From Girardia tigrina (lineage: Eukaryota), in assembly GCA_001938485.1 (NCBI GenBank), contig MQRK01255104.1:1-64000 (forward strand): 64,000 nt of DNA, written 5' to 3'. This document shows positions 1 through 64,000 of the stretch, in pieces. Numbering within the stretch: the stretch's first letter is position 1; every line of letters begins with the position of its first letter. A program made the position numbers and the translations under genes. The notes beneath the pieces were generated by a model. It was not told where the DNA came from. It was given only the letters and a program-made list of their open reading frames with translations, and did not search any database.

Positions 1-38
<38 letters not shown>
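1..38. repeat. (AT)n microsatellite
   Basis: Pure AT dinucleotide run at the window start. Confidence 0.95.
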
Positions 39-41
<3 letters not shown>

Positions 42-390
42 AAAATGCCACTATTTATTAACATGTTTTAACGTGACAAAACAATTTCATTCTTAATTAA
101 ATATATTGTTTATTTATATTTAAAACAATATTGACTGTTGGAAAATAGAAAATCTGTGTAAGAAGTGAGACATAATTTCCCGAATGTGAAAGTTGTTACT
201 TTTGGCAGCTGAAGGAAGGCTTGACAGTCGAAATATGCGAAATAATTAATTATGTTTATATATATCCAAATTAATTAGTTAAAATGTTGTAGAGGATTTA
301 CTTTATAAATTTTTTTTTCTTATTCAAACAGACAACTTTAGAATGAATAATATGCTTTAAAAAATGCATTAAATTATCATTCCTCATTAA

Positions 391-632
391 CCCATTAATG
401 CCGAAAATTATTGATGATTATGATGCCATGTTACATACACTCCTTTCTTGGTCAAGGTCAGCCGGCTACTGCGCATGCATGCCTGGTGACAGAGAAACAA
501 AACATGTTCCGTATGTGTTCTGAACCTTCAGAGTACACACCTTATCAACGAAACATAGCTAAATGCAATGTCTTTACTTTTACAGCCATTTTTATTAGCT
601 GGGCATGAATGTTCCCGTTCGGCGTTAATGGG
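391..632. mobile_element. piggyBac-type MITE (242 bp)
   Basis: TTAA on both sides (387-390, 633-636); 15-bp TIRs CCCATTAATGCCGAA / TTCGGCGTTAATGGG with 1 mismatch; no transposase. Confidence 0.85.
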
Positions 633-3407
633 TTAAAGTCTTCCGAAAACTGTTATGTATTATTTCATCATGACCAAATTGTTCAACAACGTCATTTTTC
701 ATTTTTGGTTTATTTGAATACTTGAAGATTAATTACTTCCGAAAATATGAATATTTGTTACATTTATTTTTTACTTTGTTTTATTTTTCTTTATGTAATA
801 ATCGGTTTTAAAGTTTGTAGATCAATTCCACAAAAATGAAAATCAATTTTTACTACTGAATAGATTCAAATTATTTTCTTTGAAGGGCTTTGAACTAATT
901 TTTATTTTATTAATCTTATTTTCAATGTAAGTTTTTAAATTAAAGCGATTTTTATTGAGGTTCCCATGAAATTCCTTTTTTCTGATCTTATTTCTTAATT
1001 TTTATTATTTAACCAAATATTTTAATTCTCAAATTTTCTCCTTGTTTTTGAATAGTTTAGAAACCATGAAAAATCTTCTCTGTTAAAAAATAATAAATAT
1101 TTTTCATTGTTTCATATTAACTTGGCTCAGTAATTAAAATATAAATATATAATTAACTAGCAAATCAAAAAAAATTTAATCTATTCTTTATTTGGGCAGA
1201 ATTGGCCAATAGAAGTTTTTTTGTAATCTTTTGTAGAAGGGAAAATTTCATACAAAAAAATTTACAAATCCATTTTGCAATTAAATAGTTACTAATAACA
1301 TAATAAATTTATTATAAAGTATGGAAGGAAAAATCCAAAATATTTCTATTTTATACAGTTAAAACATTTGTGGATAATCGAAAACGTTTTTTCGCAAAAA
1401 GAATTTTTTTGATTTACTAGTTTGATCAAATTTTCACATTATCATTTATTGTCATTGAAAATGAGTAAATGTGCAAAGTTTGTAGAAAATTAATTTAGTA
1501 ATAAGCCTTCAAAAATAAGTTTCTAAATCCCATGGATACATATATACTTATAGAAAGTAAGCTAATAAAAAGAATGGAAAAAGGCGTTTGTCCAATCAAT
1601 GAGACCAATACCAGCCCTTATCTAGAATTGTTTCAAAATTATCAAGTGCAGTCTTCATAGTCGGTCAAGAGAATCATGAGAAATGTCATAAATTAAGGGG
1701 GGAATTCAATTAATAGACCAGATCAGAAAGTGACGGCGATATCAAAAAGAAAACATTATAAAGTTAAGTGCATCGCGAATTTATCAGCATTTTATCAAAT
1801 ATATGAAGATACCAATCTGAAAACAATATGGAAATAACTTATTTGAAAAAGAAAACTAAAGAATGGCTTTTAATTCTCCAATGGAAATAAAGAAGTATTT
1901 ACCAGATTAATGAGTTTTAATTTGTTTCATGATGGTGAAAATGTTGAATGAGGAAAATTCTTTTTGAATATTTCATGGTGGATTTTTCAAGAATTACAAG
2001 AATCTTTTTTGAATGCGTATAAGGTGCTGGCCCCTGGGCCTAGCAATGATGGCCATAATCTCTTTGTCGTGCGGTAAGTTATCGGTTGAGAAAGTCTATC
2101 GGTCAGTTGAGTGGGTGCCACAAACCAATGGGACCCGATGTACTCCGGTTGGCTCGTCGATAGGTGTCGCATTCCTGTTCAGTCTCTCCGGCTCTATTGT
2201 AGTCAGTGCGGCTCGGAATGGCAGTTAGTGTCTAGCTAGCCAGTAGAAATGCGTAGAACCCCTAAATGCATGCTTGTGATCTTCTTGTCGACGATGACGT
2301 TTGTTGTAAGACAGCGATTGAATAGATTGATTGATTTTATGTTTTCATAGTCGCGATTTAAGAATTTTTAAGAAGTTTTCATAAAAATAAGCCGATTTGA
2401 AATAATAATTATAATTTATTTAAATAAAATTCAAAAATCTGCCAAGTTGAATATTCAAACAAATTCGTTTTTTTAACAGTTATTATTTTTTATTATTTAA
2501 TTGTTCGAGCACCGCGGCGTATTTATCCTAAGAAACGCTGAAAATATTTTTCGATATAATAAATTTCGATGACCCCTTTAAAAATAGAAAATGTCACGAA
2601 AAATAAAAGATTTCCGAAAAGTTAATACTAATGTGAATCAGAAATAAATGGTGGATTTAATTTTGAAAACGATTTATTTCATTGTAGAATTAATTTTAAA
2701 AATACATTGACCTGATATTCCGTGGGGATACAAGGTACAAATCTGTTGGGGTTATCTCATCAGTCGAAATAAAAAGAAACATTCGTCCTATCAGAAATGG
2801 AATTTAGTTTCTGTTATATGTTAAAATTATTTATTAAATGAAATATTTAACATGAAAAAATATGGATAATTATTTGTTTAAATAATATCTATTTAAAAGT
2901 ATTTTTGTTGAAAAATAAATTTTATAGATTTGTTATTCGTTGTTACAGTTTCAAAATTATCATAATTAGGATTTTATTTGTCTTAATTATGTGTGTATGT
3001 TTTTTGCTTATTAGCGATTTAAACAAAAGAGAAATACGTTTCTTTTTAACAAGAAGAGAGAAAAAGAATGAAATTCAAAAATCTTTGTCATATGAAAAAA
3101 CCTTTAAAATCGAGGGAATACATTTTCAGTCATTAGTATTTGGATCATTTCTTGAATGAATATTTGAAAAAAAATTGAAAAGCTTTGAAATTAAATCAAG
3201 AGTGATAAATTTGTACATGAAAGACGATGATTTGTTGTATAAAAGATCATTAAGGGATACAAAGAGACATAATAACAAAGATCAATAATATAAGGATTTA
3301 TGTGCTAAACGAATTTAAAAGTCATGAAGTAGATCAAGATCTCGTAGAAAATTACAGTAACATAAATCGTCGAAACCATGAACTTTTATTTTTTCGTTTT
3401 GTTAATA

Positions 3408-4071
3408 CAGTGAAACCTCTTTATTTACCACCCTCCCAAATTTACCACTTTTTCTTTGCATGTCATATGAATATTAAGAATTATGTTAGGAACAATGTAT
3501 TCAAGCGATATATAAAAAAGAAAATTAAACTGTTAGAAGGTTTAAAAAATATTGAAAAGTTTTTATTTTATTAGACGAACAAAAGTAGAAAAAAATCAAA
3601 AAAGTAACTGATTATTTTAAATAAATCTTATTTGGATTTTAAATCAAGATTATTTGAATTTCTTCGTTTTTGTACTCTTATAATACATTATAAAGTTAAA
3701 ATTAAAGATAATATTCGTTGAATGTTGTAAATAACAACAATAAATCACACGAAAGATTTATTTACAAACAACCGAAAATCACTCAGAGTTCTTCGAATTT
3801 TTCAAATTGTCGCACTTAACTCCGCGCAGTAAAACAACATAATTAATATATCGTTCTCTTCTGGATTATCATTTTCGCCATCACAGATGATATAAATTTT
3901 TATAATTTTCCATTTCACAAACTGGCATATACACCAAAATATATAAAAAATATACTTTTACCAAACAATTCTATGCATATTACATATCCAATAATACTTT
4001 AATTTACCACCCTCCCAAATTTACCACTTTTTTCCGATCCCGGAAATTGGCAAATTACAGAGAGTTGACTG
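3408..4071. mobile_element. Tigger/pogo-like non-autonomous element
   Basis: TA|CAGTGAAACCTCT...AGAGAGTTGACTG|TA imperfect TIRs; subterminal direct repeat TTTACCACC(C)TCCCAAATTTACCACTTTTT at ~3424 and ~4004. Confidence 0.6.
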
Positions 4072-5911
4072 TACATTGTAATATTTATTTAAAAAAAAAT
4101 TAAATAAGTATTAAAGAAAACAAGAAAACCACGACATATTTCTTTGGAAGTTTAGATTACGTTTTCATATTCTAAACAACAAAAAATTATTGCTAAACTA
4201 ATCAAAAGTCGTTTGAAGTTAGAAATTACAATATGTAAACAATTAGAGGTTTGGGAATTTTTTGTGAAAAAAACGGATGACGTTTGTAATTATTCTTAAG
4301 TTCAGTTATTTGATAAATTCGATATGTATTAATTATGATTATTTTGAAAAATTAACTTTAATTTGTATTAATATTAAAACCAGTGGATTTTTGTGACGAT
4401 TGAACGAACTTTGTACGATGAAGAAAACAATCAAACGTAAAGATGATTTCTATTGAATCAAATGGAGTTTATTGGATTACACTTGAATGGTTTGAAGGCG
4501 CCTTTCAAAGATAATTAAACGTTATTGAAGCATTCTAATTGATGAATGAGAAAAAAAAACGATTCTTCCAAAATCCATCTTCAAAGATGACTTGAAACTG
4601 GATCATATTAAATTTCACAACATATATATCCTATAAATGTGGTGGAAAAGCCCAGTGATTATCAGAAATTCTCACGTCATCAGTTTCTTGCTGGACTCAA
4701 TCGCTGCTCGTCTCGAGTGGTACGGAACCTCCGATAACGCCCCCTTTAATGATGAGGCACCTACCAATATCATATAGTTTTAAATCGGTTCATTATCATT
4801 CTGAATTAATTACACTTCCTGTTTTCCTTCAGTATATAATCGAATGATTAACTTATAAAAGGGTTCTGACAATGCATAAAGCGCATCCTTAGTGTAATTC
4901 TTGCCTTTTACAGTTGCAGAAAGATATGAGAGCATTTCATTATTTAGTTTATCGAAAAAAACTTTTTCATGTTTTAGTTATCAAATACGGTTCCCATAAT
5001 TTCTTTTTATGAGACGACACAACAAATTATTTTTCTTTGATTGAGTGCAATTTGACATTTATTTCATAATTACGAATGATTTGAGAGATTCTTAGAACTT
5101 GCCTGTTTGACACGAAAATCCTCGCTTTGCTGAGCTGATTATGAATCTTCAAAAATTAAACTATACGTTTTTATGAGGCCGCCCTGTACAATTAGAATAG
5201 TAATACTTAAAACACAATAAAAAGAACAATAAAAATTTTATTTACACATAACTGTCTTTTTTGGTAAAAATCAGATTAAAAAAATTGAAAATTCCTTTGA
5301 TATTATTTTGTAATCCAATTTGTTCATTATTTTATATTTGTCTACGAAGGATAAGGATATTATGATTTTAAATGTTTAGATGAATTCAATTTTATTTATA
5401 ATATTACTAATTATTTCTAACAGAAATAAATTTTAATTAACACATTTAATTATTAATCCGTCAACAAAGCAATTAATCATACTTAATAATTGTAGACTCA
5501 AAATACAAAAAAAACAAATTTTCAAGATTTATTTTTCAAACCTAATGAAAAATAATATACTTTTATTCATGTAAATAATTTAAAACACCTTGAGATCAGA
5601 AATAATTTTTTGAAAAGTATTGCATTATTTAATTTATTTTCACTTTTTCAAATAATCTGAAAAGTAAATACTTAAATATTTATCGCATAATTTTTATATC
5701 AAATTTAGGGGTCCCTTTTTGTGTTTACAAATATTTTTTTATGTAATAAAATCCTTAAAAAAGCAAAAAAAAGTATGCAAATTAAAGCAGTGGGTTACCA
5801 AACTAATTTTTTATAAATAAGTGAAAAAACTTTAATTAACTACTTAATTGTGTAAAAATATAAAAAAGATCATAAAGAAATAGAATGTATGAAAGGGAAA
5901 TGAATATAAGC

Positions 5912-6784
5912 CTACCTTGATTGTACAATATTACATTTATCATTTATTCTATCCGTAAGAGGAAGAGAAGTACCCATATCAACACTACTGTATTTGTCAA
6001 TCATATTTCTATGAGTTGCCATTCTGCTAGTTATAGATGACAAATTTTTTCTTAAATCACTGAAATATTCAGGAGAAGGTAATTTATAATCCATAATTCC
6101 ATCTAAACGACGCTGAAAGTAAAATTGTAAATATTTTTCTCTAGCTGTTATGTTGGTAATTACTTCTATTCTTCGCATTTGCGATGTAACTGAATCAGAA
6201 GGAGAATAACTATTAATAATTTCAGGATGCCTACGGTGGCGTACTCTTGACTAATAATAATAATAAAACATGATTTTCCCAAAAAATATTTACTAACAGA
6301 ATGTGCATCATTTTCTAGTGGTTGCTCACTTCTACTTTTTTCAAAATCCGGTCTAGTATATTCACTCAACTTAATTATTAAATTTTAAATTTTATACAGA
6401 TCTTAAAATATACTTGACGATCAGTTGACTTTATCACTCTTTGCCTTCTTCTACTGTGTGGTACACTGTGACTTGAAGAGCTATTCTTTAAAAGATTAAT
6501 TGACCTTTTAATAATAAATTATTATTAATACTATAGCTTCATCGAATAAGCTTAAAGCTCTTTGATCAGCATTCCTAGATGCATTTGCCATTTGGTCGTA
6601 CTCATTACTTGACTCATTAACTAATTTTCTGGACCGACTATAGACACCAGAAATATCTAAACTAGAATCTAAAATATTAATAGTTATAAAATATAATTTA
6701 AATATCAATAAAATTAATGAAAAACTTCATTATACCATTATCCTCAAAGTCAACAGTTCGAAAACGGTAATGATTTTGAACCAT
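5912..6784 (-). CDS. Uncharacterised 6-exon protein (~205 aa, MVQNHYRFRTVDFEDND...CNIVQSR*)
   Basis: Exons 6784-6736, 6668-6532, 6485-6414, 6369-6298, 6250-6164 and 6112-5912 joined by GT-AG introns of 67, 46, 44, 47 and 51 nt give one open frame. This explains the three short minus-strand ORFs in the track. The 3' end could instead splice at AG|GTAGGC (5915). No family recognised. Confidence 0.75.
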
Positions 6785-7326
6785 ATTTACTAAATCGAAA
6801 AAAATACTAAAATATAAGTAAACGAAAAATTAGATGACAAATATATTAATTGGAAAACACGCTGATGCACATCAAACCGGTAGGGAATGGCATACACTAG
6901 GTGCACAGGAAACCAAGGGAAATTTCACCGGGGCACTCATACACATTAAATTATCGATTAACAAGTAAAGAAAATTTATTACTAATTCATTACAAATCCA
7001 GTACTTAAAACTAACAAAAAATTTTCAAATATTCTTTATCATTATAATAATAATTAATAAAAAATCAAATAAAATTTTTTTTCTAAAATGACAAAAAATT
7101 TTAACTGTAAAGACTTTTTTCTATTAAACGTCTAAAATTAATTAATATGATTTTATTCATTAAAAATTATAAAATATCAAATTTGTTTTAACTGATCAAA
7201 TGATGATTTTTATTTGACAAAATTTGAGTTTAGGAAATTGAATTAAATATTTTAATAGTTAAAAAAAATTTAAAATTCGCTCACTTTTAATTCGATAGTG
7301 ATCGAAAATTAAAATTATCTGTTTAA
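6785..7326. promoter_or_regulatory. Putative bidirectional promoter region
   Basis: 542 bp between divergent ATGs (6784 on -, 7327 on +); GC-richer patch at ~6855-6945. Positional inference. Confidence 0.45.
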
Positions 7327-7490
7327 ATGGCGTATAATACGGAAATGGAAAAACTTATACCGCTGGTGAATCAGCTGCAAGACGCTTTCACATCGGCTGG
7401 TGTCAGCGGCAGTATCGATCTGCCGCAAATTGCGGTTGTGGGGAGTCAGAGTGCCGGCAAAAGTAGTGTTCTAGAAAATTTTGTCGGCCG
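7327..7490 (+). CDS. DNM: dynamin exon 1
   Basis: [21 protein letters not shown]...[24 protein letters not shown]; donor CG|GTGAG. Confidence 0.95.
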
Positions 7491-10400
7491 GTGAGAATTT
7501 ATTTGAATTTTATTGATTATTTGAATTTTATTGATGATTTTAATTTTTTAATTTTAGTTTTAAATTTAAAATACAAAAAAATATTTAGAATTATTTTTAA
7601 AAATTAAATTTATTTTTGTTATTTTGTAATATTTTTATTGTAGTTTATGAAAAGTTTTAGAAAGCAATAAAAAAATACACACATTAAATCAAAAAATTTA
7701 GGCATAAAATTAAATAAAAAAATTTCATAAAATTATTAAAAAAATTAGAAAAATTTTAATAAAAAATTGCGGTTGTGTGGAGTCAGAGTGTCGACAAAAA
7801 ATAGTGTTTTGTGATTTTTTTTCGGTCGGTCAGAATATATTTAAATTTTAAGAATTATTTTGATTTGATATTTTTTGAATTTCTATTTTAAATTTAAAAT
7901 GAAAAACATTTTTTTTGGAATTATTTTTAAAATTGTGTTCCAAGAGTATAAACTTACCGATTTCTGTTCTACAAAAAAGTTTTGTGTTCTTCAGAAGACT
8001 TTTGATTCACGTCGCGAGCCGTTTATTTTGTTTTTGACTGTAAGCACTTTGCAAATGCTAAAATATTCTGAGGAATATTCGATCGATCTGAACTTATATA
8101 ATTTAATTTATAATGACTATTAAGAACACCAACAAGGGTTTTCGAACTTTTATTTTCATTACAATCAGAATTGTCTTTTGGACAACTCTCAGCAAAACTC
8201 TCGTCATTCGACATCGTTCTAAATTGATAACTTTTAGTTAATGTTTTTAAATAAACAATTTTTCGAACAAATATTTCATTATTTTCAGATTTTATTTTAA
8301 AGTTCAAATTTTGTAGTTTTAGTATTAATTTTATTTACATATTAATTTTATTTAAAAATTATTTTATGGAAAGAAAGAACATTTATTTAATTCAAAACTT
8401 AGTTAAAACTATTTATTTTATTTAAATTTTAATATGAAAATTTGAAAAGATTTAATATTTTTAAATATCTTATGTTGTACTTTAAAATGAAAATTATACT
8501 CGAATAATTATTCATCGTGAACATCTAAAATATCAATTTTCCATCTGGGTAGGAGAAACACATTTCCAAATACTAAACTCAACATACAAAATTCAACAAA
8601 CCAATTCCAACATACCAAATTTAAAATATTCCTCACAATGACCATTAAATTATTGATTCTATTTTTTTTCTCTACTTAATCAAAGTCTTAATACATCACG
8701 TGTTATAGAGATTATCCGTACCGTTATATTAGTTTGCATAAACAGTTGAATTATTAAATATTTATATGAGGGAAGTAATTATTTCTATTTCCAGTGTCTT
8801 TCTGCTTTTAAAATTTGGTTGTTTGATATGTAATTTAAGGCTTTTAATATTAGGTTATTGCAAAAGCAATGCAGGTTTTAGAACCTAAACTTTACACAAC
8901 TGTAACTCAGCACAGAATAAACTTTATTAATCGAAATAAAAACCATCAGAATCAATACATTTTTGCCAATGAGAAACAAGTTTATTGATGTCTCTAGTGT
9001 ACAACTCCTGATTTCTGGATGCGATGAAAGCATTAAAGGCGTCTTCCGTGTCATCTTGGTTTTTGAAGCATTTTTCCTGGAGGAATTTATCAAAATGCTT
9101 GAAAAAGTGGTAGTTGGTGGGCGAGAGGTCCACTGAGTAGGGTGGATGAGGCAGAGTTTCGTAGCCCAATTTGTTTAGCTTTTGTAGGGCCGGTTTTGCG
9201 ATGTGTTGCCGGGTGTTGTTTGAGGAGAATTGACCTCTTCATATTGACCAATCTTGGGCACATTTGATGCATTTTGTCAATTTGTTGGCAGTACTTCACT
9301 GTGGTGATCGTTTCACCCGTATTCAGAAAGCTGTGATGAATGAGACCGGCTGCAGACCACCAAACAGTCACCATAATCTTCTTTTGGTAGAGTTTTGGTT
9401 TCGGAAAGTGGTAAGGAGCCTGATTGTAGTCCAACCATTGTGCCGAACTTCGCCGACTGTCATAGAGAATCCACTTCTCATCACACGTAACAATCCGATC
9501 GAGAACCGATTCGTTATTGTTGCGCAGAAGACAACTCAAAACGACGATTTTTTTGACTTTTGTTCAATTCGTGAGGCACCCATTTATTGAGCTTTTTCGA
9601 CTTTCCGATTTGCTTCAAGTGCCGAGCGACGGTTGAGGGATCAACGTTAAGGTCTTCTGCGAGTGCTTGAACAGTTATGCGTGGATCGGCTTCCACCAGC
9701 TCCTTCAATTCGTCGTCAATCGTCGATGGGCGGCTACAATGAGGTTCATCGTCCAGGCTGGTATTGCCAGATCGAAACTTTTGATACCAACGCTGCACCG
9801 TGCATTCGTTGACACTTCCTTTGTCCCAAACTTCGTTGATGTTTCGAGCGGTTTGAGCTACATTACGCCCTAGCTTGAACTCGTAGAAATGTTGCGAAAA
9901 TCGCGTTTTGGCATCTGCAATTAAAATCGAAATTATTAACAAAAGAAACATTATAATAAGTTTTAGACCCATATATCTGAAATAATATAAATTAAGCTTT
10001 CGAATGATTCATAACATCATACATGCTTTTGTCGTATAACATTGCGGTAAATACAAAAAAATCAAAAACCTGCATTCTTTTTGCAACAACCTAATACATT
10101 CTTCATTGTAGTTTAATTTTAAAGCATAGTATATTTTTAACATGATTTTTAGTTGATAGTTAAGTATAAAAGTTTTTTTGCTATTGTAAAATCGATGTTC
10201 TTTTTGTCACATTTTTGTTGTAAAAACATAAAAAGAAAAATTTTCAATCTAAGTACTGACTACTAATAGTAATATATTTATCTAAAATCGACTTGTACAT
10301 TTTCAATTTTAAATGGTATAAAATCTTTTTGAAAATTTTCTTTGATTAAATTAATAAATCCGTTTTCTATCTTTGTTTAATGTTTTTGTTTTATTTTTGA

Positions 10401-13400
10401 ATGAAGAATTTCAATAATCTTTTAATACAAAAAAGTATTAAAACAAAGAATCAACATTTTTTACCTTCATTACGGTTTTATATCTTATTGTTAAGATAAT
10501 TATTTGGCTTATAAATCCTATTATAGTATTGAAACAAAGGTTGAAGGTAGAGTTAGAGTTCCCAATCCGAATATCCGGATATATTTGGACCTTTTTTTAT
10601 TATTCAACAGCCGAATATTTCAGAGTGATGTATTGTATCGATGTATATTTAGTATCTTTTTTTACTTCTTTGAAATATATATTTTGGAAGCTTGCAACTC
10701 TTTTACCTCAATATTATAAAAAAATTGCAAATTTTTCTGTGATCGGATTTCGATTTAAGTAAGTGAAATTAGTTTGAAAAAACGGTTTTTAGATTTGTGG
10801 ATAATTATTACTATATCGTATAGTGTAGTTTAAATAACTTTAAAACTTCTGCTGCTTCAACAGTTTTCTTAAATTGTTATGCTATTTTCTATTGAATATC
10901 TATGAAAATTCTTCTTCCTCTGTCTTTTTATTTTAAATACTTTACATAAGTGTATGTTCTTTCATTTTATATTCTTCAGCTTTTTCATCGACTTTATTTG
11001 AATACTTTATTTCCTTTGCTAACGTTTTGAAACAATTTTTGCGCACCATAATGAATTTATCCAATAATTGTTCTATGACATCTATGGCTTTGGAATGCTA
11101 TTATTTGATTTTTATTGGCAATTTTTACTAGTAGATCTATTTATTTTCATATTATATGATATAATTATTTAATGTTTTCAAAACATTTTTCTACAGTTTA
11201 AATATTTTAGAAGCAGCTCCATTTTCCATGAAGTATAAAAGGCCAATATTATTTAAATAATGTTTTTTGTATTTTCTAAGTAGTTCTGAAAAAAACTTTT
11301 TCATAAAACGAAATTATAATTTAGTGATTTTTTGCCTCGTGGAAGTGGAATAGTTACTCGACGACCTTGTATATTACAACTCATAAATGCTCCTACAGGT
11401 AGAACAATAAAAATGGGAAGACAATTTGAATTAGTTATATTATTTTTCAGAAAGTGCCGAGTTTTTACATATACGCGGGAAAAAATTTACAGATTTTGAT
11501 CAGGTTAGACGCGAAATTGAGGCTGAAACTGACAGACTTACGGGTAAAAATAAAGGAATATCAAACAGTCCAATTAGTTTAAAAATATATTCTCCACATG
11601 GTAATTATTAATTAGTTCATTATAACTATTATTGCTCAGTAAAATAATTTTTCACTCGAAAAAGATATCTGAAAAAAATATTTCTCAAATTGAGTTTTGC
11701 AATAAATAATCTTTTGTAATAAATCATTAAATGACGTTTTTTTAATTTATTGAATTTCTTTTATTATGTCTGCTTTAATTAATATTAAAGATGATTTTTT
11801 TAAATACCAAAAATAAATATAAAATAATAAATAGGAAAATAAATATTTGTTACAAATTCTAATATCCAAGTATTTATATACATCTAAGAATTATGTAAAC
11901 AAAAAAGCAAAACAATGGTTTCAAGAAACCCTTATCAACAAAGTTAAACTGGAGATTTACATTGAAGGGGAGAACTGGAACAGAGAATGGGGGAAGCGAA
12001 GAAGAAATAAGAAGCCGGATCGGTATTGCAACAAGCGCAATGATTAAGCTTAGCACAGTTTTTCACCTTAAAGAAATCCATCTCTGGAGCAGATTAAAGA
12101 TCACTAAGGCTATTGTGAAGGCAACACTACTCCTTGGATTCGAGAGTTGGACAATAAATCAGAAGAGCATGGATAGACTTAAAGCGTTTGAAATGAAGTG
12201 CTACAGGAGAATGCTGAAGATCACGTGGAAAGAAGACAAACGACTTTGTCTGGAGGAGAGTGACAGAAATACTGGGTAAAATACCGGAATCAATAGAAGA
12301 GATCATCAAGAGAAGGAAGCTGAAATTCTACGGATATCAAATAAGAAAACAAGCATTAGCAAAGGTTATGATCGAGGGAAGAGTGGAAGGAGAAAGACCA
12401 AGAGGAAGACCAATGAGGCAATGGATAGACGATTTAAAAGAATGGAGTGGATCGAGTAAGGGATGTCTGAGAAAAAAGGCTGTAAATAGAGAGATGTGGC
12501 GGAGGCTTGTTTACAATTGGGTGCACCCACGGCCCAACGGCTATGGCCAAAAAGAAGAAAGAAGAATTATATTCTCTGGTCACATTTCTTTTGTCACTTC
12601 ATTTAAATACTTTAATCATTTCACCATCTGTCAATTGCTTGCATTTCTTAGCTACGCGTTGGGATTCCATTACCGGTTTACCTGTAAATTTCAAAAAAAA
12701 GTAGCGGTAAAATTTACCGGTAATTACCAAAAATAATTACAAACAAACAATTTCGTCAATTAAAGATTTGATTGATTTTTGCTCGTGCTTTCATGTAATC
12801 CGAAAATTTTTACACAATGTTTGTTATTAAGATCCAAGTCGGCCACAGAAATAACTGTAAAATTGATAGCATGTCTTATTAGAAATTGCTCCAATCTTAG
12901 TAATACCTTTGTAAAATTAAAAGTTTTCAAACTCCATACTTGCTGTTGGACTTTCTTCATAAATTCTGAAAACTCTAATTTCCTCTGCATCATAATTCAG
13001 AAGTGTTATCTTTAAGCTATTGACTTTTCTGCGGCGATAAAAATGAAATTCCGCGACCCTGTTGTATATATTCCTCGATTTTTCCACGATTTCTGCAAAA
13101 GAATCTAGACAGGTGATGTGTACAGCATTTTCACAGACGGGCATGATGACATGTCGGTAGCATGCCGTAATATATCTTGCGCCATCACAGACAAATCCAG
13201 TGATACAATCAAAACTGACACCTAATGATATCAAGGTGCGTAGAATAGCTCCATCAACTGTGCTAGCATTTACTTTGTCAAGTGGTACAGTGTCAACTAG
13301 TAATGGGCGCAGCATATCTTTGCTTGAGGTCACTGTTGAACAGAGCAGTATATGCAATTCCATCTTCCCTCCATCATCCGTTGTTTCATCAGCGATGTTA

Positions 13401-16400
13401 CAGACCTTGCGCCCAGTGAACCTTTCCTTAAGCATCTCCTCGTGTTTACTATAGTTGTATGATCTTCTTACGCAAATCAGAAGATCCTGCAATACTGCCA
13501 TCATTGCCCACATGTTTTTCTAGAAATTCTTTTATTTGTGTATTATCTGCCTTCTCTACTGGTATGATTGCGGAAACCAAAGCGTGCAAAAGTCAGTGGC
13601 AACAGAATCACGGGCTTCTTTCGCTACACTTGCAACTGCAATAGAACTGATAATGCTTGTCTGCTGTGCGATCTTTGGTGCCGGTTCACCTCTGGGGGTA
13701 AATTAAGAGTCCTCTTCTCTTTCTGGGCTTTCTTTTCAAGATGCTTGGTGCTTTTTCATATGATCAACTACAGTAGACCTTCTTGAGAGATCAGCTTTCT
13801 CACATGCAACACAGAAAAGTAACTTCTGATAAGCTTCTACATAGAAATCTCCTGGAAACTTCTTTATCCGATCCATGACAACTTTTCCTCCCAAATGAGA
13901 ATTATTGTTCTTTGGAGGCATATATAACGTAAAGAAATAATTGATCACAATAATTAGCGTTACAATTTTATAATTTTATAAATTATTTAAAATTTATGAG
14001 CTATGTATTTTTCTCCGCGATTTTATGCATTATTCGTTCCGAGAAATCGCGGAAAAGTCAAGGCCTTAATAATCTTTGTGAAGAACCGAAAGTGTCTTCA
14101 CTTTTTAAAATAAAAAAACCGAGAATAATATTTCCAAAATATATTTCCGAAGTCTAACAATTTAACATTTTATTTCGTCAATTTGTTAATCGATTTAATT
14201 ATATTATAGGAGTTAAATCCTATATAAATTAAATCATTACACAAGCCCCCCTTTTGTAAGTAGAGCGTTACGTTGTTTCAAACAATTTGAAAATTATGTT
14301 CGAATCTTGATTTGATTTTGTTACGGAATTCGTTATTTAAATGTGTGAAAACAATTTCCTCAAATGGTTTTTTTGCACAAAATCTGATTCGTTTCTTATT
14401 TACAATTGTTTCGATGCCATTTTTGATCAAAAGGAAAGAATTTTTTTTATTTTTCACAATTTTGTATGGTCCGTCGAATCTGCCAGTTATGTTATCTCTG
14501 ACTAAAGCTCTAAAGTCAGAGAAAGTATTTGTAAATGTTTCATTGATTTCCTCAGTTAACAATTTGTTGATGTTCTTAATTTGACCTACGGAAGTGATGT
14601 TGTTANNGTGATTTTGTTTTTTTATAAATGGATGATATTCCTTTTGATAATCGTGTTTTATGCAACTGTCGATGTCTGTGGTGAAAACCGTCTCTTGATT
14701 TGAAATATGAAGATTTGTTTGGTTAAGAATAAGATTTTCTTTCATTTCTTCGTGTTGCGTGTAATTGTCCTTGTGGGTTCTGGATGATAGGTTTTCAGTC
14801 GAAGTGGTCTGTACTGTCTTGTTCTGAAATGTTTTGTTAAAAGTTTTAACGTCATTTTGAGAAATATGTAGAATTTCGTGTCTTGGAGTCATTGGACTCA
14901 ATAAATGTGTTGTGGTAGGTGTTACATTAGGAGGAGAAAGATTCTGGGATTTTGTAGTAGACACCCTTTCTAATGTTTGAGCAGTCGTATTAGAACTATT
15001 ATTACTAGAAGATTGCAAAGGAGATTGAGGAGCTGCTGTTAATCCAGCTAATGTAACACATGGTGTTGCAGTGGTCGAATCAGTAGACTTCGGTCTAGTT
15101 TGTAGAGATGCCACTTGTTGTGCATAATTAGGGTTAGGAATTACGGCAGCAGAAATTTGATGAACGTACTGAGGTTGCGGTAAATACATCGTTGTGGTCG
15201 ATTGAGGTAACATCATAGTTGCATATTGTGGAGACAACACTGTTAAAGCTGAATAATGTTGCACAGGAACCTGACATAAAAATGATCCATTTTGCAAAGC
15301 ATATGGAACTTGTCCAATTTATGAAACTGTTCCAGAAATTTCTTGTCGAGGATATAAATGTTTCTTTCTTACAGCTTGTTTAATGTTTAATTTTCTCTCT
15401 TTAAAGATCAATGTTTCAGATTCATTCTTGGTGAGATTTTCAGCAATTTCTTCATTTTCAAAAGTCACAAATCCATAGCTTCTTTTCGATAATCCCGTAC
15501 GATCATTTATTATATTTGCGTATTTAATTGAACCATAATTCGAAAAGAAAATTTTTAATTCGTCCTCAGTTGTATTTGATGTGAGTCCACCCACAAAAAT
15601 TCTGTTTGGTATAAGTGTACCAATTTTCGGTATTGATACGTGAGAAAAAGAATTGAGCTGATTTATTTGATTGATCTTGTTATGCTTCACTTTCTTTATA
15701 GTTTTAGAAATTCCCAATGCCAATAAAGAGTATTCAACATTTTTTAGTACATCGAAAAGCAGTCTTTCCATAGCGTTTAATAGAAAATTGTATTTTATGT
15801 GCAACTGCGACAAATTATCTTGTTGATCTTGATATGTGGATAATACTTCCTGGATTAACTGATTGAAATTTCTTTTTGAAGAACTTTTCTTTTTTAATGG
15901 AGGCATCTTCTTTTTTCTTTTTTTTCTTCTGACACCAATTGTGAAGAACCGAAAGTGTCTTCACTTTTTAAAATAAAAAAATCCGAGAATAATATTTCCA
16001 AAATATATTTCCGAAGTCTAACAATTTAACATTTTATTTCGTCAATTTGTTAATCGATTTAATTATATTATAGGAATTAAATCCTATATAAATTAAATCA
16101 TTACAATCTTATATCATGTAATTAAAACGTCGTTACACAAAATTTATTCTCAAAATTTTAAAATTCAGTGCACTCAATTTAAGAAGTATTGAGAGTGAAG
16201 CGTATTAATTCAAAGATCTTTGAATCATAAAATTAACGTCAAGATTACACTCTACAAATTCTTTAAAATTATTTATCGATTTTAATAATAATAATTGTGA
16301 GGAATATGGGGTGTGTAATTGTTTCTTGTAGTGTTTGCATGTTTAAATGTTGTGTGTTGATTTGGGATTGTGCCTCTCCTAATCAGATGGATGATCAATA

Positions 16401-19400
16401 TTTTAATTCTTATAATCTGAAACTAATTTATTTAAATTTAGATTTAATATTCAAATTTTTAATTTTTATTATTGCAACTTTTAAATAATTTTAATGATTT
16501 TATTTTTGTAAATTTTTAAATAATTAAAATCAAATTAATGTTTAAAAATGACTATAAAAATATTTTATCTTAGCCAATAAAATTTAAATTAAATATTTTA
16601 AATAAAGTAATTTTCTTCCAGTTAGTTCAGAATAAAATTAGAAATATGAAAAAATGAGTGATGGATCTAAGTGAAAGTAATACTATTGATCGTCATAAAG
16701 ATGATAAGAAATGTGAATGTAATAAATGTTCTGTCAAATGTGTGAGTTCTCTTAACAATAATAATAGCTATATTTATTATTTTACGTTTTAAATAATTAA
16801 TATGATTTATAATAAATAATATAAATAATTTATATAATTAACTGAGACAATATTACTGTTTCAATGATTTTTCAAATTTTAATAACTTTCCAAATGAAAA
16901 TGATCATTATTACGAAAACAATTTACCAAAAATAGTCAAAATTTTCAAACAGAAATTCTTTTATTGTAATTCTTTCACAATTAGTTTTGAGACGAAGGCC
17001 GCTCGGTAGAGCTAAGATTAGTTATTAAGTGTCTGTAAACTATTTTAGATCATAAAAAATAATCAGATTTGTGATCATACTCTACAAAGTAGTTCGTATT
17101 GATTTATTTTATTTGAGTGTTTTTGAGAGTGAATTATTTTTATTATGAGAGTTAATTGTTTATTGATCGATTTCTTATTCTTCATTGACTCATGTTTAAC
17201 ATTTGCATGCCTATATAATAATTAATAATATTCATACTCGCACTATTACTATTTGGCCAAGTAAATATATTTCAGTGCACTCATATCGTTGCTGCCTTTA
17301 CACTCGAGTGGATTGAGAAATCTATTCTGATAATCAACACGGGTTGCCGGAATTCTGATCCAATATGAGATCATAAAACAACCTGATCTTCAGTCTCTAT
17401 ATTTAATTACCGTAATAAGATTATTCCAAATATTTGACTTGACATTTTATAGTTTATAAATTTTAAATTTGAACATATAAAAATTATAATTCAGATTTTA
17501 AATTGCGAATTTTTTAACTGTAATTGCAAATGTAATTAATCATACTAAAATATTATTTATACAATATATCATTTATTATTTTACAGTAGAATCGTTCGTG
17601 TGTGATCCTTTAGAGAAAGAGATTTTTTAAAAAAATATAGAAAATTATTCGATTAAATTCTTTTAAAATCGGAGTTTTAAAAAATTTGAAGATTTTTGAC
17701 AGTTGTTATTAAGGAGGTATTTAATTTGAAAACTGATTTACACTTATATTGCACGTTCTAGTAAAAACCCTTTACAAAATTACAGTTTCACAATTGCAAA
17801 GATTATCTTCTTTCAAATCACCTTGACTAATAGTAAGAAAACTATCTTGAAATGCAATTCTCTCTTTAATCAGACTATCCTTATCTATCGGTTCATCGAT
17901 AGATTTCTCGTCAAAATATTTAATGTGATCACTATATTTTTTAAAAAATAAAATCTAGCATTATCAACATCTCAAATTGCAAATAAATTCGAGCTAATAG
18001 ATGATACAATTTATATGATAAAATTTCTTTTCATAGCATCTTATTTGACGATTGATACTCGCTTGCAAAAAACGATGATACAGGGTTTTCACTTCTGCTA
18101 TATCATTTAAGTATTATTTTTTTTAATATTTCATCGGTACACTGATTTGTGCCGTCTTTTTAATATTTGCGTTTTTAGCCGGTGGATTCGGTGAACTAAT
18201 GACGATGAAAAATTCGAAATAATACACGTCACAGATTTTTATTTGATTAATCGCAAAACAATATAAACCTCAACATTAAAAATAATTTGTTCAAACAATT
18301 CAATTTCCATATTAATTATTAATTAAAAACAAAGTCAACATACTTTTCAACACGGTACAGAAACGTTTAAACAATTAACAAATTTTTCAGTTAATATATT
18401 ATTTGTAATTTTTTCTTTGGATAAAAAGTAATTATCATCATTAATAATCCGTTACTTATAGCCGAAATCATAGCAAAAAAAGCATTTTAATATCGAATTC
18501 TTAAGAATCTTTTATCAGAAACTTTTTATTCAATTTTATTATTTTCATTTAATAATGTGAACGATTAATTAAGTTAATGTACTACAGTATAAATCAGAGG
18601 TCTCCAAACTACGGCCCGCGACACAATTCCACAAATGTAGACAACTTACATTGAATAAAAAAATCAAATAACGATTTTCAATAATTTAAACTATAAATTT
18701 AACTTTAAATTGTAAAGTTAATAATTCATTAATAAATATAAAAAATTATTTCATTTTTTATTATTAATATTAACAAGAAAAATTTACCATGTAAATATAC
18801 TTTTATATAATAAAATTACATATTGTTATTTATAACTTAATTTCGTTTCCAAATTTCGTCAAACTATTCGTCGGAAATCTACCTCCATCAGCATCTCCAA
18901 TCGGAGTTTAAAAGAATTTTATTGAAAATATTTGTTAAATTTAATTAATTTTATTATGTAAAAATTTGTTTTATCTTACTTTATTTTGGCAACTGTTTTG
19001 AAAGATAAATACATTATTTCTTGATTTTTCAAATTAGACAAATTACTTATATATTTTCGTTGCGAAAGAAAACGACTGAATTTTTTCCACTGATTATAAT
19101 TATCAGAACGCAAAACTTGGCGATACATAATTGTAAGTATCTCACAAATTTAGTTTTTTAATTAATTTATAAATTTTAATTATTTAAATTGAAGATGGAT
19201 TCTAAAAAAAGTCATATGAAAAGAAACGAAAAGTGGATGACAAAGGGTGTATTTTTAATGATGAATGGGTCATAAAATACTTTTTCCTGCAATGAAAAAC
19301 TGGAGAAAAAGCTATTTGTGTAATATGCACCGAAATAATAACTTTATGGAAAGAATATAATATACGTCATCACTATGACACAAAACATGCTGAAATCTTT

Positions 19401-22400
19401 TCCCAATTTAAAGAAAAAGAGCGGCCAAATAAATTTGAATCGTTATCTCAAGCTTTACAATCCCAATATAATTTTTTTATGAAACAGAAAAAGGATAATG
19501 AAAACTATACCTTGGTCAGTTACAAAATTGCGTATGTGTTGGCTAAAAGAGAAAAACCGTTCACTGATGGTAATATGATTAAAGATTGTATCATGGAAGC
19601 AGTGACTGAGTTATGTCCAGAAAAAATTAATATGTTTAAAATGGTAAGTCTTGTACCAAATACAATTGGTCGACGTGTTGAACATATCGGAAACAACATT
19701 TTTAAACAAACAATTAATAAAGCACAAAGTTTCAATTGGTACTCTTTGGCTTTGGACGAATCAACTGATATTTAATAATACCGCACAGCTTGTGGTATGT
19801 TTTCGTGACGTTGACAATAATCTTAATGTTACACAAGAATTTTCGTATTAATGAATGGAAGAACTCTGATTCTGTTGTTTATACCAAAAATGGTAATCCA
19901 AAACAACCATCGAAGGAATTGCCTAATTCATGAGAAGGAGAATCTTTGAATAAATTAAAAACCGAAACCATACAAAACTCAATAATATCATCAGGATTTA
20001 GTTCGAACCCTGACGATTGGCATATAGCAAAGCATGATAGTAGAAAGTTTTGCGAGGCTTGAGCTGTTTCAAATCAGATTGAACAATTTCCCAACGAGTC
20101 TATTTTCGGGGAAAATGTAGATGATCAGGATGTAGACTGTTTAGATGATAATAATGATGTAGAATGTTTGGATGTCGTTAATGAATAAAGTATTATTGAT
20201 ATTTGTTTTCTTTTTTATTCATATTTTGATATTTTTGTTAATGGGAATTGAAAGCGCCAAATAGAATCACGACCCAAATAGTATCACAAACAAAAAAATT
20301 TAGTAATACTATTTAAATAGTATCAGTGATACTATTTGGCGATATCCGTTAGTAATATCAAATTTTTATAAGTCACCTAGAAGAAAAGAAAGACTTGAGT
20401 TGTGTTAGAGATACATGGGTACACAAAAATACATAGAAATACATACAGATAAAGTAGTCACCCTAAGAGATTACTTTTTCAATTCATTTTTTATATTAAA
20501 GTGATTAAACGTTTGAGTTTTTCACTGTTTCTTCAATTTAACAAGTAATAGTATACACCTTGACACATTTTCTGTGATACTATAGGCTTTTTCTTTGAAG
20601 TACAACTACAAGAACTACAAATATCGCTTCAAAATTTTATCAAAACTGTTATTTTTGCAAATAGTGAGATAAAATTTATTTTAAAAATAACTATCGAAAA
20701 GCCTAGCTAATGTTCTAAACCAAATGTCACTTGACATTTTACATGAAGTAATTAACAATTAAAATAGGTTCTTTAAGATACAATCAAGCTCAATCCAGTA
20801 TCGAAATTCTAGACAAAGAGGTTGACATTTAGTCTGTCACACAAACATCCAAATTGTCAAATTGAATGGAGATTTTTGTTATTAAATGTTCTATATTGGA
20901 TAAATAGAAATACTGTGAGTAAATGTGTAAAAGTCTGAGATTTCAAGAAAAAACTTTATTCTTTTGTAGAAAATTGTTCATATATTATTGTTGCAAGAAT
21001 ATTCTGATTTAAATCGAAAATTTAAATAAAAAATTGTGCTTTAGTAATTTATAAATTCGAATACTTAACAAATTTAAGAGCTTAGATAGCTAAGTTTACA
21101 AATTGACATGATTTCTTCAAATAACACTTCTATGTTTAGGCGTTTTTCAAATACTGAAACTCTTGGTTGTCCGATGGGACAACATCTAGTATAATCCGGT
21201 TATCATACCAACAATCTCATTCTTCATAACTTATGTTTTGTATACTAATTAGAAATCAAGGGAAACAATATTTTTACCATTGCTCGTCTAAAATAATATT
21301 TAACTTAATTTTTTTCTGAATTTACTTTCTATGTTAACTTTCTATTTTAAACATGTGGAAAGGAGAATCCGTTTTTTTTGGATTCTCCGGCCGTGTCCTT
21401 TCTTTTTCCGGAATTTTCTTGACAGAATTCAATATCAGTTAGTAGTTTGAAGCATATAAACACTGATTGAGTAAGATTCATTAACAATCGAATCACATTA
21501 TCGTATAGAGTCAAATCTTTCGGATTACATTTAATTAAACCAATGAGACATTTTTCGACGAAATCAAATTTCCCTAATTTCAGTCTGATTTCACATTTAC
21601 TTTCCTTACGAAGATATTTTAATCGATACCGATCCAAAATTATTGATACAGGCATGTAAACAAATTAAAAAAAATAACGCTTCTAAATTTTTTATTTTTC
21701 TTTAATTTGTTTTTGGACTTTCACAACTTCGATTCTTTGCAATTAAAAAATAAAGACCTTTTCTTTTAAAACTTTATTACTGTTTTTATTTTTCAACAAA
21801 TTTGAATTCGATTTTTCATACTGTTTTATTTGTTTGACAATTTTCAAATTTTTCTCTTCCTTCAATCAATACATACACTCAATTCCACAAATTACAAATA
21901 ATCATTAGCATTCACACAAAAATAGATACAGACATACCAATCAAACACATACACAAATACCAGGCAAAATAATTGGATACACACATTATTTCATAAATAC
22001 ATTAAACACAGACATAATTTTCAAACCAAAAAACTGAATTTTAATCACAAAATCACGTGATTATTATCACGTTTTGAAATCGACTCTACCGAAAACGACC
22101 AACTAAACAAAGACAATCGAAACACAGTGAGGTCCTTGAAAAGGACGTTCTTCCTGACATCAAAACGATTAAAAAAACCAAATTGTTTATTTATTTTAAT
22201 CATTTTTATCTTTTAAAGTGATTTAATTATATTTGTTTTAATTATTTATTACCTTATTCAAATTTATTTATTTAATTATTTTTAATTTATTTTAAGTATT
22301 TATTTAATTTATTTGTATTATGTTTTCCAAACTGGCAAAATGTTCGACCGAACCATGAATTAATTTCCGCTCGAACAAGTATTCAATAATTTAAGTTTGT

Positions 22401-25400
22401 CAGAACTTTCAGTGTTTTTAAATCGCTTGTTGTATGTTTGCTATGTAATAGTCACAATCCTTAATAATCATTTAATAATAATCGTGTATTCAATTTGTTC
22501 TCAGTACAATATCTTTTACTAAAGCTGTTCAAATTTCATTCAATTATAAACATGTGGTTTTCCTATTGTATAAACACTGAACTCAAATCTATTTCTCTAT
22601 ACTTTTAAAATAAGCTTTTTCATTGTGGTTTTGATAAATATTACAGTCATCACAATCTGTTTTTTAACGTAACATATAAAAATAAATAATCAATTTTATA
22701 TAAGATTTAATGACTTTTTCAATCACAGTATTGAATCTCACCCTTATCGATTTGCCTGGTATAACAAAAGTTCCCGTTGGTGATCAACCAGCAGATATTG
22801 AAGATCAAATTCGTCGAATGATTTTGGAGTTTATAACGAGTGATAACTGCCTCATTCTTGCAGTTTCTCCAGCAAATTCTGATTTGGCGAATTCTGATGC
22901 CTTAAAGTTAGCCAAAGAAGTGGATCCTCAGGGATTACGTACAATAGGAGTAATAACCAAATTAGATTTGATGGATAAAGGCACAGATGCTCGTGATATT
23001 TTAGAAAATAAATTTTTACCACTTCGTCGAGGTAAGAATATTTTACAGATATAGCGGTATTTTTTATAATTATATTATCTATTATCCTGGTTTTAATGAA
23101 AAAATGCATAACTTAGTAATTTGTATATCACTGCAGGGAAGTTTTAAAATTACTTATTTTAAAATTTCAGACAATTTCAGATGAACAAAAATAACCAAAT
23201 AGAAAATAAAAACATACAATAAACTTAGACTTAAGCTCTTAGAAAGGAAAGCTTAGGTTTTCGCCAGACTTTAAACTTTTTTTAGGAAAAAAATAAAATT
23301 GACGGCCAAAATTAATATTTAATCCGCCACTGCGTAAACATTTTTCTTCTGAAATTTTCACTTTTGCGCTAAAGCACTGCGAATCGAAAAACTAATTATC
23401 TTCTTTTCTTGTGGTAATTTTTTACTGTTTATATCATCGAATTAGTCACTAATTCAGAATTATTCTCATTTTTATAAAAATAATTTAGTCACATTGTCGC
23501 CATTTTGAATGCATTAATTGATTCTGTTTCTCCTTGATTTAATTTAAAGCTTATTAAAGCACGCCTAGTAAATATTTCCAGCCACTCACTTACTATTATG
23601 AAATCTATTTATTGCGACTTCTTGGTCATGACCTGAAATATGGATGTTTCGGCTTCTAATATGCTTACGCCATCTTAGTATAATCGTTAGATAAGAGTGA
23701 AGTTTCTCAATCAAGCGTTTTGAAAGAATATTCTCTTCCATTACAATTAATCGATTGAAGAAAACATGGAAATTGACAAAAAATTAATGGAAGAAGAGCC
23801 ATATTTCCAATAAATTTTTGTTCCGTAATTAATCAAATGTATTGGGTTGTTGCATAAGTTCCCGCCGTTACATGAAACTATTTGTTCTACTAAGACTTTT
23901 TGATGTTTGGCGAAGTGTTACCATTAGAAAGCCCGTGCTCTACAAGATTAAAGCAATCGTTTTTGCCTATATTATTTTTTTGTCTTTTTTTAGAACCGTC
24001 AAATGGATTGTCAACTCGACGAAAAATCGCATTTTCGACACCTCCTTTTCGCCTTTAATCGAGGTCAAAAAGCGAGTGAAGCTACCAGAGATATTTGTGT
24101 CGTGTATGGAGAGGACGCTATAGCTGAGAGAACTGCTCGGAATTGGTTTGCCAGGTTCAAACAAGATAATTTAGCCCTCAACGACGCTCCTCGTTCCGGA
24201 AGACCAGTCGAGATGGACGAGGACGAACTCGGGGATCTTTTGAAGGAAGATGGCCGCCAGACATGCAGAGAATTGGTCGAAAAGCTGAATTGTGATTTTG
24301 CGACAATTTCACGCCATCTTCAGTCGATGGGTTTCACTCAAAAGCTTGGAGCTTGTGTCCCGCACGAACTCACCCAAAAACAGAATCCTTCAACATCCTC
24401 CCTATTCCCCAGACCTCGCCCCGACAGATTACCATCTCTTCCTATACCTTTCAAATGAAATGAGGGGTCTTAGCTTCGAAAATCAGGATCATCTTGAGAA
24501 TTGGCTCCACAACTTCTTCGAAACTCGACCTAAGGATTTCTGGCGAAATGGAATCAACAAACTGGTGGAAAGATGGGAAGAAGTAGTGAACAATGAAGGA
24601 GAGTACATAATTGATTGAAGTGTTATTATTTTTGCTGTTAAAATTTTTTGATTTCATTAAATATATAATTGACTGAATCATTATTTTGGTTGTTAAAATT
24701 CTTTGATTTCTTTGAAAATAAATGTTAAAAAAACGGCGGGAACTTATGAAACAACTCAATACATTTTTAATAAATCACCATCGTTTTATTTTTTACCCCA
24801 GTAACGTTGTCCAATCAGATTGTTCTAACTTCTAATAATACTTAAACAAAATTGTTTTTCTTAATTTATTTTCTATATAAAATTGATTAATATTTAGTTA
24901 ATCAATTTTGTATTCGATTAATTGATTTTCACTTCCGAATGAGCGATGCATAACGAGCATTGAATGTAAAAATTTGATTCTACTAAAAACGTTGTGGACC
25001 TGTGCATGCTGTAGAGGGAAATTAGATCGGTAAATGTGGGCACTATAACAGTTTTAATTAAATTAACTGAAATCAGAATTCGAATTCCGGTTCTTTATGA
25101 AACATCAAAATCTTTTCTACATTGCTAGTATTATTGCTGCTTCAATAATCGCTCCTTTGTCATTTCAAGTAAGTTTTGTCTTTTTTCAGCTTTCTTTTAC
25201 ACACATGTATAAATATTTTTATTAAAAAATAATTTCATTTTAATAAAAGCTTATTTGAATTTTATTATTTTAAATATGTATATTAAAACATTTATTGTGA
25301 ATAGGCTATATTGGTATTGTTAATCGAAATCAACGAGATATTGAAGGGAAAAAAGATATAAGAAAAGCATTAGAAGATGAAAAACGGTTTTTTATGTCAC

Positions 25401-26071
25401 ATCCAAGCTATAGTCATATAGCTAACAAAATGGGTACACAATACCTCCAAAAAGCTCTTAATCAACAACTTATTAATCATATTCGCGAAACTTTACCCGT
25501 AATTCGAAATAAAATGCAAGCTCAATTATTAACCATTGAAAAAGATGTTGAAGAATTTCGAAATATGAAACCTAGTGATCCGAGCTATAAAACAAAAGCT
25601 TTAATTTTACAAGCCATGAGATTTTGCAAAGATTTCGATAAAGAAATCATTGGAAGTGGCTTTGAAACAGATATAAATCAGTTGACTGGCGGAACGAAAA
25701 TTAATCGACTATTTCATGAAATGTTTCCTTACGAATTAGCAAAAGTATGTTTCTCATATACTTATGTCTGAATTTACGTTTATAATGAGAGAAATAGAAA
25801 TTATTTTTGTTGCTTACGGTCAATTTGACTATGAATAATATATTTAAATTATGCATTATTATTTATGTTTAAATTTCAAGTCAAATTGACATAGCTTGTT
25901 TGTCTTATAGAATTTCAGTTTGAATAATTTGAATAAATTTTGTTTCAAAGCTTTAAAAATAGACGCTATTAATTTTAAAAACTGAATATCACATATGCTT
26001 TGCAGATAATCTTTTACGGTATTTATACTAAATATAGACAGTATTTGTATCTGAACATAAATAATTACACT

Positions 26072-26118
<47 letters not shown>

Positions 26119-29100
26119 TTATAAAGGTTAACAATAAATTATAATATTTTAAAATTGTAGAAGTATTTACCATTAATATGTCTAAGTAAAGTAACGTTTG
26201 GAATCTCTTATCAATTACTAAATCGAAATTAGTTTAAAAATAATGTTTATAAAAATTCAGACAAAAAAGATTTATTATCAACAAGATAATTATTTCTACG
26301 GGCCACCCATCATTATTGGATATAACAAATAATGAATAAAATCTACTTATAAAAATGAAAGTAACAAATAAATAATTTCTATGTAATCTTTTTTTCATAT
26401 TATTATTTTAATATTTTTAATAATTGTTTTGAGTGTCGCATAAACATTAATTTTAGGATAGTTATATCCAATTAATAACGCTTGCTACGTTACTCTCATG
26501 GTAAATTCCAAAGTTGAACACAACTTTATAATTCTTGATTTCAAAGTTGCTTTAACCTTTTCGGCCCTAAATATAAATATTCTATAATTTTGTGGTACAC
26601 ATGTACCGCTAGGACCGAATTAAATAAAATACTTTTAATTTATATAAATTACTGATTTTTTAAAGAAAAAAATACTGATGAAATAATTTAAAATACTGAT
26701 CAATTAAATACAAGCCTAAATTAATTGGCTCACCATTCGTCTTAATATGATGTTTTGCTAAACTGGTACATCCAGTATCCCATTTGTCAGCCATAAATAC
26801 TTCTGCCTGTTTCTGAATGGGCTCTAACAGTTTTGAATCTACTTTACCTATGTAATCTAATGCTCTTGTTAATCTCTCTCCTGGCCTTATCACCCTGCCG
26901 AATTTTGCCTCGATGTTGCACACACCTCTTCGTGCTTTTCTTGATACATTATTGTCTTGAGACTCGTTCCTCTGTATGGAATAACCGAAAATTTTCATGA
27001 ATACTATTCCTCTGATCTTTTCTGGAACCACACTCTCCACAACAATAAATGGTACTACTTTTCTTGTCTGAAATTAGATATAATTTTTCTGCTTGGTCGG
27101 TTAAATTACAATTTTCTTGTAACTTCTGAACTAATAAACTTTCTTCAACCGATGCAACAATTTAAACCTTCTTCAAATGATACAATAATTTGAGCCTTCA
27201 AATGTCAACAATAATTATTCTTCAACTAGTGTAATCTTCTTCAAACAATTAACAAAATGTCAACAATAATTCTTCTTTAAATCAATAGGTTAGTCTTCAA
27301 CCAAGAATTCGAACGATTGACTTGTCTTCAACTAGTATAATCTTCTTCAAACAATTAACACGTATCAATCTTGATCAAATTCTTCCCGACTGACGAGCCT
27401 GAATTGTTTTAAAAGCTTCTTCGAGTAAAAAAAATTAATACCTGAATTTATCAAATAACAAATACACACCAGCTGGACATTGGTCACCTCTCAATTTTGC
27501 TTTTTTGCAGCGGTAATAAACATGATTTACATCTAGCGTATGATTTATATAATGATAACTTCATGTATCTTTATCATAAATAAACTCCGTTGCAACTTCT
27601 TTATTTGGGTAGATATGTTCCATTTTCCAGTTACGTTTTCTTTTTGCTCTTCGTTTTGCTTGAATTGCACCATTTTCAACACTTTCCATATCGATTTCCT
27701 CATCTGAGACGTGTTCTGGAATGCTTGATGTTGCCATTGAATATTGAAATAAATTGGTAATGTTTTTTTTAATTGAATTTGATTGTATACACTGACCATT
27801 GTCCGTCAATTTTAATTTGTTTTTGTTGCTAAAAACGTATTGCAGTGGCATTTTAATATATCTTTCTAAAAATAACTAATTAAAAAATTTACTAAATTAT
27901 GAAAGAAGAACTTACAAGTTATTGAAAATTCAGAAAAAATAAAATTTCAAAATTTTATAAGTAAAAATGTTGTAAAGTAATATATTTAAAGATCAAGAAA
28001 TTTACTACAAAAAATATTATCAGATTCGGCGTCGAAATTTACTACAAAAATATTATCACAAATTCGGCATCGAAATTTACTGCAAAAAATATTATCGTAA
28101 ATTCGGCGACGAAATAGTACGAGTGAATCAATTTTATTATCAATCAAATGACTTATATTACTAATCAAACCAATAAAATACATATTGACATTTTATTACA
28201 GATCGGTTATTTAATATACTGATTTTAAAGGCCTTACACCAAAAAAATTAAAAATAAAACTAAAAAATATAAGAGTAATTATATTTTTAATTTTAAGAAT
28301 GGTCAAATGTTTGTTTGCTTATTTGATTTATGCTTTTTTTTGACGTTGTTTTTTTATTTTTTTTACCCTTTTGATTTGGGTGTGTCGTTTGTTTTTTTTT
28401 GATTTTTATTTTTTTTATTGCTGGTTTTTTTTGAAACACAGCCTAATGGGTGTAATGAAATGATAATAATCGGATGAAATGATAATTCCATAGAAATATG
28501 GAATATTTGAATTTAAAATTAAAAATTCAATTAAAAATAAATCGATTGAATAATTTGCAGTTTGCAGTAATTTTTTATTCTTCGGGATAAATAATTACTG
28601 GCAATAATTCAATCGATTTATTTTTAATTGAATTAATTAATTTTAAATTCAAATATTCCATATTTCTATGGAATTATAATTTCATCCGATTATTATCATT
28701 TCATTACACCCATTAGGCTGTGTTTCAAAAAAAACCAGCAATAAAAAAAATAAAAATCAAAAAAAAACAAACGACACACCCAAATCAAAAGGGTAAAAAA
28801 ATAAAAAAAACGTCAAAAAAAACGAAAATTCAAAACAACCATCTTAACATTACATGATCACCAAAATTTGTTAAATAAAAGTTCAAAAATTAAGACAGAA
28901 ATCTCAGGTAATCCGCAAACAATCAAAGAAGTGTCAGAGGAAGTAATAGGAGAACAGAGCTCAGTTACAGTCAACATCATTGCGGATTCAAAGGACACAA
29001 ATCATCACAGAGGTGAAGTGCAAGATAATATCTATTTGGAAAAGATTGATAATCAAACACTTAAAAAGTTGATAGACGATTTCATTACAATTGAAGATTC

Positions 29101-32100
29101 AGAAGGAATGAAGTTGACGGGTGTGAAAACGGAACATCAAATTTGTACAACCGGTCGGCCAACTCATGCAAAAATTCGACAATTACCACCAGAAAAATTA
29201 CAAGCGGCAAAAGAAATCTTCAATGAATTACTTAAAAAAATATAATGTCAGCGTCGAACTCAGATTAGGCGTCGCCTTTAATGATGGTTAAAAAAAGCAA
29301 TGGAGATTGGAGATGTTGCGGGGATTATCGACATCTAAATGCAATGACTACCAAGGATGCTTACCCAGTTCCGTTATTGAGGGCTTTGACAACAAGATTA
29401 AATAAGGCAGAAATTTTCTCTAAAATCGATCTAGAGAAAGCGTACTATCAGATCCCAATGAAGCAGGAACATATAAAGAAAATGGCGATATTAACTCCAT
29501 TCGGATTGTTCCAATTTAATAGAATGCCGTTCGGGCTAAAAAATGCCTCAGCCACTTTTCAAAGAGTGATGGATAACATTTTTCGAGGCTGCCAAAACAT
29601 TGTTGTATACATTGACGACATTTTAGTCGGTAGTCACGGTCTTAAAGAACACTTGAAAGACATCGAATTAGTTTGAAAAACCAGTTAGAAAAACCAAATA
29701 ATGTTAAAGGAATTCGAAGACTCATCGGGATGATAAACTTTTACCATCAGTGTATTCCAAAATGTTCGGAAATTTTGGCACCTTTGTGCGATTTGATAAA
29801 GAACAAACAAAAAAANNNNNNNNNNNNNNNNNNNNNNNNNNNNNNNNNNNNNNNNNNNNNNNNNNNNNNNNNNNNNNNNNNNNNNNNNNNNNNNNNNNNN
29901 NNNNNNNNNNNNNNNNNNNNNNNNNNNNNNNNNNNNNNNNNNNNNNNNNNNNNNNNNNNNNNNNTGGAACAAACTATAGAAGATAAACAATTACCAGTTG
30001 GCTTCCATTCTAGAAAATTGAAAGTACAGGAGAGCCGTTATTCAACATTTGATAGGGAGCTCTTAGCTATCTTCGATGGAATCAGACATTTCAGAGATTT
30101 AATTGAAAATCGTGAATTTGAAATTTATACTGACCATAAATCATTAATCCATGCACTGGAAATGAAAAACCCGAGTCCAAGACAGCAAAAACAAATAAAT
30201 TTTATATCTCAATTCTCTTGCACAATAAAATACATCAATGGAAGATCGAACCTAGTCGCAGATTTTTTTTCAAGAACGGAGGTTAATCAGATTAATTTCG
30301 CACCAATAATTTCAGTTGAAGAATTAAGAGGTAAACAAGAAAACGTATTAAGCGAATCTCTAAAAACAAAGTCATTAGAAATTATTGAGTTCAACGGGAT
30401 CTGGTACGATATCAGCATAAAAAATAAAGTTAGGCCTTTATTACCGAAAGAATTTCGGGAAAACTGTTTCANNNNNNNNNNNNNNNNNNNNNNNNNNNNN
30501 NNNNNNNNNNNNNNNNNNNNNNNNNNNNNNNNNNNNTGCTGGCCGGGTATGCGGCAAGATATCAAGTCGTGGGTTAAAGAATGCATCGAGTGTAATTTGA
30601 ATAGAATAACCCAACATCCAAAATTAGAGGCTATCAATTACCAAGAGTGCGACAATTTAGAAACGGTATACATCGATATAGTTGGACCGTTACCGGTGAA
30701 TAATAAAAGAAGATTCTTAATTACAATGATAGACAGAGCATCCAATTGGTTTGAAGTAACTCCTACTAAAGAGATTACGGCAGAGAAANNNNNNNNNNNN
30801 NNNNNNNNNNNNNNNNNNNNNNNNNNNNNNNNNNNNNNCAACGGGATCTGGTACGATATCAGCATAAAAAATAAAGTTAGGCCTTTATTACCGAAAGAAT
30901 TTCGGGAAAACTGTTTCAGGGAAGTACACAACAAGGGCCATTATGGTGCAAAGAGTAATTATGAAATGATGTATTTAGATGTGTGCTGGCCGGGTATGCG
31001 GCAAGATATCAAGTCGTGGGTTAAAGAATGCATCGAGTGTAATTTGAATAGAATAACCCAACATCCAAAATTAGAGGCTATCAATTACCAANNNNNNNNN
31101 NNNNNNNNNNNNNNNNNNNNNNNNNNNNNNNNNNNNNNNNNNNNNNNNNNNNNNNNNNNNNNNNNNNNNNNNNNNNNNNNNNNNNNNNNNNNNNNNNNNN
31201 NNNNNNNNNNNNNNNNNNNNNNNNNNNNNNNNNNNNNNNNNNNNNNNNNNNNNNNNNNNNNNNNNNNNNNNNNNNNNNNNNNNNNNNNNNNNNNNNNNNN
31301 NNNNNNNNNNNNNNNNNNNNNNNNNNGAACCTTTGTAGAGAGTACTCAATAATCAAAGTCAGAACGACAGCATATAACCCACAAAGCAATGGAAAGGTTG
31401 AACGTTTCCATAAGGAGCTCAAAGAAACTCTGAACACTCTGTGTAATAATAAAGACTGGCTATCCAAACTCGGTAAATCGTTATTGGCACTCAGAACCAA
31501 AATATCAGTTAAAACAAAAGATTCACCATTATTTCGCTTGACAGGAAGGAGATTGAATCCTCTAACAGATCAAGAAGTTATAAACAAGTATTTCACAAAC
31601 AAAAGCTGTCCAAAGAATTTGAGTGCATTTATCAAGAAANCCTTTTCAAAAAATTTTGAAAACAAATATGATGGACCTTATCCGGTCAAAATAATCACGA
31701 ACAATACGGCTTTACTCGAGATTGATAAAGGGCATAAATATGTTAATTTAAGAAGGTTAAAATTTAGTAGTAAAATCTTACCGTAGTGCTCCGCATTTAA
31801 CAGGGGGGCTTATGTAAAGGCCTTACACCAAAAAAATTAAAAAGAAAACTAAAAAATATAAAAGAGTAATTATATTTTTAATTTTAAGAATGGTCAAATG
31901 TTTGTTTGCTTATTTGATTTATGCTTTTTTTTGACGTTGTTTTTTTTTATTTTTTTTTGGTGTAAGGCCTTTACACTGATCAATAGGGAATTGATCAATA
32001 TATACTGATCAATGAAATAAAATACTTTAAATTTATTTAAATTACTCATTTTTTAAAGAAAAAAATACTGATCAAATAATTTAAAATACTGATCAATTAA

Positions 32101-35100
32101 ATACAAGCCACCAGAAAATATATATTCAACACGTTGATTGTCGTATATACAGGCTGTTCTGTTTAAATTGAGACTACATTTACTTTTTTATTTATTTTAC
32201 TATATTTTTCATACTTCGCAAACAGCTAATACATATGTTAAACACATGATAAACAGTTCTCTCCACTCGATCCAATATCCTTCAGATGTAATTACAGCCA
32301 CAACTAGTACGGAAGTGATGGTAGACTCGGACCAGTTGATCTCGACGCATTTGAGCAAGTGTCGATGATGGCGGCTCGGAGCGAATTGACAGTGTTGTGT
32401 GTACGTTTATTGGACTATCGCTTGATAATGCACTAGCAGGGATAGTTGAACTGATTTAAATCATGGGGGCGGCCAGCGTCTCGTACTTTATGGATGACAT
32501 CAGTAGGATGCACTTCGCCAGTAGTTACCCTTTAATCGTATATGTTACCAGCTGATAGATCTTAAGGACGTATGAGTGGTCGCGCAGATCGTCATGAATA
32601 TCGCTGTGGATCGTTTAGTTTTCAATATGCAGTTGAGTTGCAAGATCACGCATCAACGCTAACGGCTCATCGTCGACCATCTGCTACAACTGCTCCAGAA
32701 AGGTCGGACTATGTGTCCGACACTGATCGGTAGTTTGTTTTCTTACTGGACCTCATGGAGCCCTCTTCTTTTCCATTAGCCCCCTAATACTACTCAACGA
32801 TCCACTTAGACGGTCACTTTTTGCAGTTTGGTGAAGATGATTATTTCAGTTGGTATGTAGCCGGCGCGAAGGCAAACCAAAACGTTGGCGTGACGATCTT
32901 GCTGAGTTGACATTTCTGAAATTTTTTAATTGAAAGTGATTCTAGGGTATCAGACAAAGTCAATCTAAAATGTTACTCCGCTTACTCAAAAAATCTGGTT
33001 TTCACACAAATTCAAAATCAATCTCAATTTAAACGGAAAACCCTATACATTGGTAATTGTAAGTTTTGTGGGTCGAAACATGTTGTGATGATATTCAGTG
33101 GATTTTACTATTTAATAATGATGTTTAAGACGTCAATACTACCATTAATAAGATAATATAGCTAAAGCAAATTATAAATAGTTTAAGTTATCTTTAAATT
33201 ACAAAAAAGCTCAGCTAAATCAGTTAGAAAATTACATGATCTGCATATAGAACAGATATAATTAATTATTGGAATTTTAATAAAATAATGATTAAAATAA
33301 AGATAATTGAAGAAAATCAAAACATGTCCGTATCTTGGAACTATTTTCTAAAATTATCTTTCGTAAAACATGTATTTATTCAATTTTATGTTTACAAAAT
33401 TAAAAAATGAATGCCATACACTTCTGACATGTGATATTCCCCCGTATCATAATTCTTCAACTAAAGGTTGAAGATCAAACCCAAATCATTATAATAACTA
33501 TAATATGCTATAATCTTTATTTGCAATATATTTTAAAGGAAGAATTTTTCTCATAATTTGTGATGAATTTCATATTGTTAATGATTACTATTAATTAAAT
33601 TTTGTCAATTAATAGAAAGATTTCGATGAAAAAAAATTGAGAAAAGAAATAGCAACAGCCATTAAAAATATACATGGTGTACGGTAAGTCAATATTTGTG
33701 AGGTCTTGTTGACATAGTTTTGCTGTTATTAATTAGTACCGGGTTGTTTACACCGGATTTGGCTTTCGAAGCAATTGTCAAATTGCAAATAAAAGACTTA
33801 GAAGAGCCTTCAGTTAAATGCATCGATTCTGTTGTTTCTGAATTAATGGAAATAATTCGCAGAAATTCTCAAAAGGCAATTTTTTGCAAGATTTATCTGT
33901 GTTATATATTTTATTGGATAGATTTCAAGCTTTCCACGATTACAAGACGCTATTGAAAGGCAAGTTTTACGGGAAGTCCGAAACAAACAATGTCGTACAA
34001 AAGATCAGTTAAAAATGCTTATTAAAATTCAATTGTCATACATTAATACAAACCATGAAGATTTTATTGGGTTTAACAAGTAAGTGAAATGATAACAATA
34101 ATATTTGCTGTTGATTTAAATCATTATTTGTTCATTGTTTGATATTTTTGCACTTTAATAACATATAAAATCATATTCATAAAAGACAAGTAATCGACCA
34201 TTATATCATATAAAGTTTGTGTTGAGTGAATTTCGTCTGTTAAAACCAGGTGTAATGACACGTTTAGAACGACTTTATATTGCCCAATTATATTTTGGCT
34301 CAAATAAATTTACTTTTAAATATAATATCTACAAAATCAATAAAAGTCAAGAAATTTTAAATTAGCAACAAAATTATTAATCCTTTTTAAAAGAAAAAAA
34401 GTAAAGCGAAATCACAGCATAAGTCCCAACTGAAATTTCACAGCTAATAATCCACATTCTCTACGAGTTATAAAACTGTGTATACTGAAAAAATAACAGT
34501 CACTTTTGTTTTTATAAATTGCAAATTTAACTATTTTTAATCTTTTTGTGGTGGTATCAATGTGGCAAGAACAACAAATCGCAAATATTGCAAATGAAGT
34601 CAACTTGGAAAATTTAATGTACCATAATTTTCTGATTTAGTTAGTCTAAGTAGCCATTTACAATTCCCGTGCTCATCTCAAATACACGGTCTTGAATAAG
34701 TTAAATTAGTTTAAAATGTTTTTTTATTCATATTTACTTCCGCTTATCTTCTATACTCATATATCGTTGGGTACAAGAAGGATTTTCAAATATAGAATAT
34801 TTTCACCAAGGCTACAAAACGTCTTTGGTGAAGAATCAATAATCAAATGAGAATGAGACTGTTAAAATTAATAAATAATAAATCCAAAAGTTTAAAAGAT
34901 TATTAAAAGTTTAAAGTGAAAATAAATAATTATATAGAATAATTTTCTTCTTCAATCTATTCAATATCTATGCTCAAAATGTTTTGATGATCAAAAGGCA
35001 AAAGAGGAGTGCCTTAAAGATCCTACTGCACTAAGAAATTTAACTTGTTTAAATACTGCAAAATAGTACATATCGTCAGTTTTGTCAAACTGGAAAAGTA

Positions 35101-38100
35101 AACGGGTAGTCGTCAGCGCCAGTGGTTTCTCCAATGAATGAGAGATGATCCCTGTGATACAGAGTCTGGTGAATGGTGAATGCAGTAGGAGTTTGATAGA
35201 TATGAGTTACTCTCGATCGGTTATCAGAAGAAATAAAATAGAAGGGTCTTCCATCGAAAGAGTAATTACAGAAATATACTTCCCAATGGGTCAGAGGGGA
35301 CGACGGGATCATGTGAGATTGATTTTAATTGTCAAGATAAAGAGATAAAACTGATTGCGTAGTTATGGGTGCGTTGTCCGAAGGCTTGAACTTCTTTGAG
35401 TGGATTCGATTAAGAAACTAAGTGGTATGTTAATGTCCAATCATAAATTTTGGCCATTAAGAGGGTATTATTTCTTTCTACGCTTGTGGCGTTCTTAGCT
35501 AACTGTCCCAGGCAGCAGCAGTTTCACTCCTGTCTGGATCTCTCTGCTCGTGATCGACAACTTCTTGCTGAATTGCGCCAATCGACTGGCCTCACTTACA
35601 ATCCGCTCGAACACATCGTTCACGAGACTTTTCATGATCGAAATGGCTTTGCCGCAGATGCCAGTGCCTGGGTGCACCTAGCGCAGCAAGAATTCATCGT
35701 TCTGATTTTCATAAATTTTCTCACTCTGATCGATTGCTCTGACATGAAGAGAAATAACAGTCGGAATCAAACATTTTTCTTTTTTCATTTATGCAACGAT
35801 ATTAACAAATTGAAATTGAAAAATAAAAAGAATAATTAGTAAATCTTTATTTTTCTTTTTAACTTTTGCCTAATCAACTAATTACTTAAAATTATATATA
35901 CATATAAATTTAATTTTAAATTCGTTCTGAAATATGGTATGTTATCTAATAAATTGACTCTTTACATTTGTAGTAACGTCAGAACTATCGAATGTTTGTA
36001 CATTTAGTACAAATAGAAACCTAATAAAAACAATTAAAGATGATGTATGTATATAAAATTATAATACTAGTATTCGATTCGATAAATCGTTGGCTATTTC
36101 TAGGATTTGGAAATCGAATGCACCTAATTATTTACCAAATAGACATACGTGTTTCAGTGAATCAAGATTAAAAGATAAAATAACCATGAATATCTTAGAC
36201 GAATAGATCCAAAAAGGGTATTTAGTAAAATATATCTAGCAAGAAATCGGCAAGTCTGTGGGATCGATAGTACAAGGAAACAAAGAAAAAATCAAACCGG
36301 TATTTAATTTTCGAGAGTTAAACAAGGATATCGATGTATACGGCGGTTCTTCAGGCGTGTGCACGGAAAGATTTCGTGATTGAGAAGAACAAGTTAAAAG
36401 TTTTCGATAGTAGATATATCAAATGCGTACATACAAATACACGTTGATCACTATGGTGCTTTTAATCATACATGATCAATGGTAAAAATTTGCTTTGATT
36501 TGCATAAGATTTTTCCATAATATGTCCCATACTATCATGTCAGGCATTGTACGTTTAGTATTATCATCGGATTTGAGAATCTATGCTGTACGAAATCTTA
36601 TTTTGACGATATTTTTTCGACGAATTTAGACATGATGCTGAAGAACTAAGCCAATTGTTCATGAGATTTTGATTGAATGTAAACAGCCAAAACGGGTCAT
36701 TTACAACGAAAAGGTAAGAGTTGTTGGTGTGAATAATATCGACGGAAGAATTATGTGGAAGCGAGTCAATGAAGTATTAGTTAAAAATTTATCCGAATCT
36801 ATATCGATTCGAGAGCTTTACTCTATGTGGATTGTTAAGGCTAAAATGTTCGTACCTTAAACGAATAACTACAGACGATTAGTATATGATGATCGACGCA
36901 TCCATAATTGATAATTTGAAAAAGGTTCTTCATAGTGTGAAGAAGAATAATCCGTGTATTTGCATATGGAGTATAGGTGAACATAGAGTTTGTACTCTTT
37001 GGTGTGATGTAAGTTACATAATTATGTCAACACTGTCCGAGGGAATACAAGACCGCTGGTTTCCTAAGGATTCATATTCAGAAGAATCATCAAGAAGCAC
37101 CAACATCCAACGCCCAGAGAGAAGAAAACTTGGAAGAAGGGAACGAGGAAGAGCGGACATCAAACCAATCCAATCCTCAGTTGCCGGACGCAACTGTGAG
37201 TATGCCGAGGATACAGTATAACGATGATACAAGACTGCAAGAGGACAATTCAAGTGCCCATTTCGTGGTTGTTACGCGTCCACCGTAACAGCCAACGGCA
37301 TATACGGCCATGGTACCAAGTTCCATGGTTGGTCGTTCGTTACTGGCAAGCCGACTGCTCAGAGGCGGAAGGCCACTGACGCCGTAGGAGGCCTATCGGG
37401 GGGCCCTTAAGGACTTTAGTTTGGGTGGACCCTCTAAAGAGCCTTAGGCTCAATACCATTACAGAGATGGGAGGCCCACATAAGGATGTGGGTTTTATCG
37501 GAAGTTGATGGTTCAACTATAGAAGACGGATCATGATTGAAGAGAAAGATGTTTCAAAATATATAAATAGCATGGAGCTTGTGAAAAATTGAATTAATGT
37601 CTAAAATGGGACATGAATAAATCGATAATAAATCGATGATTTCATAGATCAGTGATGCAGTACCTAATACTTTCAGATTGGCTAAAACTGCTTTTTTTGA
37701 AGTATTTATTAGGTGACGTATTTCCATCATAAAAGAAATATGCGATGAATTTAAAATAGCGTTGAAAATTGAATTTGTGTCTAGCAACTCAAACAAGGCT
37801 TATAAACTAACTTGGATACCGAAAATACTGACAAAAAGCGTATATTACTCTATGACGACAGTTGACATGCAAAAATTAAATGAAGTCCATCAAAAATTTC
37901 ACCTGAGCGCGAAAAGAATGAAATTTTTTGTTAAGAGAAAAATATCGAAGTGACAGTCAAAGAGATTCCTAATTTCATTTCGTCAACAACAAGTGTCAAC
38001 AATGTCAGTCTTTTGATACAGTGCCGGTGAAATGGGAAAAGGGACATTTATCAGTAATACATAATTGCTTTAGAGTAGTTATGTATGTAACAAAATATTA

Positions 38101-41100
38101 TTGGAAGACGTATTTAAGTTTAATTGACTGTGGACCATCAAAATACGCAATTCAGAGGGAAATTTAACTGATGTAAAAGTATAAGCGTAACAAACGTAAA
38201 GAGGCTGTAGTTAAAAATGATGTTAAAGGTAAAGGAATAAAATATTCGGATTATCTACTGGTCTGGACTAAACCGATAATTACAAGCTGCATCCAACAAT
38301 GGTTAAAAGGTATAGTTATGATCAAACTCAATTACTGCAAATATTTAGTTGACTATAGTGGGTCACGATTTCCAAGACATGTCAGGGATTTACGAACAAA
38401 AAGAATTGAACCAGACTAACAGACGATTAAACCGAATCATGATAAATCGATGAACCGGCAAATCATAAATAAGACACACATTCGTAGAAAACCATAGTAT
38501 TTAGAAGACTGCGTCCAATATGTAGATTCTACAAGATGAATCTGATGAGGATGTTGTAATATATTAAAATATTTTTTTAAACAAATATTTGTTTAATATT
38601 AAAATGTTTTTAATAACTACTATTTTTTTGAATATTGTTATGCATAGAAATGTATTATAAATCAAGTCTAATTATTTCAATTTACTCTGATATTACCGAG
38701 CATTCACTTTTATCAATAGATATTTTGTTGCTTTTTTTAATCGAGGATAAATAAAGAAAAATATAGAAATATTAGCTCTGCATAATTTTAACTAAACTTC
38801 GATTACAAATAAACGATAAAATAAAATCGAATTTTTTAGAGATTGGATAAATAATTGGATGTGTCATTAGTCAAATTCCCTAATCCATTACTATCAAATT
38901 GTATTTCTATTTTCTATTTTTCCAAAGAGCAATAATTACTTATTGAAATATCCAAAATGGTCATAAATATCATTATCCTCATAAACATATAATAATTGAT
39001 TCATATTTACAAACATGTATTCAAAGCTTGAGTCTCCTCTTTTTTAATAATTTCTCCTTTTTTCTCTTTAGTTTTACCGCGATTCTTATACGTTCAAGAT
39101 TCGAAGAAAATATTATTTATATATTAATTTTGTATTACACCCTTCTATTTATTTTCAACTGGTCAGTTTCAGAAGAAACATTTTTTTAATTTATTGCTTT
39201 CACAAATTATTCACATTTCTTAAGTGTTATTGAATTGAAGAGAAAAAATGTTAATTATCATTTTTATATAATAAGTTAATCTTTAATCATTTTTTGGTTG
39301 TTTTATGATTTGCATTTGATAATATAAATGTGATATGAACAACATATCGCAAATATTATAAATGAATTCAACTTATAAAATGAGTCTTGCATAAATTTCT
39401 GAATTAGTACGTCAAAAGCAATTTAGCAATAAATTATACAAACAGAAAACTTTTGAACGTAAACAAAAACACAGTAAGAACATTTGGAAACACTAATTAT
39501 CATTATAGCAAAAAATCGTTATCTTTGTTACTACTGTTTGAATTTTAGATCTCAAATAGTGCATCATCTTCGACGCCATCAAGGGCATTGCTATTGTCAC
39601 ACTTCTTAAACGACTGCACTATGGATTCCGTTTTATGGAATTCCAAGATGTACTTATCCACTCACTTATTTGAGACCTATGATGACCCGCATCTTTTTTC
39701 ACGTTTACGCATCCACTTTCGCTAATGTTTACGTATGTCTTCTTAAATTGTTTATTCAGACACACCGAAGAGCTACAATGACAGTGAATTGATTTTTCAG
39801 TCAATCTACCATTTTCATAATGACTGTAGTCGATATAGAACTCTAAGGGGTCTACGTAACGCGAAAAAAATTTGTTGTTGTTTTTCTTTGGGTGTTGTTT
39901 TTCTTAGCAGGGGTCTACCCATAACCGAAAATCATGGCAAGGGGTCTACGAGTGAAAAAAGTTTGGGAACCTTTGCTATAAACTATTCCTAAAGCAGGAG
40001 AGAGGGTTTTCTTAAAATTTGTTATTAAAATTTGCCTTGAAGATGTGGAAAATGGAAATGCTAAAAGCAAACTGCGTCTGTGATTAAAAAAAATATTTAT
40101 TTATAATAGAAATCTTAAATAGAATTTTTACGTTCATTTAATATGCTTCGTTAATATTCTAGGTTAGTCAAATTATCAAAATCAAAATATTTATTATTTC
40201 CATCCAATATTTAAAGAATTTGGTTTAATATTAATTATGATTTAAAGTTTGCACCTACTATAACTTCAGGTAGAAATATATAAGTAAATTGAAAATTTTT
40301 GTTTATTTATAATAAGGGAGATTTAAGTAGGAATTTATTACAAAGCTATACCTTGGAAAGTTTTTTCAAACCTGAATTCAGAAAGATTTAAAATAAATGT
40401 ATAATTTTTAATTGTTCACTGTAAAATACTGAAGCTTTCATAAAACTAAACATTATTTATTAGGTTAATCTCAAAATTAAAAATTCTGATTTTCGCAGTA
40501 AAAAACTGATCTATAAATGAGAAAATGCGCTGTACATCACTCACTGCCGTGAATACTGATCTATATTTTTATCTATAATTTTCTTCCAACAATTATTTTC
40601 TTTTTATTCATACTTTTAAATTAAATTCATTTGCAAATCAAATTTTCGACAAATTATGTGAAAAAAATGTCATTTTATTGATTTTTCGGTGTTTAAAATA
40701 TTTTTAATGAAAGTATTTGTCGGCTTTGATTTATATTTATTTAATTTATTTTCTTTTTAATTGTAGAATAAATATTTGCCATTTTAAAATAAAACGAAAG
40801 ATCGAAAAATTTCCTTTGAAAAAATAATTGTATGAGTTTTTTTTCAAAAATTAACTTAAATTCGATTTTAAAATTCTGTTTAGTAATTTTCTTTAATCAA
40901 ATTCAGCTACCCTTCGTTACTCATTGCAGTTTTGGTGTGAAATTCAAGCAGCTTTTGTTAAAGGTTTAATTAAGATGTCATTTAAGATATATTTGATGTT
41001 GGTGAAAATGAACTTGTGCTTGTTTATATAAGATTTTTTATATACTAAAATTTTGATTCTATAAAACTGGTTTATGAGGGGTGTTTCAAAAGTTCACGGG

Positions 41101-44100
41101 CTGAGAGAATATGGCTTGGTCACGTGTTTGCGTGACTGTAACGCGCGGTGTGTGTACGATGACATGAGGGGGAACCAACCGATTGTAATTGAGGTGAACT
41201 CTCATTGGCTGCCCGTAGGCATGTATGTGACATACGAATGTATAAATTTGTCATTTTTCTTTCTTGTAGTTAGTATGGAAGAGGCAGTGAAATCTCAACG
41301 AGCAATCATCTATTTCCTCTGGAAGGAAGACACCCCTACTGCAGATATTGTGTACCGTTTACACTGCGTCTTTGGTGATGCCGCTATTGGAAGAATGGCT
41401 GTCTTTAAGTGGGTGCAACGATTCTAGACAGGGCGTCAATCATTGGAGGATGATGAATGCAGTGGGCGACCAACAACGTCCGGATGTCAATAAAATGTGA
41501 AAGTTATCGAGGAAGTCATTCTTGGTGACAGATGTCTCACTATCCGTGAGATAGCAGCTGTTACAGGCGTTTCTAAAAGTCCCGTCTTTTTGTGTGACCA
41601 AGGAGCTGTCCCGTCAATGGTAGCGCCCAGGTGACAGACCCCCTTTTAAAGCCGTGAAGGTAATGGTTACAGTCTTTTGGGACTGTGATGGGATAATTCA
41701 CATTGATTACCTGCCAAATGGGGTCACCATCAACAGCTCATACTACACGAACCTGCTCGACAAAGATATGCACAAAGCTCTCAAGAACAAACGGCGGGGA
41801 AAGTTGTCATCCATCCCATTATTGCAATAGGACAACGCACGTCCCCATACAGCGAAGTTGACTGTCAGTACTGTGCAACGATTGGGCTGGACACTTTTGA
41901 CTCACCCCCATATTCACCGGATCTCGCGCCGAGTGATTATCACCTTTTCTCGGCATTGCAGAAACCCCTTCGAGGACATCATTTCGCGAATTTGGATGAA
42001 ATGAAAACTGCAGTCAGTACGTGGATTGCGGAGACACCGCGTATTTTCTTCGATAATGGTATTAGGAAGTTGACACAGAGATGGGAAAGTGTGTGAAACT
42101 GAATGGTGATTATATTGAAAAGTTCGATAGCGATTCTGATGGGGATTGATCAATTTTGTTAACTGGAATAAACTTTTTGAATTTGTTGTTACTTATCAGT
42201 CCGCGAACTTTTGGGACACCTCTCGTATATACAATATTAAGAAATTAAGAATACTATCGAAAATCTTCTGTACTTTGTCTTTGTAAAGGAAACCAAAAGT
42301 TACAAATGTTTTCAATTAAATTCCAGTACGCCTAACTAACATATGGCTGAACATATGCAGATAGACATAAATTAAAAACGATTTTACATTTATGTTTATG
42401 TTCCGTATCAAATAATTGCTTAATTTATTTAAATTTGTAAGATTAGAAATTAAATTTTTTGAACAATGATTTGTCAGAAACTCAAAAAATGAGCACCGCA
42501 ACAAAACATTATGTTTCAGAATAACACATAACAAAACACACTGTTTAAGAAATTCGTTTAGCAAATAATACAAGAATACATTAAATCTTATACAACAAAA
42601 CATTGAATGGATTTAGAATATTACATGAGAAAGAAATATGAAAAGATTGATATTATAAAAAAATATAAATTGTGTAAAATTTTGTCACGTAAACGGAAGA
42701 AATCCAATTATCTAGAAAACACGTTGATTTTGAGCAATATTTATTCTCGTAATTCTTACCTTGATTTGACAAGTTATTTAAATGTTTGAGAGTTTTCCCG
42801 AACACAGGTTGCATGTCTATTTCTAATTAGATTAGTACTCCGAGAATCAGATGGATTCGAGGAATTCGTGATCAAATATTTATTAATTCCTTTTTCATTC
42901 CTTGTTTCATTCATGAAATCTGCGAATTACGAGCAGTTTAGTGTGAAGCTTCGCTGATCCTATTCGAGAAAAATAGAATTAAACATTTTGTTCGAGATAT
43001 AATTTTTAGGATCTTTTTTATCTTTTCTAAATATCAAAATAATTTTAATTTTTTTTCAAATATATCTGGATTTTTTTAATTGACATAAATTAATATTTTT
43101 TGTCTGGATTTTAATAATATCATTCATTTGAAAGCAGGTAAATATAAAATTGATTAAAAAAACAGAAAAAAGTTTTTTTAATTATCAAGAATTCTTATAT
43201 TTTTTTGAGAGAGGATTTTTTGATAGACAACCTGGAAGATGAGGAAAATAAGCTATGGATTGGTGGACATTTTTTTTAGTGTGATTTATATATTATTCAA
43301 GGGACTGTTTATGTTCAGTCATTTGGAGAAATTCAACATTCACAAATATATTAGGGTGAACCAAAAGTCTTTTCGTATTTTTTATTAAAAGTTTAAACAT
43401 AATTTTACAACAAATAAAAAACATTTAAGTTTCAAAGTAAAGGTCATTTGAATCTATAGCTTGAACCCATCTATGGGCGAGTTGTGCGATCCCGCTGCGG
43501 TACCAATCCTTGTTCTTAGAAGCGAAGAACTGCTGATACCCGTTTTCGACCTCGGCCAGATTATTGAAGCTGCGACCACGAAGAAAGTGTGCCATAGAGC
43601 GGAAAAGGTGATAGTTGGATGGCGCAAGATCCGGACTATACGCTGGGTGTGGAATAAGTTGAAAGGCGTCGAGATTTTTGATTTTTTTCCTTTGTTTGTT
43701 TGGCGGTGTGCGGTTTTGCATTGTCCTGTTGTAGAAGAACTCGCTTTCGATTGATCAAAGCGGGTTATTTCTCGCCAAGTGCTGCATATATTTGATCAAG
43801 TTGGGCGCAGTAAAGGTCAGCGTCGATGGTATGACCATTTAGAACCAGCTCGAAGTGAATCACGCCTTCAGAATTCAACCAAGCACACAAAAGTGCCTTC
43901 CTTAAGAAACGATCTCGTTTCGCTACCGGTTTCGCCATTTGTCTGGGGTCCAACCATTGATTTTGTTGGTCTGGATTACTGAAGTAAACCCACTTTTCAT
44001 CGCAAGATACAATTCGACGGATGAAACGGTCATCGCGCAGATTTTCAAGCAATTTTTGACAAGTTTCGAAACGCTTTTCGGCTTGAATTTATGTCAATTC

Positions 44101-47100
44101 ACGAAGCACTTCTCGACATCGTCTATTGACCTTGCCAAGAGCGTGAAGGTGTCGTACAATGAATGTTTGAGGAATATCGAGTTCGGCCGACAATCTGCGA
44201 GTACTTATTGACGGATTTGTCTCGACGACTTCACGAATTACTCCGGAATCTACAGTGATAGGTCGGCCTGAACGTGCATTGTCTCTGAGGTCAATGTCGC
44301 CTTCGTTGAACCTTTTGAACCAATTTTGTGCAGTACGATTTGAGACCACATTATCGCATATCTTCTTTGTTGCTGCAGTTGCGTTTAAGCCCTATTTCCA
44401 GTAATGGCGTAAAAGAACACGAATTTCAAAATTTTCCATGATTTTTCTAAAAGACCATAAAAATTATATTAACGACTAATTAGAAGTTTTAATATATATT
44501 GTGATAGAGCAGTCCAAGAGCTTTAAAAACATATAACACATGTATATAAAATATCTTTATTAGGTAATAAGAAACAATTGAACAAAAAGATGTAGAAAAT
44601 ACGAAAAGACTTTTGGTTCACCCTAATATTTATAGGTTATATATTCTCGTACATGAATCTAAACTACGGTGCGATTTATGTAATATGGAATTAAAATTAT
44701 TTACTTTTGATTCTGCCGATATTTTATAAATTATATTCGTTTATTTGACGGAATATTTAATTTCGCTATCATTCGTGGATATATGCTATTTGGCTTAATA
44801 AAGTATTATTATATGTTGTGCAAATGATTTCTCTAAATGTTCTAAAAATATTTATTTATCTTCATACCGTTAATAATCGATTTAAACGATATTCCTCAAA
44901 TAATTGAATGAGTATAATTCATTTTCAGTGCTGAAAAGAAGGCAGATAATCCGGTCAAAAACATGGGCAACCAAGTAATTCTTATTCGATTTCAGATTGT
45001 CGGTTTTATTCTGATATCTTAACTCAATATTTATATTGCGATTTGGGTTTTTTTCTGAAATTTAATTGTTCTTATCGGTTGATAAAGGTTGATTAATTAT
45101 TAGATTATTCGAAAAGGTTGGTTATCTCTTGCATCTGGCTCGTCACTTACTAAAAAACAGGAATTTTGGTTTGTTTTAAAAGCAGAATCTTTAACTTGGT
45201 ATAAAGACGAAAAAGTAATATTATAATTTGATAAACAAATATAAGCTCTTGATCAGGAAACTGAAGTGAAGTATATGAGAACACTAGAGAATCTCAGATT
45301 AAAAGATTCAGACAATCGTAGCATGTTTGGTCCGAAATTCCAAATATCTCTTTTCAACAGAGACTCCAAAGTAAATGTTTATAAAGATCATAAAACCCTC
45401 GAATTGGCCACTCCTGATAAAGGAAATATGGATTCATGGAAAGCTGCATTTTTACGGGCAGGAGTTTATCCGGAAAGTAATGAAGAAGATGTAACATTGA
45501 AAACTTTAAATTTTCTTTTGACAATTTCTTCATTTAAATAAGGGCGAGGAAAATTTAGAACCAAAAGATTCAATGCTAGAAAGACAAGTGGAAATAGTGA
45601 GGAACTTAGTTCATTCGTATATACAGATAATCAGACGGGAACATTGTGACTACCTCCCTAAAGCCATTACTCATTGCTTAATATCCAAGGTTTATACATT
45701 TTGTATTAATATAAATTCTTTTTATTCTATTTTGGATTAAATAATTTGTTTTTTTTAGTATTTTTTGTCTGATTTTATTAAAAAGACTGAAGATACAACT
45801 TTGATAGTGTGATGGAAATAAACAATCATTCATTCACCTTGTTCAAAGAAAAATACTTCTTTTGTTTTAGTTTTTATTTCATTTATTTTAGATTTCTCAT
45901 TGCAATTAAAGAATTAGATTTAATTAATTTCTTTCATTATTTTCTTTCAAAATTGGCATTTCAAATATTCCTCATTGCATTTCAAGTAAATGATTTATAA
46001 TGTGTTGATGTAATCTCTGAATAGCAAAAATTATAGTACGGATTAATATATCAAGTTCTGGTCATCCTGTTCTACTGAAAAAATGTGAAGCAAAATCTTT
46101 GATCTTCTGCATTCGATATACCAGCACGTTTTATGATCGCTGACAACATTGGAATATTGTGTGAAAGAATTAAAGTTGTATGCTTCTCTGCCATTGATGA
46201 AGAAGGCAAAGACCTCCCGAAAGCAATGTTGAATTCTGTAGGCAAAACATTGCAGAAAAGCGTTGAATGAACCATAATTATTTTCTATTGCTCTCTTTAA
46301 GGACATGGTACTCCATCTCCTGACAAGATACATTATAAAGTTTAATTTAATTCACCTGATAATTTCTGTTTTTAAAATTTTTTAGTCAAACAAGTAATTA
46401 TAAATACTTAATCCCTTTACCGTGTGTCACGAGTTAACTCGTCATATGAAATCTTGGACTTAACCGTACATCACGAGTTAACTCGTCTTCAGATATATAA
46501 AAGTCGTCTGTGTGCCGTGCGTCCCGAGTTAACTCGTCCTGATACAAAAAAAGCATTGGAAATCAATAACAATGTAGAGAGGGAGGCTAAACTAACAGCC
46601 AATTCAACACAGTTTCCAAAAAAATTTTTTTCCACGGTAAAGGAGTTAATATGAAATTTGGAATTCAATGCTAAATTCTATCTCTTATTTAAAATAATCC
46701 AGTAATGTAATCGGTATGAATTCGCCACAATCAAAGATGTTAGACAAGACAATGTCATGTACTCCTTTCTCTCCAATTCTGTATTTGATAATACAACTTA
46801 GAAGGACCTGTCGTCTAAAATCATTTTCTTAAAACTACCTTTCTATGAATTTGCACAAAACAATAAGGGTCATGATGGTGATAATACTAAATTTTCTCTG
46901 TCCAAAAAGTTTTCTTTGATTATTATTATCCGTTCAATTTTTTATTGTGATTATTTAGTTTATAATGTGAATAAATTTGCAATGCACGAGTAACTGTTTT
47001 CATTTGGAGAAGTTAAAAAATCTTTCTCTTTAAGATATCATCATTAAACATTGTGATTGTTCTCAATTTATTTAGATTGTTCTCTACTTTATGTTTTCTC

Positions 47101-50100
47101 TGACAGATAATTGCAAGTTTTTAATTTTTAGCGCAATTTCCATACTGACAATTGCGATTATTAATTGGTTATTTCTGTGTGGATGGATGGATGTGTGTCC
47201 GCAGCTTTAAGTCGTATCTCCTCCTCAACGAAGCAATATNNNNNNNNNNNNNNNNNNNNNNNNNNNNNNNNNNNNNNNNNNNNNNNNNNNNNNNNNNNNN
47301 NNNNNNNNNNNNNNNNNNNNNNNNNNNNNNNNNNNNNNNNNNNNNNNNNNNNNNNNNNNNNNNNNNNNNNNNNNNNNNNNNNNNNNNNNNNNNNNNNNNN
47401 NNNNGGTCACAAAAAATTAATCATAGTCAAATACTGATATAAACGTTTTAATATTTGGGCACCGAATAACATAAGGAAATTGCGCTTAAATTGTCACTAG
47501 ACTTTTTATTAACTTGTTTTCTTCATATAGATTATGTGTTAGGTCTAAGGGATTAATTTTGTTGATTACTGACTTGAATTATTAGAATGAATTTATTGGG
47601 TAAATGTATAAATGCAGGTCACTTTTCTGGAAGTATTTGAAGAAACATAAATTTGTACAGTAATGGTTTTTGGCGTACGGGATTTGTAATTATATGGTAT
47701 CCTGAGTTCCTTATTTATCTGACTGTATTTTACAATCTTCTTGTTGTATTCTCCTGTTACTAATTCATAATCAGTTTGACCTTATAAATTTCTCTTTTGG
47801 TCAAATTCCATTGATTAGTTGTCAGAAAATGTCAAACCCGCATCTTTTCAAACAAAAAAATTTAAATATCGGTTTTTAACATAATTTATTAGAAATGTAT
47901 AATAAAATTCTGCCATAAGAAATTTAATCGTTTATCGACTTTATTTTTTCCTATTATGACTAGCATATAATTTTGTTTACAGAAATAAGTAGCAGAAACA
48001 ATAGTTTATGAAGTTTAGATGGATAGATTAAGAAATAATGCGTGTGTATTGTTTGTGGAGCTTTTCAAAAATATTCCTTATGTGATGGCTAAAAAATATC
48101 AATTAATACGCTATAAATATTTATCAATTTAATTATCAAGCTGTATTTTCAAGAAAAATATATTTTCCAGTTTCTATATCAAATATTGTCTGAATATCGC
48201 TATTGGGATTTAAATTTGTTAATTAATTTAATTTTACCCAAAGATTGTCTTCAGGTAAACAACAAAATTTTACTCAGAAGGCTTTGAGGCGTAGCCAGGT
48301 ATATATGTTTGAAAGTTGCCCCCAAGTTTTCTCTTCGTTCTTTTCGAATCGTTTTTGTACAAAATAAAAAAGTGTCACACTTTGAACTCTATCTGAAGTC
48401 ATTATAGTAATATTCATAAAAATCTATTTTTTCGATTTTTTCGCATAGTAAATTTGAAATTTAATAATTGCTGATTTTTTTCCATATACGTTTGAGTAAA
48501 ACTCCTCAAGATTTTATTATGATTCTCATATCGAAAGCTGATTTTTATAAAAAAAAAACTAGATTCATTCTTGTACTTTCTGTATTTTTTATATATTTCT
48601 TTTATATATGGATATATACAATTGGATGGGTGGGTTTCTAAAACTGGAAACCCCTGTAAAATAAAAAATGATTATTTGTAACGATATTTATGATTTTCGA
48701 TATGTAACTTATTACAAAGAGATTTGAGTAAAAATTGATTATTAAATCTGTATATTTTTGGTTAATTTTCTGAGCATTGACGAATCCTAATTATATATCT
48801 TAATAATTCTCTTGAAAAACATTATGGAATTTACCATCTTATTTGTTTTAGGTTAGGGAATTCTTAAACAATGAATTGATATCTATTTTGTTGACAGAAG
48901 AAAATGTGGTAAGAAGTTTTCTTCATTGATTATTCAATAAGTAAAATGTTTTATTTACTTTATATTATTTATAAATTGACATTATTTGACGTTATATATT
49001 TGAGTGTAACAAATTGTGTTATGCTAATAATGCTACTATATCTAAATAAGTTGAGAAATTCTATACAAATATTTTATTATTGTTTTTTATATGGCTAATA
49101 ATATTCGTTTTCCTAGCTTATATAGGGTGATGGAATGATATGTATTTGTAACAAAACTTACACTTGCTAATAATCTTACTGTAGCAATCCATTATTCCCA
49201 TTTACAATTACTTTACTCTACATCAGGAATACACCTTATGCTGTGCTAAATATTGTAGCAAAAAAGAATAATTTTACATTTGGAGGAATATTTTGAATGT
49301 TTTGCGTTTGAATGTGTATGTTGATTCGGAATTGTGTCGCTCGTACCCAGATGGCCAATTAATATTTTAATTCTTATTATCTGAAAATATGTAATGTTTA
49401 AATTTATTTCTCATTTAAAATAATTGTAAAATTTTAAATAAATTGATTAATTTTATTTACAATTTTAAATAAATAAATTGAAGTAATATTTTTAAAATAA
49501 TTAATAATTTAAATTTTAACCAATAAAATTTTGAATAAATATTTTAACAATTTTTTTTTAATTCTCCATTTGTTAAAAATAATGAGAATAAAGTCAATAA
49601 TCAATTTAGTTAGAATGTACTCATACGAAAGCTTTGACAAAGATTGTCTTGAGGACAATCAAACTTGCTGTGTTAATAAAAATATGAAAAGTCAAATTTG
49701 CGTTCTTAATATACATCAAATATTTAAATAATGTTGTATATGATTTTGATTGAGTTGCGCAATTCGATAACATAAACCTCTTTTAATCAAAGGAATTTGG
49801 CCAATGTTTATTTTAAAATTCTGCAAATATTTACTCTGATTTATAAAATTCTTTAATCATTCGGACAAAAAAGTCAATATTTTGAAATCTAAAACTAGAC
49901 TGTTCTTCCCGGATCCATTATTTCAGTTTGCCAAAACAAGATTTATAATTGTTTTGTTCCATTTAAATTGTGTGTTGTAAATCTTTGGTAATTGTTTCTG
50001 CTTATTGAAACCAATTTTTTGAAAAATTGGCAGTTTGACATTTGAAAATTTTAGTAATCATATTTATTTTTTTCGTTTCTATAAGTGTTGTGGAAATATC

Positions 50101-53100
50101 AGATTTAAGACATTTTTATTTTATAAGCTTGAACAAGAATATTCAAAAAGAACATATTAAATTAATATATTAATATTTTAAATTACATTAAAAAATAATA
50201 CATTAAAAAATTATTTAAAATCTTTTTACTTTAAAATTAAATTAAATTATGTTTAATTAGTAGTAATCAAAGAAAATATCAATCATCCATCTGTGCAGGA
50301 GAGGCACAATCCGAATCAACATACAACATGCACAATACAATTCAAAACATTCCTCACATTCATCATTGGCAAGCTTAAATATGTCAAGGATCACACATGA
50401 TATATTTTATCAATCCATTGTAACCTTTATTATCCATGAGAATGGTAAAAATGTTTTCATATTTTTTACATAAAAATTTTCAGATTCTTATTAGAAAAAT
50501 ATGAACGAAAACAAACATACTTATAAAGATAATTCACAAAAAATAATTTAAAAAAAAGTTAAAAAAAAACTTGACTAAGTCCATTTTTTAGATACTTTGT
50601 TATCAATATCTGGTTTGATAAAAGAAGTGAAAAAAATGAGATCATTAACAAGATTCCGCCAAATATATTTGTTCTAGTTGTATTTTATTGCACTTAATGT
50701 GAGCAAAATATTATACGTAAACATGATTTAACAAATAAAAGTAGACTTTCTAATTAGCGCTTGTTTGTCAGATTTTCGACATAGACTTTTGGATAATTTT
50801 TCATGACCGTGTATATTGACTGCTCATTAAAACATTAGTTAAGTCTTTTCCCTTTAACCCATTTATGCATCACACTGAATCAATCACCATTAATTTTGAA
50901 TCATCCATTTAATATTTAAGATTGTAAAAGTTGATTTCAAAAATTTACTTATTTAAGCAAAGATCTAAAAATAATATTTAAAAAAATCAATTTTTCACAT
51001 GACCTTTTGAAAAGTATTTGAAACTTTTCTACATTTTTACAATACATGTATTCCATCATGTATTCTTCCTTTTTCTTTTTTTGCTTCTGCATTTGTTAAT
51101 ACCCTTTCTTTATTTCTGAACTCTTAATCATACTGTTTTCTTGGTAAAACTTTTGACATCCTGAAGGGCTCAATCTAAAGACGAATTTAAGCTTTACTTC
51201 TCCCTGTTGTTTTTGTAAAAAGGTTAATTCTAAGCGAACTCAATTTCTGAAAAGATTTCAGCTGAATATTTTCATTTTCTATCGTAAAATGTTGCGTTAA
51301 TCACGTTCCTTGTACGAGACCATAATTTTATCAGTCAGTTACAATTGTGATAGGGTGGATTTGAAATGTAATTCTGCATTTAAGCTCATCGCTATTCGTT
51401 TCCCTCTTTCGAATTAAATACCTATTATCCATGGATTTTGTAAACATGATTTCCAGTTATTTATTATAGACTTCTGAACTATTGTTTTATCCTGTTTCGA
51501 TGTTGTCATGAGTGACATGTATTTAGTGAACTGGTTAGTTATGTCGATGATGAACCTCTTCTTTTTTTCATTTTATCTTTTCATTCTATTTTCTTTCCAT
51601 GTATCGTGTATACAAAATATCTTCAAATTTATTATTTGATTGTAGATTCACAGTATTTTTTTGTTCTAGTAGTCACCATTTTGAATGTTGGACACGGAAC
51701 GTATCTGCAGGTGTATATTCTTTGCAAAAGCTATTTTTCATATAATGTACTGCGTGGGACAAATACCTGTATCTCTTAAGTCTTTACTATTTCGTCGTCA
51801 AACGCCAATATTTTTATTTTCTGCATAAGTGCGACTACCTTTCTTTTTCATAAAAATCAATTTTCTGGTTGTTAGCTCTATGTTTTTGTACCTTCGTATT
51901 GCGTTTAGCATTATATACATGTTTCGTAGGTAGTTTATCAATGTTTAAATGTGCTAAACATGTTTTGGTGTTCACTTCTCATAGCTAGGCTACTGAGATA
52001 ATTGATCTAAGTTTGACTTAACGTGCAATATAATGATACAAAAATACTGAACTAAATTTATATTATAATTAAATGATAGTCAAGATTGGAAAACTTGAAA
52101 TATTTAAATGACAGGAATGGAAAAAAATTATCAAACTTAAAGAATTTTTAAAATCATGATTTTTCATTTGGTAATAAATTAGAGTAAAATTAATTTTTAT
52201 ACCATCATGAAAACTTGTTTCTTTAAACTTTAGAAAAAAGAACTAACAAATGATTATTATCATAACAATCAAGAAAAAATAATTAAACATGTTGGAAAGA
52301 AGAATGTATTTAAACCGTCGAATTATTTTCTACAAAACATATCGATAACACTAAAAAACTATTTTCTAGTGAAAATGATATATGTAAATCATTGAATTAA
52401 TAATAATGAGTAAGTAGGTGTTTCCAGATTTTATTTTTCCTTTCAATGTAAAATTTGTAGTTTATATATTTTTTTGTATTATTATTCCTTGATTATGGTA
52501 CTCTTCGGAAAATCGACATTTCTTGATCTAGAAATAAAAATCTCTTTGTCAGTTCCAAAAGGTCAGATTCACGCGAGTACTGCATTTTAACTGTCAGGTA
52601 TAACATGCTGTCTAAGATAGGCTTTTAATTATATTAGTCAGTCATAAGGAAAGTAATTATTAAAAATTTTATTCTTAAGATCATTTTTATTTAAATTAAG
52701 TTTTAATATATTAACTAAAACGATAATTGTATTCTGTTCCAAGTTTTTATTTGTAAACAAGCTATGGTTATATATATTAAACAATATACATATCAATTGT
52801 ATAGGATCATTTAATGGAAGAATCTATGGAAGTAATTCAACACAGAGAAGATCTATTTAGAGTTTATGAAGCATTGAAACAAGGTTTAAAAATAATTAGT
52901 AACGTAACGTCTTTAACTGTCAGTGAACCAACCCCGCCACCGGTTGTTGATGATTGGCCTAAATCGGTATAATAATTACCGTTATTGGTTTTTATTAAAG
53001 TCTGGTCGTTTTAATTAGAATGGATTTACTGAAACGAGGGTTAATCCACATCCTCGACGAGTTAGTGCGAATCCTCCCAATGTTTTCAGCCGACCCGCAC

Positions 53101-56100
53101 CGGCAATTCCAAGTGGTAAACCGTCTAATATTGTTCAACAATCTTTAACTCCATTGTAAGTTTTCTATTATTTATTTTTTTAAAATTATTTTATATAAAT
53201 TAACTATTTTATATGTTTATTTAAACGAAAGGAAAGTATTTAAAATCTATTTATATTCTTATATTTAAAAAAGTGTATTTTTAAATTCATTGTGACGATT
53301 TTTGATACCTATAATTTACATTTTCTTGATCGATGTATTTTATTTCTCATTTATTTCTTTTACATTGTTGTTTTAATTTTGTCACAAATTAACGAAGACA
53401 GACAAAAATATTTGGTTTATTTTTCTGTTATTTTACCGGTGTACCATCGTTTGAAATGGATTTTTATACTTTCAACATCTTGAGGTTTCCAGATTATTTT
53501 TCTACATAAATAGTTTTAAGAAAAACAGGTATTATTTTCCGACGAAAGTTTTAAAATAAATGTGTATTTCGAGTGGTCAACGTAAAAATCATCATGATCT
53601 TATAATTTTGATTAACTTATGACTGAAAATAACAGGGTTAAACTTTTACATTGATTTCCAAAACAGACGTTCAATAAAACTGAATACTATTTACAAGTTT
53701 TTCACTTCAAGTTAAAACATGACCATAAAACCTTTACATTTTATATATCATTATGGACACTAAATAATATTACATTCAGTCCTTAAATAATGTTATCCTG
53801 GAGTCACATAATGTAACATTGGGGATAACATCAATTCATAATGCCATGAATAAGCTTAAAATAACACTCAAATGCGCAACAATTCAGCTTTAGGATAGGA
53901 ATTCACGCCGAGTTCTAGTCAAAAGGGCCGAATACACCTTACATTTCTTGAGAACCGTTCCCCAGGATCGGAGATCGATAATATTTATCGATGAATCCGG
54001 GTTCAATTACCACATGCGGCGAAGAAAGGCAAGGTAAAGGGTCAACACATCAGAGATTTGGCGGTTCCAACAAATAGAGGAAGAAACGTTTCGTTGGTTG
54101 CTGTGATGAATGCGGAAGGATAATATACCATGAAATAATCCAAAAGTCGGCGGTGAATTCTGTAATTTTTAGTAACTTCTTGAGAAATTTGCTTCAAAAA
54201 CTCCAGGAAAAAGCGTTGAATTCGAATTGGTTGGTTATGGTTAATGCTAGGATTCATCATACTCGGGAGGTGTCAGAGGTTTTAGAGGGAACTGATCATA
54301 CCCTGATATTTCTATCTCCCTATTCTCCAAAGATGAAGCCCGTAGAAAAGGTCTTTTCGAAAGTCAAGCTTTGAGCCAGAAACTTTTTGACACATCCATC
54401 GAATATCTTTCTTTAATGCATGTAATTGGGGAATCTATCGCTACTGTTACACCTACGGACTGTAAAAACTATTACTCGAATATGTGCGTGAAGTTGCCGG
54501 CTGCTGTTGCTAAAGAGTCTTTATGATTTTTATATACATTTATATGCATTACATGTACATATTATGTACATTTTTATGTATTAAATTGTCAGAATCGTAT
54601 TTTTTTGTACTTGTTGAATTTTGTTTTGAAACTATTCATTACTAGATTTTCTATTTAGTGATGATGTTTCTCCGGATATTTTTATATGATTATCAACATA
54701 TTATAATGTGTTTATTTATAATTAGTTTTATTTTATTTTATGTGTTTGGATTAACTTCATTATTATAAAAGATTTATGATCTTGGTTTAACTTGAAATGA
54801 AAAAGGTTTAACTTGAAGTGAAAAACCTGTATTGAGCAGCGATAACAATGATCTTAAGAATGCAGATTGACTTTGGTTTCCAAAATGGCCTTCCTTAGTC
54901 TGAACACAGCTTTAGATGTTTGGTGAAGTTTTCTATGATAAACTGTAGCTCCGTTACTGCGATTTTACCCAATTCCGAATTTTAATTAAAAGTGTTTTAT
55001 AAAGCATGTAAAGACAAGCAAAACAAAGAATTAATTTTAGTTGTACGAAAAGTAGCTGCATTATTTTATCATTATATTTTTAAGTATTTGCATTTATTTA
55101 TAATAGAAAGTTTTTTATCACTTTCAATGATCATTTATTGGAAAGATAATAATTTCTCGCCAATTAAATTTCTCAATTAATCATCGCGACTTATTAATAA
55201 AATATTCTCAAATAAGGAAATTCATAGCGCGGTTGTAAATCATCAATGTTTTATTTGATTAATTATTTTGTTTTAATCGTACTCTTGAGTTACTACTTCC
55301 AATGTTCTATAATATGTCGATTATTTGATCAAATAAAATTGTTTTAGCAATTGTTCATTTACTAAATGGGTTGATTCAAATTATTATTCAAAAAAATTCA
55401 AGTCAAATAAAAATTAAAACAATGAAATCTTCTTTAGATTGTTTCTGAATTTAATCATTCTCTCTCCATGAGTAATTTGTCCTGGGAACTGTCGTACTGA
55501 GCTATCAATGCTGACGATTTACTGTTAACACTGGTTTGAATTTTGTTACTCCACTGTTTTTATTAGGTAAACTGTTTTTTAAGAGATTTGAGAATAATTT
55601 TTCTCATATGTTTTTTTGTCGGTCCACAAATACGAAACATTTATGTATGCATATCACCAGTGTTTTCACAACCAATGAGGTCTGGATGAATGAATTCCCT
55701 TTGATATATCTGTTTTATAAAACTGATCCTTCATGTCTGCTGTTAAAAACCGTGGCACGAAGCGTGAACACAATTTTCTAATTCCAGTTTTCGCAAGTAG
55801 TGATTGTATGGTACCTGTGCTGACATTTAATCGCATTGTCAGTTCTCTTGTGGTGCTTCGTCGCTCACACTGTACGATTTTCTTGAGTTTTTTCGCTATT
55901 TCTTCACCAATTTCACGTGGCCTACCTGACTTTTCTTCATTAAAAACAGACGTTCGACCATCTCGAAAATGGTTGAACCATTGTTTGATAGTAGATATGG
56001 ACTAAACAGAACTAAGCTCCACGAATATTTCTTCCCGGCTTTTCCCTTTCATTAACAAGAAACGAATTTCTTGAAAAAAAGAAAATCGATATTGGACGTT

Positions 56101-57090
56101 TTCCAATGACATTTTCGAATTTATGCGCTCTCTTATCTAAACACAAATAATAGATTAAAACAAATATCACAAATATTACCTTAATAATTTGCTTGTTATG
56201 AAAAAATATTCATTGGAATAAAAATATTATTTCTATGTTAGGCTCACTACTTATTGAGCGCACCACGTATCTTACGTAAAATTAATGCCGTTAGAACACT
56301 TTTTGGACCATGAGATTTTATTAACAATACTTCACATGATATTTCAATTATTTTTACAGTGCTTGTATAATCTTAAAACTAGTACAACTCCACTTACATT
56401 TACAAGTTTTCCTATGCTCATCAATATTACTTTTGTCCCCTTTATATGCGTGCTGTTGAGTTCATTTACAGAGATGATGGGTAGTATTGTAAATAATTCC
56501 CTAACACAATATCAAAATGAGATTGAGATATACTATTTTAAAATTAAAAAAATATTTTGTTGCTTCTCCACCATATATTTATAGATGTCATCACGTTCTT
56601 AATGGTGTTAATTAATTTATATTTTTGATTTTATATTTATTTTATACAAATTTTTCTCAATCTACCATAATTTCAAATGTGTCACTTCTCTTGAAATGGT
56701 TTGGAACACCGCTGATACTTATAAATTTTGGTTGCAATAATCTAATTTTGTCAACTTGAATGCAAAAAATTTTTCGTAACTAAAGAGAAAATATTAATTT
56801 TCAATATAAAGAGAACAATATAAACATAGAAATATCAATTGAAATCTTTTGTGCCTTTATATTTGATTTATTTATTTGTTGATTATATATCTAGTATGAA
56901 TCAGTTGTATGGTATTTCCTTATTCAGATTAAAATTTTCAATAGTTTGAATTTATCTTTTGATGTTTTACTTATGACTTACTTTAAAAACAAATACTGCT
57001 TTATAATAATTTTTCAGGCGACCAACCTCTTCTAATCCCAATCTATTGGCAGCCAATAATGCCCCACCAATACCTCCAAGACCATCCTAA
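7327..57090 (+). CDS. DNM: Classical dynamin (GTPase-stalk-PH-GED-PRD), 16 exons, 2463 nt CDS, ~820 aa
   Basis: G1 [10 protein letters not shown]2 GIVTRRP, G3 DLPG, G4 TKLD; stalk NIHGVRTGLFTPD and [12 protein letters not shown]; PH IRKGWL...[14 protein letters not shown]; [18 protein letters not shown]; PRD ending PPIPPRPS*. All exon phases are compatible. Confidence 0.95.
7764..7935 (+). pseudogene. Degenerate tandem duplicate of the 3' part of dynamin exon 1 plus the intron start
   Basis: AAATTGCGGTTGTGTGGAGTCAGAGTGTCGACAAAAAATAGTGTT...TCGGTCGGTCAGAAT matches ~7427-7500 with substitutions and indels; the AT-rich sequence that follows also matches. Confidence 0.8.
8850..10094 (-). mobile_element. 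mariner transposon, full length (1245 bp), frameshifted transposase
   Basis: TA-flanked TIRs TTAGGTTATTGCAAAAG.../...TTGCAACAACCTAA; motifs [14 protein letters not shown] and [16 protein letters not shown] spread over three ORFs. Confidence 0.95.
11325..11398 (+). CDS. DNM: dynamin exon 2
   Basis: TTAG| [24 protein letters not shown] |GTAGA. Confidence 0.95.
11451..11600 (+). CDS. DNM: dynamin exon 3
   Basis: TTTCAG| [49 protein letters not shown] |GTAATT. Confidence 0.95.
11935..12566 (+). mobile_element. RTE-clade LINE 3' fragment (5'-truncated)
   Basis: [10 protein letters not shown]...LLGFESWT...[11 protein letters not shown]...RRKLKFYG...[13 protein letters not shown]...W is the typical RTE RT C-terminus; ends in a (GAA)-rich tail. 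Confidence 0.85.
12760..14068 (-). mobile_element. Degenerate hAT-like transposon with CGGBP1-like N-terminus
   Basis: MPPK...[33 protein letters not shown] resembles the CGGBP1/BED finger; IADETTD and FVCDGARY fit the hAT DDE core; candidate terminus TAAGGCCTTGAC at ~14068. Confidence 0.7.
14077..14241 (-). repeat. 3' LTR (165 bp)
   Basis: Direct repeat of 15940-16105; preceded on the minus strand by AAAAGGGGGGCTTG. Confidence 0.95.
14278..15906 (-). CDS. boule: Chimeric ORF: unknown N-terminus + Boule RRM + P/Q/S/T-rich tail + Gypsy integrase GPY/F tail; one in-frame TAA at 15319-15321
   Basis: [15 protein letters not shown]...FFSNYGSIK...[18 protein letters not shown]...[10 protein letters not shown] matches BOLL/DAZL ([14 protein letters not shown]...VNDRAGVSKGYGFVTFE...KLNIGPAIRK). 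ORFs 15319-15906 and 14278-15297 are in the same frame. The C-terminus RFDGPYKIV...VNKKRIRF is a GPY/F motif. Confidence 0.85.
15926..15937 (-). promoter_or_regulatory. Primer-binding site (tRNA-Leu type)
   Basis: TGGTGTCAGAAG starts 2 nt after the 5' LTR; complementary to the tRNA-Leu 3' end ...CUUCUGACACCA. Confidence 0.8.
15940..16105 (-). repeat. 5' LTR (166 bp)
   Basis: Direct repeat of 14077-14241. Confidence 0.95.
18595..19850 (+). mobile_element. hAT (Buster/SPIN/GTF2IRD2-like) 5' fragment
   Basis: TIR CAGAGGTCTCCAAACTACGGCCCGCG; [15 protein letters not shown]..., [20 protein letters not shown]; frameshifted and truncated. Confidence 0.85.
19930..20348 (+). mobile_element. Possible MULE-like 3' end fragment
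   Basis: Repeated CCAAATAGTATCAC subterminal motifs and a terminus ...GTGATACTATTTGGCGATATCCG; weak transposase C-terminal similarity. Confidence 0.35.
21449..21622 (-). pseudogene. Timeless/timeout N-terminal fragment
   Basis: [58 protein letters not shown] aligns to TIMELESS LIRYLRHEDETRDVRQQLG...[20 protein letters not shown]; no flanking splice sites seen. Confidence 0.7.
22729..23031 (+). CDS. DNM: dynamin exon 4
   Basis: CACAG| [14 protein letters not shown]...[12 protein letters not shown]...LPLRR |GTAAG. Confidence 0.95.
23842..24759 (+). mobile_element. mariner transposon, internally deleted (918 bp)
   Basis: TA-flanked TIRs TTGGGTTGTTGCATAAGTTCCCGCCGTT; the HTH region to CVPHEL jumps straight to [16 protein letters not shown], so the first two catalytic Asp are lost. 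Confidence 0.92.
25305..25744 (+). CDS. DNM: dynamin exon 5
   Basis: ATAG| [16 protein letters not shown]...[13 protein letters not shown]...[19 protein letters not shown] |GTATGT. Confidence 0.95.
26076..26116. repeat. (TA)n microsatellite
   Basis: Pure TA run. Confidence 0.95.
26717..27180 (-). mobile_element. Gypsy pol fragment (pre-RT linker)
   Basis: [27 protein letters not shown]; truncated at a copy of the GGCTTGTATTTAATTGATCAG terminus (26716). Confidence 0.6.
28224..31975 (+). mobile_element. Gypsy LTR retrotransposon, gag/protease deleted, with RT, RNase H and integrase
   Basis: TSD CTGAT (28219-23, 31976-80); [24 protein letters not shown]; RNase [18 protein letters not shown]; integrase [21 protein letters not shown]; PPT AACAGGGGGG before the 3' LTR (31813-31975); contains N gaps. 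Confidence 0.92.
28334..28822. repeat. ~490-nt near-perfect inverted repeat inside the 5' LTR
   Basis: Arms of ~240 nt are reverse complements; apex TTATTC-TTCG-GGATAA at 28575-28590. Confidence 0.92.
32150..33045 (-). mobile_element. maT/DD37D-like Tc1-mariner element, internally deleted
   Basis: TA-flanked TIRs CAGGCTGTTCTGTTTAAATTGAG / CTCAATTTAAACGGAAAACCCTA; degenerate [57 protein letters not shown]. Confidence 0.75.
33616..33683 (+). CDS. DNM: dynamin exon 6
   Basis: ATAG| [23 protein letters not shown] |GTAAGT. Confidence 0.93.
33737..33875 (+). CDS. DNM: dynamin exon 7
   Basis: TTAG| [15 protein letters not shown]...IRRNSQK |GCAATT (GC donor). Confidence 0.9.
33922..34079 (+). CDS. 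DNM: dynamin exon 8
   Basis: ATAG| [13 protein letters not shown]...[14 protein letters not shown] |GTAAGT. Confidence 0.93.
35452..35680 (-). pseudogene. H2B: Histone H2B pseudogene fragment
   Basis: [57 protein letters not shown], then a frameshifted LAKNA; N-terminus missing; degenerate 3' stem-loop. Confidence 0.85.
37022..37477 (+). mobile_element. GC-rich 456-bp insertion encoding two C2H2 zinc fingers
   Basis: CQHC-x12-H-x4-H at 37025-37090 and CPFRGC-x12-H-x4-H at 37255-37326; flanked by ACATAA direct repeats; interrupts the Gypsy RNase H. Confidence 0.7.
39555..39720 (-). mobile_element. pogo/Tigger transposase C-terminal relic
   Basis: [10 protein letters not shown]...[23 protein letters not shown]. 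Confidence 0.6.
39838..39975. mobile_element. hAT-type (Charlie-like) MITE end
   Basis: Three GGGGTCTAC subterminal repeats and terminus AAAAAGTTTGGGAACC. Confidence 0.5.
41075..42225 (+). mobile_element. mariner (irritans-like TIRs), deleted and degenerate
   Basis: TA|TGAGGGGTGTTTCAAAAGTTCACGG / CCGCGAACTTTTGGGACACCTCTCG|TA; [31 protein letters not shown]. Confidence 0.9.
43351..44626 (-). mobile_element. mariner transposon, full length (1276 bp), disrupted transposase
   Basis: Perfect 30-bp TIRs TTAGGGTGAACCAAAAGTCTTTTCGTATTT with TA TSD; [24 protein letters not shown]. Confidence 0.95.
44929..44974 (+). CDS. DNM: dynamin exon 9
   Basis: TTTCAG| [15 protein letters not shown] |GTAATT. 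Confidence 0.88.
45104..45214 (+). CDS. DNM: dynamin exon 10 (PH)
   Basis: TTAG| [37 protein letters not shown] |GTAATA. Confidence 0.93.
45257..45490 (+). CDS. DNM: dynamin exon 11 (PH)
   Basis: TCAG| ETEVKYM...[19 protein letters not shown] |GTAACA. Confidence 0.93.
45543..45689 (+). CDS. DNM: dynamin exon 12 (GED)
   Basis: TAAG| [30 protein letters not shown]...[11 protein letters not shown] |GTTTAT. Confidence 0.9.
46412..46645. mobile_element. piggyBac-type MITE (234 bp)
   Basis: TTAA TSD; TIRs TCCCTTTACCGTG / CACGGTAAAGGAG; three palindromic CGAGTTAACTCG subterminal repeats. Confidence 0.85.
47130..47502 (+). mobile_element. DINE-1/HINE-like (Helentron-associated) element, gapped
   Basis: Sub-TIR AGCGCAATTTCC (47130) and its inverse GGAAATTGCGCT (47475); short (GGAT)n microsatellite; T-run flanks. 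Confidence 0.55.
48852..48908 (+). CDS. DNM: dynamin exon 13 (GED)
   Basis: TTTTAG| [19 protein letters not shown] |GTAAGA. Confidence 0.85.
49280..50358. mobile_element. Non-coding element with TG...CA ends and long terminal inverted repeats
   Basis: Left (T)TGGAGGAATATTTTGAAT...GTTGATTCGGAATTGTG...CAGATGG is the inverse of right CCATCTG...CACAATCCGAATCAAC...ATTCCTCACA; flanks TACAT/TTCAT; related termini at ~8533-8637 and ~16296-16400. Confidence 0.55.
52805..52966 (+). CDS. DNM: dynamin exon 14
   Basis: ATAG| [31 protein letters not shown]...[13 protein letters not shown] |GTATAA. Confidence 0.92.
53019..53155 (+). CDS. DNM: dynamin exon 15 (PRD)
   Basis: TTAG| [14 protein letters not shown]...[12 protein letters not shown]...SLTP |GTAAGT. 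Confidence 0.85.
53694..54829 (+). mobile_element. Tc1/IS630-like transposon, deleted
   Basis: TA-flanked TIRs CAAGTTTTTCACTTCAAGTTAAA / TTTAACTTGAAGTGAAAAACCTG; [36 protein letters not shown]. Confidence 0.85.
55730..56267 (-). mobile_element. mariner 5' half
   Basis: TIR TA|CGTGGTGCGCTCAATAAGT; [24 protein letters not shown]...[13 protein letters not shown]. Confidence 0.75.
57018..57090 (+). CDS. DNM: dynamin exon 16 (PRD, stop)
   Basis: TTTCAG| [23 protein letters not shown]; AATAAA at 57208. Confidence 0.88.
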
Positions 57091-57689
57091 AAATACATTG
57101 TGATTCCGTACATATTTCGATGATTTACTCTCTTGTGTATTAGTGACATTTTCTTTAACGTTCATTCCTCGAAAAAATCGCTATAATAACTCGGTAAATA
57201 TATGTATAATAAATGGTTGGCCCCATTAATGATTCGTGTAATAATAATTTTATACGATTTTAACTTAATTTATTTCTTATTTCTTTAAAAAGAGTAAGCA
57301 AAACTATGTTGTATTCCAATTGAATTATATACTGAAGTAAAAAATATTGTTGAATAATCAATTTAATTTTTAATAATAATATCTGTTCTATTTTTATTGA
57401 AAAAAATAAAATGCAACGAATTATTAAAAACAAGCAAACAGAAATTGGGTTAGAATATACTTTTAGAAGAGTAGTCGTAGTTGCCGTTGTGCTTCTGAAA
57501 CAGGCGTGTTTGTGATGTATGCGACTGTGTGTTTCTATGCATTCCATAGGAACAGCAAGCCGGTGTGTCTTATAATCCATTGGTCCATTTCTTATTTCCA
57601 TATTAATCAGCTTGAGTCAGTTTATAATGTATTTTTTAAACGCCTTCTTGAGTTATAGGTAAAAAAGCGACTGATAATATCAATAATAA

Positions 57690-59465
57690 ATGTCCCAATC
57701 GATTCTCTACAATAAATCTGTGAATTCCGATTTACCAGTTCTCGAAATCAAGGTATTCAAACGAAAACTCAGGATTTATATTGGAATATCAATTGTTTTG
57801 TTTTTGATTCTGGTTGTTATTTGCATTGTTTTGGTGTTGCTGTGGTTGGGTTTAATTAACAAAAAACCAGTCGTTATTTTGAATCGATTTGTGAAAGTAA
57901 AATGTGGATTAATTGAAGGAAATATAAATAAAGGAATAGTTGAGTTTCTGGGGATTCCATACGCGTATCCTCCGGTTGACAGCAGACGGTTTGTCCACGC
58001 GCAGGAGATTCTGACTGAAAAGGGCTGTAGAGAGGTTTATGGAGATTTATCAGGTGTTTATCTGGCGAAAAAATATAAACCATCCTGTATTCAATATAAT
58101 AAGTTGAATAATAATTTGATTGGGAATGAAGATTGTCTCTATCTGAATATTTATTCCCCATCAAGTTCCAAGGATCAAAAGTTGCCCGTTATTTTTGTGA
58201 TTAGTGGTGTGTTTTTTGCGTATGGGAGCGCTGATACGCCCGGATTAAATATCATTCCTGAAGTCGTTTTGGCAACAGAAGCGATACATGTGACGTCGAA
58301 TTATAGACTTGGTCCAATGAATTCGATCATCAATCCCGAAACAAAAGAAACCAATCACGGTTTGTCGGATCAATTGTTGGCACTCACGTGGATCCGGAAA
58401 AACATTGCTTTTTTTGGTGGAGATCCATCGAATGTCATCATTTATGGAATCGGATCGGGATCGACGATTGCATTGGCTTTATTGAATTCAAATAGAGCAG
58501 TTAATTTGTTTTCAAAAATTTGGGTTTCCAATCCCATTATCAAAATAGAAGATACATTAGAGGAGGTTTTTAAAAATCAAGAGAAGTATATAAGTGATGT
58601 AAAAAAATTAGACGATTTTCAAAAATCAATAAAAATCGAAGATATTTATCGGAATTGGACATGGAATAATGTTGAAAGAGTGTTGGAAGATCGTTGGTTC
58701 ACTTTTCCAAGTAGAGAAGAAAGGAAAGAAATTAATCGTTTGCATTTTCTGTTGGTTGATAAAGATTTCATAACGGATTCATATTTATTGAAAAAAACGT
58801 CATTGAATCGAAATATTCCTTTAGTGATTGGAAATAATGCCAACGAAGTGGATATCTTTCCATCGCCAAAAAGCGTTAGGTTTTGGGAGTTGAGTTATTT
58901 TAGAGATTTTGTAACTATGAAAATGAAAAAATTTTCCACGTTTTCTAATAAAACTTTTTTTGAGGTTTTCGATAGTATTTATGCGAAAGATAAAAGTGTG
59001 CCTGCTGAAGACGGTTACACGAGAATGGTGACGGATATAAGAATAACTTGTCCCATAAATTCATTGTTGAAGAAAGTTATGGGATATTCAACTAATCAGC
59101 CTATTTATCGATACATTCTTGAAGACAATCATGAATATTTTGATTATTTTGATTTGAAATATTCGAATAAATTGGCAGCATATGCTTGGGACAGTATTCT
59201 TTATCTTCATGGATACAAAACTCATTCTGATTACGGAAAATATGACGAAAAAGAAATAAATATGAGTAAAATTCTTAATAAAGCTATGAGAGATTTTGCT
59301 TGGAACGATGAATTGAACGACATGGCCATTAGTAAAGATGGAAATGTGATTGTAAATTTAATTAAAAATGGAAAATTTTTTCGAGAATGTTATTTTAAAG
59401 CAAACGAATGTAAAATGTGGGAAACTCACATGAATGGTACTGAACAATTTTTGTGGTCTGTTTGA
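57690..59465 (+). CDS. Type-B carboxylesterase-fold protein, type II membrane anchor, probably non-catalytic (neurotactin-like)
   Basis: 591-aa uninterrupted ORF; hydrophobic segment at aa ~29-57; FLGIPYAYPP, EDCLYLNIYSP, NYRLG, DQLLALTWIRKNIAFFGGDPSNV; nucleophile elbow reads GIGSG instead of GxSxG. Confidence 0.88.
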   Translation: MSQSILYNKSVNSDLPVLEIKVFKRKLRIYIGISIVLFLILVVICIVLVLLWLGLINKKPVVILNRFVKVKCGLIEGNINKGIVEFLGIPYAYPPVDSRRFVHAQEILTEKGCREVYGDLSGVYLAKKYKPSCIQYNKLNNNLIGNEDCLYLNIYSPSSSKDQKLPVIFVISGVFFAYGSADTPGLNIIPEVVLATEAIHVTSNYRLGPMNSIINPETKETNHGLSDQLLALTWIRKNIAFFGGDPSNVIIYGIGSGSTIALALLNSNRAVNLFSKIWVSNPIIKIEDTLEEVFKNQEKYISDVKKLDDFQKSIKIEDIYRNWTWNNVERVLEDRWFTFPSREERKEINRLHFLLVDKDFITDSYLLKKTSLNRNIPLVIGNNANEVDIFPSPKSVRFWELSYFRDFVTMKMKKFSTFSNKTFFEVFDSIYAKDKSVPAEDGYTRMVTDIRITCPINSLLKKVMGYSTNQPIYRYILEDNHEYFDYFDLKYSNKLAAYAWDSILYLHGYKTHSDYGKYDEKEINMSKILNKAMRDFAWNDELNDMAISKDGNVIVNLIKNGKFFRECYFKANECKMWETHMNGTEQFLWSV

Positions 59466-59642
59466 AGATTCGTTTTATAATTTCTTAAAGTTATACCAAG
59501 ATTAATGTAGTTAACAATTTTTATTCTTTGTTTAAATTTATTATTTGTAGTTGTCGGTTTATTATTTAAGTTAGTTTTTTTAATGAAAATCATCTCGTTT
59601 GACATTTTTTTAATGAAAAATTATGTTTTTCCCCTTTATATA

Positions 59643-61635
59643 CAGTGTCTACTCTCTCATCCGCCAAAAAGGGACTTCAAAAAAATGTGGCGGTTGAGAG
59701 AAAATAAAATTAAAGACAAAGTTTATTTTTTAATTAACAAATCATACAACGTTGATTTTTTCTTACTATTTTTTTAAAGCCTTACTAATTTCATTAATAC
59801 CAATCGCTTACTATTTTTCTTTTTTTTTCTTATCTTACCTTTTTTTTAAAGCTTTACTAATTTCATTAATACCAATCGCTGCATTTGGGTCAAAGAGTCC
59901 TTCTTGATTAAAATAGTCTTTTATCACTTGAAAAGCACTGTATACTTCCTTTTTAGTAACTTTTTTTTCCATTATTTCTTGATCTTCTTCATCATAAACT
60001 TCACCATTTATACTATTATCAAGAGAAATATTGTTTTCTTCGTCTGCAATGCTCAACATCACGTCTGTTTCATCAAAATCCAGCTCGTTAAACTCTTTTT
60101 CATCAATTGGATCCAAGATATTAGTTTTCAGTATAAATTCATCAAATACATCAACTTCGTATTGATCATTTATTTCTATCTTTTGTTTCCCAATACCAAT
60201 TAGCATGTTTAAAACAATTTGCAATTGTCGAAATTGTTAATTCATGCCAAGAAAAACTTATCCAAACTACTGCATCTTTTATTGTAAGTTATTTGTAAGA
60301 ATCAAAAACATTACATCCACTTTCAACTTTTTCAATAATATCGGACAATTTTGCATTGGTAAAAATTGATTTAAAACACTTTATTACTCCTTGATCTAAC
60401 GGCTGTAGCGTTGCTGTTAAATTTGCTGACAAAAACAAAATTTCTATGTATTTTAAATCAACACGATGTGACGGACAATTATCAATAACCAATAAAATTT
60501 TTGTTTTTGTCTTCAAAAGTTCCAAATCCCATTCCAACAGCCATTTGTTAAAAATTGCGGCTGTCATCCAAGCTCTTGATAAATTTACATATTTTACATG
60601 TCTCAATAGGAAATTGCTTAAGACAACGTGGTTTTTTTAAATTTCCCGATGACTACCGGTTTTGGCTTATTCTTTCCCTCCATATTTGTACACAAAAGAA
60701 TAGATATTCTATCTTTCAATATTTTATACCCGCTTCTCATATTTTTACACAAAGTTTTAGAAGGAATGAGTTTATAAAAAATGCCAGTTTCATCGGCATT
60801 GTATACATTATCCGGACCATAAGAACAAATTTTACTATTTAAAACATTTAAAAAATCTTCATTATTTGGAAGTGATGTTGTAAAAGATTCTCCATGTAAC
60901 TTCCTCAGCTTAAGTTCATGCCTTGCTTTGAATTTTAGCAGTCATCCAACTGATCCTTTGAAGTTCATGATATTTTGAGTCTTTGCGATCGATAAAGCTT
61001 TGTTTATTAATATGCTGTCATTAATTATTCCACCCGCAGAATCAATAAAGTCTTTCCACGCAGATAATTCCTCTTCTATTTTTCCATATTTTAATATCGG
61101 ATTGCGATATTAAAATTTGATTCTAAATTCACATTTTTTAATAAATCGTCTTTATTTCTTCTTAAATCATTGATAAACTTGTTTTTTAAATTTATGCTCA
61201 AACATGGAGGCAATTTGATTGTCTGTTACGTGTGGATTAGCGTCACAATACCGTATAATTTCGATTTTTTCACTGATTGTAAGTCTGACACATTTTCTTT
61301 TGGATATGTTATTCATGGTCAATTTTGTCAATTTCTTTGATTTTTAAATTCGCCAATAATTGATATTTATCTGATATTTAAACAATAATTGATATTTAAA
61401 AGCATATTTAAAAGCATGTATATTTCTAAATTAAACACTTTCTAAAATTATCCCATTTTAAATCTGAAAAAAGTCAATTTTGTATTCCCTGATTCATGAG
61501 GTTAAGAAAAAAAATGGCAACTGAGAGAAAATAGCGGTTAGGAGAATTTTTCTTAATACATGAGATTTTATAAAATCGTGGCGGTTGAGAGAAAATGGTG
61601 CTTTGTAGAGTTGGCGGTTGAGGGAGTAAATACTG
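59643..61635 (-). mobile_element. Tigger/pogo (CENP-B-like) transposon, degenerate
   Basis: TA|CAGTGTCTACTCTCTCATCCGCC / GGCGGTTGAGGGAGTAAATACTG|TA; MNNISKRKCVRLTISEKIEI (ATG 61316), DETGIF, AWMTAAIF, IDNCPSH, LQPLDQGVI. Confidence 0.92.
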
Positions 61636-61639
61636 TATG

Positions 61640-61742
61640 TTTTACTGTCCAATTTCGTATCACAAGTTTTAGCCCTAAAGAGGGCCGTATGTCCTTCTCC
61701 TTCGTCTCGCAGCAGTTTCACTCCCACGTGGATCTCTCTGCT
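61640..61742 (-). pseudogene. H2B: Histone H2B 3' relic with histone stem-loop
   Basis: SREIHVGVKLL, similar at the DNA level to ~35513-35548; GGCCCT-CTTT-AGGGCT stem-loop at 61686-61671. Confidence 0.6.
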
Positions 61743-64000
61743 TTTGAAAGGATAGAATAAATAGGTCATATCATCATAGATTTCGATTATTTTCAACCGC
61801 AAGAAACAGTTCGGTCGGGCCATTGCGACACAGATGCAACCGACTGCGACAGGTCTCGGTAAAAGAGAAGTGTTGTCGCAACTGGCGTAATCGATGTTCA
61901 TTTCTTTTTGCATTGTGTTGAATGTTTTGATTTGTTCTGGATCGTAGATTTTATATTTTGTGAACTTAAAATTTGAATTGTTTTATCAAGTTAAAATCAT
62001 TTATTTTATGGCAAACAAACAATACGTGGACAAAACAAGGTCTCATTGTTTGAAAAATAGTAAATTCCACGGAGAACCAAGCCTTGAAAAGGGATTGGTC
62101 CGAAAAAAAAACTTTGTTGTATAGTAGAGTGACTTCATTTTTCTTTCAAGGAATCGAACATATCATTTCATATCCATATATTGACTTTTACAAAAATGTG
62201 GAATGAAATTTGGTAGTTTCTACAACTAAATCTATCATGATGATACGAACAGAAATAATCGTATGAGTTCACTTTCTTCTTCTGTATTTTCAACATCTGG
62301 ATTGTAAAATTTGCTTTTTATAATTGTTGATATAAAGAATGTTTTATTATTGATAAATTATTGTTTATTTGTTTTTGTCTTTTAATATCTTAAAATCTGT
62401 TTTAGAGTTTTTATTCTACGTCTTTCTTTTTTCAATAATGAGATTGATACTTTCTGTCGTAAACATGTGTATGTCAGTCTAATTGTCCCTCTCTATGCAA
62501 CTTCAATATCTTTTTTTGAATTTGTCTTTAAAATGTATTTGGCAATTTTATTTTCATTTCTGTCACTGTCTGATATTAAAAAATTTCACCCACATTTCCA
62601 TGTCTTAAAATATTGATGTTTTCTACTGTTGAAAATTTCGTTCTTTATCCTGGAGGCCAGATAAGCACTATCATTAATTTATTTATGAAACAAATTATTT
62701 TTGGGATAAGAACTAAGCATTCTATCAATTTTGTATCTTCTCAGATCTTTCATGCATTTATGACAAAGAATGTCTCAAGTTCACATAATTCTCTTTTCTT
62801 AAGTACGACTATGATTAAGGAAAATCCCTTTAATTCTTTCGGAAATTTACTAAGATTTTCATTTGGTTTAATGTAGTTATATCAGTTTGATCAATAAAAT
62901 GCTGAGTGAAATATAACTCAAATGTGCTTTAATTGACTGCTTTTTATTTTTCACAAGTAAACTGAAAATTTTTTCTTTTATTCTATTGATGTTAAACGTC
63001 AGTTACGTTGGGTAAAAGAAAATCTATTAAGGTTTTCAATATCAATAAGAGTAATATTTGGCTGCACTAGTGGAGTACGAGCGAAATAAATTGGATGACA
63101 TTATTCAATAATGTTGAGTCACCGAAACGAAAATTGTCATATTCATTTCGACAATTTTCCAATTTTATTTCCGTCAATTTCCAAATACGAGAGCGCTTAT
63201 GAAGCCGATTTTCTTATGGATGATGACATAAATTTGAATAAAACTAATAAGGGGAAAACCGATATTAAAATTAATTTTGGACTCTTACTTCACATCAAAA
63301 TTCCACTGTGGGTGTTGATTAGTAAAATGGTACTCAAAAAGGGTATGTAGTACATACTATGTACACAATAACGTACAAAAATTATGTATTAATCATATTT
63401 CATAAAGACAGAAAGTATATCAAAATGCAAGTGTAAAATAATTGAAAGAGTAGATGATTGATAGTTAAATCTCATTATAACTAATGTTTTCTCTAATAAA
63501 GTTTGTATAATAAGAAAAGAATAAGCCAGACCGGTGTTAAAAGAAGGAAGACTCGTTATAATACTATCAGTGAAAACAGCAGCGTTTCAGATATTTAAAA
63601 GTATTTGTCCAGCCGCGGTCTTTTCAAATAAACTTCCAAGATGTTCGATTTCTACCAGTTATATGATGTTTGTTACTGTGAAGGTAAAACGTCATCAAGC
63701 AAATTACCAGTCTTGGAAATAGGATGTTATGGTTGATTTGCAAAAATGGTTCTAGTGTGTCTGTTGATTGAATCGATTGGATCGGAAAACTTCAATCTTG
63801 ATGCATAGTAAATTGAGATTGGATAACTGTGTTGCAACATACGCTCGATTGCGACTGGTGTATGTATTTAGACCGACACCTTAAAAGTCGAATTTGTCTG
63901 CTGAGTTCACCCGAAAATAATATTTATCACATAAATTTGACCGATATCAGCAATGGGTTTTGACTGTCGGTAGAAGTGCTTCTAAATTATTCGATGCGAT

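Follow-up and report, generated by a model that had tools for sequence, protein, structure and literature searches.

The 64-kb stretch of Girardia tigrina contig MQRK01255104.1 that was analysed here (positions 1 to 64,000, referred to below as the window) carries on its minus strand an LTR element whose interior holds a single long reading frame. As listed in Table 1, this frame runs from a gag-position N-terminus through a Boule-derived segment and a low-complexity middle to an integrase-like tail. The window contains one copy of the boule-carrying element.

Table 1. The boule-carrying element and its parts, in positions of the window
Feature	Position	Strand	Remarks
TSD, left copy (ATCTT)	14072..14076	.	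Direct reading; same letters as 16106-16110
LTR element, whole	14077-16105	minus	2,029 bp; non-autonomous
3' LTR	14077..14241	minus	165 nt; TG..CA ends
Polypurine tract AAAAGGGGGG	14246..14255	minus	Minus-strand letters; 4 nt from 3' LTR; direct reading
Single long frame (gag-position N-terminus, Boule segment, low-complexity middle, integrase-like tail)	14278..15906	minus	Broken gene
C-terminal tail with GPY motif	14281..14604	minus	Common to P0121 and P0122
Five-strand SH3-like core of tail	14374..14514	minus	Integrase C-terminal domain fold, predicted (AlphaFold2 and Foldseek)
P/Q/Y-rich, then S/T/N-rich middle	14605..15180	minus	3' fusion point somewhere inside
Boule-derived segment, minimum extent	15181..15639	minus	5' limit, divergence of L085; 3' limit, end of tapeworm Boule similarity
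Boule/DAZ-family RRM, intronless	15352..15621	minus	Pfam RRM_1, E 1.8e-16
89 codons of the parent element's first (gag-position) ORF	15640..15906	minus	~95% nt identity to L085/P0124
Primer binding site TGGTGTCAGAAG	15926..15937	minus	12 nt; two bases after 5' LTR
5' LTR	15940..16105	minus	166 nt; TG..CA ends
TSD, right copy (ATCTT)	16106..16110	.	Direct reading

The ends are those of an LTR retrotransposon, i.e., a TG..CA LTR pair, a TSD, a primer site and a polypurine tract. The two LTRs differ from one another by one substitution and one 1-nt indel (99.4% identity at aligned bases), and the perfect 5-bp ATCTT duplication lies on both sides of the pair; all of this is found where the original prediction, which was made from the letters of the window, had placed it. 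Because near-identical LTRs together with an intact TSD indicate a young insertion, the window copy is, to judge from its ends, a very recent one. The predicted tRNA-Leu primer site and polypurine tract are likewise present. The primer site is complementary to the 3' end of tRNA-Leu(CAA) and occurs only once in the window; a published tRNA-Leu(CAA) probe (PMC7997516) opens with the same 12-mer, which is also the published primer site of Steamer, a Gypsy element (PMC8905726). ARAGORN, run on the window and on 44 fetched loci, detected no tRNA genes, and an Rfam search of the window gave no match. An interior lacking RT, RNase H and an integrase core had been foreseen, and in the Pfam search RRM_1 was indeed the only domain found there. 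The ~1.7-kb interior is fully occupied by the one long frame and does not encode the protease, RT, RNase H and integrase core of an autonomous element. Assignment to the TRIM class, which the size of the LTRs would fit, is ruled out by this interior frame of 543 codons.

Across those 543 codons the long frame contains two stops, one internal and in frame and the other terminal, as compared with 35 and 42 in the remaining two frames of the same strand, so that it is far from what chance would leave. One long frame had been described originally, and one long frame there is, but it is not intact, given the in-frame stop and a masked spot of two Ns. The starting point given for it, 34 nt inside the LTR, was mistaken: the 34 nt are the distance from the LTR edge downstream to the first ATG (15906), which follows closely on the primer site. 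Upstream of it the frame stays free of stops for as far as 21 nt into the LTR, but no start codon occurs in that part. The frame begins 20 nt beyond the primer site and finishes 22 nt ahead of the polypurine tract. In the window copy no interruption falls within its first portion, made up of the gag-position N-terminus and the RRM, which could be translated into a short helix-plus-RRM protein.

The N-terminal part had been described as ~85 residues of unclear source. It exists, with a length of 89 codons, and its source is indicated by a public contig, L085, which tracks the element as far as window position 15640 and then runs on as a different ORF (P0124), pointing to an origin in a gag-position ORF. 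Beyond the divergence point P0124 carries a C-X2-H-X9-C-X3-C motif, and in the element the RRM is placed directly behind the same 89 codons that precede this Cys/His motif in P0124. The structure model of the N-terminus has a long helix at residues 14-63, and searches of Pfam, PDB sequences and PDB profiles with this part returned nothing credible.

Boule-derived sequence in the element amounts to ~0.45 kb or more and begins a few codons ahead of the RRM. The claim that this RRM is of the Boule/DAZ family has held up well, as it groups with Boule and DAZ proteins only and with no other family. All of the named proteins among the 120 matches listed for it are Boule or DAZ; the closest named relative among these matches is Boule1 of Schmidtea mediterranea (UniProt A0A172RVQ0, P0002 in our set), with about 77-81% protein identity (81% over the best local match). 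Its best single-domain match in the PDB is DAZL (62.5 bits). The DAZ-family blocks PNRIFVGG and YGFVTFE are kept, and the fold is modelled at pLDDT 83-90. Beyond the RRM, one pairwise comparison with a tapeworm Boule aligned 39 residues to the stretch that follows the RRM of that protein (E 0.002). The RRM is also intronless, as had been stated: an intron that lies inside it at query residue 111/112, and that is common to the boule gene of Hymenolepis diminuta and to many invertebrate metagenome loci, is absent from the element, as are the other boule-locus introns, at 141-143 and 162/163. This comparison was made against tapeworm and metagenome invertebrate boule loci, and from it we infer the loss of introns from the boule source, as we infer from the sequence a 3' fusion point within the low-complexity middle.

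The low-complexity middle is probably the Boule C-terminal region. Its first part is collinear with two related elements, L001 and L004 (see below), and its length differs among members of the family. There was no significant match between the middle and any host Boule, P0124 or Pfam, its likeness to P0124 and P0121 being compositional at most, and a word-index search with the downstream piece of the frame gave no match. The tail, when searched against 1.84 billion representatives, had P0121 and P0122 as its sole credible matches (E 2e-13 and 7e-7, respectively), and nothing credible was found for it in Pfam, PDB sequence or PDB profile searches. A 2,240-aa bacterial PKD-repeat protein (P0123) was dropped as a relative of the tail, the match being compositional. 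In P0121 the tail occurs without a visible polypurine tract or LTR in its context. Within the window, a pol C-terminal end belonging to a Gypsy-type element (31484-31786) is 29% identical to the tail (E 2e-5).

Residues 31-77 of the tail are modelled by AlphaFold2 at pLDDT ~90, and the PDB matches that Foldseek listed for it are all retroviral integrase chains or complexes. Their 45-71 aligned columns fit the SH3-like domain of the integrase C-terminus, the best match having a probability of 1.00, an E of 5e-4 and an rmsd of 1.5 A over 46 columns. Judged by its modelled fold, the tail, i.e., the last ~108 codons, is the C-terminal part of an integrase, in accord with the integrase-type GPY C-terminus that had been proposed. 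The GPY-type motif is not exclusive to Gypsy. From the tail and the primer site, the two features that bear on its class, the element is most likely of the Ty3/Gypsy type. An A-rich run is also seen close to the start of the tail.

The same chimera is present in two other public contigs, at 94% and ~75% identity, which indicates that it spread after the capture. L001, which comes from an independent assembly, matches the window copy at 94% identity over a stretch that takes in the LTR end, primer site, N-terminus and boule part, and its 5' fusion point is identical. The LTR-boule junction is thus very unlikely to be a misassembly, a point on which the original prediction was exposed, and more than one copy has a common fusion point, the mark of secondary retroposition. 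In L004 (~75% identity) the boule part, GPY tail, polypurine tract and LTR follow one another in the same order, with the polypurine tract of the window copy placed before the LTR start; its tail is ~4 times more diverged at silent sites, so that its 3' fusion need not equal that of the window copy. A scan of JGI metagenome contigs and IMG/VR for one 24-mer of the LTR gave 0 matches, and a profile built from the Boule alignment picked up, in metagenome contigs, the boule genes of other animals but not another copy of the element. No full-length relative, and no autonomous one that agrees with the element in LTRs or primer site, came to light. The Gypsy-type element at 28-32 kb was considered for this role and set aside, as it shares neither LTR nor primer site with the boule-carrying element.

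The locus therefore consists of a host-derived insert flanked on both sides by pieces of an LTR element, as seen on the 5' side through L085 and on the 3' side through the tail, polypurine tract and LTR. We think it quite probable that this is a non-autonomous LTR retrotransposon with a captured, processed boule mRNA, copied by the proteins of a relative and carrying its cargo mainly as a passenger. The element has kept its cis needs (the LTRs, the tRNA-Leu primer site and the polypurine tract) along with the first 89 codons of the first ORF and the last ~108 codons of an integrase, and what lay between these kept ends has given way to an intronless and apparently processed stretch of boule mRNA. 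The chimera probably came about through template switching during reverse transcription of an element RNA that had been packaged together with a boule mRNA. Lacking RT, RNase H and an integrase core, the element would be copied only in trans, by the proteins of an autonomous relative. Such copying appears to have been repeated, in view of the same 5' fusion in a copy diverged by 6%, the same order of parts in a copy diverged by ~25% and the recent insertion in the window. In its main lines this is the origin that had been proposed at the outset, a processed boule mRNA captured by a defective LTR element and copied in trans, and the identity of the RRM, its lack of the intron common to other boule loci, the fusion in L001, the order in L004 and the fold of the tail all speak for it.

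The constraint on the frame is modest, as measured from a small set of aligned sequences with very small selection counts. Between the window copy and L001 the RRM has a dN/dS of 0.13, from nine changes of which six are synonymous and three are replacements (binomial p 0.004). Outside the RRM, omega is 0.57 in the N-terminal part and 0.76-0.93 in the post-RRM part. Against L004, at 30% divergence, a mean of 6.5 stops in the frame is expected under neutrality and one is seen, an outcome reached by 1% of simulations. The RRM dN/dS and the openness of the frame against L004 fit coding-frame selection better than they fit a pure passenger.

These signals bring up the possibility, which we regard as unlikely, that the chimeric protein is itself selected, either as the helix-plus-RRM part or as the full fusion, and that it helps the element RNA in place of the Cys/His motif or acts as a Boule mimic. 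Beyond the two measures just given, such a protein would be consistent with the confidently modelled fold of the RRM, with the position of the RRM behind the very codons that lead into the Cys/His motif in P0124, and with fusion points that are in frame at both ends; the stop in the window copy, to go by the LTR divergence, could postdate the insertion. Against it, the frame is interrupted in all three of the copies sampled (once in the window copy and at least once each in L001 and L004), the parts on either side of the RRM drift almost neutrally, and the RRM counts are as small as noted above. Moreover, five host flatworm Boule proteins are all alike at 55 RRM positions; of these, 8-9 are replaced in the close copies, seven of them in both the window copy and L001. 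The suggestion that in-frame junctions hint at selection thus stands as far as the junctions are concerned, but the interrupted frames, the near-neutral post-RRM part and the seven replaced positions weigh against it.

The excess of openness could also have arisen at the level of the RNA. RNAs with premature stops are subject to nonsense-mediated decay, and the frame may have been kept open only for reasons of this kind, e.g., to escape decay, with a protein that has no function. The post-RRM part is where this would be most apparent, since an omega of ~0.93 implies that its amino acids are free to change, yet it has far fewer stops than expected. On the other hand, the low dN/dS of the RRM would be left unexplained, and the youngest copy seen, that of the window, bears a stop; we consider this account distinctly unlikely. 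The more specific proposal that the family's putative protein, a gag-derived helix plus the Boule RRM with or without the tail, was kept working in founder lineages, the family having thus taken over an RNA-binding domain from a master regulator of the germline, and that it there binds the element's RNA, standing in for the Cys/His motif that was lost, or competes for the Boule targets of germ cells, is in our estimation rather improbable for the window element. The weak constraint signals suggest selection acting in those lineages from which new copies are founded, rather than a proven function in the host. The boule cargo is, on our reading, mainly a passenger.

That the element matters by supplying small RNAs which match boule and thereby control the host gene seems to us very improbable. 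At least ~0.45 kb of boule-derived sequence inside a transposon is a type of locus that piRNA pathways target, and a precedent for small-RNA regulation is reported for Masculinizer retrocopies in a moth (PMC9674220). The RRM is, however, only ~77-81% identical in protein to S. mediterranea Boule1, and if Boule1 is the target, long perfect matches to the host mRNA are unlikely. It is scarcely to be believed that the whole is a one-off, whether a processed pseudogene that landed inside an old LTR element or an assembly artefact, for although there is a single copy in the window, and the A-rich run near the tail start would suit a processed pseudogene, this reading is on sequence grounds already contradicted by the recurrence in L001 of the junction from the 5' LTR through primer site and N-terminus to boule, by the recurrence in L004 of the order from boule part to LTR, and by the LTRs and TSD that frame the whole unit. 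We give equally little credence to the view that the entire interior is one host mRNA, from a planarian boule paralogue with its native N-terminus and tail: the N- and C-termini of Boule proteins are poorly conserved, so that missing similarity there is weak evidence, and P0121 shows the tail apart from any visible polypurine tract or LTR, but L085 carries the 89 codons into a different ORF, the frame is fitted closely between primer site and polypurine tract, and the tail has an integrase C-terminal fold with a GPY motif.

The capture of processed boule mRNA by an LTR element, which we favour, places the locus among known cases. LTR-mediated retrocopies have been surveyed in animals by Tan et al. 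2016 (PMC5131818), among them two Drosophila cases with secondary retroposition, CG17604_r and CG10212_r; since the capture of genes by LTR elements is documented in animals in this way, the present case is less exceptional than was first assumed. The likeness extends to an intronless insert flanked by discontinuous pieces of one LTR element, to an in-frame fusion to the element's coding sequence and to a fusion point found in more than one copy. Flatworm-like genomes lay outside that survey, and the cargo here is a germline translational regulator. The boule copies span 94% to ~75% identity, which suggests a longer persistence than that of the young, polymorphic fly cases. The maize element Bs1 is similar in being a low-copy, defective LTR element with captured host exon sequence and a hybrid ORF, and all of its copies have the same switch points, indicating secondary retroposition, as is likewise the case for the boule element. 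Bs1, however, contains pieces of three plant genes that are partly out of frame, whereas one gene, in frame at both ends, is involved here; expression of the Bs1 hybrid protein is documented, whereas the boule element is known here from its sequence alone.

Acutely transforming retroviruses of the gag-onc type depend on a helper and have host cDNA in place of most of gag-pol, fused to the gag start. The boule element resembles them in mechanism only, as a defective element with host cDNA in frame after the gag start and a need for a helper; it is endogenous, with no sign of an envelope, of cell-to-cell infection or of an effect on the host cell. With S. mediterranea Boule1 and the other flatworm Boules it has the DAZ-family RRM in common, but it has neither the host N-terminus nor introns, sits between LTRs, and has replacements at 8 of the 55 invariant RRM positions. 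Steamer and other C-clade Gypsy elements (PMC8905726) use the same 12-nt tRNA-Leu primer site, and the Steamer LTR (177 bp, as against 165/166 nt) also starts with TGTAA, a likeness of length and first bases; unlike these elements, the boule element has no RT.

It appears, then, that the window holds a product of LTR-mediated retroposition that was amplified afterwards, of the kind known from maize Bs1 and from some retrocopies of Drosophila. The capture of genes by LTR elements has already been documented in plants, yeast, flies, mosquito and vertebrates, and our search of the literature turned up neither a flatworm case nor one in which the cargo is a core germline regulator like boule. With both ends of the capture legible, the first ORF of the parent known from a sister contig and the chimera old enough to have diversified, this is a clean case for the question of whether an element makes use of the host domains it has captured or simply carries them along. 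For the annotation of planarian genomes there is also a warning, namely that "boule-like" RRM gene models may be transposon cargo; one such model, P0001, is present in a public set and is labelled simply as an RRM protein. A chimeric protein that works, if this were true, would tie the spread of the element to the cells that transmit it.

The boule element, a small but complete LTR element, spans 2,029 bp on the minus strand of the window (14077-16105). Its LTRs begin with TG, end with CA and are distinguished by a single substitution and a 1-nt indel, and the pair is flanked on both sides by a perfect 5-bp duplication, ATCTT; the insertion is young. A primer-site 12-mer, TGGTGTCAGAAG, which occurs only once in the window, lies 2 bases inward of the 5' LTR, and a purine tract, AAAAGGGGGG, lies 4 bases ahead of the 3' LTR. 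With all of these parts located, the structural claims of the original prediction are confirmed, and its tRNA-Leu primer now has a basis in the literature: an antisense probe for mouse tRNA-Leu(CAA) begins with these 12 letters (PMC7997516). From primer site to purine tract, 1.7 kb are occupied by one frame, which starts with an ATG 20 nt past the primer site (15906) and ends 22 nt short of the purine tract. Two of its 543 codons are stops (one internal, one terminal), compared with 35 and 42 stops in the other frames of the same strand, and at this base composition the probability that so long an open run arises by chance is below 1e-11. The window copy thus carries one in-frame stop, together with one masked 2-N spot, which was left unfilled; the pieces on either side of the internal stop were searched separately. 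RRM_1 (E 1.8e-16) is the sole Pfam domain in the interior; RT, RNase H and integrase core failed to appear, as had been read from the sequence, and so did protease, and the element is therefore non-autonomous.

Features of the boule element and of the surrounding window
Feature	Position	Strand	Details
5' LTR	15940-16105	-	166 nt
3' LTR	14077-14241	-	165 nt
N-terminal 89 codons	15640-15906	-	parent element's first ORF (L085 comparison)
Gypsy-type element domains	28241-32109	+	RVT_1, RT_RNaseH, Integrase_H2C2; GPY-type C-terminal ORF 31484-31786
Dynamin-like gene, two exons	25394-25771, 33720-33956	+	Pfam Dynamin_M, profile positions 47-161, 183-227
Mariner/Mos1-type transposase fragments	9090-9972 (-), 24003-24458 (+)		HTH_48, Transposase_1
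Carboxylesterase-family ORF	57690-59465	+	591 codons, uninterrupted; COesterase E 2e-61; apparently intronless

The three coding parts of the element have separate origins, that of the tail being shown by its fold. When the first 92 residues of the frame were used as a region-restricted query, they led to a JGI contig (L085, protein P0124) that matches the window DNA at about 95% identity from near the frame start down to 15640 and is unrelated to it from the very next base. Beyond this point the L085 ORF has a C-X2-H-X9-C-X3-C motif together with a long stretch rich in N/T/K/Q, where the window and L001, a related JGI contig, have boule sequence instead; the 89 codons are thus derived from the element itself, and the 5' fusion, which is in frame, is resolved to a single base. 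Because P0124 has no match in Pfam or the PDB, we infer the label gag for the 89 codons from their position and the Cys/His motif of P0124. They are modelled as one long helix (residues 14-63).

The cargo RRM is of the Boule/DAZ family, as the original prediction held: in a search of 5.8 billion proteins, every named match among the 120 listed is a Boule, Boule-like or DAZ protein, with no non-DAZ family represented, and the best named match is Schmidtea mediterranea Boule1 (81% identity over the best local match). Taken with the G+C of about 28%, these matches point to a planarian genome. Among solved structures, two-RRM proteins rank highest overall, yet score 26-39 bits per domain, while the single RRM of DAZL scores 62.5 bits across the whole domain. 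The modelled RRM fold has a pLDDT of 83-90, and similarity to flatworm Boule extends past it into a conserved post-RRM stretch. Of the Schmidtea genes, boule1 acts in the regulation of meiosis, and early male germ cells depend on boule2 for their maintenance (PMC6225667). Past the RRM, the deposited Boule1 (P0002, 154 aa) and the called L001 protein depart from the frame used by the window copy and by the trematode and tapeworm proteins (P0003, P0004); the deposited Boule1 looks like a short splice isoform from which some 20 nt are missing where two exons join. The earlier description of the RRM as intronless is supported indirectly. In the boule locus of Hymenolepis diminuta and in ten other invertebrate loci from metagenome contigs, the coding sequence is broken within the RRM at element-protein residue 111/112, with further breaks near residues 141-143 in most non-flatworm loci and at 162/163 in several. 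The element is collinear across all of these positions, and so fits a processed boule mRNA, which would give just such an uninterrupted RRM, the comparison being with loci of other invertebrates. In a Logan transcript contig (L003, 670-2367), an ORF of 565 aa without a recorded Pfam match comes after a flatworm-like boule ORF (P0005).

Among 1.84 billion representative proteins the tail has two credible matches, both short, P0121 (E 2e-13) and P0122 (E 7e-7); a third, the 2,240-aa bacterial PKD-repeat protein P0123, was rejected as a compositional similarity. Modelled with AlphaFold2 on an alignment of four sequences, the tail has a confidently predicted five-strand core (tail residues 31-77, pLDDT about 90), and every listed Foldseek match in the PDB is a retroviral integrase chain or complex, the best with probability 1.00, E 5e-4 and an rmsd of 1.5 A over 46 aligned columns. 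Predicted fold and context together make it well supported that the tail originated as an integrase C-terminal domain. The more specific claim of a Gypsy GPY/F terminus is likely, given 29% identity (E 2e-5, single comparison) and a common pattern around GPY with the pol-ending ORF of the window's own Gypsy-type element. The contig bearing P0121 (L005), whose plus strand is almost exclusively A and C, has a tail that shares 43% identity with that of the window, with conservation nearly to the stop codon and an N/T/K-rich region upstream; neither a purine tract nor an LTR occurs within 70 nt after it.

No second copy lies within the 64-kb window, and related copies were found in public contigs. 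L001 (1,087 nt, 94% identity) covers the final 60 nt of the LTR, the primer site, the 89 codons and the boule part, with a 5' fusion identical to that of the window. L004 (ENA, 1,001 nt, about 75% identity) runs from the post-RRM boule part through a shorter low-complexity middle to the GPY tail, purine tract and a related LTR start (about 80% identity). As these are independent assemblies, the junctions are no artefact, which disposes of misassembly, and the chimera is one that has been copied after its formation. The first ~85 nt of L004 are G+C-rich, unrelated to the element and abruptly joined to the boule part, probably through chimeric metagenome assembly. Silent-site divergence between the window and L004 is about 0.38 on the boule side and about 1.5 in the tail, so one lineage has probably exchanged its tail with that of another element lineage; for this reason we do not claim that L004 shares the window's 3' fusion, which falls between 14605 and 15180. 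Such a mosaic tail would be expected from recombination when co-packaged RNAs undergo template switching.

The idea that the protein itself has been under selection survives as a hint. In the RRM, 6 synonymous and 3 replacement changes separate L001 from the window (omega 0.13; p 0.004 in a binomial test with the site ratio as expectation), and the L004 alignment of 159 codons, with 30% of bases different, contains one stop where a mean of 6.5 is expected, a count as low being reached in 1% of simulations that place the same substitutions at random. On the other side, the frame is interrupted in all three sampled copies (window, L001 and L004; at least once in each of the latter two), and omega is 0.76-0.93 after the RRM; it is 0.57 for the N-terminus. 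Of 55 RRM positions unchanged across five host flatworm Boule proteins, 8 are replaced in the window and 9 in L001, 7 of them common to both. In the tail, pN is 0.36 against a pS of 0.65, a constraint that may date from time spent in autonomous elements. The frame may also have been kept open for a reason at the RNA level; the small counts nevertheless suggest some pressure on the founder lineages for an open frame and a folded RRM.

The window's Gypsy-type element is degraded and heavily N-masked, lies in the roughly 8-kb intron of the dynamin-like gene, and has a 100% identical internal duplication (30392-30644 and 30839-31091, 447 nt apart) as well as two pairs of flanking repeats that are not collinear; it has no LTR or primer site in common with the boule element. 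The minus-strand Mariner/Mos1-type fragment is divided over two ORFs. Adjoining the boule-element insertion site, three consecutive minus-strand ORFs (12917-13948) lie in a block of raised G+C (0.38) and have no Pfam match; the sequence resembles a hAT- or zinc-finger-type transposase remnant.

Anatomy, coding origins, the 5' fusion and the diverged copies support the core of the original interpretation, a transduced boule mRNA in a defective LTR element mobilised in trans. From what is known of LTR elements and from the survey of Tan et al. (PMC5131818), boule would have been captured by template switching during reverse transcription, and the product copied in trans by proteins of an autonomous relative. 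That survey describes LTR-mediated retrocopies as frequently fused in frame and transcribed together with the element, with secondary retroposition in maize Bs1 and two fly cases. The boule element agrees with its description in having host-derived sequence between pieces of one LTR element and a 5' fusion point shared between copies. The mechanism is like that of acutely transforming retroviruses, among which we do not count the element. In the papers searched on boule in planarians and in retrotransposons, we found no report of such an element; its interest lies in the boule cargo, in how cleanly its parts can be read and in the hints of constraint.
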